Under the pieces are notes generated by a model. The model ran no database searches. It was not told the DNA's origin and was given only the letters and a program-made list of their open reading frames with translations. From the sequence record DRR378314_1411: a stretch of 57,248 nucleotides of DNA. One strand, 5' to 3'. Position numbers and translations under genes: made by a program. Shown in pieces: positions 1 through 57,248 of the stretch. Position 1 is the stretch's first letter; each line of letters starts with the position of its first letter.

Positions 1-54
1 TTTTTTATGCTCCGGTTTTGAGGTATATTTATACGCACAAAATATAGCATCCCA

Positions 55-690
55 TTGAGTACCCAATCCAATCCTGTCCTACTAGAAGAAAAACTAAATG
101 CCTATTCCCATGCAATCGGAATTATATTGGCAGTAATCGGTAGCATATTGCTTTTTCAAAATGATTTGGAAAGTATACCGTATATGAAAGGTAGTGTTGT
201 TGCCTATACTTCCTCATTGATAGTATTGTTTACGGCATCAACCATTTATCATGCAGTGCAAAACCCTAAATTGAAAAGACGACTCAGGGTTTTAGATCAT
301 ATCAGTATTTATTATTTGATTGCGGGGACATATACTCCGGTATGCTTATCGGTACTGTTACCATCCAAGGGTTGGTTATTGTTTTACTTGGTATGGGGAA
401 TAGCTCTTTTCGGTACCGTACTCAAGATATTCTTCACCGGTAAGTTTGAAGCCTTTTCACTAGTGCTTTATGGGGTGATGGGATGGCTCATTGTGATTGA
501 TTTATCTTATCTACTGGAGCATATGTCCTCATCTCAACTAATATATCTTGCTGCTGGTGGTGCTTTTTATACCATTGGTATCTTATTCTATGCAGTAAAA
601 AAAATACCATATAATCATTTAATATGGCATTTTTTTGTGCTTGGGGGTGCAATAAGTCATTGGATGCTGGTCTATTCCTTAATCCAATAA
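55..690 (+). CDS. Hemolysin III / PAQR family membrane protein (TrhA/YqfA-like)
   Basis: EEKLNAYSH, STIYH, LDHISIYYLIAGTYTP and HLIWHFFVLGG motifs; about 7 hydrophobic helices; TTG start. Confidence 0.93.
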   Translation: MSTQSNPVLLEEKLNAYSHAIGIILAVIGSILLFQNDLESIPYMKGSVVAYTSSLIVLFTASTIYHAVQNPKLKRRLRVLDHISIYYLIAGTYTPVCLSVLLPSKGWLLFYLVWGIALFGTVLKIFFTGKFEAFSLVLYGVMGWLIVIDLSYLLEHMSSSQLIYLAAGGAFYTIGILFYAVKKIPYNHLIWHFFVLGGAISHWMLVYSLIQ

Positions 691-2910
691 AAAATTTGGT
701 GCTCTGTTGTAATAGCCCTGTGCGGTGGAGTTGAACTTGGATTGCATATTGGGAGAAACTGTAAAAGAATATTTATTGTTTTTTAGAACTCCACTCAGGT
801 AGCTGTTGTAATCAGGTATTCCTTGAAATCCTTTAATTTCTACTTGTTGCACTTTGAATCCATCATTTTCATAAACCGTATAGAAACCCCATGATTGTAT
901 TTCCTCCGGAATTTGTGGCAGAATTACTTGATCCATTTTTTGGCTATCATAAACCAAATTCCATCGATAGGAAACATTTAACCCGTTGATGACCTCTGGA
1001 GTTTCAGAATCAATGAAGATTTTACCAACAGTATGACCAACACCAGACGTGGTAATATCAATTTGATTGTTAAGGAAGCTATAATCAACTGACCAATCTA
1101 CTGGGGTAAAACTACCTTCAGGTTGACCGGTTCTTTCCGTAAAATAATCATTTATTCTAACCGTATATTTATAATTGGTGAAAGCATCGCTTATAAAATA
1201 TGGGATGCCATTGGGCGGTATGTATCCGTAACCATGGTTATGAATAAGATGATTTATATTGTTATTGAAATCGTTCAGGTTGAAAAAACCGCGAATATCG
1301 ATAGTTGAACTTTCAAATGCCTGACTATTCATGATAGGGTCATAAAAGCGTTGTTCCACACCTTGAGTTGTAAACATATCTGCAGAAATGATTAAATCTG
1401 AAGCAATATTGGAATCCAATACCGCATAGGAATATGTATTTAAGGTGTTGTTGTACATAGCCAAATAAAATGAATCAGATTGAAGGGCACTGTTTACAGT
1501 CTTTCGCTGTACAATAGAAATATCACTGGTAGGGCCACTTTCTATTTGATTAAAATTGGCGTAATAATCAAATCCCTGGGCCACAATATTAAGCTCATCA
1601 TTAAAATCGAAATTTTCGGTGGGGACCAGATAGGAGAATGAGGAATTTAGAAACCTTTTATTGGCTTTTAAGTTCATTGTTGGCATCACGGCAGGAGAAA
1701 CATTTTGGACTGTGGTAAACTCCGTTGCATTGCCTATTGCTCCACTAATGTATTCCCCAAAAGTAATCATATATTCAAAATCTCCTTCTATCTCGTTGGT
1801 TGTCTGTAGCTTGACCACTTCTGTATCACTATAAATCCTTTTTATATCCAATAGTTGGCCTTCCATATCTGAGGCAAAAACAAATAGTCTTGCTGATTCC
1901 GGGTTATAGAAACCTGTTGGAATGTTAATTGTAATTAATCGTCGCAATATCTCTATTGGAAATTCTACAATGGTCTCATTGCCCAACGAATCCAATGCTT
2001 TGATATAAATACTGATTGCCCCGGTGCTGAATCCATTTGGATTTAATTCCCATTCATGGGTTACCTCTCCTTCAAGAACCAATTGAGAAGAGTCCTCCAT
2101 TAAAAACTCAACTGAAGTAATAGCTGAGTATTCATCGGTAATATTAGGTGATACCATTGTCGGTTCGTCAACAATTTGATTCGCTGCAATGGATTCCAAA
2201 GAAACAATGGGTCCGGTATTATCTGAAATGAAAGCTACATCATATGTCGCCACATTATCGGCAAGATCTACGGCTTCTATCTTGAATGAATTTTCACCAT
2301 CGGACAGCTCTAAAGTGTTCAGGTTGATTTCATACGTGCCATCTGTATGCTCTTCCAATAAGGTTTCGTTCAAATAGGTTTTTACAGAATTCAAGCCCTC
2401 ATTATCACTTACACTAAAAGTGACAGTATTGGTGTCTCCTCCTATAACCTGTCCATCCGTTAAGGAAACCTCAGCGATAGAAGGTAATTCGTTGTCAATA
2501 TGGATAACTTGTTCCTTGGATGTTTCGTTTCCAGAGGTATCGGTTACGGTAACTTTTAGGATGTAGTCGGTAAACTTACCTGTTAATGTATTTTTTGACG
2601 CATAACTTGATACATCAATGACAATTTGATAGGGTGCAGTTGTATCTTCACCAACTTTTTCTCCATCAATAAAAGCCTCTACTTTAGCGACTCCGCCAGC
2701 ATCCTGTGCATCTACTTCTACAACAATTTGATTGCTTATAACTGGAGTTTCGGAACTTGTTGAACTTTGATTTCCTGGAATTGAAAAATCTACTTCGGGT
2801 GCAATTACATCAGGTTCTGGTGTCGGAGCAGGGTCTTCGGAGTCGGAGGAGCAGGAATACAAAATGATGGTGGCTGCCAATAGCAGCATAATAGGACGTA
2901 AAAAATTCAT
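679..2910 (-). CDS. Ig-like (Big) domain-containing surface lipoprotein
   Basis: Lipoprotein signal ending ILYSC followed by acidic SSDSED; about three bacterial Ig-like repeats (e.g. VDAQDAGGVAKVEAFIDGEKVGEDTTAPY; VTDTSGN, AVDLADN, ALDSLGN); unassigned C-terminal half. Confidence 0.8.
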   Translation of the reverse strand: MNFLRPIMLLLAATIILYSCSSDSEDPAPTPEPDVIAPEVDFSIPGNQSSTSSETPVISNQIVVEVDAQDAGGVAKVEAFIDGEKVGEDTTAPYQIVIDVSSYASKNTLTGKFTDYILKVTVTDTSGNETSKEQVIHIDNELPSIAEVSLTDGQVIGGDTNTVTFSVSDNEGLNSVKTYLNETLLEEHTDGTYEINLNTLELSDGENSFKIEAVDLADNVATYDVAFISDNTGPIVSLESIAANQIVDEPTMVSPNITDEYSAITSVEFLMEDSSQLVLEGEVTHEWELNPNGFSTGAISIYIKALDSLGNETIVEFPIEILRRLITINIPTGFYNPESARLFVFASDMEGQLLDIKRIYSDTEVVKLQTTNEIEGDFEYMITFGEYISGAIGNATEFTTVQNVSPAVMPTMNLKANKRFLNSSFSYLVPTENFDFNDELNIVAQGFDYYANFNQIESGPTSDISIVQRKTVNSALQSDSFYLAMYNNTLNTYSYAVLDSNIASDLIISADMFTTQGVEQRFYDPIMNSQAFESSTIDIRGFFNLNDFNNNINHLIHNHGYGYIPPNGIPYFISDAFTNYKYTVRINDYFTERTGQPEGSFTPVDWSVDYSFLNNQIDITTSGVGHTVGKIFIDSETPEVINGLNVSYRWNLVYDSQKMDQVILPQIPEEIQSWGFYTVYENDGFKVQQVEIKGFQGIPDYNSYLSGVLKNNKYSFTVSPNMQSKFNSTAQGYYNRAPNFLLD

Positions 2911-3035
2911 GAAGCTAGTTTAGTTGAGGGGAAAATAATTCTTTTTGGTGAAAAAACATTGTTTTTTACCTTGGAAAAGTAAGAAAATTCGGTAAAATAC
3001 TGGTTTTCAGAAATTGTAGGATTCGGTAACCATAA

Positions 3036-3722
3036 TTACACCAAATAGGCGATCCCGATTCCCAATATGATTACCACCAATTTTCTAAGGTTAAAGGCAT
3101 GCCCTTGCGCACTTTCAAACAAAATAATGGTGGATATATGAAAGAAGACTCCAATGGCCAAGGCAGTAAGTAGATGCCCGTAATTCGCCACTATCTGGGA
3201 TGTGGAGATATAACTTCCTAAGGGTGTCATCAAGGAAAAAGCACCGATGAACAATAGGGTGGTTGTCAGCTTCATTTTTGAATTGATCAAAAAGATGCTC
3301 AAGATAATGGCTATCGGAATTTTGTGGATAATGATTCCATAGAGGATGGAATCATTATCATGTATGGGAACCCCTTCCACCAACGCATGGATGGAAAGAC
3401 TGATAAACAATACTACAGGAAACTTATTTTTTTCTAGATGAAAATGCATATGTCCATGTTCCGCTCCTTTGGAGAAAAACTCCAAAAACACTTGCAGCAG
3501 AATACCCCCCAAAATAAATAGGGCTATGGTTTTTGGTTCGTGTCCATTATAGACATCCGGTAATAATTCAAAAAATGTTAGCGATAACAAAAATGCGCCA
3601 CTAAAAGCCAACAAGAGTTTAATGTTGTGGTTATTTTTTGGTTTTGTGAACCAAACAAATCCAAATCCGGCCCAAACAGCCAAAATGGGTATGAGATAAA
3701 TTATAGCGGAAGGAAAATCCAT
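3036..3722 (-). CDS. ZIP family divalent metal transporter
   Basis: LLAFSGAFLL, His-rich loop EHGHMHFH, IHALVEG and IIHKIP metal-site helices. Confidence 0.9.
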   Translation of the reverse strand: MDFPSAIIYLIPILAVWAGFGFVWFTKPKNNHNIKLLLAFSGAFLLSLTFFELLPDVYNGHEPKTIALFILGGILLQVFLEFFSKGAEHGHMHFHLEKNKFPVVLFISLSIHALVEGVPIHDNDSILYGIIIHKIPIAIILSIFLINSKMKLTTTLLFIGAFSLMTPLGSYISTSQIVANYGHLLTALAIGVFFHISTIILFESAQGHAFNLRKLVVIILGIGIAYLV

Positions 3723-3738
3723 AGGTAGAATTAAAGGA

Positions 3739-3759
3739 GCAAAAATAGCCTATTTTTGC
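3739..3759. promoter_or_regulatory. Back-to-back divergent Bacteroidota -7 boxes (TATTTTTG on both strands)
   Basis: GCAAAAATAG-C-CTATTTTTGC; TAnnTTTG at 3751-3758 (+) and 3747-3740 (-) in the 56-bp gap between divergent genes. Confidence 0.7.
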
Positions 3760-3778
3760 GTAAAGTTTTTAAGATAGT

Positions 3779-4942
3779 ATGACTGGAAATTTTAAGATGA
3801 TGGCCAAAACCCTTTACGGTTTCGAGCCTATTTTGGCAAAGGAGCTTCGTAATTTGGGTGCTGGCCTTGTGGAGGAAGGTGTTCGTAATGTTACTTTTGA
3901 AGGGGATACCGGTTTTATGTACAAGGCAAACCTTTGCTTGCGAACCGCACTAAAGGTGTTCAAGCCCATAAAAACCTTTCGGGTTTTTAACGAAAAGGAC
4001 CTTTATAAACATATTTACGATTTGGATTGGCCGGATATTTTTGGAGTGGAAAAAACTTTTGCCATTGACAGTATTGCCAATACGGAGGTTTTTGACAACT
4101 CCATGTTCGTGTCCTTAAAGGCCAAGGACGCCATAGTTGACAAGTTTAGGGAAGTTGTTCGAGAGCGTCCCAATGTGAAGACGCAAGACCCTGATATTCG
4201 AATCAACATACATATTTTTAAAAATACGTGCACAGTTTCTTTGGACAGTTCTGGGAATTCCTTGCACCAAAGGGGATACCGCATCCTGACCAATATTGCC
4301 CCCATCAATGAAGTATTGGCCGCTGGCCTTTTGCTTAAGAGCGGTTGGGACGGCCAAACGGATTTTTTTGATCCTATGTGCGGAAGCGGAACTTTTTTGA
4401 TCGAGGCGGCGATGATTGCCTGTAATATTCCGGCAAACATCAACAGGGAATCCTATGCGTTTATGCATTGGAACGATTATGATGCCGAGCTTCACAATAA
4501 AATTGTGGATGCCAGTTTAAAGAAAGTACGAGAGTTTCATCATAAAATCATTGGTTACGACAAAGCTCCTTCGGCCGTGCGAAAAGCGCAAGAAAATGTA
4601 GATCACGCCAACCTATCGGATTACATTACTGTGGAACGCAAAGATTTTTTCAGGGCCGACAAGCCAGTAGAGGGTAAATTGCACATGGTTTTCAATCCAC
4701 CTTATGGAGAAAGATTGCCCATTGATATGGAAATTTTCTATGGTAAAATAGGGGACACCTTTAAGAAAATATATCCGGGAACGGATGCCTGGTTGATCAC
4801 TTCAAATTTGGAGGCACTAAAGCACATCGGCTTAAAGACATCTAAAAGGATAAAGACCTTTAATGGTAAATTAGAAGCAAGATTGGTAAAGTACGATATC
4901 TACGAGGGTAGCAAAAAAGCCAAGTTTCAGGATAACGATTAG
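3779..4942 (+). CDS. THUMP-domain class I SAM-dependent RNA methyltransferase (RlmL-like)
   Basis: SLDSSGNSLHQRGYR, APINEVLAAGLL, DPMCGSGT and NPPYGER motifs. Confidence 0.92.
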   Translation: MTGNFKMMAKTLYGFEPILAKELRNLGAGLVEEGVRNVTFEGDTGFMYKANLCLRTALKVFKPIKTFRVFNEKDLYKHIYDLDWPDIFGVEKTFAIDSIANTEVFDNSMFVSLKAKDAIVDKFREVVRERPNVKTQDPDIRINIHIFKNTCTVSLDSSGNSLHQRGYRILTNIAPINEVLAAGLLLKSGWDGQTDFFDPMCGSGTFLIEAAMIACNIPANINRESYAFMHWNDYDAELHNKIVDASLKKVREFHHKIIGYDKAPSAVRKAQENVDHANLSDYITVERKDFFRADKPVEGKLHMVFNPPYGERLPIDMEIFYGKIGDTFKKIYPGTDAWLITSNLEALKHIGLKTSKRIKTFNGKLEARLVKYDIYEGSKKAKFQDND

Positions 4943-4980
4943 TTGTGTGCGCACAAAAAAATAGGTGGTCTTAAAATGTA

Positions 4981-5013
4981 TTTGACAAATACTAAAAGAA
5001 TTGTTTAGATTTG
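4981..5013 (+). promoter_or_regulatory. Consensus Bacteroidota housekeeping promoter (-33/-7) with no credible CDS downstream
   Basis: TTTG (4981-4984), 21-nt spacer, TAGATTTG (5006-5013). Confidence 0.6.
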
Positions 5014-5018
5014 GTGAT

Positions 5019-5089
5019 GTGTTTAAAACACGACTAACTAACTCAACCAAGTTTTATAGAAGGAGTCCAATGTGGCTCCTTTTATTTTT
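5019..5089 (+). ncRNA. Candidate ~70-nt small RNA with an AC-rich single-stranded core
   Basis: Own promoter; 5' hairpin GTGTT-TAA-AACAC; core GACTAACTAACTCAACCAAG; terminator AAGGAGTC-N6-GGCTCCTT followed by TTATTTTT. Confidence 0.55.
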
Positions 5090-5423
5090 CCGACCAGATG
5101 GCAAGCTCATTTCCAGAAGAATCCGTAAAATGGAATCTTTTTCCTCCCGGAAACTCAAAAATCTCTTTGGTCACAGAACCCCCTGCCGCAATTACTTTAT
5201 CTTTTATTGCAACCAGGTCTTTATGGTATAGTACAATCAGAACCCCATTGGTGATAGGTTCAGTGGTCAGCTCAAAACCACCATTGATCCCACTTTCTGA
5301 AAATGCGGTATAGGTTGGTCCATAATCGGTAAAAGTCCAACCAAAGGTTTGAGAATAAAATGCTTTGGTCATTTCCAGATCTGTTGATTTGAACTCGATA
5401 TAGTCGATACGGGTAGTTTCCAT
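5082..5423 (-). CDS. VOC / glyoxalase family protein
   Basis: IDYIEF, FYSQTFGWTFTDYGP and IFEFPGGKRFHFTDSSGNELAIWSE. Confidence 0.9.
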   Translation of the reverse strand: METTRIDYIEFKSTDLEMTKAFYSQTFGWTFTDYGPTYTAFSESGINGGFELTTEPITNGVLIVLYHKDLVAIKDKVIAAGGSVTKEIFEFPGGKRFHFTDSSGNELAIWSEK

Positions 5424-5424
5424 A

Positions 5425-6180
5425 TTATTGTTGATTATCTTCTTTTGGTTTTTTGGACTTTTTGTAAAGGGGAATAAAGTAGGTGATGGAATAATTGTAG
5501 TTCACTCCAAATTTACTGCCCTCGGTAACTTTATTGAATCCGGGAATCCATAGATTGGGGAATGCTTCATCCTCTGTATTGGTGACCAAGAAGCCCAAAC
5601 GCGTACTCATGCCTGCAAAAATATTGGCGAACAGCTCTACTTTAACTCCCACCACAAATTCCAGCCACGAAGCGGATAACCCATTAAATTCACGATCTGG
5701 ATTTTCACCGGACAAAAAATCTTGGTTGAAGAAACGGTCCGTTTCATACAAGTTGTATTCATTTAAAGTCTGACTAAAACTCGCCACGGCATAACGCCCA
5801 CCAATGGTAATGGCATTGTTCATGCCATACCAATTTTCATAAGTGTTCAAATCTACTCCCGCCTTAATATAGCTTCCGGAAGTTTCGTAGTCGTACAAGA
5901 GGGTATTGTTCAGGTTTTCCCTCTGTCTTTTGGTTTCGTTCCCTATTTCGGCAGCCAAATACAGTTTACGGGTAAGTCGGTAGTCGCCCACCAATTCCAA
6001 ACCTGTATAATCTTCGTCCACAAAAGAGAGCACTAATTTACTGATGTCGGCACCCACACGCAGGCCATATTGATCCTTATATTCTACAGTATCTTTTTGG
6101 GAAAGATCCAGAGGTTCGCTTTGTGCTTCCGCCAAAATAGGTAGTAGACCAATTAAAATGCTAATGAAATATTTTGACAT
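5425..6180 (-). CDS. DUF6048-like outer-membrane beta-barrel protein
   Basis: Signal peptide; alternating beta-strand pattern; YGLRVGADIS and NLWIPGFNK motifs; coupled to the upstream lipoprotein gene. Confidence 0.65.
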   Translation of the reverse strand: MSKYFISILIGLLPILAEAQSEPLDLSQKDTVEYKDQYGLRVGADISKLVLSFVDEDYTGLELVGDYRLTRKLYLAAEIGNETKRQRENLNNTLLYDYETSGSYIKAGVDLNTYENWYGMNNAITIGGRYAVASFSQTLNEYNLYETDRFFNQDFLSGENPDREFNGLSASWLEFVVGVKVELFANIFAGMSTRLGFLVTNTEDEAFPNLWIPGFNKVTEGSKFGVNYNYSITYFIPLYKKSKKPKEDNQQ

Positions 6181-6679
6181 GGATGTTATTGGTGTTTTCT
6201 ACATTCGGTTGAACAACCTTAATATCTTGAATCCAGTTTTCGGCACTTTCTGGAACCGTAACAGCAATGTTGTTGTAGTTGACTACAAAACCGCAGGCTC
6301 TTGAAATAAAGGCTTCGCCAAGTTCGTAAGAAATGGTCAAGGTGTCAATATTTCCAGTTTCCTGATCGGTTTCATCATCATCGGCCGAATTTGAAATAAT
6401 TTGGTACATGGTAGTGGTTGCATTACTTCTTAATGGCACTTGTAAGGAATCGGGCGAGTTTGATCTATCACTAAAAGAAGCGTTGGATAAGACACTATCG
6501 ATGTCGATGCTTCTAATTCGTATTGAAGGAACTCTTTTTGCCGCAGTGGTATCATCTATGTTAAAAAAACCGATGACCATAAGCGGTGTATCGCCCTCAA
6601 CGCATATATCGTCCTTTTCACAGGAAGAAACAAAGTAGAGCGTTGCTGCAATAAGTAGGATGGGGATTATTTTCTTCAT
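6161..6679 (-). CDS. DUF6452-like lipoprotein
   Basis: Lipobox VSSC followed by EKDDIC; FISRACGF motif; C-terminal HVKIFH. Confidence 0.7.
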   Translation of the reverse strand: MKKIIPILLIAATLYFVSSCEKDDICVEGDTPLMVIGFFNIDDTTAAKRVPSIRIRSIDIDSVLSNASFSDRSNSPDSLQVPLRSNATTTMYQIISNSADDDETDQETGNIDTLTISYELGEAFISRACGFVVNYNNIAVTVPESAENWIQDIKVVQPNVENTNNIHVKIFH

Positions 6680-6709
6680 TCCGGTTACCTATGGATTTTA
6701 ATTCAAAAA

Positions 6710-8122
6710 CTACACCCGTTTTTCCAAAAGTACAACATTTTCAACGTGGTGCGTTTGCGGGAACATATCAACCGGTTGAACTTTGGTTACTTTGTATTTT
6801 TCTTTCATTAGCGCCAAATCCCTGGCCTGGGTCGCGCTATTGCAGCTAACGTAAACAATTTTTGGCGGAGCTACCTGTAAAAGTTGTTCAACCACCTGTT
6901 TGTGCATACCATCGCGGGGGGGATCTGTAATAATAACATCGGGTTGCCCATGTTCTTCTATAAACGCATTGTTGAACACATTTTTCATATCGCCAACAAA
7001 GAATTCCGTATTTGAAATGTTGTTGTGCAGCGCATTGGACTTGGCATCTTCAATAGCTTCGGGAACGGATTCCACCCCAACCACTTTTCTGGCGTTTTTG
7101 GAGATAAACTGGGCAATGGTTCCAGTGCCCGTATACAGATCGTATACCAATTCCTCTCCGGTAAGTCCAGCAAAATCACGTGCTACTTTATAAAGTTCGT
7201 TGGCTTGGGCCGAGTTGGTCTGATAAAACGATTTTGCATTGATTTTGAATTGAAGCCCTTCCATTTCCTCAAAAATATGATCACGACCTGCATAGCAAAT
7301 CACCTCTTGATCATAAATGGTGTCGTTTCCTTTGGAATTGATGACGTAAAGCAATGCAGTTATCTCCGGGAATGTTTCCTTTAAATGATTCAGGAGCAAT
7401 TCGCGATACTCCTTATTTTCTTCGAAGAACTGGATAAGAACCATAATTTCCCCTGTGGATGATGTCCGAATCATAAGGGTTCGCAAAAGGCCTTCTTGTC
7501 TTCTTGGGTTAAAAAAGGTTAATCCAATTTTGTTGGCAAAGTTTTTCGTTTCCAATCGTATGGCATTGGAAGGGTCTTTTTGCAAATGGCACTTTTTAAT
7601 GTCCAATATTTTGTCCCACATGCCAGGAATATGGAATCCCAAAGCATTCCTATCTTCAATTTCAATGTCGGAGTTGATTTCTTCCTGAGTCAACCATCGA
7701 CTATCGGAAAAAGAGAACTCCATCTTGTTTCGGTAAAAATATTGTTCTTTGGAACCCAAAATAGGTGTTGTCTCGGGTAGCTCTAGGTTTCCTATGCGTT
7801 TTAGGTTGTTCTCGACTTCTTTTTGCTTAAAATGGAGCTGGTGTTCGTAGCCCATATGTTGCCATTTGCATCCTCCACATACACCGAAGTGCTCACAAAC
7901 AGGTTCTGTTCTTTTGTCGGAAAGTGTATGGAAGTTGGTGGCAACGCCCTCAAAATAGGCTTTTCGTTTTTTGGTGGTCATCACATCCACTACATCACCG
8001 GGCACGGCATTGGTCAAGAAAATTACCCGTCCGTCCGGGGCTTTTCCTACGGATTTTCCTTTTGCACCGGCGTCGACTACTTCTACCTTTTCAAACGTTT
8101 TTCTCCTTCTATTTTTACGCAT
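6710..8122 (-). CDS. rlmD: 23S rRNA (uracil-1939-C5)-methyltransferase
   Basis: TRAM N-terminus; CEHFGVCGGC 4Fe-4S motif; SFYQTN, DLYTGTGTI, DPPRDG, YVSCN and DMFPQTHHVE. Confidence 0.95.
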   Translation of the reverse strand: MRKNRRRKTFEKVEVVDAGAKGKSVGKAPDGRVIFLTNAVPGDVVDVMTTKKRKAYFEGVATNFHTLSDKRTEPVCEHFGVCGGCKWQHMGYEHQLHFKQKEVENNLKRIGNLELPETTPILGSKEQYFYRNKMEFSFSDSRWLTQEEINSDIEIEDRNALGFHIPGMWDKILDIKKCHLQKDPSNAIRLETKNFANKIGLTFFNPRRQEGLLRTLMIRTSSTGEIMVLIQFFEENKEYRELLLNHLKETFPEITALLYVINSKGNDTIYDQEVICYAGRDHIFEEMEGLQFKINAKSFYQTNSAQANELYKVARDFAGLTGEELVYDLYTGTGTIAQFISKNARKVVGVESVPEAIEDAKSNALHNNISNTEFFVGDMKNVFNNAFIEEHGQPDVIITDPPRDGMHKQVVEQLLQVAPPKIVYVSCNSATQARDLALMKEKYKVTKVQPVDMFPQTHHVENVVLLEKRV

Positions 8123-8254
8123 GCCGCAAAAGTAAGTTCTTTTTGGTATTTCACAGAATGCAGCCTCTTAAATTGCATCTAAACTTTCGGTTGTTCAAGT
8201 GTGAATCCACGCTCAGAAAATTACATTTTCATTAATTAATTTGTAATTTGCGGG

Positions 8255-8341
8255 CACTCCAAGGGATGATTTCTCTCCCACGCTGCTTTTTCGCCCCGAT
8301 CACTGTTGGGACTTCGAAAGAATAAAGGTACAGTAGGAATG
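8255..8341. ncRNA. Candidate structured RNA element in the rlmD/rocD intergenic region (rocD leader)
   Basis: GC-richer island with nested stems GGGA/TCCC, TTTTTCG/CGAAAGA and CCCGAT/GTTGGG; outer CACTCC/GGAATG. Confidence 0.35.
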
Positions 8342-8372
8342 GTTATTTTATCAATTTTAATCATTTAATGAA

Positions 8373-9653
8373 ATGGCTGTTTTAGAGCATTTAACATCGC
8401 AGCAAGCGATAGAACTGGAAAACAAATACGGAGCGCACAATTATCACCCGTTGCCTGTTGTTTTGAGCAAGGGTGAAGGTGTTTATGTCTGGGATGCGGA
8501 AGGAAAGAAATACTATGATTTTCTCTCCGCTTATTCTGCAGTGAACCAAGGACATTGTCACCCAAAAATTGTGGGTGCCATGGTAGAGCAGGCAAAAAGA
8601 TTGACCTTGACTTCCCGTGCTTTTTATAATGATATGTTGGGGAAGTACGAGAAATTTGCGACCGAAACCTTTGGTTTTGATAAGTTGTTGCCCATGAACA
8701 CTGGGGCGGAGGCCGTTGAGACCGCTTTGAAGATTTGTAGAAGATGGGCATACCAAAAGAAAGGTATACCCGAGAACCAAGCCAAGGTGATTGTTTGTGA
8801 AAACAACTTTCACGGTAGAACGACCACAATAATTTCTTTTTCCAATGATGAAGTGGCACGGGAAAATTATGGTCCTTACACCGAAGGATTTGTAAAAATC
8901 GAGTACGATAATTTGATAGCTTTGGAAAATGCCCTTAAAAGCAATCCGCACGTTGCAGGCTTCTTGGTGGAACCAATACAGGGCGAAGCAGGGGTTTATG
9001 TGCCATCCGAAGGATATTTAAAACAAGCCAAGGCCTTATGCGAAAAATATAATGTGCTTTTTATCGCGGATGAAGTACAGACCGGCATTGCCAGAACGGG
9101 CAGGTTATTGGCAACTTGTGGCAATTGTTCATGTCCAGATAAAAATTGTAGTGGTACACCAGAAGTAAAACCCGATATCCTGATTTTGGGCAAAGCCCTT
9201 TCTGGAGGGGTTTATCCGGTTTCGGGTGTTCTGGCCAACGATGATATTATGGAAGTGATCACCCCAGGAAGTCATGGAAGTACTTTTGGAGGCAATCCTG
9301 TCGCTGCTGCCGTGAGTACGGCTGCTTTGGAGGTGGTGAAAGAAGAGAACTTGGCGCAGAATGCCGAAGAATTGGGGGAATTGTTCCGTGAAGAACTAAA
9401 TAAATTTATCCCAACTTGTGATTTGGTGGTGAAAGTTAGAGGCAAGGGATTGCTCAATGCTATCGTAATCAACGATACCGAAGATAGTTCCACAGCTTGG
9501 GATATTTGTATGGCCTTAAAGGAAAATGGCTTGTTGGCAAAACCAACGCATGGCAATATTATCCGTTTTGCGCCACCTTTGGTGATGAACCGCGAGCAAT
9601 TGATGGATTGTGTATCCATTATTATAAAAACGCTAGAGGGCTTTACCAAATAA
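8373..9653 (+). CDS. rocD: Ornithine--oxo-acid transaminase
   Basis: YGAHNYHPLPVV, LSAYSAVNQGHCHP, FHGRT, EPIQGEAG, ADEVQTG and LGKALSGG (PLP lysine). Confidence 0.97.
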   Translation: MAVLEHLTSQQAIELENKYGAHNYHPLPVVLSKGEGVYVWDAEGKKYYDFLSAYSAVNQGHCHPKIVGAMVEQAKRLTLTSRAFYNDMLGKYEKFATETFGFDKLLPMNTGAEAVETALKICRRWAYQKKGIPENQAKVIVCENNFHGRTTTIISFSNDEVARENYGPYTEGFVKIEYDNLIALENALKSNPHVAGFLVEPIQGEAGVYVPSEGYLKQAKALCEKYNVLFIADEVQTGIARTGRLLATCGNCSCPDKNCSGTPEVKPDILILGKALSGGVYPVSGVLANDDIMEVITPGSHGSTFGGNPVAAAVSTAALEVVKEENLAQNAEELGELFREELNKFIPTCDLVVKVRGKGLLNAIVINDTEDSSTAWDICMALKENGLLAKPTHGNIIRFAPPLVMNREQLMDCVSIIIKTLEGFTK

Positions 9654-9682
9654 GTAGGAAAGATTGATTTTTTATTAAAATA

Positions 9683-9710
9683 AAAATGCGGGTGAATTCA
9701 CCCGCATTTT
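9683..9710. terminator. Bidirectional intrinsic terminator
   Basis: Perfect 28-bp palindrome AAAATGCGGGTGAATTCACCCGCATTTT between convergent genes. Confidence 0.85.
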
Positions 9711-9738
9711 CTTTATGTATCGTTGGAAATAACATCAG

Positions 9739-10257
9739 TTATAAAAACCAATATCCTAATCCCACGGTTAAATAATTTCCTCTAAGTTTTACATCTTCAC
9801 TTCCTGTATATGAGTTGTTCAATTGGAAAGTGTAGCGTGCTTCAACAAAAAAATCTTCTGTAATATCATACCCTATTCCTCCGGCAATATCAAACTCAAA
9901 ACTGCTGATTTCATCTGGGATTTCATCTTCCAGGGAGAAAACCAATTGTGGACCAGCCTGAAGGTTGAATTTTTCTGAAATGGCAAATTTACCTAAAATG
10001 GGAAGGAATAATGCGCTGGCCTCATTTACATTGACATAGAGAAGTTCAGGTTGGATGTTGAAGTTTTCAGCAACCCCAAAATCCGCCGCTGCACCAAAAT
10101 AAAATCCCGATTCGGAATCCGAAATGCTGATTCCTTCCGCTTTTACGCTGCCACGGGCATTAAGATAACCTGCTGTTGCTCCAAACCTAACGTCTTGGGC
10201 TTGTGAGGAACAAACGAACCCCACTACTGCAAGGCCTACAAAAAAAAGTTTTTTCAT
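9739..10257 (-). CDS. Small outer-membrane beta-barrel (porin family / PorT-like) protein
   Basis: Signal peptide; FGATAG, IQPELLY, LQAGPQL and VEARY strands; terminal aromatic strand VGLGYWFL. Confidence 0.85.
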   Translation of the reverse strand: MKKLFFVGLAVVGFVCSSQAQDVRFGATAGYLNARGSVKAEGISISDSESGFYFGAAADFGVAENFNIQPELLYVNVNEASALFLPILGKFAISEKFNLQAGPQLVFSLEDEIPDEISSFEFDIAGGIGYDITEDFFVEARYTFQLNNSYTGSEDVKLRGNYLTVGLGYWFL

Positions 10258-10357
10258 GTTTAATTAAATTTATGTTACGGAGGTAAATATAGCGATATAA
10301 TTAATTGTAAGATTATATCTACAAAAAAGTAATGGGTTGGATTTTGAGAAAAATACT

Positions 10358-11410
10358 TTAACACACAGCGGCTTCCACTAAACGAAGCTGTTTTTTATAA
10401 GCATTGAAGCTTGCTTCAATACCAATGGGAAGGGTTGAGTTTTGGGGAATGTGTCCGAAACTCATCCCATAAACTGCGGGAATTCCCAATGGAGAAATTC
10501 TATCCATAATAACTTCTCTGAGCGTAAAATTCTCGGTGGTTCGTTTGCGATCGCAACCTTTGCATACCCCGAAAATAATTCCCTTGGCCTTGGTAAAACT
10601 TTCAACATTGGCCAGTTGGGTAAGCATACGGTCTATGCGATAGGGAGCTTCCTCAACATCTTCCAACAGTACAAGTTTGTCGGTAAAGTCGATTTCGTAA
10701 GGAGTTCCTATCATAGCGGCCACCAAAGTTAAACTGCCTCCAACGAGTTCGCCCTGTCCAACTCCGGGATTAATGGTGTACCGATAGTATTCGCTGTTTC
10801 GGTATTGTTTTGGATCTTTCAGAATGGCATTTTTGATGGGCAAGGTTTCCTGTGGATCCATCAAAACTTTTTTAAAATAGGCCTGACTGTATTCGTTATC
10901 CAGTGTTTTGCCCACAGGCCCGTGGAAACAAACCAAACCGGTTTTTTGGTAGATTGTGTTGATCAAAGCGGTAATATCGCTAAAACCAATCAATGCCTTT
11001 GGGTTGTTTTCAATGGTATCATAGTCCAATTTATCCAAAATACGGGTGCATCCGTAACCGCCTCGGGCACAAAGTATGGCATCAATATCTGGATTGGTGA
11101 ACATTTCGTTTAAATCCTTTGCCCGCTCTTCATCTGTATTGCTGAAATACCCATGATTACCCTTAATACGATCCGTATAGTAGGTTTTAAAGCCCATTTT
11201 TTGCAATGTATCGACTGCAAGATAAAGCGCTTCGGGTTTTACCGCAAAGCCTGGTGCAACCAAGCCAATGGTGTCCCCTAAATTTAATTTTTTGGGTTTT
11301 ATTTTGGATTTGGGTTTGGAAAAAGATTCATTGCTCCACGCTTTTTGGTGCAAAAGGGTAAGGGCACCTAATGCAGTGGCAGATTTTAAAAAGCTTCTTC
11401 TTTTGGACAT
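10358..11410 (-). CDS. S66 family LD-carboxypeptidase with Tat signal
   Basis: CARGGYG, GFSDITAL (Ser), EDVEE (Glu), SFGH (His); start moved to ATG 11410 giving MSKRRSFLK; TATCTTTG -7 box at 11439-11432. Confidence 0.9.
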   Translation of the reverse strand: MSKRRSFLKSATALGALTLLHQKAWSNESFSKPKSKIKPKKLNLGDTIGLVAPGFAVKPEALYLAVDTLQKMGFKTYYTDRIKGNHGYFSNTDEERAKDLNEMFTNPDIDAILCARGGYGCTRILDKLDYDTIENNPKALIGFSDITALINTIYQKTGLVCFHGPVGKTLDNEYSQAYFKKVLMDPQETLPIKNAILKDPKQYRNSEYYRYTINPGVGQGELVGGSLTLVAAMIGTPYEIDFTDKLVLLEDVEEAPYRIDRMLTQLANVESFTKAKGIIFGVCKGCDRKRTTENFTLREVIMDRISPLGIPAVYGMSFGHIPQNSTLPIGIEASFNAYKKQLRLVEAAVC

Positions 11411-11471
11411 TTGAAAAGGGATTATGCAACGCAAAGATAAACATCCATCAAACCTAAAAGAAAAAGATTAA

Positions 11472-12812
11472 TCAATCACTGTTTCTTTCATCCCTTCGCA
11501 ATTGTCTCTGAATTTTTCGAATGGCCGATTCAATGGATTTTTCAGGCTCTATAATGTTGTATTCACCCCAAAAGTTAGGGTCGGAGAATCCTGAAGCTTC
11601 ATCACTGAGAATAATGGACTCCCTGATTCTTTGACGATATTTGGGTCTTTCGGCCTTAGTGACTTTTTCCCAGTCCGTAATGGCCATTTCAGCGGTCATA
11701 CTGTATTGGGAATTGAACCATTTATCGGCCCAGTCCACTTTAAACTCCATAAAGACACTACTGTAACCGTAGAACCATTTCCCGTCTTTTTCCCGATAAT
11801 CTACCCTATATGCGACTTCGGTTGGCCAAACATCCACTTTGGCAGGCTTTTTTCGAACAAAAAGTTGTGCTGCCAGGTTTCTATCAGTAATGTTCAGGGA
11901 AAAAATGGCTCCTGTCAAAATTTTGTTTTCAACGTCGATATATAGTTCACCTTGGTACAAAGGTTCCAAAATTCCTTCGTATTGATCGAATTTGATTACA
12001 TAGATCAATCTATCGTTTGTTCTGGTGGAGCGGTCAAAAGTGAATTTATAATTGGTCAAATCCTCTTCTGCGAAGATGTATTGTGGATATTTCATCATAT
12101 CGACATACAGCGTGTTGTAAGGTCCTCCTTGTAGTTTGAGTGCAACCGTGTCCAGTTTGCTGTAATCCGTACTCTTTCTTGCTTTATATAGTTCAACGGC
12201 ATCATCTCTTCCAATGCTATAGGGTGTTTTGTACACGTTGACCACGGCCTCGGCCAAAGAGACGTTCTTTCTTCTTCTTTTAATGGTTTCTCTGTAAAAT
12301 GCCGTCATTAAGGTGGGATCCTCAAAGTAATTCTCCCCTCTGTTTTTCAAGGTTTCTTTTACCAGGGCCAACGCGTCTTTTGGTGCATTGATGTTTACCT
12401 CCGACAATTGCGTGGCCGATACTTTCAATGAAATCTCGTTACCTTCCCGCCCAAGGCTGGAAATGGGGATTATTTTGGTTTTATATCCCAAAAAAGAAAC
12501 TACCAGATTTTTATTGATATGCTCTTTGGGCACTTTTAGGAGAAAATTACCTTCCGTATTGGTTATGGTGCTAATATTGGTGCCTTCCACCGTGAGGGTG
12601 GCAAAAACCAAGGACTTATTGCTCGACTCCTCCTTGACCTCTCCACTATATTCATTATAATCCACTCCAGTTTCCTCTTGTTGAAACGACAAAGCTTTGT
12701 TAGGACCAAACATGATCAATCCGACCGCCAAGAGCAAAAGCGCTTGGGATTTTACTTTTAAAATAAATGATGGGGTTCTCAATAACATATGCGCAATTTT
12801 TCTTTTTTCCAT
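11472..12812 (-). CDS. Carboxypeptidase-like regulatory domain-containing protein
   Basis: N-terminal SLVFATL..TITNTEGNFLL..VSFLGY..LSEV pattern; AFYRE motif; start codon uncertain. Confidence 0.8.
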   Translation of the reverse strand: MEKRKIAHMLLRTPSFILKVKSQALLLLAVGLIMFGPNKALSFQQEETGVDYNEYSGEVKEESSNKSLVFATLTVEGTNISTITNTEGNFLLKVPKEHINKNLVVSFLGYKTKIIPISSLGREGNEISLKVSATQLSEVNINAPKDALALVKETLKNRGENYFEDPTLMTAFYRETIKRRRKNVSLAEAVVNVYKTPYSIGRDDAVELYKARKSTDYSKLDTVALKLQGGPYNTLYVDMMKYPQYIFAEEDLTNYKFTFDRSTRTNDRLIYVIKFDQYEGILEPLYQGELYIDVENKILTGAIFSLNITDRNLAAQLFVRKKPAKVDVWPTEVAYRVDYREKDGKWFYGYSSVFMEFKVDWADKWFNSQYSMTAEMAITDWEKVTKAERPKYRQRIRESIILSDEASGFSDPNFWGEYNIIEPEKSIESAIRKIQRQLRRDERNSD

Positions 12813-12907
12813 TTTATTAAATATACAAAAAAATACACATAAGTTTTTCCCTAACTTTAGTTAAAAAGCCCAATAATTCACTATGAATCAGAAAGAAGGG
12901 GTTTGTT

Positions 12908-15355
12908 TTAGTCCACCATAAAGAGCGCATTGGCAAAGAACAACTTACCGTTTTCCCAAAACCCTCTGAACAGGGGATTGTCCACCATATAGATTACCTG
13001 TCCACGACCGTAGCTTTCCACTCCGAAGACCAAGGTCTCCGAAATTCTTTTTTGTGCTTCGGTGCCTGCAAAACCAGAAAATGGCTTGGTGTTTTGTTCC
13101 AGGTACACTGCGTTGCCGTTGTCGAGGTATGCATAAGCACTGCTTCCCAGTTTTAAAGAGAAATAATCGGAACCATAGCCATACGCCAATGGATTGGAGT
13201 TGTCTACTTTGGTTTTAAAGATAGCTCCGGTTATTGCTCCTTTGATACGTTCTCGCTCCCAATCTTTATAGGGTTGGGGTGTATTGTCGCTGGTGTCTTT
13301 TTCCATTTTCTTTTTTTCGATTCCGAATCCTTTTTCGCCGTCAAGTGCATCAATGGAGCCGCCCATGGCAATTATTTTTCCACCTTGCCTAACCCAATCT
13401 TTAAGTTTGGATAGCTGGTCTTCGTTAAAATGATTCCCGTATCGTCCATCTGGTAGAACCAAAATGTTGTACTCGTTCAGGTCCACACGGTTTGCATATT
13501 CGTCATCAATCACGGTGAGCGGATAATGCAATTGCTGCTCAAAAAAGTGCCAGATTTCCCCAAATCTTAAGGTTGAAGTAGGTCCGCCGGAAAGCACGGC
13601 AACTTTGGGTTTGGTGACCATTTGAATGGATGAGGATCCAAAGTCTTTTCCGGTATCTACAAAACCGGTGCTTGTGGGTATAATCTCCTTTTCAAATTTA
13701 GCAGTAATGGTTTGTAGGGTCTGGGTAAAATCGTCTTTATTCTCATTATCACCTTTGGTGATGATCAAAGTACCACGCTCAAAGGATTTGCCTTCAATAC
13801 TGAAAGGGTGGTCTGCTTTACGAACTCGTATGCCTTCATTTAAAAGTGCGGCCAAAAAGCGGGCGTCATCCATACTGTTCCAATCGGTCAGATACGCATA
13901 GCTTCCATTATTTATATTGTAAGAAGTTGTGGTTTCCTGCACATTTTGGGTAGAAACCGAAGATGTGGAAGCCACAGCATCCAACCCGTAGGCATAGGGA
14001 AGCGACCATGCGGTGATATCGTAGGTCAAGGAATCCGAAAGTTTGGCATTGGGCTCGAACAATACCTTTACCAAAGTTCCCTTGGGTTGGTCCGTGGAAA
14101 CCACCATACCATTTTTATTAATGGACAGGTTTCCATTTTCACCAGTTTTATAACTGTGCCCCCTGTAAGAACCACTGGAAAGATTGCCATATTCAATATT
14201 GTGTTTGTCCAAAAGGGATTTAAGGGCGTCCAATTTGTCCCTGTCACCTTTCAGTACATAGCTTTGGTACTTGAATTCTTTATTTTGATGGAACTTTCTG
14301 AATTCCTCGTTTAGTTTCTCTGCGTTTTTGGAAGAAACCTCCACGGTGGAAAGCCCTGTGGTAAAATGATGGGCAATTCTATCTTTTAAGGTAAGGGTAT
14401 CTCCGATTGCAGTTATTACACCAAGACCTGCTCTTCCACTACCGCCCTGCTCGTAGGTCATTCCTATAGAGCCGTTGTAGATGGGGTAGGTATCACCATA
14501 ACTTGGGTACAATAGGTCAAAAACCTCTTTGGTGAAATAGAACCAGCCGTTGGCATCAAAATATTTGGCGTGATTTCTACCAAGGGTAACCTGAAAATCG
14601 CGTTGGAAATCGGTAATCACCTCGTGATAGGGTTCTGCGGCAGGCGCAAAATAGTAGGGGTTGTTTACACCTTGTTCATGAAAATCCACATGGATGTGGG
14701 GCAACCATTGGTTGAACATTTTTAGCCGTTGCTGGCTTTCTACTTGTGTAAGCCATGCCCAATCACGATTAAGGTCGAACATATAGTGGTTGCTACGTCC
14801 GCTCCACCAACCTTCATGGTGTTCCTTGCTATTGGGGTCAACTTGGTAAGGTGTGTTTTTATATTGATTGTACCAGTTACTGTATCTGTCACGCCCATCA
14901 GGATTGATACATGGATCCATAATCACCACAGTATTTTCCAAATAAGAACTTTTTTTGGTCAAAAGTTCGTAAATGGTCTTCATGGAAGCTTCGGTACTTA
15001 CGCTTTCGTTTCCGTGAACATTATAGCTCAACCAAACAATGGCTTTGGAACCACTTCCAGTTCCTTCGGTATCTTTTAAATGCTCTTGTCTGATGGTTTC
15101 CAGATTGGCCAGGTTTTCTGCTGAGGAGACATAGGCCAAAATCAAAGGCCTGCGTTCGTTGGTTTTGCCATAAACGGTAAGTTGTACTCTGTCTGGAGCA
15201 GATTCTGCCAAATATTCGTAATAATCCACCACTTCGTGATGGCGGGTAAACTGTGTTCCGAGATCGTACCCCAAAAATTCTGAAGGGGATTTCAATTGTT
15301 GGGCCGATACGGAAATTGATACTAAAAGAATGAGGGAAAATAAAAATCTGGTCAT
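12908..15355 (-). CDS. M14 zinc carboxypeptidase family protein, secreted
   Basis: VHGNE, NPDGRDR, DLNRDW and DFHEQG motifs; start moved to ATG 15355 (MTRFLFSLILL signal); TAAATTTG -7 box at 15384-15377. Confidence 0.9.
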   Translation of the reverse strand: MTRFLFSLILLVSISVSAQQLKSPSEFLGYDLGTQFTRHHEVVDYYEYLAESAPDRVQLTVYGKTNERRPLILAYVSSAENLANLETIRQEHLKDTEGTGSGSKAIVWLSYNVHGNESVSTEASMKTIYELLTKKSSYLENTVVIMDPCINPDGRDRYSNWYNQYKNTPYQVDPNSKEHHEGWWSGRSNHYMFDLNRDWAWLTQVESQQRLKMFNQWLPHIHVDFHEQGVNNPYYFAPAAEPYHEVITDFQRDFQVTLGRNHAKYFDANGWFYFTKEVFDLLYPSYGDTYPIYNGSIGMTYEQGGSGRAGLGVITAIGDTLTLKDRIAHHFTTGLSTVEVSSKNAEKLNEEFRKFHQNKEFKYQSYVLKGDRDKLDALKSLLDKHNIEYGNLSSGSYRGHSYKTGENGNLSINKNGMVVSTDQPKGTLVKVLFEPNAKLSDSLTYDITAWSLPYAYGLDAVASTSSVSTQNVQETTTSYNINNGSYAYLTDWNSMDDARFLAALLNEGIRVRKADHPFSIEGKSFERGTLIITKGDNENKDDFTQTLQTITAKFEKEIIPTSTGFVDTGKDFGSSSIQMVTKPKVAVLSGGPTSTLRFGEIWHFFEQQLHYPLTVIDDEYANRVDLNEYNILVLPDGRYGNHFNEDQLSKLKDWVRQGGKIIAMGGSIDALDGEKGFGIEKKKMEKDTSDNTPQPYKDWERERIKGAITGAIFKTKVDNSNPLAYGYGSDYFSLKLGSSAYAYLDNGNAVYLEQNTKPFSGFAGTEAQKRISETLVFGVESYGRGQVIYMVDNPLFRGFWENGKLFFANALFMVD

Positions 15356-15512
15356 GCTGGAATTAATTGGTTTTACCAAATTTACTAATAAATTGAAGCT
15401 GAATCCTAATTTTGTAGAGTTACCCCCTAAAAGGATATAAAATTCAATTAACGTATTTTTGGGATGAGAAAAAAAGAAGAGACTTATCTTTGAAAACCTC
15501 ATTGCAGTTTTA

Positions 15513-17117
15513 ATGGAAGTAGAATGTACACCCTTTAAGGAGACCGGTTATTTTTCCCAATTAATTTGTGACTATCTAGATCAGAAAAAAGATTTATCTC
15601 CCTTTTTTAGTAGATATCCTTTGCCCGAAAACTTCGGTGATCAAATCCAAGAAAAGGCCGCAAACTATCCAAAAGCGAATCGAAAAGTCTTGGTCGATGC
15701 TTTAAAGGAGCAATATCAAGGTGTTGAGGTTTCCAAAGGAACCCAGAAAAATATTGATGCGTTGTCCAAGGAGAACACATTTACGGTGGTCACCGGACAT
15801 CAGCTGAATTTGTTTACAGGACCGTTATACTTCCTTTATAAAATTGTTTCAACCATCAATTTGGCCAAACAACTCAATAAGGAACGTCCAAAAAATCGCT
15901 TTGTGCCGGTATATTGGATGGCCACGGAGGACCATGATTTTGATGAGATCAATTATTTTAATCTGCATGGAAAAAAGGTGCTTTGGAACAAAAAAGCATC
16001 TGGAGCGGTAGGTAGGTTATCAACCCAAGGCTTGGAAGAGGTGTTCGAGATATTTTCTGCGGAACTTGGCAATCTTGGGTTGACGGATAACTTGAAAGAG
16101 TTGTTCAAAAAAGCATATTTGGAGCATTCCACCCTTACTGAAGCCACTCGCTACTTGGCCAATGCATTGTTTGCGGACCAAGGATTGGTGATTGTGGACG
16201 GTGATGATAAAAGTTTGAAGGAATTACTTGTCCGTTATGCAAGAATGGATATGCTGGATCATACTCCCTATGAGAAAATATCCGAGACCATTGATGCACT
16301 GGGCGAGACTTCCCCCGACTATAACATTCAAGTGAACCCACGGCAAATCAATTATTTCTACTTAAAAGATGGCCTTCGGGAGCGAATCATCTTGAAAAAG
16401 GGAAAATACCATGTGATCAACACCCATATCGATTTTACCGAGGAAGAACTTTTAAAGGAACTTGACGAGCACCCCGAACGGTTTTCACCCAATGTGGTGG
16501 CACGTCCGTTGTACCAAGAAGTGATCTTACCGAACCTCTGTTACATTGGCGGGGGAGGGGAATTGGCCTATTGGTTGGAACTAAAATCTTATTTTGATGA
16601 GGTTGGGGTAACTTTTCCCATGCTTATGCTTCGTAATTCGGCTTTGCTGATAACGGAAAAACAATCCGAAAAGGTAGCAAAGATGGGCTTGAAAACATCC
16701 CATTTGTTTATGAAACAACATTCGCTCATCAACAAAAAGATACGGGACATTTCCAATATTGATATTGATTTTTCGCCCCAGAAAAAATTGTTGGAAGAGC
16801 AGTTCCAACATATGTACGAACTGGCAGAACAAACGGACAAAAGCTTTTTGGGAGCCGTAAAGGCACAAGAGGTGAAGCAGAAAAAAGGCTTGGACAATTT
16901 GGAAAAACGCTTGTTGCGGGCACAGAAAAGAAAACTCAAAGATCATGTAGTGCGTTTAACTGATCTGCAAAATGAATTGTTTCCCAACCAATCACTTCAG
17001 GAAAGACAATTGAATTTTTCGGAAATATATCTGGAAATGGGGGAAGATTTAATTCCTCTACTGTTAGATACTTTAATTCCGTTTTCTCAAGACTTTATCA
17101 TCATAAAGCACAAATAA
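15513..17117 (+). CDS. bshC: Bacillithiol biosynthesis cysteine-adding enzyme
   Basis: VVTGHQLNLFTGPLY, WMATEDHDFDEIN, FSPNVVARPLYQE, YIGGGGELAYW and LQER; TATCTTTG box at 15485-15492. Confidence 0.95.
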   Translation: MEVECTPFKETGYFSQLICDYLDQKKDLSPFFSRYPLPENFGDQIQEKAANYPKANRKVLVDALKEQYQGVEVSKGTQKNIDALSKENTFTVVTGHQLNLFTGPLYFLYKIVSTINLAKQLNKERPKNRFVPVYWMATEDHDFDEINYFNLHGKKVLWNKKASGAVGRLSTQGLEEVFEIFSAELGNLGLTDNLKELFKKAYLEHSTLTEATRYLANALFADQGLVIVDGDDKSLKELLVRYARMDMLDHTPYEKISETIDALGETSPDYNIQVNPRQINYFYLKDGLRERIILKKGKYHVINTHIDFTEEELLKELDEHPERFSPNVVARPLYQEVILPNLCYIGGGGELAYWLELKSYFDEVGVTFPMLMLRNSALLITEKQSEKVAKMGLKTSHLFMKQHSLINKKIRDISNIDIDFSPQKKLLEEQFQHMYELAEQTDKSFLGAVKAQEVKQKKGLDNLEKRLLRAQKRKLKDHVVRLTDLQNELFPNQSLQERQLNFSEIYLEMGEDLIPLLLDTLIPFSQDFIIIKHK

Positions 17118-17232
17118 TTGGGAGTAATCTTTTAGTGATAATTTAATTTTTCAAATAAAAAATGAAAACCATGGTAGGGTATTTCTATCCATAGTTGTTT
17201 CATAATTGTAAATAGCTATGAAAATTTAAATT

Positions 17233-17309
17233 TTGAGTTGGTTAACTCATATGTTTAGGTTGGTTTTGATTTTATTTTAAAAGCCCCGGAGTGGTTCCCG
17301 GGGCTTTTT
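17233..17309 (+). ncRNA. Candidate GU-rich small RNA or 3'-UTR-derived RNA downstream of bshC (5' end unknown)
   Basis: Hairpin TGAGTT-GGTT-AACTCA; unpaired TGTTTAGGTTGGTTTTG; terminator with AGTGGTTC loop; about 160 nt between the bshC stop and the terminator. Confidence 0.4.
17279..17309. terminator. Intrinsic terminator (bidirectional, stronger U-tract on +)
   Basis: AAAAGCCCCGG-AGTGGTTC-CCGGGGCTTTT followed by TGTTTTTT. Confidence 0.88.
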
Positions 17310-17346
17310 GTTTTTTACAGTTTTATGTTTGTTTAGAGCTTGATTT

Positions 17347-19623
17347 TTATTGATTTTGTTTGGTTCTGGCTTTTGCATCTTCCATAAGTTTGTTTAGAGC
17401 ACCATTGGCATTACAGTCACCAATCTCTGGTCTTGAAACTTCAATCAGTTCATTTTTATCGAAAATATTAAAACTACCCACTTCTTTCTCCTCTCCGTTG
17501 ATGATGATAAAATGAGCGAATTCCTTGGTGTCGTGGTTGTACGTAAATCCGGCTCCACCAATGCCATTGGTCAGTTCCTGAACACACGCCTCCACGTTAT
17601 CTTTTAATCCTTCCAACTCTTCCACTGTTGGCAACTGGTCAACAATGTCCTGTGCTTCTATCCGAATGCCATCCGCCTCTTCAATATATTTAACATTGTC
17701 CGCAGCTTCCAAGAGTTGTGCTTTTTGACTGCTTGTTAGTACGGTCTCATTAATGGTTACACTTCTTGATGCAGTCATGGTCCAGAGATTGCCACAGCCA
17801 AAAGTGGGATGCCCATGGATTATGGTTACCGAAAATGTCCTGTTGATTCTATCTAGACTGGCCAAATCGCGCAAGGCGGCTTCCAATTCGGTTCTGGTAG
17901 TTGCATTGTCGTTAGATTCATTGACTGCATTGCGTAACCTTGTCAACGCATTTCTGTGTCCCCGGACAATGGCATCGATCTGTCCGGAAAGATTATCGCT
18001 GCAAAGTATTCTGTTATTATCGCTCAAATAGGAATTGATTGTATTCCTTCCTTTGGTTATTCCTGCATCAACAGCATCATCAATGGCGGCATCTGCTTGA
18101 TCAATGATTCCCGGTAAGGCAGCTCTCAAACCTCTTAAACTGAGTTCCAAATCATATTGCGTCTCTGCATCTTCAAGTTCCTGTATTGCATTTTGTGTAG
18201 TTTCAATGGCTGCATCGATTTGGGAAGTAACCGTCTCAGAGATGCCATCGGAAAAATTATCGGGCTTTGTAGCAATGCATTTGGTTTCATTTGTTGTGTA
18301 TACCGCCGATGCCCCCCAAACATCATCTCCCGAATACACTTCCCCTTGCATGGTAAAAGCCTCTGGGGTTGCCCTTACAGAACCCTCCATACCTTGGTTG
18401 CCGGCGGGCATTTGGATTTCAAAGGATCCAGATAATCCAATATCGAAGTTGCCCGTTTGTTCCACAAAACCATAGGCATTCATGTCTCCATCGGGCATTA
18501 GCGGAATGAAATCTGGCCACCAGGATAAATCGGGGTCAACCAAACCATTAATAAAGGCTTTGGCTGTTACACCATCGTTGGTGGAAGCTTCAGCGACCAC
18601 TGCTGCACTGCCCGAACCAATTGGGAAACCAAACGATATGAAAGAGGTTATTTCCATGGACAAGTCAAGTTTGCCATTGATACCTGCCCTATAGTTTACC
18701 CCAAAATCCGACTCCATTGGTTCGTTAAAATCAAGATCAGCACTGAAACCCCTGTTTTGGAAATACATACCGGAAGCCTCCAATAATTTAAAGAATGAAA
18801 CTGTTCCACCGGTAACCTGATTGGCTTGGAACGAAACGACATTCCCTTGCACCGGGTTGGTAGGTTCGTACATAAAGTTGGAACTAAAGGATCCTCCAAA
18901 ACTTACACTGGACAATTTATTATGGCTTGAACTGTTGTCTCCGTTGGAATTGTCACTGTTGTTATCGTTGCCACCCAAGGCATCACCTCCTAATGAAAAG
19001 AAGAACATGGGGTCTGTATAATCTGCAATGAATGTAATATGTCCTCCCACAGGCGCCTCTATGGAGAGCGGTTTATGAGCGTCGGGATCGTTATTGACTC
19101 CAAGTTTTAATTCCAATCCAGCTGAAACTGCAAAAACAAAATAAGAGCGTTCATCCACCAGTTTAATTTCAAAATCACGATTCTCATTCAGAAATTTACC
19201 TGTAAAGAATCCAATATCTGCTTGAATAGGTGTTTCAAATTCAAAGTAGTTGGTAGGTGCAGGTATTTCTGAGGTGCCGCTGATACTTTTTAGCGTGCCA
19301 TCATCATTAAATTGAACATCGAGGTCTGCTTTGGCAAAAACGATGGTTTCTTCCTCGGTGTTCAGGGTAAGGGAACCGTCAACAAGATAACCGTTTGCCG
19401 TTTCCGTTACAGTTCCCTCAGGGTTCAGGTCATCATCTGTTATTGCATCACCGGTGTCTATACTGGTACATTGATCGGGGCATTGATTGGGGTTGCCACA
19501 AGGATTTTCTTCGCAAGGGTCGTTAGCGATAGGTTCTATTCCACTTTCTTTTCCGCAGGAAACAGTCAATGCCACTAAGAACAATAGGCAAATTCTGTTC
19601 AATGGTTTTAGTTTTGTTTTCAT
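17347..19623 (-). CDS. Large hypothetical lipoprotein (758 aa)
   Basis: Start moved to ATG 19623 (MKTKLKPLNRICLLFLVALTVSC lipobox); Cys/Pro-rich tether, long Gly/aromatic beta region, helical coiled-coil C-terminal third; no family recognised. Confidence 0.8.
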   Translation of the reverse strand: MKTKLKPLNRICLLFLVALTVSCGKESGIEPIANDPCEENPCGNPNQCPDQCTSIDTGDAITDDDLNPEGTVTETANGYLVDGSLTLNTEEETIVFAKADLDVQFNDDGTLKSISGTSEIPAPTNYFEFETPIQADIGFFTGKFLNENRDFEIKLVDERSYFVFAVSAGLELKLGVNNDPDAHKPLSIEAPVGGHITFIADYTDPMFFFSLGGDALGGNDNNSDNSNGDNSSSHNKLSSVSFGGSFSSNFMYEPTNPVQGNVVSFQANQVTGGTVSFFKLLEASGMYFQNRGFSADLDFNEPMESDFGVNYRAGINGKLDLSMEITSFISFGFPIGSGSAAVVAEASTNDGVTAKAFINGLVDPDLSWWPDFIPLMPDGDMNAYGFVEQTGNFDIGLSGSFEIQMPAGNQGMEGSVRATPEAFTMQGEVYSGDDVWGASAVYTTNETKCIATKPDNFSDGISETVTSQIDAAIETTQNAIQELEDAETQYDLELSLRGLRAALPGIIDQADAAIDDAVDAGITKGRNTINSYLSDNNRILCSDNLSGQIDAIVRGHRNALTRLRNAVNESNDNATTRTELEAALRDLASLDRINRTFSVTIIHGHPTFGCGNLWTMTASRSVTINETVLTSSQKAQLLEAADNVKYIEEADGIRIEAQDIVDQLPTVEELEGLKDNVEACVQELTNGIGGAGFTYNHDTKEFAHFIIINGEEKEVGSFNIFDKNELIEVSRPEIGDCNANGALNKLMEDAKARTKQNQ

Positions 19624-19735
19624 CTCTTTTTGTTTTGTGGTTGAATGTGATTGCTGTTTTGTGTGACTTACTCGGTAACGGTCTGCAGCCCTTAGCCGAG
19701 CAAGACCACAAAACGGTGTCAAAAGCTTGATGAAA

Positions 19736-19825
19736 CAAACATAAAGCGCTGATTTTGAGGGTGAAAATAATCAGGGGGGACAAAGGGTGGACATCCCAAA
19801 AATATGGGTGGGACAAGAAGTGGAC
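19736..19825 (-). promoter_or_regulatory. Promoter -7 box plus phased direct-repeat operator upstream of the lipoprotein gene
   Basis: TATGTTTG at 19743-19736 (-); GGGACAAnnnGTGGAC at 19777-19792 and 19810-19825. Confidence 0.55.
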
Positions 19826-19838
19826 GTGCAATAAGCCC

Positions 19839-21686
19839 TTATAGGCTCAAGACCAGGTCCTGGAGTGAATCTTCTGTTTGGATATTAAGTTTTTTGCGAA
19901 GACGGTAACGTGCTTTTTTAATTCCCTCGTGCGAAATATTCAGGATATTGGCAATCTCTTTTGAGGAAAGGTTCATTTTAAGTAATGCCAATAAACGTAG
20001 TTCATTCGGTGTAACTTCTGGAAAACGGGCTTTTACATTGCTATTGAAATCTTTATGGACCTCTTCGAAATACCTAGAAAAGTTTTTCCAGTTATTATCA
20101 TCCTGTAAATCAAAATCAATGGTCCGAATAAGGTTTTGGTATCCAGTTTTAACGGACTCTTCTTTTTTTAGTGCTTCGGCCTTTTGCTTTATACTTTCCA
20201 ATACCTCATTCTTTTTGGCCAAGTGCAAGGCGTGGGTTGTCAGTTCCTTCTTTTTAAAATCAAGTTCGGCATCTAGCTTTGCCTTTTCAGCTTTATTTCT
20301 TTTTAATTTTTGTCGGACTCCATAAAACCCAAATCCAAATACCAACACCGAAAGTCCCAAGCCCCCGCCCAAAAGGTATTTTTGAAGTTTGCTCACTTTT
20401 GCTTCTTGTTCCAAAAGGGCAATTTGCTGTTCTTTTTTCTCGGTTTCATATATAGTACGCAACTCTTCAATTTGTTGCGATTTTGTGGAGTTAAAAATAG
20501 AATCGTTTAAAATTATGAACTGCTTTTTATCTTCAAGTGCTTTTTGATATTGACCATCGAGTTCATAAGCTAAGGAACGTCCCTTGTATCCATCCTTTAG
20601 CTCGACTAAACTTTTTATGGAATCTGCCAGTTGAATGGCTTCGGTATGGTGTTTTATGGATTCCAAAGGTTCGTTTTTTTCCAATGATAAACTTCCCAGC
20701 TCATTCAAGGAACTTACACTGTTGTTAGCTGTTGTTTTACCAAGTTCGATACTTTTCTTTAGAAATTGCTCCGCTAGGTCAAGATTGCCTTTTTTACGAT
20801 TGGCCAACCCTAGATTATGGTAGCAGATGGCTTCAAATCCTTTTCTTCCAGAATTTATCGAGATTTCCAAACTTTTTTTGAAATGCTCAATTCCTTTATC
20901 AATATTGTCAAGGCCTAAATATGCATAGCCAATTTCGGTATGTGTGATGCACTCCCAAAGGTGATTTTCTTGATCTTCAAAAATTTCCAGCCCTTCCATT
21001 AGAGGCTCTAAGGCAGCTTCATCGTTCCCGCGCAAACTTTCAATTCTTCCCACCCCTACCAACATGTCTGCACGTTGTCTTGGATGTGGCTTTTTTAGAG
21101 AATCCAATCCGCTGAGGCCGGCTAACATATGTTTTATTCCCAATTCGTAAACCCCTTTATCCATATAGATGGTTGCAATCTCTCTATTGGTTTCAGCAAT
21201 ACGAATACAACTTTTCATATCTATCGCGGTTTGCATTACATCCCTGTATAAGGCAATGGATTCATCAAAGTTTCCTGACAGTTGCTCTACCTTCGCGAGA
21301 CCATTGAGGGTTTTAAACATCCCAGCCTTGTTTTTGATGGTTTCCCAGATAGGTTTGGCAAGTTGAAAGTAATGTCTAGCGGAATCAAAAGAGTAGGTGC
21401 GACGAAAGTAGTTGCCATAATTAAAGAGTGCGTCACCTTCCCCTTTTTTATAATCGAATGCCTTGGATAACCGAAGTTGCTCTTTAACGTAGGGCAATAC
21501 GTCCTCCGGTTTCTTTTTTTGAAATACTTCGTAATAGAGATGGTCAAGCGTTTCAATTTTATTGATACCCTCGCTTTGGTTTTGATAAACCGTAAGAAGA
21601 CTATCGAGTGTTGAATCCTTTTGTGCAAATAAAAGACTGGTCGAAAGCAAAAGAAGGCCACCCAAAACGTGGGATATGGTTTTCAT
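19839..21686 (-). CDS. Transmembrane TPR-repeat / LuxR-type HTH one-component regulator
   Basis: Signal peptide from ATG 21686; multiple TPRs; TM helix LLGGGLGLSVLVFGFGFYGV; coiled coil; TPNELRLLALLKMNLSSKEIANILNISHEGIKKARYRLRKKL HTH. Confidence 0.9.
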   Translation of the reverse strand: MKTISHVLGGLLLLSTSLLFAQKDSTLDSLLTVYQNQSEGINKIETLDHLYYEVFQKKKPEDVLPYVKEQLRLSKAFDYKKGEGDALFNYGNYFRRTYSFDSARHYFQLAKPIWETIKNKAGMFKTLNGLAKVEQLSGNFDESIALYRDVMQTAIDMKSCIRIAETNREIATIYMDKGVYELGIKHMLAGLSGLDSLKKPHPRQRADMLVGVGRIESLRGNDEAALEPLMEGLEIFEDQENHLWECITHTEIGYAYLGLDNIDKGIEHFKKSLEISINSGRKGFEAICYHNLGLANRKKGNLDLAEQFLKKSIELGKTTANNSVSSLNELGSLSLEKNEPLESIKHHTEAIQLADSIKSLVELKDGYKGRSLAYELDGQYQKALEDKKQFIILNDSIFNSTKSQQIEELRTIYETEKKEQQIALLEQEAKVSKLQKYLLGGGLGLSVLVFGFGFYGVRQKLKRNKAEKAKLDAELDFKKKELTTHALHLAKKNEVLESIKQKAEALKKEESVKTGYQNLIRTIDFDLQDDNNWKNFSRYFEEVHKDFNSNVKARFPEVTPNELRLLALLKMNLSSKEIANILNISHEGIKKARYRLRKKLNIQTEDSLQDLVLSL

Positions 21687-21777
21687 GGAGGCTGATTTGC
21701 TAACTAAAATAAACATTTTAGCCCAACTTTTTGAAAAAGAGAGGTTTGAGCTATTGAAGAATGCTTTGATGAATTTT

Positions 21778-22437
21778 TTAGAACAAATCCTTGAAATGTG
21801 ATTTTACTTCGAACAGTGTAGCCTCCTTCATGGTATTGAACCTAATATCCGCATGGCCCACACGCTCTTCAGGACCTATGCCAACGCTATGGAACTTTCC
21901 CGCTTTGGCCGCATCGATTCCTTTCTCCGCATCTTCGAAAACAATACAGTTTTCGGGCTGCAGGCCTAATTTTTCCGAAGCGTACAAGAAAATATCCGGG
22001 GCCGGTTTGCTTTTGGAAACGCTGTTGCCATCACCAATTACATCAAAAAAATGGGAGGCTTTAAGCTGTTTTAACACCTTTTGAGCGTTTTTGCTCGCAC
22101 TGCCCAAGGCCACACTGAACCCTTCCGACCTTAAATGGGTCAAAAGCTCTCGGGCACCGGGCAAATAATCTTCTGGTGTCATATCGTCCAGACTTTCCAC
22201 ATAGATGTCGTTCTTTTTAGTGGCCAGTTCAACCACCGTATCATCATCCAAGGATACCCCATTGTGGTCCATAATCACTTTAATGGAATCCATTCTTGAA
22301 ATCCCTCTCAATTTTTCATTCAGGTCACGGTCAAATTGCCAACCCATATCGTCGGCCAATTTTTTCCAAGCAGCGTAGTGAAGCTCAGCGGTATCGGTAA
22401 TCACGCCATCCAAATCAAAAATGAATCCCTTAATCAT
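21778..22437 (-). CDS. pgmB: Beta-phosphoglucomutase (HAD superfamily)
   Basis: FDLDGVITDTAELHY, LRGISRMDS, SASKNA, KPAPDIF and FEDA. Confidence 0.93.
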   Translation of the reverse strand: MIKGFIFDLDGVITDTAELHYAAWKKLADDMGWQFDRDLNEKLRGISRMDSIKVIMDHNGVSLDDDTVVELATKKNDIYVESLDDMTPEDYLPGARELLTHLRSEGFSVALGSASKNAQKVLKQLKASHFFDVIGDGNSVSKSKPAPDIFLYASEKLGLQPENCIVFEDAEKGIDAAKAGKFHSVGIGPEERVGHADIRFNTMKEATLFEVKSHFKDLF

Positions 22438-22644
22438 GGTCAATGCTTTTTAAAGAACAAAGAAATAATGAAAACCATTAAGAAAAAAACTAGATAAGGT
22501 TATGTTTTTTTCGAATGAAAATGTATGATAAACCCAAACCGATTGAATTGTTAATAACCCTTGGGAATAACTTCATGGAAAAACTTGTCATAAATATCCT
22601 TTAAAAGATACTTTTGCAACTAAAGCAAATTGCTATTTTTGCCC

Positions 22645-24177
22645 ATGCATAACAACGTACTCATCCTAGACTTTGGTTCCCAGTACACACAACTGATCGC
22701 AAGACGCGTTAGGGAACTTAACATTTATTCAGAAATTAAACCTTATAACAAACTGCCCGAAGATTTGTCGGAGTATAAGGCTGTTATACTTTCCGGTTCT
22801 CCATCTTCAGTGCGTTCGGAACAGGCTCCCCATCCTGATTTATCGGGAATAAAAGGCAAAAAACCTTTACTGGGAATCTGCTATGGTGCACAATATTTGT
22901 CCCATTTTAATGGGGGGAACGTGGCACCATCGGCCACCCGTGAATATGGTAGGGCCAATTTATCCTATGTAAATACAGAGGATGATTTTTTGCAAGATAT
23001 TGGAGAGGGTAGCCAGGTATGGATGAGCCATAGCGATACCATTAAGGAACTTCCGGAAGGAGCCATACGTTTGGCAAGTACCCACGATGTGGAGAACGCT
23101 GCCTATAAAATTGATGGTGAAGCGACCTACGGAATTCAATTCCACCCTGAAGTATACCACACCACTGACGGTAAAAAGCTTTTGGAAAACTTTTTGGTGA
23201 ACATTGCCGGACTGGAACAGGATTGGACGCCAGATGCCTTTGTGGAAACAACGGTGGAAGAACTGAAGGAGGAAATCGGTGATGAAAAAGTAATTTTGGG
23301 ACTGTCCGGTGGAGTGGATTCCAGCGTGGCGGCCATGTTGTTGCATAAAGCTATTGGAGACCATTTGTACTGTATTTTCGTAAACAACGGGTTGCTTCGT
23401 AAAAATGAGTTCGAAAGTGTCTTGGACCAATATAAAGATATGGGGCTTAACGTAAAGGGCGTGGATGCTTCGGCACGCTTTTTGGACGCTTTGAAGGGAG
23501 AATCCGACCCTGAAGGAAAAAGAAAAATCATTGGCAGGGTCTTTATTGAGGTTTTTGATGACGAATCGCACAAGGTGGAAAATGCAAAATGGTTGGCACA
23601 GGGAACCATTTATCCAGATAGGATTGAATCGGTTTCAGCGAGCGGAGGACCATCAGCAGTAATAAAAAGTCATCACAATGTAGGAGGATTGCCCGATTAT
23701 ATGAAATTGAAAGTAGTGGAGCCCTTGAAAATGTTGTTCAAAGATGAGGTGCGAAGAGTAGGGGCAAGTATGGATATGCCAGCGGAAATTTTAGGAAGGC
23801 ACCCATTTCCAGGTCCTGGTTTGGGAATCCGTATCTTGGGGGACATTACCCCGGAAAAGGTGGCCATTTTGCAAGAAGTGGATACCATTTTTATCGATGG
23901 ATTGAAAAAATGGGGACTTTATGACAAGGTTTGGCAGGCCGGAGCCATGCTTTTGCCCGTAGATAGTGTAGGAGTTATGGGAGATGAACGTACCTACGAA
24001 AAATGTGTGGCGCTAAGAGCCGTTGAAAGTACCGACGGTATGACGGCCGATTGGGTGAATTTGCCCTACGAATTCCTGCAAAAGACCTCTAATGATATAA
24101 TAAACAAGGTTAAAGGCGTTAATAGAGTGGTGTATGACATTAGCTCAAAACCACCGGCAACTATAGAATGGGAATGA
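22645..24177 (+). CDS. guaA: GMP synthase (glutamine-hydrolysing)
   Basis: [47 protein letters not shown] and [12 protein letters not shown] 22645 preferred over TTG 22630. Confidence 0.98.
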
Positions 24178-26351
24178 AAAAACATATGTTACAACTGGTT
24201 TTTACCGTGGTCCTTTTGTTGGCCATGGTTCCGGTTTCTGCACAAAACTACGCAACGCATGCTGTAAAAGAAGGGGAAACGCTTAAAAGCATTTCTCAAC
24301 AATACCGGGTGACCCCTTATAGTATCTTGCAGGCCAATAAGGAAGTCAAAAGTGCTTCCGATGTAAAGGAAAACACCATTCTTATCATTCCTTTGAATGG
24401 ACAAACTGCAGAAAAGAAAACGGAGACCAAGGAGGAAGAGCAAGAAGAAGAGGTGAAGCCAATTCGTTTTGTTCGGCACAGGGTACGAAGAAAGGAAACC
24501 CTCTTTGGATTAACCCAGAAGTACAATATTACCGAAGATCAGCTCAAACGGTACAATACCAATTTGTATTCCGAAACCCTTGATCGGAGAATGATACTCC
24601 AGATTCCTGTATTTCCAGAGGTTGATCCCGATGAGGAAAAAGAACTGGACTTTGAGATCTATTCCGTTCAACCCAAAGAAACCCGTTGGAGCATTGCACA
24701 CAAATATGGTATAAGTGTGGACAGTCTTTTGGTATTGAATCCCGAGTTGGACAAAAACACCAATTATTTGGCCGCTGGGGAAGAATTGAAACTGCCGAGA
24801 CCAAAAGGAGATAGTCTCAAAGAACAAAAAACGGAAATTTTCACTTCGTATACGGTACCACCAAAAATGACCCTTTACAGTTTGGGAAGAACGTATGGTA
24901 TTCCAACGGATTCCATTGTTAGGTTGAACCCCGAGATTGTTAAAGAGGGTGGCCTAAAAGAAGGCATGGTGGTTCGATTGCCAAAAAAGAAGGACGATAA
25001 AGGCGAGGTAAACACCGAAAACTTCATTTTTTATGAAGTAAAGCCCAAGCAAAACATTTTTAGAATCACCCAAAACCTGAAAATCACACGAGATGAGTTG
25101 TTCCGTTTGAACCCCGCCTTGGAAAATGGCCTAAAAGCGGGAATGGTTTTAAAATTGCCCAAAGAAAAGGCTGAAGAATTAGAAGTGAAGAATGCCTTGG
25201 TACTGGATAAAATCAATTTGATAGATAGCATCAACGTAGAGAACAGGCCAAAGTTGGTCTTTATGCTTCCGTTTAGATTGGACAAGGTCAATGTGAACGA
25301 TACCGAGAAGGCCGAAGAGCTTATCAAAAACCGCAGGGACCTTGCCTTGAGCCTTGGATTTTACACAGGGGCCATGGTAGCTTTGGATTCCATTAAAAAA
25401 CTAGGGGTTTCAGTAGATGTAAAAACCTACGATACCCAATTGGACCAGGCTAAGGTAAAGGAAATTTTGTTTAGGGAGACCTTGACAGGCGTAGATGCCA
25501 TTATTGGCCCATTGGCTGCAGGACCGTTGGATGAAGTGGCCGTTAAAGCTGCTGGCAAAAATATTCCCGTAATCGCTCCGATTTCTTCCGACAGCAAATT
25601 GAGCCATAGCAACGTGTTCTTTTCTGTGCCAAGAGATGTGGTGCTTCGTGAAAAAATGATATCCTATATGGAAAAAATCTACAAGGATGAGAACATCATC
25701 ATTATCGCGGACTCCACCCATCAAGTAGCACACGATTCCATATTGAGTAAATTTCCTTCGGCGCAAATAGCCAAGGTGATTGATAACAGGTCGCTGCACT
25801 TGGATGAATTTTTGGTTCAGCTTTCCGAGGATAGGGAAAACTGGGTGTTTTTGGAAACAGATCAGCCCAATATGGTGGCCAGTGTTACCTCCATTTTAAA
25901 TTCTGCAAATGCCAGAGTTGTTGGCGAGGAGGAAGCAAAAGAAATCAAGGTTCGTATGTTTACTACCAGTTACAATGGAGCTTTTGAAGATGATGCGGTT
26001 TCCAAAACCCATCTTTCCAATCTAAAATTCACATATCCCTCGCTCTACAAAGAATCAGGTAACGATGCATTTACAAAGGCATATACCCAAAAATATAACG
26101 GGGTACTGCCCGATAGATATGCCGTTCGAGGATTTGATGTTACCATGGATGTGCTGCTCAAGCTCGCCTACAAGAAGAACCTGTTTGAAACCTCAAAATA
26201 TATTGGACTAACGGAGTATGCCGGAAATGGATTTGACTATTTCAATGATTGGGCTTCCGGTTATTTTAATCGTGCCTGTTATATTATGGAGTATGAAGAT
26301 TTGAGGATAAAAGAAGTCGATATAAAAGATGACAGCAAAAGTAACCTATAA
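24174..26351 (+). CDS. LysM-repeat protein with C-terminal periplasmic-binding-protein-like domain
   Basis: Signal peptide; five LysM-like repeats ([45 protein letters not shown]); FYTGA and DAIIGP in the C-terminal domain; ATGA overlap with the guaA stop. Confidence 0.88.
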
Positions 26352-26733
26352 CGGAAACCTTAGAACAACCTGTGTTCACCTGCGCTCTGGAAGCGAATAC
26401 CTGACAGATGCACCTGTGGACAACAACGGCAAAGGAGAGGCATTTTCGCCCACAGATACCGTAGCCACCGGATTGGCCAATTGTATGATGACCATGATGG
26501 GCATAAAGGCCCGTGATATGGATGTGGATTTAACGGGTTCCACAGCTGAGGTCACCAAACATATGGCGGCCAACCCCAGAAGGATTTCCAAGATCGAAGT
26601 GAAATTTGAGCTGCCCTCATCGGTTTCCGAAAAACACAGAAAAATTTTGATGCATACCGCCAATACCTGCCCGGTACATTACAGTTTGCATCCCGACATG
26701 GAAAAAGTAATCGATTTTAATTGGGTAAAATAA
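26329..26733 (+). CDS. OsmC family protein
   Basis: TDAPVDNNGKGEAFSPTD..LANC and TCPVHYSL two-Cys pattern. Confidence 0.92.
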   Translation: MTAKVTYNGNLRTTCVHLRSGSEYLTDAPVDNNGKGEAFSPTDTVATGLANCMMTMMGIKARDMDVDLTGSTAEVTKHMAANPRRISKIEVKFELPSSVSEKHRKILMHTANTCPVHYSLHPDMEKVIDFNWVK

Positions 26734-27260
26734 CTGCCATAGGATGCCTTCTTTTACTTGGTTTTTTTGGACTGGCGCAAGAAATCGAGGAGGGAGTTCC
26801 GTGGAATGAAAACATACGCTTAACTTGGGCCGATTTTAAGGGGAAAGTACCACCTGCCGAAGAATCCGCGGCATCCACGGCCAGCGGCATCAGTTATTCG
26901 TACTCGGCCAATCTGTTGCATCACGAGGTTAAACTGGATTTTGAGGTGAACGCTTATTTTTATCCAAACGAATCTTGGTACCGCCCTAAATTGTGCAACG
27001 AAAATACCTTGGCCCACGAACAGCTTCATTTTGACATTACAGAGGTTTTTGCGCGTAAGATGCGCGATAAACTTCGAAGGACTTCCTTTTCCGATGATGT
27101 AAAAGCAGAGGTGCGTAAGATTTACGCGGATATCCTCAAAGAACTACAAACATATCAAGAACGCTATGATTGGGAAACCAACTTTTCCCGAAACAGGGAA
27201 AAGCAGTTGGAATGGAACCAAAAGATAGCTGAAGCCTTGAAAAACGAAGCAAAAGGTTAA
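26721..27260 (+). CDS. DUF922 family putative zinc-dependent protease
   Basis: Signal peptide; LTWADFKG, LAHEQLHFDITE (HExxH) and YDWET. Confidence 0.8.
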   Translation: MGKITAIGCLLLLGFFGLAQEIEEGVPWNENIRLTWADFKGKVPPAEESAASTASGISYSYSANLLHHEVKLDFEVNAYFYPNESWYRPKLCNENTLAHEQLHFDITEVFARKMRDKLRRTSFSDDVKAEVRKIYADILKELQTYQERYDWETNFSRNREKQLEWNQKIAEALKNEAKG

Positions 27261-27303
27261 TTGTATTTCTCCTTAATTGGTTGACATTTTTTAGCTGTAG
27301 AAT

Positions 27304-27329
27304 AAAAAAATGAGGGGACTAGCCCCTCA
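27304..27329 (-). terminator. Intrinsic terminator
   Basis: On the - strand TGAGGGG-CTAGT-CCCCTCA followed by T7. Confidence 0.75.
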
Positions 27330-27363
27330 AATTCTATATCCATACACTAAAAGTGTTTCTTTT

Positions 27364-28230
27364 TTAAATATCACACCGCATAAATCCATCCTTTAGTGCC
27401 GCAATCTTATCCTCCCATGTAACGATAAATTCTTGGGCCACGTAGCCTTTGAATCCAGTCTCGTGAATGGCCTTGATGATGGCAGGGTAGTAGAGTTCCT
27501 GTGTTTCATCAATCTCATGCCTACCGGGAACGCCTGCTGTGTGGTAATGCCCAAAATAGGGATGATAATTTTGAATACTTCGGATAATGTCGCCTTCTTG
27601 GATTTGCATGTGGTAGATATCGAACAACAATTTAAAATTGTCACTGCCCAAATGCTTGCACAGTTCCACGCCCCATAAAGAGTTATCGCACATATAATCC
27701 GGATGGTTCACTTGGTTAAAAAGCTCCATTTGGATGACAACACCGTGCTCTTCCGCCAAGGGCATAATTTGGGAAAGTCCGTCCACGCAGTTTTGCAGTC
27801 CCACATAATCGTTCATCCCATCACGGTTGCCACTAAAACAAATCAGGTTGGTATACCCGGCCTCAGCAACTTTCGGAATGATTTCCGTGTAGTTTTTTAT
27901 GAGCTGCTCGTGGTATTTCGGATTGTTCCAGCCTTTGTCCAGACCAATTTCGGCTCCATTGCACATAGAGCAATGTATGTCGTACTTCTTTAATATGGGC
28001 CATCTATCGGGACCTACGAGGTCAATGGCCTTGACACCCAGTTTGTTCAGGGTCTTTAAAAAATCTTCCAGTGGGATATCGTTGAAACACCATTCGCATA
28101 CACTATGGTTGATGTTGCCCTTCAGTTTGAATTCTTTGGTTGGCCCAGGGCTGTTTGAAGCCAGGGCAGAGGTCGAGGCCAGTCCTGCAGACCCAACGGC
28201 AGCAGTGGCTATAAAATTTCTACGTTTCAT
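27364..28230 (-). CDS. Hydroxypyruvate isomerase-like (xylose-isomerase TIM barrel) protein with Tat signal
   Basis: MKRRNFI twin-arginine; LLFDIYHMQIQEGD, HYHTAGVPGRHEID and VAQEF. Confidence 0.88.
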   Translation of the reverse strand: MKRRNFIATAAVGSAGLASTSALASNSPGPTKEFKLKGNINHSVCEWCFNDIPLEDFLKTLNKLGVKAIDLVGPDRWPILKKYDIHCSMCNGAEIGLDKGWNNPKYHEQLIKNYTEIIPKVAEAGYTNLICFSGNRDGMNDYVGLQNCVDGLSQIMPLAEEHGVVIQMELFNQVNHPDYMCDNSLWGVELCKHLGSDNFKLLFDIYHMQIQEGDIIRSIQNYHPYFGHYHTAGVPGRHEIDETQELYYPAIIKAIHETGFKGYVAQEFIVTWEDKIAALKDGFMRCDI

Positions 28231-28273
28231 TTTACGGATTTGTTCTGGGAAAGATAGTATTTTAGACCTAGAT

Positions 28274-30200
<1,927 letters not shown>

Positions 30201-30266
30201 AACGCGGTTTTGGGCATATATTTGCCACCTGAAATACCAATAAAATATTTCTACTAAATAGGATTC

Positions 30267-32135
30267 ATGGAAGAAAAGAAGCTGGATATTAAATCCGTTA
30301 TTGGATTTGTACTGATTTTTGGGATACTCATATTTATGTTTTACCAAAATCAGCCCACGCCAGAAGAGTTAGAAGCTCAACAAGCAGAGCAAGCGCAGAT
30401 TGAAGCAGAGGAAGCCAAAGCAGAGGAAGAGGCTGCGCCGGTCCCTGTAAAGGAAACGCCGACCATCAATTTACAGGATTCCACAGCAGTGGCCCAGTAC
30501 AAAAATACGGTGGGTGCCTTTGGATTTACACAAACGGTGGATGCATCAACCATTTTGGAAAATGAAGTACTTCGACTGGAAGTATCCAATAAGGGTGGAC
30601 AAATCGTAGAGGCCAAAATGCAGAATTTTGTGACGCACGATTCTGTACCGGTTTATCTGGTAAAGGAAGGGAATGCCAATTTTGCCCTGAATTTTACCAC
30701 TTCCGACAATCGCGTTCTTAGTACCGCAGACCTTTACTTTGAGCCGTCCCTTACCCAAAGTGGGGATAACCAAGTACTTTCCATGAAGGCCAAAGTGGCC
30801 AACAACCAATTTTTGGAGTATCGTTACGAAATGAAGCCAAACGACTATTTGGTTGATTTTACAGTACGCTCCCAAGGTTTGAGCGGAGTTTTCAATACCA
30901 GTAAGCCCGTTACCTTGGAGTGGGATTTAAAAGGATTGCGCCACGACAAAAGCGTGCAGTACGAAAATAGATATACCCGCTTAACGTACAATCACGACGA
31001 AGGTAGCATTAGCAAACTTTCGGAAAGCAGCGATTTTGACGAAGAAACCGAGGTAGATATAAAGTGGCTGTCGTACCGTCAGCACTTTTTCAGTTCTATT
31101 TTGGCAACGGACGATCATTTTAAAACAGCTGATTTAACTTCCACCAACTTGGTCGAGGAAGAGAGCAAGGAACTTCAATTTACAAAAGCATATACCACGA
31201 GGGCTCCATTGGAGCTTCAAGGCGGTGAATTGTCACAAAATATGTATTGGTACTACGGACCTACCGATGTAAAGGTGCTCGATGATTATCAAGATTTGGG
31301 CCTTGCCGATTCCATACCATTTGGATGGGGAATCTTTGGATGGATCAACCGTTACGTGTTTACCCCGTTCTATACGTTCTTGAGTTCGTTCCTGCCCTAT
31401 GGAATAGCCATTGTGATCATGACGATTTTGGTGCGATTGGCCCTTTCTCCGGTGACTTACAAATCGTATTTGTCCCAAGCAAAGATGAAAGTATTGAAAC
31501 CAGAGATTTCGGAAATCAGTGAAAAGTATAAGGACAATGCCATGAAAAAGCAACAGGAGACGATGAAGGTCTACAATAAGGCAGGGGTAAGCCCCATGAG
31601 CGGTTGTGTGCCCGCCTTGTTGCAGTTGCCCATTTTCTACTCCCTTTTCATGTTTTTCCCGACTTCCTTTGCGTTGCGACAAAAACCGTTTTTATGGGCT
31701 GAGGATTTATCATCTTACGACACTATTTTCGAATTACCGTTTACCATACCATTTTATGGTGATCACGTATCCTTGTTCCCGATTTTAGCATCCGTGGCCA
31801 TATTTTTCTATATGCAGATGACAACAGGACAGAGCATGCAGATGCAACAGCAACCGGGAATGCCGAACATGAAATTTATCATGTACCTATCACCCGTTAT
31901 GATGTTGTTCTTCTTTAACAACTACGCGAGTGGATTGAGTTTGTATTATTTCGTTTCCAACTTGATTACCATTTTTATTATGCTGGCGATTAAGAATTAC
32001 ATTCTGGACGAGGATAAAATCCATGCACAGATACAGGAGAACAAGAAGAAACCTAAAAAAGAAAACAAGTTCCAGCGTAAAATGCGCGAGATGATGGAAC
32101 AGGCCGAAGAGCAAAAGAAATCAGGAAAAAGATAA
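30267..32135 (+). CDS. yidC: Membrane protein insertase
   Basis: N-terminal TM, large periplasmic domain, FGWGIF, SQAKMKVLKPEI, SGCVPALLQLPIF and SGLSLYY; TATATTTG box at 30217-30224. Confidence 0.97.
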   Translation: MEEKKLDIKSVIGFVLIFGILIFMFYQNQPTPEELEAQQAEQAQIEAEEAKAEEEAAPVPVKETPTINLQDSTAVAQYKNTVGAFGFTQTVDASTILENEVLRLEVSNKGGQIVEAKMQNFVTHDSVPVYLVKEGNANFALNFTTSDNRVLSTADLYFEPSLTQSGDNQVLSMKAKVANNQFLEYRYEMKPNDYLVDFTVRSQGLSGVFNTSKPVTLEWDLKGLRHDKSVQYENRYTRLTYNHDEGSISKLSESSDFDEETEVDIKWLSYRQHFFSSILATDDHFKTADLTSTNLVEEESKELQFTKAYTTRAPLELQGGELSQNMYWYYGPTDVKVLDDYQDLGLADSIPFGWGIFGWINRYVFTPFYTFLSSFLPYGIAIVIMTILVRLALSPVTYKSYLSQAKMKVLKPEISEISEKYKDNAMKKQQETMKVYNKAGVSPMSGCVPALLQLPIFYSLFMFFPTSFALRQKPFLWAEDLSSYDTIFELPFTIPFYGDHVSLFPILASVAIFFYMQMTTGQSMQMQQQPGMPNMKFIMYLSPVMMLFFFNNYASGLSLYYFVSNLITIFIMLAIKNYILDEDKIHAQIQENKKKPKKENKFQRKMREMMEQAEEQKKSGKR

Positions 32136-32168
32136 TCCCGAGTTAGAATACTTTTTGGTTCAAATAAA

Positions 32169-32199
32169 AAACTCCCTCAAGATTTTCTTGGGGGAGTTT
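32169..32199 (+). terminator. Hairpin terminator after yidC
   Basis: AAACTCCCTCAAGA-TTT-TCTTGGGGGAGTTT. Confidence 0.75.
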
Positions 32200-32349
32200 C
32201 CATTTATAGGTATAGTTTGGAAAGATTTGGGACTCCAAAGATGCGGTAATACCTACATTCAAAAAATAAAAAGTTGTCAAACAGCTTGTTTTTGTGGGCA
32301 GACAATCCGTTTTTGATGTGTCATCGATGAACGGTAAATCCTATGGATA

Positions 32350-32383
32350 AAAAGCCCCCTCAACTAAAGTTGAGGGGGCTTTT
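32350..32383 (-). terminator. Intrinsic terminator of the fasciclin gene
   Basis: AAAAGCCCCCTCAACT-AA-AGTTGAGGGGGCTTTT. Confidence 0.85.
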
Positions 32384-32416
32384 CCATGCACTTTATCTAT
32401 GATAAAAAATCAAAAC

Positions 32417-34288
32417 TTAGTTCATTGTATCCGGTAGCAATACGGTATCCACAACATGAATCACACCATTTATCGCTTGAACATCAGCGGCACTGATTCC
32501 AATGCCCGTGTTTCCAGCGCCATCAGTGATATCGGCAATATTTTCACCAGTTCCCGGTAGGGTAAAGGTCAGGTCATCACCTTCCAAAGTGGTTGCAGTG
32601 GCACCATCCATCAAGTCACCGGAGCGTACATTGGCTCCTGCCACTACATGGTGCTGCAATATTGGAATCAAGTCAGCTTCTTCAGGAATACTGGCCAAGG
32701 CATCAAATGCTGCGTTGGTAGGAGCGAACACGGTGAATGGGTCACTACCCGCACCATCTTGCGCTGATAATACGCTTACAAAATCCGTACTTGGCGTCAA
32801 CTCTGTCAATGCAGTTACCAAAGTAGAGAAGTTAGGGTCAGCAGCGGCAAAAGTTACCACTGTTGGCAAATCGATTACAGCATCTACGGTGTGTATAACT
32901 CCATTGCTCGCTACGATATCTGCCATTGCCACGTTACTGGTACCATTAAGGGTCACACCATCATCCGTATTAATGTATAGGCTTAAATTCTCGTCAGTAG
33001 CATATTCAGCAGCCGTGTTCACATAAGAATTTGTCAAATCTGCAGAGAACGCAGCAGCTCCCACAATCACGTGATTGGAAAGGATTGCATTTAAATCATT
33101 GGAATTTGGATTGGTAAATGCACTAAAGGCATCGTTTCCAGGAGCGAATACGGTAAACGTTTCTTCTTCGTTGGATAGTAAATCGGTAAAGGTCGTATTT
33201 CCGCCATCGGTCAAAGCGCCTACCAAAGAGGAAAGTCCTGGATTGGCAACCGCGTGGTCCACAATATTTGGAATATCTATTACGGCATCAACTACGTGCA
33301 CAATTCCATTGATTGCTTTTACATCTGCCGTTACGACTGATGAAGCACCATTGAAAGTTACACCGTCGGTGGTATCAAAAAACAAACTTACGTTTTGCTC
33401 ACCAGCTCCAGTTGCCAATGTACTTGTGTAGCCAGAACCAAGTCCTGTAAGATCTGTTGAAGTAACCTCACCACTAATTACGTGATTAAGCAATACGTTG
33501 GTCAAAACATCAACAGGCACGTCTTCTAGAGCAGCACCGTCAAGAAAAGTTTCAAATGCTTCGTCGGTTGGAGCCAATACGGTAAAAGGTCCATCTCCGC
33601 GCAATACGGTTGGAAGGTCTCCATCGGCTGCGGTAAGAGCGGCAACCAAATTTTGAAGGTTTTCATTGCCAATAGCCAAGTCTGTAATCGGCACTAAGAG
33701 AATGTCCGCTAGTTCGTCCAGAACAGCTTGTGGCAACAATACCTTATCTATGATATGCACTACACCGTTGGAGACTTCAATATCAGCAGTTGTAACCTCC
33801 GCATCCACGTCGGTTGCATCTTGGATAAATACGCCCCCTTGGGTAGAAACTTGCAAAGTGGAACCTTGTAAGGTTGTTAGGCTCATGCCATCGCTCAAAT
33901 CGGTTGAAAGCGCAGCATCTCCCACCACGTGATAAGTTAAAATCACAGCTAGTAAATCTTGTAATTGTTCGGAATTAAAATCATCCAAAGAATCAAAACC
34001 GTCCAGTTGTGCAAGTAAATCGGTGAATGCTTGATTGGTTGGAGCAAATACCGTAAATGGGCCTTCACCACTAAGTGCGGTAATCAAATCATTGTTGGCG
34101 CTTTCATCGGCTTTTTGAAGCGCTGCTACTAAAGAGCTCAGTTCGCTGGTGGCTTGCGCAGCTTCAACAATGTTATCTCCTTCTTCTGGGGGTGGAGGAG
34201 TAGATCCGTTGTCGTCATCGGAACACGATGTGAATCCGATGAATAAAAATAAAAAGGTAAGTCGGGTTAAATGTTTTAATGCTTTCAT
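32417..34288 (-). CDS. Fasciclin (FAS1) domain lipoprotein, four repeats
   Basis: Lipobox FTSC followed by SDDD; four FTV(F/L)AP ... NG(V/I)(V/I)H..D.V repeats. Confidence 0.95.
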   Translation of the reverse strand: MKALKHLTRLTFLFLFIGFTSCSDDDNGSTPPPPEEGDNIVEAAQATSELSSLVAALQKADESANNDLITALSGEGPFTVFAPTNQAFTDLLAQLDGFDSLDDFNSEQLQDLLAVILTYHVVGDAALSTDLSDGMSLTTLQGSTLQVSTQGGVFIQDATDVDAEVTTADIEVSNGVVHIIDKVLLPQAVLDELADILLVPITDLAIGNENLQNLVAALTAADGDLPTVLRGDGPFTVLAPTDEAFETFLDGAALEDVPVDVLTNVLLNHVISGEVTSTDLTGLGSGYTSTLATGAGEQNVSLFFDTTDGVTFNGASSVVTADVKAINGIVHVVDAVIDIPNIVDHAVANPGLSSLVGALTDGGNTTFTDLLSNEEETFTVFAPGNDAFSAFTNPNSNDLNAILSNHVIVGAAAFSADLTNSYVNTAAEYATDENLSLYINTDDGVTLNGTSNVAMADIVASNGVIHTVDAVIDLPTVVTFAAADPNFSTLVTALTELTPSTDFVSVLSAQDGAGSDPFTVFAPTNAAFDALASIPEEADLIPILQHHVVAGANVRSGDLMDGATATTLEGDDLTFTLPGTGENIADITDGAGNTGIGISAADVQAINGVIHVVDTVLLPDTMN

Positions 34289-34489
34289 GTTGTTATAGAT
34301 GTTTGTTTAACGATTTAAAAGTATAATTAAACAAAAGGAATCCAATAGTGTTTAACATTTTAAGCTAAAAATTTAACAAAATAAGAATATTGGAAGCTAG
34401 CGTTAAGACTGCGGCAACATTTCCTTTAAGATATATTTACTATATTAACTAAACACCAATTCGTACTTTTGTATCCTTAAACACAAGTA

Positions 34490-35680
34490 ATGAAAAAGGT
34501 TGTTGTTGGACTTTCGGGAGGGGTGGACTCCAGTGTGACCGCCTATTTGCTCAAAGAGCAGGGCTACGACGTGATAGGTCTGTTCATGAAGAACTGGCAT
34601 GATGACTCTGTGACCATTTCTGAGGAATGTCCGTGGTTGGAGGACAGCAATGATGCTTTGATTGTGGCAGAGAAGTTGGGCATCCCTTTCCAAACGGTGG
34701 ACTTAAGTGCTGAATACAAAGAGCGTATCGTGGATTATATGTTCAATGAGTATGAAAGAGGAAGGACTCCAAATCCAGATGTGCTTTGCAATCGGGAGAT
34801 AAAATTTGATGTGTTTATGAAAATCGCCCTACAACTGGGGGCCGATTACGTAGCAACGGGACATTATTGCAGAAAGGGAACCATCCAAAATGAAGATGGA
34901 ACCGAAACTTATCAGTTATTGGCGGGAAGAGACCCAAACAAAGATCAGTCCTATTTTTTGTGTCAACTTTCCCAAGAGCAATTGTCCAAAACATTGTTTC
35001 CCATTGGAGAGTTGCTAAAACCAGAGGTAAGAAAAATAGCTGCGGACAATAATTTGATCACGGCGGATAAAAAGGATTCTCAGGGATTATGCTTCATCGG
35101 CAAGGTGCATCTGCCCGATTTTTTGCAACAAAAATTAAAGCCTAAAAAAGGGGTGATTGTGGAAGTGCCCAACGATGCTTCCCAATTCGCGACTGCAACC
35201 CCAGATTTTCAAAGTGAAAGGGAAAAATTGGTCTTTCAAGCAGAGAAACCCGTTTATTCTGAAAGCGACGGGAAAGTGGTTGGAGAGCATCAAGGCGCAC
35301 ATTATTTTACCATTGGACAGCGAAAAGGACTGAATGTCGGTGGAACCAAAGAGCCCCTGTTCGTAATCAAGACCGATGTGGATAAGAATATCATCTACAC
35401 AGGTCAAGGTAAATCACATCCTGGACTATTGCGAAATACACTTTTTATTAAAGAGGACGAACTCCATTGGGTACGCCCCGATCTGGCTTTGGAAGTGGAT
35501 GAAACTATGGAAGTAATGGCTCGAATTAGATATCGTCAGCCCTTGCAGCCAGCCACTCTCTACAAAGTAGAAAACGGTTTGTACGTGGATTTTAAGGAGA
35601 AACAATCCGCTATTACCGAGGGACAGTTTGCAGCTTGGTATAGTAAGGATGAGCTGATTGGTTCCGGGGTCATTTCGTAG
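34490..35680 (+). CDS. mnmA: tRNA 2-thiouridine(34) synthase
   Basis: [43 protein letters not shown] and [16 protein letters not shown] box at 34464-34471. Confidence 0.97.
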
Positions 35681-35728
35681 TCAGCTTCTTTATTTTGATT
35701 ATTTTGGTGGAAACTGAACAAAATTTTC

Positions 35729-36670
35729 ATGCAAAATAGAATCACACAACTTTTCGGAATAGAATATCCCATTATCCAAGCGGGAATGGTCTGGGCCAGT
35801 GGTTGGCGCTTGGCCTCAGCGGTTTCAAACGCAGGTGGGCTGGGCTTGTTGGGAGCGGGCAGTATGTATCCAGAGGTGTTGGAGGAGCACATCATCAAAT
35901 GCAAAAAAGCTACGGACAAACCATTTGGCGTCAATGTTCCCATGCTGTACCCTGACATTGAAAAATTGATGGGCATTATCGTAGAACAAGGGGTAAAGAT
36001 TGTGTTCACTTCTGCGGGAAATCCCAAAACTTGGACCCAATTTCTTCAAGAGAAAGGCATCATCGTTGTTCATGTAGTCAGCAGTGTAAAATTTGCGCTG
36101 AAAGCTCAAGAAGCAGGTGTAGATGCCATCGTGGCCGAAGGTTTTGAAGCGGGTGGACATAATGGTAGAGATGAAACAACTACCATGGTGCTGATACCAT
36201 CCGTAAAAGAAAAAATAAGTGTTCCTCTAATTGCTGCTGGAGGCATTGCCACGGGAAGAGCCATGTTGGCTGCGATGGTTCTCGGAGCGGACGGAGTTCA
36301 AGTAGGGAGCAGGTTTGTGGCCTCCCCCGAAGCATCATCGCACGAACTTTTTAAAAAACGGGTAGTGGATGCCCAAGAAGGTGATACCCAGCTCACTTTG
36401 AAAGAGTTGGCGCCTGTGCGATTGCTCAAAAACAAATTTTTTCAGGATGTGCAGCAAGCCTATGCCAACGGTGCCACTAAAGAAGAGTTGAAGGAACTAT
36501 TGGGTAGGGCCAGGGCCAAAAAGGGAATGTTCGAAGGTGACATGGTAGAGGGAGAACTGGAAATAGGCCAAGTTTCCGGGTTGATTCACAACATAAAACC
36601 TGCCGCAGCAATTGTAGAAGAGTTTATGGCTGAATTCCAGCAAGCAAAAGCGGAAATACAGGAGTATTGA
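35729..36670 (+). CDS. Nitronate monooxygenase / FabK-like flavin oxidoreductase
   Basis: YPIIQAGM, AVSNAGGLG, EGFEAGGH, IAAGGI and GVQVGSRF. Confidence 0.9.
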   Translation: MQNRITQLFGIEYPIIQAGMVWASGWRLASAVSNAGGLGLLGAGSMYPEVLEEHIIKCKKATDKPFGVNVPMLYPDIEKLMGIIVEQGVKIVFTSAGNPKTWTQFLQEKGIIVVHVVSSVKFALKAQEAGVDAIVAEGFEAGGHNGRDETTTMVLIPSVKEKISVPLIAAGGIATGRAMLAAMVLGADGVQVGSRFVASPEASSHELFKKRVVDAQEGDTQLTLKELAPVRLLKNKFFQDVQQAYANGATKEELKELLGRARAKKGMFEGDMVEGELEIGQVSGLIHNIKPAAAIVEEFMAEFQQAKAEIQEY

Positions 36671-36719
36671 GACATTACTCTAAAATTTAGGCAAACTTTT
36701 AATACTTTTACGCAGCGCA

Positions 36720-37193
36720 ATGAGAACACTAATCCCCACACTACTCTTTTTTGTGCTCGCCTCCCAGTGCCATGGGCAAGTGGAGCGGGACAAAGCACTG
36801 CATTTTTTGGGCGGTAGCCTTTTTGGTCTTGCAGGAGCCGGAATAGCCAAACAAGCCTCAGAAGGGAATCGTATTTGGACTTTTGTAGGGTCTGTTGCGG
36901 GCAGTACCCTTATCGGATTGGCTAAAGAAACCGTGGATGCCGGACAACGAGACAATGGTTGGGACAATGATGATCTTGTAGCAACGATTCTTGGGGGAAT
37001 CACCGTAGGGGTTACCATAGATCTTTTTTCCAAAAAGGATGATCGAGGCAGGTTACGCGGCCGATATTCCCATTTACTTATAAAGCAAGATAGGAAACTT
37101 CTTATGCCAAAATATGAGTTTGTTTTACTCGACAACAAGCCCCCTTCATTAAACACTTTGGGAATTTCCAATCAACAGCTTACGGTAAAATAA
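36720..37193 (+). CDS. Hypothetical exported/membrane protein (YfiM-like DKxxH / KExxD motifs)
   Basis: Signal-like N-terminus; DKALHF, GLAKETVD and WDNDDLVATILGG. Confidence 0.65.
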   Translation: MRTLIPTLLFFVLASQCHGQVERDKALHFLGGSLFGLAGAGIAKQASEGNRIWTFVGSVAGSTLIGLAKETVDAGQRDNGWDNDDLVATILGGITVGVTIDLFSKKDDRGRLRGRYSHLLIKQDRKLLMPKYEFVLLDNKPPSLNTLGISNQQLTVK

Positions 37194-37245
37194 ATTGATA
37201 CTTGCTTTCACTTTTATGGAGTCGAGAATTGTTTTGACCGAAATC

Positions 37246-37365
37246 CGTCATTTCGAGTTATTTTTTAAGTGAAAACTATAAAAATTGTATCGAGACCTAG
37301 GATTGCAAAGACAAAATGATATAGTTCTCGATACTTTTTCATAAATGAAAAAACTCGAACTGACG
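37246..37365. repeat. REP/REPIN-like cruciform element, copy 1
   Basis: Outer IR CGTCATTTCGAGTT / AACTCGAACTGACG; inner IR GTATCGAGACCTA / TAGTTCTCGATAC; an AT-rich hairpin in each arm. Confidence 0.75.
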
Positions 37366-37398
37366 ATATTTGCGTTTAAATCAAAAATACAAGAGGCA

Positions 37399-38730
37399 TT
37401 AAATAATCCCCCTCGCTTTTATCTCTAAATATTTATTGATGGTGTTCACCGTCAATTCCTCGGGTTTCGTCAAAATGGTATGGATACCGTATTTCTGAAG
37501 TTCTTTCTGCATCAACCGCTTTTCTAAAGAAAATTTCTCTGCGATGGTTTTATGGTAGATGGCTTGCAGGTCTTCCGCGTCTTCGGCAATCAGGGATTCC
37601 AACTCCGTATTTTCAAAGAAAATAACCACCAACATATGCTTTTTGGCCATGGCCAATATATAGGGCAATTGTCTTTTTAGCCCTGATATGTGTTCAAAAT
37701 TAGTGTAAAGCAGTAAAAGGCTACGTTGATTGATCTTGCGTTTTACCTGGGCATATAACAGTCCAAAATCGGAATCCGAATAATTCGTGGCAACTTTATA
37801 AAGGTTCTCCATTATGGTATTCAAGTGTGTGAGTTTTTGCACAGCGGGCACGAAGGTTTCAATCTTTTTGGAGAATGTGAGCAATCCTGTTTTATCGTTT
37901 CGTTTGAGGGCTACATTGGAAAAGGCCAAGGTTGAATTAATAGCATAATCGAGTAGGCTCAAACCATTGAATGGCATTTTCATGACCCTACCCGTATCTA
38001 TGAGAGAATAAATGGGCTGAGATCTTTCATCTTGGTACTGGTTCACCATCAACTGATTCTTTTTGGCAGTTGCTTTCCAATTTATGGTCCGGACATCATC
38101 ACCCTTTATGTATTCCTTGATTTGTTCAAACTCCTGGGTGTGGCCAATCCGCCGTATTTTTTTTAACCCGAACTCGGTCAAACGATTGCTGGTGGCCAAA
38201 AAATCGTATTGCTGCATTTGTATAATGGAAGGATACACCGGCACCATTTGATCCTTTTGGAACAGATACTTTCTTTTGATGATGCGCAGGGGAGAGGAAG
38301 CAAAAACAATCAAGTTTCCAAATATATATTCGCCACGTTCTACTGGCCGCACCGAATATTCAAAATAATGGGGTTCTCCTTTTTGCAATTTGGCCTTATG
38401 TTCAAAATTCCTTTTTTGGAACTGAACGGGCAATTCATCAATAATGGATACTTCCGCTTTAAAAGGGTATTTGGAATTTAGATGAACCGATAAAATATTT
38501 TGGTCGCTGTTTGATAATTTCCGCGGTAGATTTCGATGTGCTTTGATGGCGTTTTGAGTAGCGTACAAAAAATACAGGTCCAAGAAGAAGAATGCCATTA
38601 AAAGGAATACCAATAACCAAGCAATAGGATAAAGGATGGGGATCCAATACGAAATTATAAAGCATGCCGATAGGAGGGCGATATACCGAAAGAAAATATT
38701 ATGTATGTAGAGCGACCGAAGAAATGCCAT
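37399..38730 (-). CDS. DUF58 domain protein (vWA-like MoxR partner)
   Basis: EFEQIKEYIKGDDVRTINWKATA and IDTGRVM; N-terminal TM pair. Confidence 0.92.
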   Translation of the reverse strand: MAFLRSLYIHNIFFRYIALLSACFIISYWIPILYPIAWLLVFLLMAFFFLDLYFLYATQNAIKAHRNLPRKLSNSDQNILSVHLNSKYPFKAEVSIIDELPVQFQKRNFEHKAKLQKGEPHYFEYSVRPVERGEYIFGNLIVFASSPLRIIKRKYLFQKDQMVPVYPSIIQMQQYDFLATSNRLTEFGLKKIRRIGHTQEFEQIKEYIKGDDVRTINWKATAKKNQLMVNQYQDERSQPIYSLIDTGRVMKMPFNGLSLLDYAINSTLAFSNVALKRNDKTGLLTFSKKIETFVPAVQKLTHLNTIMENLYKVATNYSDSDFGLLYAQVKRKINQRSLLLLYTNFEHISGLKRQLPYILAMAKKHMLVVIFFENTELESLIAEDAEDLQAIYHKTIAEKFSLEKRLMQKELQKYGIHTILTKPEELTVNTINKYLEIKARGII

Positions 38731-38732
38731 GC

Positions 38733-39716
38733 TTATCGTGGAATTTCAACGGACTCCATAATCATGGAGACTACATTTTCGGTGGTCATGCCTTCCATTT
38801 CGCGTTCTGGAGTCAGGATTACCCTGTGGTTCAATACGGGTACTAAAGCTTTTTTCACATCTTCAGGGGTAACAAAATCCCGCCCAGAAATCGCTGCAAA
38901 AGCTTTCGCCGCAGTTAAGGTAGCGATAGAGGCCCGAGGAGAAGCTCCCAAATACAGGTGCGGGTGGTTCCTTGTTTGTGTGATAATATTGGCGATGTAG
39001 TCCAATATTTTTTGCTCGACCACCACTTCGTGAATATTCTTTTTGAACTCCAATAGTTTTTTAGGGGTAAGCACCGCTTTTATTTGGTCTTGTGGTTTTT
39101 CACCCTTTCGCTCGTGGTGGTTTTGCAGAATTATTATTTCTTCCTCAACAGAAGGGTAATCCACTTTAATTTTGAAAAGGAAACGGTCCAATTGAGCTTC
39201 GGGCAGCGCATAGGTGCCTTCTTGTTCAATGGGGTTTTGGGTTGCCAAAACCATGAATGGTTGCCCCATTTTATAGGTGGTGCCGTCCACGGTGGCTTGC
39301 CGTTCCTCCATGGTTTCAAAAAGTGCTGCCTGGGTTTTGGCAGGAGCACGGTTGATTTCATCAATCAGAATAATACTTGAAAAGATGGGTCCTTTTTTAA
39401 ACTCGAATTCCGTTGTCTTAGTATTGAATACAGATGTTCCCAGAATATCACTCGGCATTAAATCCGGCGTAAATTGAATACGGCTGAATTCTGTTTTTAG
39501 TGTTTTCGCAAAGAGTTTGGCAGTTACCGTTTTTGCAATGCCGGGAACCCCTTCGATCAAAGCATGTCCATCTGCTAGAATTGAAATGATCAGAAGTTCT
39601 ATAAAGTCTTTTTGCCCTACGATTATGGTGGACAATTCTTTTTTTATCTCTTCCACAGTGTTCTTTAGTTCTTGCAAGGGGACTCTGCTGTTAAAATTCA
39701 GGTCGTTATTTTCCAT
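38733..39716 (-). CDS. MoxR family AAA+ ATPase
   Basis: EGVPGIAKT, RIQFTPDLMPSD, DEINRAPAKTQAAL and ATQNPIEQEGTYALPEAQLDRF. Confidence 0.96.
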   Translation of the reverse strand: MENNDLNFNSRVPLQELKNTVEEIKKELSTIIVGQKDFIELLIISILADGHALIEGVPGIAKTVTAKLFAKTLKTEFSRIQFTPDLMPSDILGTSVFNTKTTEFEFKKGPIFSSIILIDEINRAPAKTQAALFETMEERQATVDGTTYKMGQPFMVLATQNPIEQEGTYALPEAQLDRFLFKIKVDYPSVEEEIIILQNHHERKGEKPQDQIKAVLTPKKLLEFKKNIHEVVVEQKILDYIANIITQTRNHPHLYLGASPRASIATLTAAKAFAAISGRDFVTPEDVKKALVPVLNHRVILTPEREMEGMTTENVVSMIMESVEIPR

Positions 39717-40923
39717 CAACGTTTGCTTTAAATGCTTGTATTTTTTGATTCAGATTCTTTAGTTCGGTTTCGGTCACGTACTGTTTGGCCTTCAGTTTTG
39801 AAATCATGGTCATCAAAGTTTTTACTTCTTTTAAATCAGTATTGCTTCTAAGAGAGAGATTCCTCAAAAATGTTTCGTCTTCCAAATTTTGGGTAGAAAC
39901 ATGCAGTTTGGATCTGATGTATTCCAAAAAGTAATCAATTTTATGTTTGGTTATCAAGGGCAGTTCCCCTTTTTCAAAATACATATCGGCAATGGTACGC
40001 GTAAATGCCAAGGTCTGATTTTTTAAAGGGGTTACAACGGGAATTGCTCGCTGTTTTCGTTTCCCTTCAAAAATTATGTAAATGAGGGCTCCGATAAGCA
40101 CAAGATAGTAGGCCCACTTGAATTCTTTGGTGTTCAGGAACAGGTACATGGGAGAGGTGTAAAAGGATTTTCCCGATTTATGGAAGTTATCCATATAAAT
40201 TTGTTCATTTTTATCCAGATAGGATATAAGGCCAGCTGTATACTCCTGATTGTTATCCTTTAGGATAAAATAGTTGGTGAATGCCTTAGGAAAACTGATC
40301 AATATGATCTCTCCCTTCCCAAAAGCTTGCTTTATGGAGTTTATATGTTTGGTAGTGGTATCCGTGCTGTCCGATTTGGCATAAACTTGGCCGAGAACCG
40401 TTGTGCGCAAGGTGTCCAATCGATCAAAACTGGTAGTGTAATAGTCCTTGGTAAATTGAACTCTTTTATGCTTGATTTTCGGATTGACCAATTCATAATA
40501 AAAAAGAGGCTCCAACTGTTCATCATTATAAACGTTGGTCTGTTCCAAATGCAGTGTATCCAATAATTTTTTCTCAAAATAGTCCGAGGCGACAAAAAGG
40601 GTATTGCCTTGGTCCACCCACTCCAAAAGGGCATTTAATTCGGCCTCTTCAAAAGAGACAGTTTCGTTTACAAAAAAGTAAGTTCCTTTAATGGAGTCGG
40701 CACGTCTAAGGAGTTCAAAAGGAGGTTTTTGGATCTGCAGCACGTTATTGGGAAAATACTTTTCCATTAAATCGTTCAATATGTAAGTGCCATAGGGTAT
40801 TTTATGATGGGATACATACGAAGGATACCAATTGATTTTTTTTGGCTTGTTGTATTCCATAGCAAATATGGCCGCCAGGGTCAAAACACCGATTGTTATA
40901 TATACCCACCCTTTTTTAGACAT
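39706..40923 (-). CDS. DUF4350-like membrane-anchored protein
   Basis: N-terminal TM, KIPYGTY, WVDQGNTLFVAS, second TM followed by KRKQRAIP; position in the MoxR operon. Confidence 0.75.
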   Translation of the reverse strand: MSKKGWVYITIGVLTLAAIFAMEYNKPKKINWYPSYVSHHKIPYGTYILNDLMEKYFPNNVLQIQKPPFELLRRADSIKGTYFFVNETVSFEEAELNALLEWVDQGNTLFVASDYFEKKLLDTLHLEQTNVYNDEQLEPLFYYELVNPKIKHKRVQFTKDYYTTSFDRLDTLRTTVLGQVYAKSDSTDTTTKHINSIKQAFGKGEIILISFPKAFTNYFILKDNNQEYTAGLISYLDKNEQIYMDNFHKSGKSFYTSPMYLFLNTKEFKWAYYLVLIGALIYIIFEGKRKQRAIPVVTPLKNQTLAFTRTIADMYFEKGELPLITKHKIDYFLEYIRSKLHVSTQNLEDETFLRNLSLRSNTDLKEVKTLMTMISKLKAKQYVTETELKNLNQKIQAFKANVDGK

Positions 40924-41647
40924 GGGCTATCGATTTTTTTAAGGATACAAATACAACTTCGGCTTTCTCGTATCTGGATTGGTCCAGGTCAAATTCTCCG
41001 TACCAAACATAATCATAGAGCATGGTGGCTTTTCCAAAATCAATTTTAAGGTTGCTTTCGGAAAGTTCTTTCAGATATTCATCATTGGTTTTTTGCTGTT
41101 GCCAATCTATCATTCCCCGTTCCGATAGCAATTGCAAGATATATAAGTAATAGTATCGAACGGCAAGTCGATAGTTTTTATCAACCAATGCATTTTTGAT
41201 CAATTGCTGAATATCCTCATTTTTGATGATGTGCTCATCTTCGGACAGTGAAACCACATTTGGATTCTTTTTGTTTATGCCCATCCCTTGCATATTGGAT
41301 TTGATAAAAAAACGAATCACCAGATACAGGAACAGTGCTAGGAGCAAATAAGGGAGAATCTCTAAAAACATCGCCAAATAACCTTCGGCATTGCCAACAC
41401 CAAAGATCCATTCAAAAAATCGACGTAACATATTGTAGAACCAATTGGTGATATCGGTCCACCAAGTGCTTTCTGCTGTTACCTCTTCATAATTAAAGGC
41501 ATCATCTCCCTTATAGGTCTCAAGGTCTTCTTGGTTAAATGCAATGGGTTCAATATCCGATTCATCATATTTGACAATAGAATCATTTTGGGCAAAAAGA
41601 ATTGTCCACGATAGTATTAGGTATGATAAGATCAATTTCTTGTGCAT
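40916..41647 (-). CDS. DUF4129-like membrane protein
   Basis: YRLAVRYYYL, KTNDEYLKEL and YDYVWYGEF. Confidence 0.75.
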   Translation of the reverse strand: MHKKLILSYLILSWTILFAQNDSIVKYDESDIEPIAFNQEDLETYKGDDAFNYEEVTAESTWWTDITNWFYNMLRRFFEWIFGVGNAEGYLAMFLEILPYLLLALFLYLVIRFFIKSNMQGMGINKKNPNVVSLSEDEHIIKNEDIQQLIKNALVDKNYRLAVRYYYLYILQLLSERGMIDWQQQKTNDEYLKELSESNLKIDFGKATMLYDYVWYGEFDLDQSRYEKAEVVFVSLKKSIAHV

Positions 41648-42538
41648 CTATTCCTCTGAAGATTTTCCAAGGCTTTCAATGCGCTCAAAAGTACCCGTAA
41701 AATTTTTCTTTTCGTTGAGGTTAAAAAATACAAGGGAAGTGCCTACCAGTAATATAATATTCATCAGAAATTGAACCAAGCTACTAAGAATATTCAACAA
41801 AAGGTAGATCGGGTCGCTGAACAAGTTCATGTTTTCTGCATCCATCTCGCCCGAGAATATGCCCATTTTTATCCAAGTGTAAATTACTCCCGGTAAGCTA
41901 AAGGCATATGTGGCAATCATCACGATAATATATATCACAAAAAGTGTAGCGAAGGTAATCCACCAGTTTTCTTTGATCAAGGTAAAACTATATTGGTAAG
42001 ATTCCATAGTGTCTTTTTTAAGGAAAACAAGAATGGCGAAAGAAATAGAAAGTGGAACAGCCAGATAAATACCGGGTATTAAACAAAACAATGCCCCGAC
42101 AAATACTGATAATCCGACTAGAATACCCAAACCGATAAGGGACCAAAAAGATCCATAAACACCCTGACGGATCTCGTCAAAATTTGTCTCGCCTTTATGG
42201 TCTATGTACGATTTGATATAGTATAGCACAGTTCCTTGCGCCAGCACATAGGCGGCTATGGAACTTAACATCAATGCGAGCACAGATATGACCATGATAA
42301 CTGGAGAAGCCCAATTAACTGTTCTATTTCCGATAGTGGTGAGGTTAAAAACATCGCCGATCGTATACATATAAAACCCCATGGAAATCAACATCACTAA
42401 AATATAGGGTCCCACAATTTTTAAAATGGTTCCGAAAAAAGGTTTGAACTCATTACGTATAAAACCGAAGGAATCGGAAAGGATTTCGCCCAATTCGCGC
42501 TGCTTTTTAAACTCGATGTAGTTATTGGTTGTCTGCAT
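41648..42538 (-). CDS. Conserved multi-pass membrane protein of the MoxR operon
   Basis: RELGEILSDSFGFIR N-terminus; about 6 TM helices; LIPGIYL. Confidence 0.75.
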   Translation of the reverse strand: MQTTNNYIEFKKQRELGEILSDSFGFIRNEFKPFFGTILKIVGPYILVMLISMGFYMYTIGDVFNLTTIGNRTVNWASPVIMVISVLALMLSSIAAYVLAQGTVLYYIKSYIDHKGETNFDEIRQGVYGSFWSLIGLGILVGLSVFVGALFCLIPGIYLAVPLSISFAILVFLKKDTMESYQYSFTLIKENWWITFATLFVIYIIVMIATYAFSLPGVIYTWIKMGIFSGEMDAENMNLFSDPIYLLLNILSSLVQFLMNIILLVGTSLVFFNLNEKKNFTGTFERIESLGKSSEE

Positions 42539-43493
42539 GGGTGGTTTTTCTATGGATTTGATTTGGATAAATAACGTAATAATATATGATCAAGGACAAC
42601 GAAGCCAATATGATGAAAATTGCCAGCCAATCGGGCATTTCGGTATGTCGGGTAACAAAACCTTCCAAAAAACCTGCGATTATAAAGAAGGGTACCGTAC
42701 TCACCATTATTTTAAGCCCGTTTTTAACGCCTCTTTTAAAGGATTCCAATCGAGTATAAGTACCGGGAAAAAGAATGCCATTGGTTAATACAAGTCCAGC
42801 ACAACCCGCAATTATGATTACGGAAATTTCGATGGTTCCATGAATCCAAATGGTGCGTGCCGACTCCCACAAAAGTCCTTTCTCATAAAAAAAGTACTGA
42901 AAACTCCCCAGCATAATACCGTTCTGTAGCATGATGTAGAGGGTTCCGACCCCTAAAAAAATACCAAAGGCAAAGGCATAAATGGCTACCTTAATATTGT
43001 TTATGGTAATGCCCAAAAACATATTGAAGGCGCCCTGTTCTTTGTAAACTGCCATGGGATCTCCTTTTTCAATGTTCTCTAGTGTCATGTTCACATAGCC
43101 ATTGCCCAAAATGGAACGCACAAAGTCCCCTTCGTTTGCAGCGGAGAAAGCTCCCACCGCAGCGAAAAAAGCAAACACCAAGAACGAAATGAGTAATTCC
43201 CGATGATGTTGTTTGAACATTGTTGGGAACTCCGTTTTCCAAAAATGAACAATACGGTTTCTGGATTCCCGTTTGGTCTTATAGATTTTTTGATGCGCTT
43301 GGGAGGCAAGGGTATTCAAATATATCTGGGTATTGCTCCCAGGGTAAAAAGTCTTTGCGTAACTCAGGTGATCGGTGATCTCAATGTAAAGATCTGAAAG
43401 CTCATCAGGATGAAGTTGCCCTTTATTGATCAGGGCATTTTCAAAAGCGGCCCATTTATCCTTATTTTGCCTAACAAAAGCGGCCTCGCGCAT
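42522..43493 (-). CDS. Stage II sporulation protein M (SpoIIM/DUF95) family membrane protein
   Basis: MREAAF, ITINNIKV, IWIHGTIE and AGFLEGFVT. Confidence 0.88.
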   Translation of the reverse strand: MREAAFVRQNKDKWAAFENALINKGQLHPDELSDLYIEITDHLSYAKTFYPGSNTQIYLNTLASQAHQKIYKTKRESRNRIVHFWKTEFPTMFKQHHRELLISFLVFAFFAAVGAFSAANEGDFVRSILGNGYVNMTLENIEKGDPMAVYKEQGAFNMFLGITINNIKVAIYAFAFGIFLGVGTLYIMLQNGIMLGSFQYFFYEKGLLWESARTIWIHGTIEISVIIIAGCAGLVLTNGILFPGTYTRLESFKRGVKNGLKIMVSTVPFFIIAGFLEGFVTRHTEMPDWLAIFIILASLSLIIYYYVIYPNQIHRKTTHADNQ

Positions 43494-43528
43494 TACATCC
43501 AGTGGTTTGTAAGTAAAGAAACTAAAAT

Positions 43529-44245
43529 ATGGAACAATTTCAAATAGAAACGGCCCAAAATATAACCATCAATCAGAACACCTCCCATCTGGGTGAGCGC
43601 ATGTTGGCCTATATTATTGATAGCTTCATTATTTTGGTCTACACTATTCTAGTGGTCCTTTTCTTGTTTTCAGTGGATATCGATATTGAAGATCAATGGG
43701 CATTTTATTTGATACTTATGTTACCCGCTTTTTTCTATTATTTGCTTTTAGAGACCTTAATGGATGGTAAAACCATTGGGAAAGGTGCAATGAATCTTCG
43801 TGTGGTGAAATTGGATGGGTCAAAACCTAATTTTGGCAACTATTTTGTTCGATGGGCACTTAGAATTATTGACGTGAGTCTTACTTCGGGCGGCGCTGCT
43901 GTCTTGGCTATTTTGATTCGGGGAAAAGGTCAACGAATCGGTGATATTGCTGCAGGGACCACGGTCATCAGTGAAAAAAAACGAGTGTCATTAAAGGACA
44001 CTCTGTTAAGGGACTTGCCCGAAGACTATAAGCCAACATTTCCACAGGTTACTGTTTTTAAAGACCAAGAAATGCAAACCATTAAAGAATTGTATGATAA
44101 ATCCAAATTGAGCGGAAATCACAATGTTATTGTCTCATTGGATAAGCGTATCCGTGAAGTATTGGGTGTGCAGACTACCTTACAACCTATAGAATTTGTG
44201 GACGTGGTAATCAAGGATTATAACTATTTTACCCAAAAAATGTAA
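43529..44245 (+). CDS. RDD family protein
   Basis: ERMLAYIID, GKTIGK..LRVV and QRIGDIAAGTTV. Confidence 0.92.
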   Translation: MEQFQIETAQNITINQNTSHLGERMLAYIIDSFIILVYTILVVLFLFSVDIDIEDQWAFYLILMLPAFFYYLLLETLMDGKTIGKGAMNLRVVKLDGSKPNFGNYFVRWALRIIDVSLTSGGAAVLAILIRGKGQRIGDIAAGTTVISEKKRVSLKDTLLRDLPEDYKPTFPQVTVFKDQEMQTIKELYDKSKLSGNHNVIVSLDKRIREVLGVQTTLQPIEFVDVVIKDYNYFTQKM

Positions 44246-44247
44246 AT

Positions 44248-44859
44248 ATGCTGTTACAAACTGTGGATATTCTGGGTACCGTGGCCTTTGCCATTTCAGG
44301 GGTTTTGGTCGCAATGGAAAAGAAATTGGACTTGTTCGGGGTACTCATCATTGCATTTGTAACCGCAATCGGGGGTGGTACCCTTAGGGATTTATTGATT
44401 GGAAATACACCGGTTGGTTGGATGCGGGACCTCACTTACGTCATCACCATTTTTATTTCGGTGGTGTTTGCCATCATTTTTGTGAACAAGCTCAAATACT
44501 TGAGAAAGTCTTTGTTCCTGTTCGATACTATAGGTATTGGGCTTTATACCATGGTTGGTATAGAAAAGGGTTTAGAAGCCCAACTCTTGCCCATTATGTG
44601 TATTTTTTTGGGAACCATGACCGCCTGTTTTGGAGGTGTTACCCGCGATATTTTATGCAATGAAATCCCGGTGATCTTCCGAAAGGAAATTTACGCTACT
44701 GCATGTATATTGGGAGGAGCCAGTTACTTCCTCTTTATGCAATTCCCGATTAAGGATAGCTATGCCTATGTGGCAGCCATTTTTGTGGTCATCATGTTAA
44801 GGTTGATTGCCGTTAAGTTTGATGTTCGCTTGCCCAACATCTACAAAAAGGAAACATAA
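44248..44859 (+). CDS. Trimeric intracellular cation channel (YadS/UPF0126) family protein
   Basis: GTVAFAISG, TAIGGGTLRD and TACFGGVTRD internal repeat. Confidence 0.92.
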   Translation: MLLQTVDILGTVAFAISGVLVAMEKKLDLFGVLIIAFVTAIGGGTLRDLLIGNTPVGWMRDLTYVITIFISVVFAIIFVNKLKYLRKSLFLFDTIGIGLYTMVGIEKGLEAQLLPIMCIFLGTMTACFGGVTRDILCNEIPVIFRKEIYATACILGGASYFLFMQFPIKDSYAYVAAIFVVIMLRLIAVKFDVRLPNIYKKET

Positions 44860-45016
44860 AGAATCCTTCCCTAACTTTTTTGCAATAGTATTTAGTTGTT
44901 GCTTAGTGCAATTAATCTCACATTAATCTTTTTTACGTTTTTATTAATAACATCCCTACGGGTATAAGATTACATTGGCTCTCAAGCAACCTAAATAACC
45001 AATCAACTAAACAGGT

Positions 45017-46162
45017 ATGAGAACATCACAATCACTGATCATTACATTTTTAGGGTTGATTTCTTTTATTGGAATCAATCAGGCAAGCGCTCAAGGCTGC
45101 GTTGCCATCAGACATTTTTCTTCTTGTGTGGGGAACACTTTGGAAAATAATTTGTTGGGGCCAGGGGACATTCAAATTGGAAGTAATTACAGGTATTTCA
45201 AGTCCTTTCGTCATTTTAGGGGAACCGAGGAAGAACCAGATAGGGTATCGAACGACACAGAGGTTATCAATCATTCGCACTCATGGGATTTCTTTTTGAC
45301 CTACGGTATATCGGATAGATGGTATGCCAGTATTACCATTCCTACCGTAATCAACACACGTTCTTCCTTATATGAACACGGCCGCGATGAACGCAACACC
45401 ACTTTTTCCAGAGGCTTGGCCGATGTTCGTGTAGGGGTGGGGTATTGGTTGTTTGACCTAGAGAAACACCAAAACGGAAATTTGGCCTTGGGATTGGGGC
45501 TCAAGATACCAACGGGCAGTTATAATGCATCCGACATATTTTATAATGTTGGGCCCGAAGGCGGGCCGCAGACCAGACCCGTGGACCAGAGTATCCAACC
45601 GGGTGATGGCGGTTTTGGAATTACCTTGGATTTTCAGCTTTACCAAAAGATTGCCGAGCGGTTCTTTGCCTACGCAGGAGGTTTTTATTTAATCAACCCC
45701 AGAGAAACCAACGGAACCCGAACCTTTAGGGAAACGCTGAGCCCCATTTTAGAAAACGAAGCGATTATGGCCGTTCCAGACCAGTTTTCCTTTCGTGCAG
45801 GGGTGAGCCATAGTTTGAGCAATACGATTTCAGCATCCTTGGGTGCGAGCTATGAAGGTGTTCCAGTAAAGGATCTTGTTGGCGGGAATGAAGGTTTTAG
45901 AAGACCTGGGAACGTACTTTCCATTGACCCTGGAATCGCTTTTATGAAAGATAATTTCTCTTTGAACCTAAATGTGCCGTTTGCCGTAAGAAGGGAGCGT
46001 CCACAAAGTGTTACCGATTTGGAAACACAACAGATTACAGGAGAGCCTAGACAAGGAGATGCAGCTTTTGCCGATTATTTGATCAATGTAGGAGTGTCCT
46101 ACCGATTTGCAAGAAACAAGGTGAAAGTGAACCCAGAACTCATGAATGAATTCAAAAATTAA
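45017..46162 (+). CDS. Putative outer-membrane beta-barrel transporter (MetA-pathway/SphA-like)
   Basis: Signal peptide then QGCVAIRHFSSC; GLADVRV, GLKIPTG and SIQPGDG motifs; amphipathic strands ending VGVSYRF. Confidence 0.65.
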   Translation: MRTSQSLIITFLGLISFIGINQASAQGCVAIRHFSSCVGNTLENNLLGPGDIQIGSNYRYFKSFRHFRGTEEEPDRVSNDTEVINHSHSWDFFLTYGISDRWYASITIPTVINTRSSLYEHGRDERNTTFSRGLADVRVGVGYWLFDLEKHQNGNLALGLGLKIPTGSYNASDIFYNVGPEGGPQTRPVDQSIQPGDGGFGITLDFQLYQKIAERFFAYAGGFYLINPRETNGTRTFRETLSPILENEAIMAVPDQFSFRAGVSHSLSNTISASLGASYEGVPVKDLVGGNEGFRRPGNVLSIDPGIAFMKDNFSLNLNVPFAVRRERPQSVTDLETQQITGEPRQGDAAFADYLINVGVSYRFARNKVKVNPELMNEFKN

Positions 46163-46173
46163 ACCTTTCGCAA

Positions 46174-46665
46174 ATGAAGATATCTTCCAAGGATAGATTG
46201 ATTGCAATTTCGGTGGGCTTAGTCTATTTTTGGTTTGGGGCGTTAAAATTTGTCCCGAACCTTAGTCCTGCCGAGGATTTGGCAAAAAACACCATTCACG
46301 AACTTACTTTTGGGTTAATTCCGGAAGAGTTTTCCCTAATCCTACTTGCCATTTGGGAGGTTGGCTTGGGGTTTTTGTTAGTTTTTGGACTGTTCCGAAG
46401 GCAAGCTGTTTTACTGGCCTTAGCCCATATGGCCTTCACATTTTCACCCTTGTTCTTTTTTCCAAATGATGTGTTTGGTGAAGAACCGTTATCATTGACC
46501 TTGATTGGGCAATACATCATAAAGAATATAATAATCATTGCCGCTCTTTTATCTATTTATGAAAGGAAAACGTTCCACAAAAAGCACGAAATACCTTTAG
46601 GAAATCAACAGGAGGGACTTATGCAAAGAATTTTAATCCGTAAAAATCTCTTCAAAAGAGGATAA
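46174..46665 (+). CDS. DoxX-like (YkgB/RclC-like) membrane protein
   Basis: VYFWFGALKF..SPAE, AIWEVGLG and TLIGQYIIKNI. Confidence 0.78.
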   Translation: MKISSKDRLIAISVGLVYFWFGALKFVPNLSPAEDLAKNTIHELTFGLIPEEFSLILLAIWEVGLGFLLVFGLFRRQAVLLALAHMAFTFSPLFFFPNDVFGEEPLSLTLIGQYIIKNIIIIAALLSIYERKTFHKKHEIPLGNQQEGLMQRILIRKNLFKRG

Positions 46666-46712
46666 TGTTTTTTTGATCATCATAATTCACTTTTACGACC
46701 TTCATTGATTGT

Positions 46713-47435
46713 TTACAATACTTCAGCCTTTATGATATAAACATTTTGCCACGGCCAATCCCCATCGCCTACGGGAACATTATTTATGGCATCTACCACA
46801 TCCATCCCTTCCACCACTCGGCCAAAGGGTGTGTAGGAACCGTCAAGATGATAGGAGCCTGGGTCGGTGACCACGATAAAGAATTCGTAGGGTGAAGCCA
46901 ATTTATGCGGGTTGTCCCTCTCGCTACTGGGCATGGAAATGGTCCCCCTATGGTGTTTGTGTCCTTTGTTGGCATCAGGTGGAAGCAGGTACCTTCCTAT
47001 TTTTCCACGTTTTCTAGCGGTTTTTCGGTCATCGGAGTTGCCGCCCTGTATAATAAAATCCTTCACCACTCTGTGGAACTGGGTGCTATCAAAATACTTT
47101 TGTCTGGCCAAATAGATAAAATTGGCTTTGTGGTACGGAACATTATCGTACAACTGAACGGTAAAGCTGCCCATGGTGGTGGTGAGTCTAACCTTATCTT
47201 TTTTCAGTTTTTTGGAATAGTCAAAAAAGAAGTCGATGGCGTTTTCTTCGGTGAGCTTAAAAGGTTCTTCTTCCTCTTCTTCCATTTTGGTGGAATCTAC
47301 CGCTACTTCGGTAACGCTGTCCGTGTTTGCAATATTTTCCTGAACTTTGTCTTTGTCCTTTTTAGGGGATTCTCCGCAGGATACGATTAAAAGAAACAGT
47401 ATAATTGTAGTTAAAGCCGATTGTCTCAATAGCAT
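46713..47435 (-). CDS. Cyclophilin-type peptidyl-prolyl isomerase, lipoprotein
   Basis: Lipobox IVSC; FHRVVKDFIIQGG, HHRGTISM and HLDGSYTPFGRVVEGMDVVD. Confidence 0.92.
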   Translation of the reverse strand: MLLRQSALTTIILFLLIVSCGESPKKDKDKVQENIANTDSVTEVAVDSTKMEEEEEEPFKLTEENAIDFFFDYSKKLKKDKVRLTTTMGSFTVQLYDNVPYHKANFIYLARQKYFDSTQFHRVVKDFIIQGGNSDDRKTARKRGKIGRYLLPPDANKGHKHHRGTISMPSSERDNPHKLASPYEFFIVVTDPGSYHLDGSYTPFGRVVEGMDVVDAINNVPVGDGDWPWQNVYIIKAEVL

Positions 47436-48075
47436 GGATTTTAATGAATTTTCTCAACTTGCTCTAAAATTAAAAAATCTCCCACTTCCAGGGGAGGAAT
47501 CCCATCATAAAATGTCCCCGCAACTACGTGTTCAGTGGTTGAAAGAGAACAGAGTGCAAGATATGAAACCGAAGAGGGCAGGGGTTATGGCATTGTTTTA
47601 TCCCGATGCCGATGAAAAAACACGCTTACTTTTGATTCTCCGAAAAGTGTACCAAGGCGTGCATTCCAATCAAATTGGATTTCCTGGAGGAAAGGTAGAG
47701 AAAGTAGATAGGGATTTGATGGATACCGCTTTGCGCGAAACTCACGAAGAGGTGGGTGTACACCCGACCGAAGTGGAGGTGATCAAAGAGCTGAGCGAAG
47801 TATACATCCCGCCCAGTAACTTTTTGGTTAGACCTTATATGGGCATTTACCCTAATCCCAAGCCATTTATTAAGGAAGAAAACGAGGTGGAAAGCCTGGT
47901 TGAGGTGTATCTCAGGGATTTTTTGGATGATTCCAACCACATTCAAGAAATTTTGAGCACTTCTTACGCAAAAAACATTGATGTACCCGCCTTTAAATTA
48001 AACGGTTACACGGTTTGGGGCGCCACGGCAATGATGTTGAGCGAGATCAAGGAGCTTTTACGACGAGCGCTTTGA
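47434..48075 (+). CDS. NUDIX hydrolase (CoA pyrophosphatase-like)
   Basis: HSNQIGFPGGK..TALRETHEEVG Nudix box and VWGATAM; start moved to ATG 47434. Confidence 0.92.
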   Translation: MDFNEFSQLALKLKNLPLPGEESHHKMSPQLRVQWLKENRVQDMKPKRAGVMALFYPDADEKTRLLLILRKVYQGVHSNQIGFPGGKVEKVDRDLMDTALRETHEEVGVHPTEVEVIKELSEVYIPPSNFLVRPYMGIYPNPKPFIKEENEVESLVEVYLRDFLDDSNHIQEILSTSYAKNIDVPAFKLNGYTVWGATAMMLSEIKELLRRAL

Positions 48076-48114
48076 TGCTATTTTGTAAATTTGCCATCTA
48101 AACCAACACTGTAC

Positions 48115-48936
48115 ATGGGGCTGTTTAAAAAAAATCCTTTTGGTCATATTTTATTTTTAAAACGATGGCTGATTCGTATTGCAGGTATGATGACACACCA
48201 ACGATACAAGGGATTCAATACTCTGGAGATCGAAGGTTCGCAGATTATTCGTGACCTGCCCGAAAACAATGTTCTTTTTGTAAGCAACCACCAGACCTAT
48301 TTTGCCGATGTAGTGGCCATGTTCCACGTGTTCAATGCCAGTTTAAAGGGTAGGGACGACAATATTAAAAATTTAGGCTATCTATGGAATCCCAAGCTAA
48401 ATATCTATTATGTAGCGGCCAAGGAAACCATGAAGAAAAGCTTGCTCACCAAAATTTTGGCCTATGCCGGATCTATTAGTATTGAAAGGACATGGAGGGC
48501 CGATGGTCAAAATGTGAACCGACAGGTGAAGTTCAGCGATATATCCAATATAGGAAAAGCTTTGGATGATGGTTGGGTAATAACCTTTCCACAAGGGACA
48601 ACAACACCATGGAAGCCATTGCGAAAGGGTACGGCACACATCATTAAAAAGTATAAGCCCGTGGTGGTCCCTGTCGTAATTGATGGATTCCGTAGGTCTT
48701 TTGACAAAAAAGGACTCCGAGTTAAGAAAAAGGGAATCTTGCAATCTATGCAAATAAAGGAGCCGTTGGAAATTGATTACGACAATGAATCCATTGATGC
48801 AATCTTGGAAAAATTGGAGTATGCTATTGAACAGCACCCTTCTTTCCTAAAAGTGATTTCCCAAAAAGAATTGCTTGCCTACGAAGAGGAAAACCAAAAA
48901 AGGCGTTACAGCTATAAAGGCAAGCTGGATGGGTAG
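48115..48936 (+). CDS. Lysophospholipid acyltransferase (PlsC-like)
   Basis: SNHQTYFAD and TFPQGT motifs; ATG 48115 lies downstream of a TAAATTTG box at 48086-48093. Confidence 0.88.
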   Translation: MGLFKKNPFGHILFLKRWLIRIAGMMTHQRYKGFNTLEIEGSQIIRDLPENNVLFVSNHQTYFADVVAMFHVFNASLKGRDDNIKNLGYLWNPKLNIYYVAAKETMKKSLLTKILAYAGSISIERTWRADGQNVNRQVKFSDISNIGKALDDGWVITFPQGTTTPWKPLRKGTAHIIKKYKPVVVPVVIDGFRRSFDKKGLRVKKKGILQSMQIKEPLEIDYDNESIDAILEKLEYAIEQHPSFLKVISQKELLAYEEENQKRRYSYKGKLDG

Positions 48937-48937
48937 G

Positions 48938-49582
48938 TTAAACCTCCAACCTTTTGAGTTCGTTGTAGTTCTTTCTCAACTTTTTCAGTAAGATACCATA
49001 AAGGAGTTTGTAAAATAGCCAAATAATAAACAATACGGCAGCGGTAATTGCAATCGAAGTTATGATGATGAGTGCCCAAAATTCCGTGCTGTCCCCATCT
49101 TGAGCGGCTACCTCAGCTAATTCCCGACCCTCTGGTGTATATAACAAAACCCCGTAAGCATAAATTATCGCACTTATTGTAAAAATGATAAGATTGAACC
49201 AAACATACTGTGTTACGGTACGTTTTACCTTTAGTATGGTTCGCATCAAATTCCTGGACGAATCCGTAAATGATATTTTTCTGTAATTGATATAAAACTT
49301 GTAGATAAAATAAAGAATAATGGCGTAGTTGATGATATTGAGACCCATTACCACTTTATAGATATGCATGGCCTTGAGCTCTTCCATGGTCTCTGGGCCG
49401 CTAAAAATTATATTGACACCTGCCCAAAAGACAAACTCTATGATGCTTATGTAGAAAATCCATTTAACTATGGAAGATGACTTTTTTTTGGTCATCGGAT
49501 AGATTTGCTCATAGGACAGTTTGGGAAGGTCTACTTCCCGCTTCTGCCAGTCTTTTTTCAAGAGCTCCAGTTCATCCAACAT
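48938..49582 (-). CDS. Four-TM membrane protein, candidate anti-sigma partner
   Basis: Directly downstream of the ECF sigma; LKKDWQ N-terminus, four hydrophobic helices, LYGILLKKL. Confidence 0.7.
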   Translation of the reverse strand: MLDELELLKKDWQKREVDLPKLSYEQIYPMTKKKSSSIVKWIFYISIIEFVFWAGVNIIFSGPETMEELKAMHIYKVVMGLNIINYAIILYFIYKFYINYRKISFTDSSRNLMRTILKVKRTVTQYVWFNLIIFTISAIIYAYGVLLYTPEGRELAEVAAQDGDSTEFWALIIITSIAITAAVLFIIWLFYKLLYGILLKKLRKNYNELKRLEV

Positions 49583-49585
49583 ATA

Positions 49586-50080
49586 TTACGGATTTAATAT
49601 GGTTCTTAATTTGTTTTTTACCCTGCTCATCTTCACTCTGGCATTTACTTCGGAAATACCCAAAGTTTCGGCTATCTCGGAATAATCCTTGTCTTCCAGA
49701 TATAGAAAAACCAAAGCTTTGTCAATATCGCCAAGCTGTTTAACGGCGTCGTACATCAGTTTTAACTGGCGTTCCTCCGTATCGTCATACTCCGTTGCCT
49801 TGATTTTGTAGAGGACCGAATCAAAATCCTGGGTCTTCACCCTTTTTTTTGATTTTCTGTACAAGGTTATGGCCGTATTCAATGCCACACGGTACATCCA
49901 TGTGCTGAACTTGGCGTCGCCCCGAAACTTTGGGTATGCTTTCCACAACTGAATAGTGATTTCTTGGAACAGATCGTTATGGGAATCTTTGTCGTTGGTA
50001 TACAGACTGCACACCTTGTGGACAATATTCTGATTGTCCTCAAGTTCCGTTACAAAACGATGTTCCAGTTCCTTGTTCAC
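49586..50080 (-). CDS. ECF RNA polymerase sigma factor
   Basis: DLFQEITIQLWKAY..FSTWMYRVALN (region 2); YSEIAETLGISEVNARVKMSR (region 4); GTG start. Confidence 0.95.
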   Translation of the reverse strand: MNKELEHRFVTELEDNQNIVHKVCSLYTNDKDSHNDLFQEITIQLWKAYPKFRGDAKFSTWMYRVALNTAITLYRKSKKRVKTQDFDSVLYKIKATEYDDTEERQLKLMYDAVKQLGDIDKALVFLYLEDKDYSEIAETLGISEVNARVKMSRVKNKLRTILNP

Positions 50081-50110
50081 TAAGCGGTTGGTAAGTTTGC
50101 TTTATGTATT

Positions 50111-50137
50111 AGTCTGCACCAAGCAGCTTTTGTTACA
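50111..50137 (-). promoter_or_regulatory. Candidate ECF-type (autoregulatory) promoter
   Basis: On the - strand TGTAAC-N16-AGACT(AATA), 30 nt upstream of the sigma start. Confidence 0.5.
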
Positions 50138-50153
50138 ATGCGCGATAAAAAAT

Positions 50154-51581
50154 CTATTTACGATAGTCCAAAGCAGGTGGCCTGTTGCCCAACATCGGGA
50201 CATACTTGAAGTCTTTCCCCCTTCTTTCCTCTAATTCCTTTTTGGCAGCTTCTACCGTCTTCGGATTTTCAAAAATATCCATAGCGGTGAGCGCCAAAGT
50301 TTTGGCGGCGACCATCATTCCCTTGGAGCCAATACTCATGCCACCGGCTGCAACGGCTTGCCAGCTGTGTGCAGGCGTTCCCGGGACCCAGGTTGCGGTG
50401 CCCAGACCGGCGGTCGGAACAGTAAAGCTCACATCACCAACATCGGTGGAACCAAATGCTTCGGCGATTTCTTTATACGGTTGAACGGTTTCCGCAACTT
50501 CCATGTTCAGGCTTTCGTTGCCCAAGCTTTTTGATATTTTCTCGGCGAAGGCCTTTTCCTCTTCATTATAAGTGATACCGCCAACTTTTACCAGATTGTC
50601 GTACATCATTTTTTGTAAGGTAAGGTTGGGAAGCAGTTCATGGGTTCCTCCTATCATTTCGTATTCCATGGTAGTGCCCGTGCCCAAGGCTGCTCCTTCG
50701 GCAGCTTTTACCATTCTATCAAAGATATCCACGACCACATCCCTTGTACTGTGCCTTGCGTAATAGTACACTTCAGCAAAATCGGGAACTACGTTCGGGG
50801 CCTTGCCGCCATCGGTGATCACATAGTGGATTCTGGCATCTTCGGGAACATGCTCCCGCATCATGTTCACCATATAGTTCATGGCCTCCACACCATCCAA
50901 TGCGGAACGTCCCATTTGTGGTGCCGCTGCTGCGTGTGCAGAAATGCCATGGAATCTGAATTTTGCCGATTTATTGGCCAAAGCAGCACCTGCACTTGCG
51001 GCATTTGCAGAACTTGGGTGCCAGTGCAACGCAACGTCCACATCATCAAAAGCACCTTCGCGCACCATGTACACCTTTCCTGACCCACCTTCCTCGGCTG
51101 GGCACCCATAAAATCGGATGGTTCCTTTTATGTTGTTGGCTTTCATCCAATCCTTTACGGAAATGGCCGCAGCTGTGGATGCGGTTCCAAACAAGTGGTG
51201 ACCACAGGCATGTCCGGCTTCTCCACCGGCTGATTTTTTCTCGGGAACGGCCTCTTGGGACAGGCCGGGCAGGGCATCATATTCGCCCAAAATACCTATA
51301 ACGGGATAGCCGGAGCCATACTCGGCCTTAAAGGCAGTTGGAATGCCGGCAATTCCAGTCTCTATGGAAAACCCGGCATCGGAAAGGGTTTCTTGCAAAA
51401 GGGCGGAGCTTTGCTCTTCCAGATATCCCATTTCGGCCAAGTTCCAAATTTCATGGGCAATTTCACTATATTTTTCAGACTTTGAATCTAAATTCTTGAT
51501 GACATCATTTTTCTTTTTTTGGGCATGAATACCTATGGTGCACAAAAGAAGCAAGGCACCTAAAGGGAGGAATTTTCTCAT
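50154..51581 (-). CDS. M20 amidohydrolase (AbgB, aminobenzoyl-glutamate hydrolase-like) with signal peptide
   Basis: GEYDALPGLSQ, GHACGHHL, PAEEGG, LHWHP, GSTDVGDVS and AHSW. Confidence 0.9.
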   Translation of the reverse strand: MRKFLPLGALLLLCTIGIHAQKKKNDVIKNLDSKSEKYSEIAHEIWNLAEMGYLEEQSSALLQETLSDAGFSIETGIAGIPTAFKAEYGSGYPVIGILGEYDALPGLSQEAVPEKKSAGGEAGHACGHHLFGTASTAAAISVKDWMKANNIKGTIRFYGCPAEEGGSGKVYMVREGAFDDVDVALHWHPSSANAASAGAALANKSAKFRFHGISAHAAAAPQMGRSALDGVEAMNYMVNMMREHVPEDARIHYVITDGGKAPNVVPDFAEVYYYARHSTRDVVVDIFDRMVKAAEGAALGTGTTMEYEMIGGTHELLPNLTLQKMMYDNLVKVGGITYNEEEKAFAEKISKSLGNESLNMEVAETVQPYKEIAEAFGSTDVGDVSFTVPTAGLGTATWVPGTPAHSWQAVAAGGMSIGSKGMMVAAKTLALTAMDIFENPKTVEAAKKELEERRGKDFKYVPMLGNRPPALDYRK

Positions 51582-51673
51582 GGGTTGAAGTTTTTTTGAG
51601 TTAGACTTTAAAGATATGAAAAAACAAACCCCAACACCTATTGTACTAGTATGGAATACTTAAATTTGTGGGT

Positions 51674-52990
51674 ATGTCGAGCATGAACATTCCTCAATCC
51701 AGTTATCCAAGAGTCGTTATTATTGGCGGCGGTTTTGGAGGTATTGCCTTAGCCAAAAAATTAAGTCAAAAAGAAGCACAAGTGGTCCTGTTGGATAAAC
51801 ACAATTATCACAACTTTCAACCATTACTTTATCAAGTGTCCACCGGTGGCCTGGAACCGGACTCCATTGCATACCCCATTAGAAAGGTTTTGCAGGGTTA
51901 CCCTAATTTCTTTTTTAGGTTGGCGCAGGTGCAAGAGGTGAAAACGGATACCAAAAGAATCAAAACCAATATAGGTGAGATTTTTTATGACTATTTGGTA
52001 GTTGCAACGGGGTCGGAAACCAATTTTTTTGGCAACAAAGGCATTGAGAGCAAGGGAATGGCCATGAAAACCATTCCGCAATCCTTGAATTTAAGGAGCC
52101 TGATCTTGGAAAATTTTGAGCAAGCCCTTTTAACCGATGATCTGCACGAGCGAGATGCCTTGATGAATTTTGTGATTGTAGGCGGTGGTCCCACGGGAGT
52201 TGAACTTGCCGGAGCCTTGGCCGAGATAAAAAAAGGAATTTTGCCCAAGGATTACCCAGACCTGGACACGCGAAGGGCTCAAATAAACTTAGTGCAGGGC
52301 AGCGACCGACTTTTGCCCGCCATGAGCGAGGTGGCCTCCCGAAAGGCCGAAAAGTTTTTGGAGGAACTTGGCGTAAATGTTTGGAAGAACATCCGTGTAA
52401 CCGATTACGATGGCAAAAAGGTATCCACAAACACCAAAACAATTTTTGAGGCGGAAACCCTGGTGTGGGCCGCAGGAGTAAAAGCGGTAGCACTAAAGGG
52501 TTTGGATGCTGAAGCCCTTCTTTGTCGAGGCAATAGATTACGGGTGAACGAATTTCATCAAATTGTGGGACTGGAAAATGTTTTTGCCATAGGTGACGTT
52601 GCACAAATGGAGACGGAAGAGTTTCCGCACGGACACCCTATGATGGCTCAACCGGCGATTCAGCAGGGCAGAAATCTTGGGGATAATCTGGTACGCTTAA
52701 TCGAGGGTAAACCTATGAAGCCTTTTGTTTACAAAGATAAAGGCAGTATGGCCACGGTAGGAAGGAACAAAGCGGTGGTGGATTTGCCCAAATTTAAGTT
52801 TCAAGGGGTGTTCGCGTGGTTTGTATGGATGTTCGTGCATTTGTACTTCCTTATTGGTTTCAGGAACAGGGTAGTGGTCTTTATCAATTGGGTCTACAAT
52901 TACATAAGATTTGATCGTGAGGCCCGATTGATCATTCGTCCGTTCAAAAAGCAAAATCGGGTAGAGCGGGATACCTTGATGCAGGATTAA
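51674..52990 (+). CDS. ndh: Type II NADH dehydrogenase-like FAD oxidoreductase
   Basis: IIGGGFGG, FQPLLYQV, VGGGPTGVELAG, VWAAGV, AIGD and YKDKGSMATVGR; start at ATG 51674 or 51683. Confidence 0.9.
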   Translation: MSSMNIPQSSYPRVVIIGGGFGGIALAKKLSQKEAQVVLLDKHNYHNFQPLLYQVSTGGLEPDSIAYPIRKVLQGYPNFFFRLAQVQEVKTDTKRIKTNIGEIFYDYLVVATGSETNFFGNKGIESKGMAMKTIPQSLNLRSLILENFEQALLTDDLHERDALMNFVIVGGGPTGVELAGALAEIKKGILPKDYPDLDTRRAQINLVQGSDRLLPAMSEVASRKAEKFLEELGVNVWKNIRVTDYDGKKVSTNTKTIFEAETLVWAAGVKAVALKGLDAEALLCRGNRLRVNEFHQIVGLENVFAIGDVAQMETEEFPHGHPMMAQPAIQQGRNLGDNLVRLIEGKPMKPFVYKDKGSMATVGRNKAVVDLPKFKFQGVFAWFVWMFVHLYFLIGFRNRVVVFINWVYNYIRFDREARLIIRPFKKQNRVERDTLMQD

Positions 52991-53892
52991 TTTTCCGACC
53001 TTCTCGGGTGAAAATCTTTGAGAACCTGTGTCAAATGTGTACGGTTTACGTGCATGTACACCTCTGTAGTGGTAATACTTTCATGTCCCAACATTTGTTG
53101 TATAGCTCTAAGGTCAGCGCCATTTTCCAAAAGGTGGGTGGCAAAAGAATGCCGAAATGTATGGGGGCTGATGTTCTTTTTTAGTCCAATTTGCTCGGCC
53201 AAACGTTTTACAATGGTAAAGATCATGGCGCGGGTCAGTTGTTTGCCCCTTCGGTTTAAGAAAACAAAGTCCTCATGTTCTTTTTGAATGGGCAAATGTA
53301 CCCTAACTTCTTTCCAATATATATTGATGTATTTTTGGTTTACCCGACTGATCGGGACAAAGCGTTGTTTGTCTCCTTTCCCCGTCACTTTTATAAAATC
53401 TTCTTCAAAATAAAGGTCGGATAGTTTGAGATTGATGAGTTCCGATACCCGAAGACCACAGCCATAAAGGGTTTCCAAAATCGCTCTGTTTCGTTCCCCT
53501 TCAGGTTTGGAAAGGTCTATGGCGGCAATCAATTTGTTTATTTCATCTTCGGAAAGGGTGTCCGGCAACTTTCTTCCAATTTTTGGGGTTTCAATAAGGT
53601 CCATGGGGTTGTCTTCTCTATAATCTTCAAAGACCAGATAGGTAAAAAACCCTTTTAATCCCGATATAACCCGAGCCTGTGTTCTTGGGCTCACTGTTTT
53701 GGCGATAGCATAAATAAATTGCTGGACTATTTCTCGAGATATCTCCACTGGCTTCTCATCAATGGAACTGGCCTCAAGAAAATGGACGAGTTTTTGAAGG
53801 TCCATAACATAACTTGAAATAGAATTTTGGGAAAGCCCCCTTTCTATCTTCAAATAATTTTGGTAGTCTTTTATTGTTTGCTGCCAGTTCAT
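52987..53892 (-). CDS. xerD: Site-specific tyrosine recombinase XerD
   Basis: ERGLSQNS, LYGCGLRVSEL, GKGDKQR and SPHTFRHSFATHLLENGADLRAIQQMLGHESITTTEVY. Confidence 0.9.
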   Translation of the reverse strand: MNWQQTIKDYQNYLKIERGLSQNSISSYVMDLQKLVHFLEASSIDEKPVEISREIVQQFIYAIAKTVSPRTQARVISGLKGFFTYLVFEDYREDNPMDLIETPKIGRKLPDTLSEDEINKLIAAIDLSKPEGERNRAILETLYGCGLRVSELINLKLSDLYFEEDFIKVTGKGDKQRFVPISRVNQKYINIYWKEVRVHLPIQKEHEDFVFLNRRGKQLTRAMIFTIVKRLAEQIGLKKNISPHTFRHSFATHLLENGADLRAIQQMLGHESITTTEVYMHVNRTHLTQVLKDFHPRRSEN

Positions 53893-54118
53893 GCCATCAA
53901 ATATAGTGACATTCCATTTTCAAGATTGATTAAAACCGTGCATCGGTCAACTCAAAATGCCCTTTGGTCAATTGGGGCAAATAAAAACCATAAGTTTCAA
54001 TATTTTTCAATTTGAAATGGAAAGGATGAAAATTACAAATGTCCATTTTGTAGGAAAATTATATAAAAAGGCACTTTTTTGGTGATGATGACGTTCTGTT
54101 GTTAATAAAATTTTAACA

Positions 54119-54643
54119 ATGAAGAAAAAGACATTTGTATTGGTGATCATCGCCTTGGTTACCGTAAGCTTTTCATCCGTGGCACAACGAGTGGACCGGA
54201 CAAATTTTAAAGCGGGGATTCACGCAGGAGTGCCCTTCGGTGATATTTCTGATTTCTCAAATTTTGAAATTGGACTCGATTTGGGGTATCATTGGGGAGT
54301 GTCGGAACTTATAGATGCAGGTATCTCGACAGGATTTATGAATGCCTTTATAAATAATGATACGGTGGATCTTGGACCGGTGGAAGTGGAAGGAGACTTT
54401 CCGAACATCCAATATATTCCTGTGGCAGGGGCCTTTCGGATTTACCCGACCTACGATTTTAAATTGGGTGCGGATGTAGGTTATGCAGTCGGAGTAAATG
54501 AGGGGAACACGGGAGGACTTTATATAAGACCCATGGTCGGGGTAAACATAAGCAGTAATACCGAACTAAATATTTCTTATGTGAAAATAAGCGATGATTA
54601 TGATTTTTCAATGGTAGCGTTAGGAATTCTGTTTTTGTTTTAG
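54119..54643 (+). CDS. Small outer-membrane beta-barrel protein
   Basis: Signal peptide; GVPFGD, YIPVAG, GADVGYAVG and GGLYIRPMVG; terminal Phe. Confidence 0.8.
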   Translation: MKKKTFVLVIIALVTVSFSSVAQRVDRTNFKAGIHAGVPFGDISDFSNFEIGLDLGYHWGVSELIDAGISTGFMNAFINNDTVDLGPVEVEGDFPNIQYIPVAGAFRIYPTYDFKLGADVGYAVGVNEGNTGGLYIRPMVGVNISSNTELNISYVKISDDYDFSMVALGILFLF

Positions 54644-54720
54644 AATGAAAGAATAGCTTTAATTAGCCCCAAATCTTACAGTAGAAACTATGAATATTAA
54701 CCACTTAATACACTTAACAA

Positions 54721-55185
54721 ATGAAAAAATTACTTTTAGTATTGGCATTTTTGATGCTTGGCAATATGGCCATTAAAGCTCAAACCAGTTACAGAGCTGC
54801 ACTTGGGTTGGGAATAGATCTTTATGATGAAGCTACCTTTTTTGGGGCATCTGGGAAATACTTTTTCTCCGATAACCATGTGGGGCAAGCAGATTTGGGT
54901 TTTGAGGATAATGCCACCATAGCCACATTTTTGTATTCTTTCCACAAAGGATTTTTTAGGGCACCCGGCTTGCGCTGGTATGCAGGTTTGGGACCAAGTA
55001 TTATTTTTATAAAAAACTCCGATAATATTTTTGCGCTACGCCCACATCTGGGACTCGATTTTAAGATTGATGGGGTACCGCTTGTACTCAATTTTGATTG
55101 GAGGCCTTCTGTGGTGCTTAGTGATGTTGGTGAGAACCAAGCGGCCGCTTTTGGATTCGGTCTGCAATTTGCCATCAACAATTGA
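54721..55185 (+). CDS. Small outer-membrane beta-barrel protein
   Basis: Signal peptide; GLRWYAGLG, LGLDFK..PLVLNFDWRP and FGFGLQF. Confidence 0.78.
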   Translation: MKKLLLVLAFLMLGNMAIKAQTSYRAALGLGIDLYDEATFFGASGKYFFSDNHVGQADLGFEDNATIATFLYSFHKGFFRAPGLRWYAGLGPSIIFIKNSDNIFALRPHLGLDFKIDGVPLVLNFDWRPSVVLSDVGENQAAAFGFGLQFAINN

Positions 55186-55206
55186 TGAAAAAAGCAACAG
55201 CATATT

Positions 55207-55237
55207 AAGGGTGGGTATATCCTGCCCTTTTCTTTTT
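55207..55237 (+). terminator. Intrinsic terminator
   Basis: AAGGGTGGG-TATAT-CCTGCCCTT (two G-U pairs) followed by TTCTTTTT. Confidence 0.65.
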
Positions 55238-55254
55238 ATTGTATTTTTGATGGC

Positions 55255-55671
55255 ATGAAACTAATGATCATCAACGGACCCAACCTCAATTTACTTGGGA
55301 AAAGAGAGCCCGAAGTATACGGGAAAACTACTTTTGAAGATTACTTAAAACAATTACAGGAAAAGTTTCCTGATGTTGAGCTGGAATACTATCAGTCTAA
55401 CATTGAAGGTGAACTTATTGGTAAAATACAAGAAGTTGGTTTTGATTACGACGGTATCGTTCTAAATGCCGCTGCCTATACGCATACTTCTGTAGGCATT
55501 GGCGATGCAGTTAAGGCGGTGGAAACCCCAGTAATCGAGGTGCACATTTCCAATACGCACCAGCGTGAGGAATATCGTCACGTTTCGTACATATCACCTG
55601 GGGCCAAAGGCGTTATCCTAGGCTTTGGACTCCAAAGCTATGATTTGGCCATCCAGAGTTTCTTAAGCTAA
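55255..55671 (+). CDS. aroQ: Type II 3-dehydroquinate dehydratase
   Basis: INGPNLNLLGKREPEVYG, QSNIEG, NAAAYTHTS and EVHISN. Confidence 0.97.
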   Translation: MKLMIINGPNLNLLGKREPEVYGKTTFEDYLKQLQEKFPDVELEYYQSNIEGELIGKIQEVGFDYDGIVLNAAAYTHTSVGIGDAVKAVETPVIEVHISNTHQREEYRHVSYISPGAKGVILGFGLQSYDLAIQSFLS

Positions 55672-55944
55672 ATTCTTCAGGTATTTTTTATCGGCGTAGA
55701 AAGTTCCGAAGGGTAATAGCGATGCTATAAAAAGAATGATGAATCTTTTCAGCTTCCATTTTCTTTCCCAACAAAAAATTACGGCCACCACTACATATAG
55801 AATAAACAATATTCCATGTGCCATACCAACAACTTGGTTCGGTTCGGGAATATCTGCCCAATGCTTCAACGGCATGGTCATTCCGAAAAGGAGTAGATAG
55901 GAAATACCTTCTAAAATAGCAGTGGCCCTAAAAATTTTAAGCAT
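55663..55944 (-). CDS. DUF3817 family membrane protein
   Basis: FRATAILEGISYLLL, GMAHGILFILY and ASLLPFGTF. Confidence 0.85.
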   Translation of the reverse strand: MLKIFRATAILEGISYLLLFGMTMPLKHWADIPEPNQVVGMAHGILFILYVVVAVIFCWERKWKLKRFIILFIASLLPFGTFYADKKYLKNLA

Positions 55945-55995
55945 GAGTTTATGTATGTTAACCTGTTTTTTTTGTGAAAAATGTAGCTAAAAACA

Positions 55996-56101
55996 GTCAA
56001 TTCAAGTAAAATTCCCAAGGGATTTTGTATCGAGAATCGTTTTTGGCATGACATTTTGGTTCTTGATACAATTTTTCTTTCGAAAAATCACTCGAACCGA
56101 C
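55996..56101. repeat. REP/REPIN-like cruciform element, copy 2
   Basis: GTCAATTCAAGT-hairpin-GTATCGAGAA ... TTCTTGATAC-hairpin-ACTCGAACCGAC; same layout as 37246-37365. Confidence 0.7.
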
Positions 56102-56120
56102 AAAAATGTTGGCTCAATTA

Positions 56121-57248
56121 TTATAGGTGGATTACTTCATCATAAGCATCGGCAACGGCTTCCATTACCGCTTCGCTCATGGTTGGGTGCGGGTGTACTG
56201 CTTTAAGTACTTCGTGACCGGTAGTCTCCAATTTTCTGGCAACAACGGCTTCAGCAATCATATCGGTTACACCAACCCCGATCATATGGCAACCTAACCA
56301 CTCACCATATTTGGCATCGAAAATTACTTTCACAAAACCATCTGGGGTTCCTGCAGCTTTCGCTTTACCACTGGCAGAGAAAGGAAATTTTCCAATTTTA
56401 AGGTCGTATCCTTTTTCTTTGGCTTGCTTCTCTGTCAAACCAACAGAGGCTATTTCGGGGATACAATACGTACATCCTGGAATGTTACCATAATCCAAGG
56501 CTTCAACGTGCATACCTGCCAGTTTTTCCACACAAAGGATACCTTCGGCGGAGGCAACGTGAGCCAAAGCTTGTCCGGGGGTGACATCGCCAATGGCATA
56601 GTATCCGGGAATGTTGGTCTGATAGTAATCGTTTACCAATATTTTATCTCTGTCTGTAGCGATTCCAACATCCTCCAAACCAATGTTTTCGATGTTTGTT
56701 TTGATGCCAACGGCAGAAAGTACGATGTCAGCTTCAAGAACTTCTTGGCCTTTTTTGGTTTTTACGGTAGCTTTTACCCCATCCCCAGAAGTGTCAACTT
56801 TAGTGACTTCGGCGGAAGTTTTAATCTTTACTCCTGATTTTTTGAAGCTGCGCTCCAATTGCTTGGATACATCTTCGTCCTCAACAGGAACAATGTTCGG
56901 CATATATTCCACTACGGTTACCTCGGTACCCATGGAGTGATAGAAGTAAGCGAACTCCATACCAATGGCACCACTACCTACCACGATCATTTTCTTGGGT
57001 TGCTTTTTCAAGGACATGGCCTCTCGATAACCGATTACCTTTTTTCCATCTTGTGGAAGACTTGGCAACTCACGACTGCGAGCTCCTGTCGCGATTATAA
57101 TATTGTCGGCTGAATACTCGGTGGTGTCACCGTTTTCAGCTTTTACTTCAACTTTTTTGCCTGGTTTTATCTTTCCAAATCCGTTGATAACCTCAATCTT
57201 GTTCTTCTTCATCAAAAACTGAACACCTTTGCTCATTCCATCGGCAAC
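56121..57248 (-). CDS. lpdA: Dihydrolipoyl dehydrogenase, 5' end outside the window
   Basis: IIATGAR, VGSGAIGMEFA, AIGDV, LAHVASAEG and HPHPTMSE; N-terminal redox CxxxxC motif missing because the frame runs off the window. Confidence 0.95.
   Translation of the reverse strand, partial: VADGMSKGVQFLMKKNKIEVINGFGKIKPGKKVEVKAENGDTTEYSADNIIIATGARSRELPSLPQDGKKVIGYREAMSLKKQPKKMIVVGSGAIGMEFAYFYHSMGTEVTVVEYMPNIVPVEDEDVSKQLERSFKKSGVKIKTSAEVTKVDTSGDGVKATVKTKKGQEVLEADIVLSAVGIKTNIENIGLEDVGIATDRDKILVNDYYQTNIPGYYAIGDVTPGQALAHVASAEGILCVEKLAGMHVEALDYGNIPGCTYCIPEIASVGLTEKQAKEKGYDLKIGKFPFSASGKAKAAGTPDGFVKVIFDAKYGEWLGCHMIGVGVTDMIAEAVVARKLETTGHEVLKAVHPHPTMSEAVMEAVADAYDEVIHL

Follow-up and report, generated by a model that had tools for sequence, protein, structure and literature searches.

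Candidate small RNA genes with complementary seeds in a Flagellimonas-type flavobacterium, and a proposed RNA switch over secreted peptidases

The 57,248-nucleotide stretch of DNA analysed here (the window) contains two loci, A and B, which look like real, conserved and independently transcribed sRNA genes. We read them as sRNA genes of a marine flavobacterium of the Flagellimonas (formerly Muricauda) type, with a GU/CA switch in which A is the mimic; the probability of this reading is put at roughly one half. Two complementary RNA classes probably form an RNA-against-RNA switch over secreted peptidases. GU-type sRNAs would pair with the motif CUAACUCAA beside the start codon and so keep translation from starting. 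The target motif is also borne by A and its paralogue A2, which would titrate the GU-type sRNAs as target mimics, or sponges; this titration would release the peptidase mRNAs. The evidence consists of conservation, gene architecture, covariation, complementarity and motif placement.

The two loci in the window

The original prediction named two 12-mers, TAACTAACTCAA at 5035-5046 and TTGAGTTGGTTA at 17233-17244, and placed both on the + strand upstream of terminator-like hairpins. Sequence, position and strand are as claimed. The first lies in locus A, a candidate sRNA gene near 5019-5089:

4981-5013, + strand: predicted promoter of sRNA gene A (A1), with TTTG at -33 (4981-4984), the -7 box TAGATTTG (5006-5013) and a spacer of 21 nt
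5019-5031, + strand: 5' hairpin of A, GTGTT-TAA-AACAC, in the MFE fold
5033-5052, + strand: single-stranded CA-type seed of A, with ACTAACTAACTCAA at 5033-5046 invariant
5056-5089, + strand: predicted intrinsic terminator of A, in which 5056-5067 pairs with 5074-5085 ahead of a T run

A can be described as a candidate gene-like unit of ~70 nt, in which a promoter is followed by a 5' hairpin and a terminator that both covary, with an invariant seed between them. The promoter elements agree with the Bacteroidota sigma-A consensus, TTTG / TAnnTTTG (PMC7366714; PMC9723704). The TTG and a TAG[AC]TTTG box are kept in 17 of 18 aligned loci of the genus, and transcription is predicted to start at ~5019-5021. 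Among 31 distinct A1/A2 sequences the 5' hairpin has two-sided changes at 5/5 pairs, with 93% of cells paired, in alignments which (as for the counts given for B) had been fitted to the models. The exposed seed, ACUAACUAACUCAA, is placed between this hairpin and the terminator; it is unpaired in the MFE fold, invariant in 17/18 genus loci and common to the paralogue class A2, whose hairpins differ. The predicted 12-mer at 5035-5046 falls within the 14-nt seed at 5033-5046. The terminator reads GGAGTC..GGCTCC followed by a T run; its stems have very unlike sequences in distant members of the genus, and pairing is still kept. A search of the genus gave 20 strong syntenic matches and one paralogue class, and A was matched in 38/40 genus genomes (E<=0.01).

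The second 12-mer lies in locus B, a candidate sRNA gene near 17221-17316:

17147-17220, + strand: conserved region upstream of B, with a T run/A run, GTAGGGTATTT at 17174-17184, TTGTT, and the box TAAATAGC-TATGAA at 17209-17222
17221-17316, + strand: predicted sRNA B, ~95 nt, from conservation and strand-specific stem changes
17233-17249, + strand: 5' module of B, hairpin 1, with TGAGTT 17234-17239, loop GGTT 17240-17243 and AACTCA 17244-17249
17250-17275, + strand: family-wide core of B, AUAUGUUUAGGUUGGUUUUGAUUUUA, single-stranded and unchanged among 29 genus sequences
17279-17316, + strand: predicted terminator of B, hairpin 17279-17308 with the conserved loop AGUGGUUC, then a T run

The B stretch is better conserved than flanking coding DNA in 40/41 genus genomes. 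Model R1 detects it in 24 of 151 genera, and the core pattern is found in at least 120 genome contig stretches. One-sided stem changes are all G-U on the + strand, where the minus strand would give an A-C mismatch; B is therefore assigned to the + strand. Across genera, double changes occur at 6/6 pairs of hairpin 1 and at 9/12 pairs of the terminator, giving 15/18 pairs for the structure as a whole with 93.9% of cells paired; 0 of 500 shuffles equalled this. The GGUU hairpin loop had been predicted, and it is there (TGAGTT-GGTT-AACTCA, 17234-17249). The predicted 12-mer, UUGAGUUGGUUA at 17233-17244, is a degenerate GU-type seed, present exactly in 17/29 genus sequences (counted on the alignment), and UGUUUAGGUUGGUUUU within the core is kept across genera. 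B is best explained as a related GU-rich sRNA, with UUGAGUUGGUUA as a degenerate GU seed and UGUUUAGGUUGGUUUU as a second core.

The region upstream of B is conserved in 29 genus sequences, for which RNAalifold predicted no structure; it is probably a promoter with regulatory sites. The box AAAT[TA]GCTATGAA is found again 25-35 nt upstream of the B core in other genera. It resembles the SM5 box, TAnnTTGY (PMC9723704), with one mismatch per variant, and may belong to that type.

Complementary seeds

A and B can form the gapless 12-bp pairing that had been proposed, with 11 Watson-Crick pairs and one G-U (U5039 with G17240). The accompanying caution about a chance match was justified: on its own, the pairing is ordinary among the intergenic pairings of the window. 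Allowing up to one G-U, the + strand of the window gives 3637 ordered 12-mer pairings, and its 29 intergenic regions (3908 nt) give 79, in 45 region pairs. The whole-region duplex energy of A and B is -44.4; shuffles average -46.1 (sd 5.3), and 60% of 500 are equal or better. For the two predicted RNAs the cofold gain is -8.5 kcal/mol, where shuffles average -4.8 (sd 2.5); with 22 of 300 shuffles as good, the duplex does not beat the shuffled controls as the original prediction would have it. Compensatory changes between A and B across species are also not seen. A U-to-A change at the G-U position of A in one genome (G003) is uncompensated in B, and in a sister genus (G132) hairpin 1 passes from GAGUU/AACUC to GAAUU/AAUUC, which keeps the hairpin and mismatches the unchanged A seed.

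It is quite possible, if short of probable, that the A-B match is a by-product: UUGAGUUGGUUA would be kept as a hairpin arm, and B would act only via its GGUUGGUU core and never meet A. An energy gain not above that of shuffles and changes that keep the hairpin, not the duplex, are what this account expects; in addition, complementarity is missing in 52/80 B loci and half of the B 12-mer is locked in a 6-bp stem. It fits less well with the arms themselves. The 5' arm UGAGUU(A/G)GU is kept in several genera, whereas the 3' arm varies (AACUC, AGUUC, AAUUC) and is paired via G-U. In 28/80 B loci the CA seed can form a helix of 9 bp or more, against 0/80 for the reversed seed, and the B arm can also pair with an mRNA leader in the window (see below). 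Only comparative evidence gives the match a meaning. A-B pairing is possible and weaker than the pairing of A with a third RNA, C; it requires opening of hairpin 1 and is probably secondary to A-C.

C is a GU-type gene outside the window, found in 40/40 genus genomes. In 30 aligned genomes its 36-nt body is invariant and its terminator compensated, and the GU strand has a conserved upstream dyad and a -7 box, GA[AT]TTTTG. A and C are perfectly complementary over 15 nt, with a cofold gain of -17.3 kcal/mol that none of 300 shuffles reached (0/300 as good). This complementarity is above chance; both RNAs are conserved in the genus, and the 14-mer occurs in both orientations across genera. On the best reading of these data, the main partner of A is C rather than B. 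The proposed sponge pair holds in outline, as regards the two classes and the target motif, but not in its choice of B as the main partner of A. The whole window gave 0 Rfam matches at the gathering threshold; at B, the best sub-threshold match reached 31.5 bits, where the gathering score is 53. Rfam also gave 0 matches for the C, A2 and L182 loci.

The exact 14-mer of A is found in 51 of 151 genera, with 89 matches versus 8 for a reversed-pattern control; with up to two mismatches allowed there is no enrichment (26 matches versus 48 in the control). Read on the other strand, the A seed is UUGAGUUAGUUAGU, which stands directly before the terminator in GU-type sRNAs; this single-stranded GU-type seed is the exact complement of the A seed. 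Six of 31 inspected occurrences of the 14-mer are CA-type sRNAs, 22 lie directly after a hairpin, one is in a 5' UTR and two are unclear. At 22/31 the opposite strand gives seed, hairpin and T run in that order. GU-rich and AC-rich RNA classes with complementary seeds, as had been suspected, are therefore present across many genera of Flavobacteriaceae. The CA 14-mer occurs in 22/24 genomes with B versus 29/127 without B, a co-occurrence that is overstated because related genomes are not independent.

A multicopy 14-mer that adjoins hairpins and has stop codons in two frames could also be a DNA-level repeat or a terminator-associated motif, such as a mobile-element end or recombination site, and no RNA gene at all. 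This is very improbable. The copies are syntenic and single per locus, each with its own conserved promoter box; changes are strand-specific and of the G-U kind; the hairpins covary while the seed stays fixed; and no transposase-like context was seen at the inspected loci.

The CA motif before start codons

The motif CUAACUCAA lies 7-14 nt upstream of the start codons of exported M20 peptidases. The CA motif is likewise found a few nt before the start codons of other exported hydrolases. The A seed contains CUAACUCAA, and does so in the region that is unpaired in the MFE fold. The window has one such peptidase:

50154-51581, - strand: exported M20 peptidase gene, ATG at 51581, with the CA motif in its 5' UTR
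51591-51604, - strand: CA motif CUAACUCAA (51604-51596), then AAAAA, in the 5' UTR 14 nt upstream of ATG 51581

GU-type sRNAs are predicted to target the latter, which is perfectly complementary to UUUUUUUGAGUUAG in C over 14 nt; the leader can also pair over 11 bp (one G-U, read by eye) with B at 17231-17241. The expectation that an AC-rich motif recurs just before the start codons of exported proteins is borne out, with one such gene in the window. Of the two hexamers proposed to be enriched before start codons, AACTAA is so in the window (9.5-fold, with only 4 sites) but AACCAA is not (1.15-fold).

In the nearest genome, exact sites of the 11-mer AACTAACTCAA are intergenic in 10/10 cases, with 2 matches for the control; two sites are in 5' UTRs, both before M20 peptidase genes. 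CTAACTCAA lies within 45 nt of the ATG in 3/18 PF01546 genes and in one M20_dimer gene, with one case in the window; it should be noted that the M20 link was noticed first and counted afterwards, and that only these 3/18 M20-domain genes have the motif. The CA motif is retained in 19/25 orthologous 5' UTRs, the remainder of the UTR being variable.

We infer expression of the RNAs, their pairing in vivo, and the direction and sign of control. The polarity could be the reverse: the CA-type RNAs A1/A2 would regulate and the GU-type RNAs (the C family and B) would be sponges, or the two would neutralise each other with no mRNA regulon. Complementarity is symmetrical; the nearest genome has ~7 GU-type loci versus 2 CA-type loci (A1/A2); and the conserved dyad operator of C suggests that C is the regulated component. 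Either arrangement is nevertheless unlikely, since mRNA leaders in the nearest genome show the CA strand and never the GU strand (both 5' UTR sites among the 10 11-mers) and orthologous M20 leaders have kept the CA motif.

A protein or the ribosome might instead bind the CA motif, for example as an enhancer or repressor site of translation in a phylum that lacks Shine-Dalgarno pairing. On this view A1/A2 would sponge a protein, as CsrB or CrcZ do, and GU-type RNAs would mask the motif. Its position is fixed 7-14 nt before ATGs and conserved amid variable flanks, and an invariant seed of 14 nt is longer than most seeds need to be. We consider such a site improbable, as it leaves unexplained that separate, terminator-proximal RNA genes keep an exact reverse complement of 14 nt or more across genera. 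There is also one motif per RNA, unlike the many repeats typical of protein sponges, and a search for two protein types, Hfq and RRM_1, gave no match. Hfq had been expected to be absent; the nearest genome has no Hfq match, and control genomes do. The nearest genome (reported 100% complete) likewise has no match to RRM_1 (PF00076), which is matched in the B. thetaiotaomicron control.

A third site had been put forward as a target of B:

44987-44997, + strand: third site CAACCTAAATA, in the ~32-nt 5' UTR of an outer-membrane-type protein gene (45017-46162)

Its 11-bp pairing (one G-U) is found, with the B core at 17251-17261, but the site is only partly conserved; orthologues have CAACCTAAA, CAACTTAAA, CAACCTAGA and TAACATAAA.

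Comparison with known systems

Proteobacteria reportedly have sRNA sponges or target mimics, such as SroC against GcvB and the chb decoy against ChiX. They generally arise by processing of mRNAs or spacers and act together with Hfq. The scheme proposed here is like them in that an RNA with the motif of the mRNA target pairs with the seed of a regulator and titrates it. It is unlike them in that the mimic would come from free-standing, promoter-driven paralogous genes, in many genera of Hfq-less bacteria. The sRNAs CsrB/RsmZ and CrcZ sponge proteins; they have many repeats of a short motif, and the protein bound is known. A resembles them as a small RNA displaying a motif of mRNA leaders, and differs in carrying a single long motif, for which an exactly antisense RNA exists.

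Within the Flavobacteriaceae, Flavobacterium psychrophilum has the Rfp sRNAs, of which Rfp18 controls metalloprotease mRNAs (PMC9723704). Compared by description only, they share with the present RNAs the family, conservation beyond the species and a predicted or shown control of secreted proteases. Unlike A and C, no complementary sRNA pair is described for them in the accessible text of PMC9723704.

The FopS/GibS sRNAs of Bacteroides thetaiotaomicron are multicopy, ~65-70 nt long, and have TAnnTTTG promoters and a seed that is conserved and single-stranded. Binding beside the start codon, they repress mRNAs whose products are exported or outer-membrane proteins of nutrient acquisition, and an antagonist relieves this (PMC11697453; PMC7366714). 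In Bacteroides thetaiotaomicron, RbpB counteracts the FopS sRNAs (PMC11697453). This had been taken as a precedent for RNA sponges in Bacteroides, which it is not: RbpB is a protein, and that paper nowhere uses the word 'sponge' in its main text. PMC7366714 does mention sRNA sponges, in its discussion. The RNAs described here are like FopS/GibS in phylum, in lack of Hfq and in having multicopy paralogues with one seed, a functional analogy only; they also have TAnnTTTG-type boxes, TAGATTTG for A and GA[AT]TTTTG for C. On the proposed scheme they would further share repression of mRNAs for exported proteins beside the start codon, and its relief by an antagonist. Here, however, that antagonist would be an RNA that copies the target motif, and the nearest genome is without an RRM_1 match.

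A tentative extension is that marine Flavobacteriaceae, which are without Hfq and here without RRM-type binders, may have an all-RNA circuit of GU-type repressors and CA-type decoys. If so, two dedicated, promoter-driven sRNA gene families would have exactly complementary seeds; the repressors would hit the start regions of mRNAs for secreted peptidases and hydrolases, and the decoys would set the threshold. A decoy RNA would then take the role that the protein RbpB has in Bacteroides. Seed placement differs as well, being at the extreme 5' end in FopS, whereas here the GU seed adjoins the terminator and a 5' hairpin precedes the CA seed. The targets are SusC-like transporters in Bacteroides and, as predicted, M20 peptidases here.

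Two conserved candidate RNA genes

The original prediction joined two sites 12 kb apart on the + strand, each followed by an intrinsic terminator; hairpin-plus-T-run terminators are indeed present downstream of both. The sites fall within two candidate sRNA genes, A (also A1) and B, in the following settings.

Features around A and B
3779-4942, +, THUMP/RlmL-type methyltransferase gene, upstream neighbour of the A site
5019-5089 (approximate), +, candidate CA-type sRNA gene A
5082-5423, -, glyoxalase-family gene, convergent, downstream neighbour of the A site
15513-17117, +, bshC, upstream neighbour of the B site
17221-17316 (approximate), +, candidate GU-rich sRNA gene B
17347-19722, -, 791-aa ORF, convergent, no Pfam match, downstream neighbour of the B site

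The nearest genome, G001, is 100% identical to the window at both loci. A is a conserved RNA gene, with transcription predicted from sequence features. A gene model of A matched 38 of 40 genus genomes, and 20 of these matches are strong and syntenic. In 18 aligned loci of the genus the order is TTG, a spacer of about 19-21 nt, TAG[AC]TTTG, a 5' hairpin, ACTAACTAACTCAA and a terminator. TAG[AC]TTTG fits the Bacteroidota TAnnTTTG box (consensus as quoted in PMC9723704 and PMC7366714). The 5' hairpin covaries while the single-stranded ACTAACTAACTCAA is invariant in these loci, and the seed is unpaired in the MFE fold. It is unlikely that the A and B motifs are instead DNA repeats; in A, double changes occur in all 14 modelled pairs of a model-fitted alignment, and the terminator stem of distant members has an entirely different sequence with its pairing kept. 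A weaker class, A2, is found at other loci with the same seed and a different promoter region, hairpin and terminator.

B is likewise a conserved RNA gene with predicted transcription. A 531-nt query spanning the B region found a match in 40 of 41 genomes of the genus; the match is in many cases confined to intergenic positions 17147-17317, at 78-94% identity, above that of the flanking genes. In alignments of 29-30 sequences hairpin 1 is nearly invariant, the linker ATATGTTTAGGTTGGTTTTGATTTTA is invariant and the terminator loop AGTGGTTC is conserved. One-sided stem changes all give G-U pairs on the + strand, and would give A-C mismatches if the minus strand were read; B is thus read from the + strand. 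RNAalifold recovers two 3' hairpins only, so the conserved blocks at 17147-17220 look like promoter or regulatory DNA. A 5' stem at 17167-17196, with apparent compensations by eye, is unsupported by RNAalifold.

The box upstream of B, [TA]AAAT[AT]GC-TATGAA, resembles with one mismatch the SM5 box TAnnTTGY of Flavobacterium psychrophilum (PMC9723704), and from this the start of B is predicted near 17221. With the alignment judged by eye, spacing excludes both a sigma-54 promoter and a canonical TAnnTTTG promoter. The genus-invariant blocks of 17147-17220 are a T run/A run, GTAGGGTATTT (17174-17184), TTGTT and TAAATAGC-TATGAA, with no canonical TAnnTTTG box; B may have a promoter of another type and its own regulator.

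The family was sampled as one genome per genus, 151 genera in all. A covariance model of B finds matches in 24 of them. Double-sided changes occur in 15 of 18 pairs among these hits, with 93.9% of cells paired, in an alignment that was fitted to the model and is thereby biased towards this outcome. At least 120 stretches of a species-level genome collection contain the B core pattern. Among the matches listed, genera with the core include Flagellimonas, Croceivirga, Eudoraea, Muriicola, Maribacter, Zobellia, Robiginitalea, Ulvibacterium and others, and the ATATG core variant is the one found in Flagellimonas/Muricauda/Allomuricauda, which makes this the probable genus of the window. In some Flagellimonas species the CA motif (AACTAACTCAA, ACTAATTCAA) directly follows the B terminator (L057, L061, L062, L231, L246, L256, L267, L272), so the same hairpin could end a convergent GU-type transcript.

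The match between A and B

The complementarity first noticed is real: 5035-5046 (TAACTAACTCAA) and 17233-17244 (TTGAGTTGGTTA) form 11 Watson-Crick pairs and one G-U, and the proposed GGUU loop lies at the B site (TGAGTT-GGTT-AACTCA, 17234-17249). By itself, the A-B match is ordinary and not above chance. On the + strand, 3637 ordered 12-mer pairings with no more than one G-U exist in the window; 79 equivalent pairings, in 45 region pairs, occur among its 29 intergenic regions. The duplex energy of the whole regions was no better than that of shuffles. This calculation is uninformative because it returns long, loop-rich 'duplexes' which shuffles match; the cofold gain between the predicted RNAs was used in its place. 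For A and B the gain is -8.5 kcal/mol, equalled or beaten by 22 of 300 dinucleotide shuffles.

The match may be a by-product, and three observations across species speak against selection for an A-B duplex. The exact B 12-mer is missing from 12 of 29 genus sequences (hand count on the alignment). Compensatory change between the two RNAs was anticipated; in G003 A reads ACUAACAAACUCAA with B unaltered, and in G132 both arms of hairpin 1 are altered (GAAUU/AAUUC), preserving the hairpin and creating an A-C mismatch against the unaltered CA seeds of that genome. The CA seed could form a helix of 9 bp or more with 28 of 80 B loci (reversed seed, 0 of 80): 21 of 29 with the ATATG-type core and 7 of 51 with other cores. 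The remaining B loci have an unrelated 5' module, GUGUCAUAA..AAGUUC. UUGAGUUGGUUA of B differs from the GU seed by a single A-to-G change and still pairs with A, through a G-U; B of other genera has UUGAGUUAGUUA here, fully complementary to A.

Pairing of B with the 5' UTR site at 44987-44997 was also found as described (11 bp with one G-U, against 17251-17261); the site is only partially conserved in orthologues. It is also the best window match to the family-wide B core UGUUUAGGUUGGUUUU, with 2 mismatches to the 13-mer complement, and no convincing target for this core was found in the window. The 10-mer UCAACUAAAC precedes the ATG of two exported-protein genes by 5-8 nt, at 2918-2927 (-) before a Big_7 Ig-domain protein (679-2910) and at 45003-45012 (+) before an outer-membrane-type protein (45017-46162). 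Pairing of this 10-mer with GUUUAG(G)UUG of the B core would be possible with one bulged G. A 13-nt complement between 2919 and 32357 is an ordinary terminator stem. Another, TTTATGTTTGTTT/AAACAAACATAAA, joins 17320-17332 and 19723-19838 on either side of the 791-aa ORF 17347-19722 (-), and may be due to chance.

Two complementary seed classes

Judging from sequence, and with transcription predicted, there are two conserved sRNA classes that are complementary to each other; the window has a member of each, plus a predicted target leader. The general idea of the original prediction holds; the partner it chose is wrong. CA-type RNAs carry the seed of A; GU-type RNAs carry its reverse complement just before a terminator. 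At family level the gene model R2 of A reaches only 2 of 151 genera, since promoter and hairpins differ between genera, and the informative search is the exact-seed pattern. The exact 14-mer seed occurs in 51 of 151 genera (89 matches, at most 5 per genome; 8 for a reversed-pattern control). With up to two mismatches allowed there is no enrichment (26 matches, 48 for the control).

Inspection of 31 occurrences of the 14-mer gave six A2-like CA-type sRNAs, two ambiguous cases, one site at -17 to -4 of a lipoprotein alpha-amylase gene, and 22 sites directly after a GC-rich hairpin. The opposite strand of these 22 reads UUGAGUUAGUUAGU, hairpin and a T run of 5-7, with an nAnnTTTG box 25-45 nt upstream on the GU strand. 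One GU-type locus is C:

G001 C1:218183-218383 (L135/L337), outside the window, candidate sRNA C with the GU-type arrangement

C is present in 40 of 40 genus genomes. Alignment of 30 loci shows an invariant body, TTATCTGAGTTAGCATTTTTTTGAGTTAGTTAGTTT, compensatory changes in the terminator, and a strongly conserved upstream region with the dyad TTAACCTT-N6-AAGGTTAA and a GA[AT]TTTTG box; together these features indicate that the GU strand is the transcribed one. The cofold gain of A with C is -17.3 kcal/mol, equalled by none of 300 shuffles. In G001 all 10 exact AACTAACTCAA sites are intergenic (2 control matches); about seven have the GU-type arrangement, two lie in 5' UTRs and one belongs to A1.

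The C dyad is perfectly conserved, lies between the upstream region and the -7 box, and is likely an operator for a dimeric transcription factor. Two GU-type loci, L182 and L185, are about 350 nt apart in G001 (C12:488596-488965), which suggests a tandem paralogue pair. A further GU-rich sRNA-like subclass carries GGUUAGUUAGUUGGUUAGGUUAG (L077, L087; G178), in a genome without the exact CA 14-mer. Another, multicopy, reads UUCAUAAUUUAAAGUUUGGUUGGUUAUUUAG (L085, L088, L090; G087, G184, G095), and at L085 two copies are 320 nt apart.

Candidate targets and a possible decoy system

In G001, (A)ACUAACUCAA or CUAACUCAA is found 7-12 nt upstream of the ATG of genes for signal-peptide proteins. These include two M20 peptidases and one protein matching the M20 dimerisation domain only; a sortilin/BNR protein gene has the version GACUAACUCAA. 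A fourth M20-type case is in the window:

50154-51581, -, exported M20 peptidase, 475 aa, leader AAAGUCUAACUCAAAAAAACUUCAACCC-AUG

Within this leader CUAACUCAAAAAAA is perfectly complementary to C over 14 nt, and 11 bp, one of them G-U, could form between CUAACUCAAAA and B 17231-17241. The exact 9-mer lies within 45 nt of the start in 3 of 18 PF01546 matches in G001, a count made after the association was noticed. Enrichment of AC-rich hexamers at positions -40 to -1 of the 51 starts in the window holds for AACTAA (9.5-fold, 4 sites), which ranks first of 45 hexamers of the same composition (median 2.07-fold), and fails for AACCAA (1.15-fold). In orthologous leaders of one motif-bearing gene CUAACUCAA is kept in 19 of 25, while the rest of the leader varies. 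The CA motif might alternatively be a protein or ribosome site.

In the proposed mechanism, which is the simplest reading, GU-type sRNAs of the C family would block initiation by pairing with the CA motif next to the start codon. A1 and A2, which present the same motif in an open stretch, would act as target mimics. B is a possible participant in start-codon masking through its 5' module. A rival has the polarity reversed, with the roles of CA-type and GU-type RNAs exchanged. We infer all aspects of the expression of A, B and C and of regulation by them.

Post-transcriptional control in Bacteroidota is poorly mapped, and the phylum is not known to have Hfq, ProQ or Shine-Dalgarno pairing. Flavobacteriaceae rank among the main degraders of organic matter in the sea. 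If the mechanism is true, a conserved pair of complementary sRNA families tied to secreted peptidases would provide this family with a switch for breaking down extracellular protein that runs on RNA only and is open to direct test. It would also show that decoy sRNAs can have genes of their own as an old, conserved arrangement, instead of arising now and then as mRNA is processed.

Proteobacterial sRNA sponges are among the closest analogues. So are FopS/GibS-RbpB (PMC11697453, PMC7366714) and the Rfp sRNAs of F. psychrophilum (PMC9723704). FopS of Bacteroides acts on susC leaders (PMC11697453), and the proposed action of GU-type RNAs on start regions is alike. FopS and RbpB of gut Bacteroides form the one network that, to our knowledge, has been worked out; its antagonist is a protein (PMC11697453). 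G001 gave no match for Hfq or RRM_1, with matches obtained in control genomes; speculatively, an RNA decoy could therefore occupy the place that RbpB has in Bacteroides.

Rfam gave no match at the gathering threshold for the window or the C and A2 loci, and only sub-threshold noise at B. No description of the A, B or C RNAs was found in full-text searches of the open literature; a homologue may already be among the F. psychrophilum Rfp sRNAs (PMC9723704).

Elsewhere in the window, the intergenic regions 37172-37398 and 55945-56120 share an element consisting of GTATCGAGA, about 30 nt, TCTCGATAC/TCTTGATAC and CTCGAAC[TC]GAC, which includes an internal inverted repeat.
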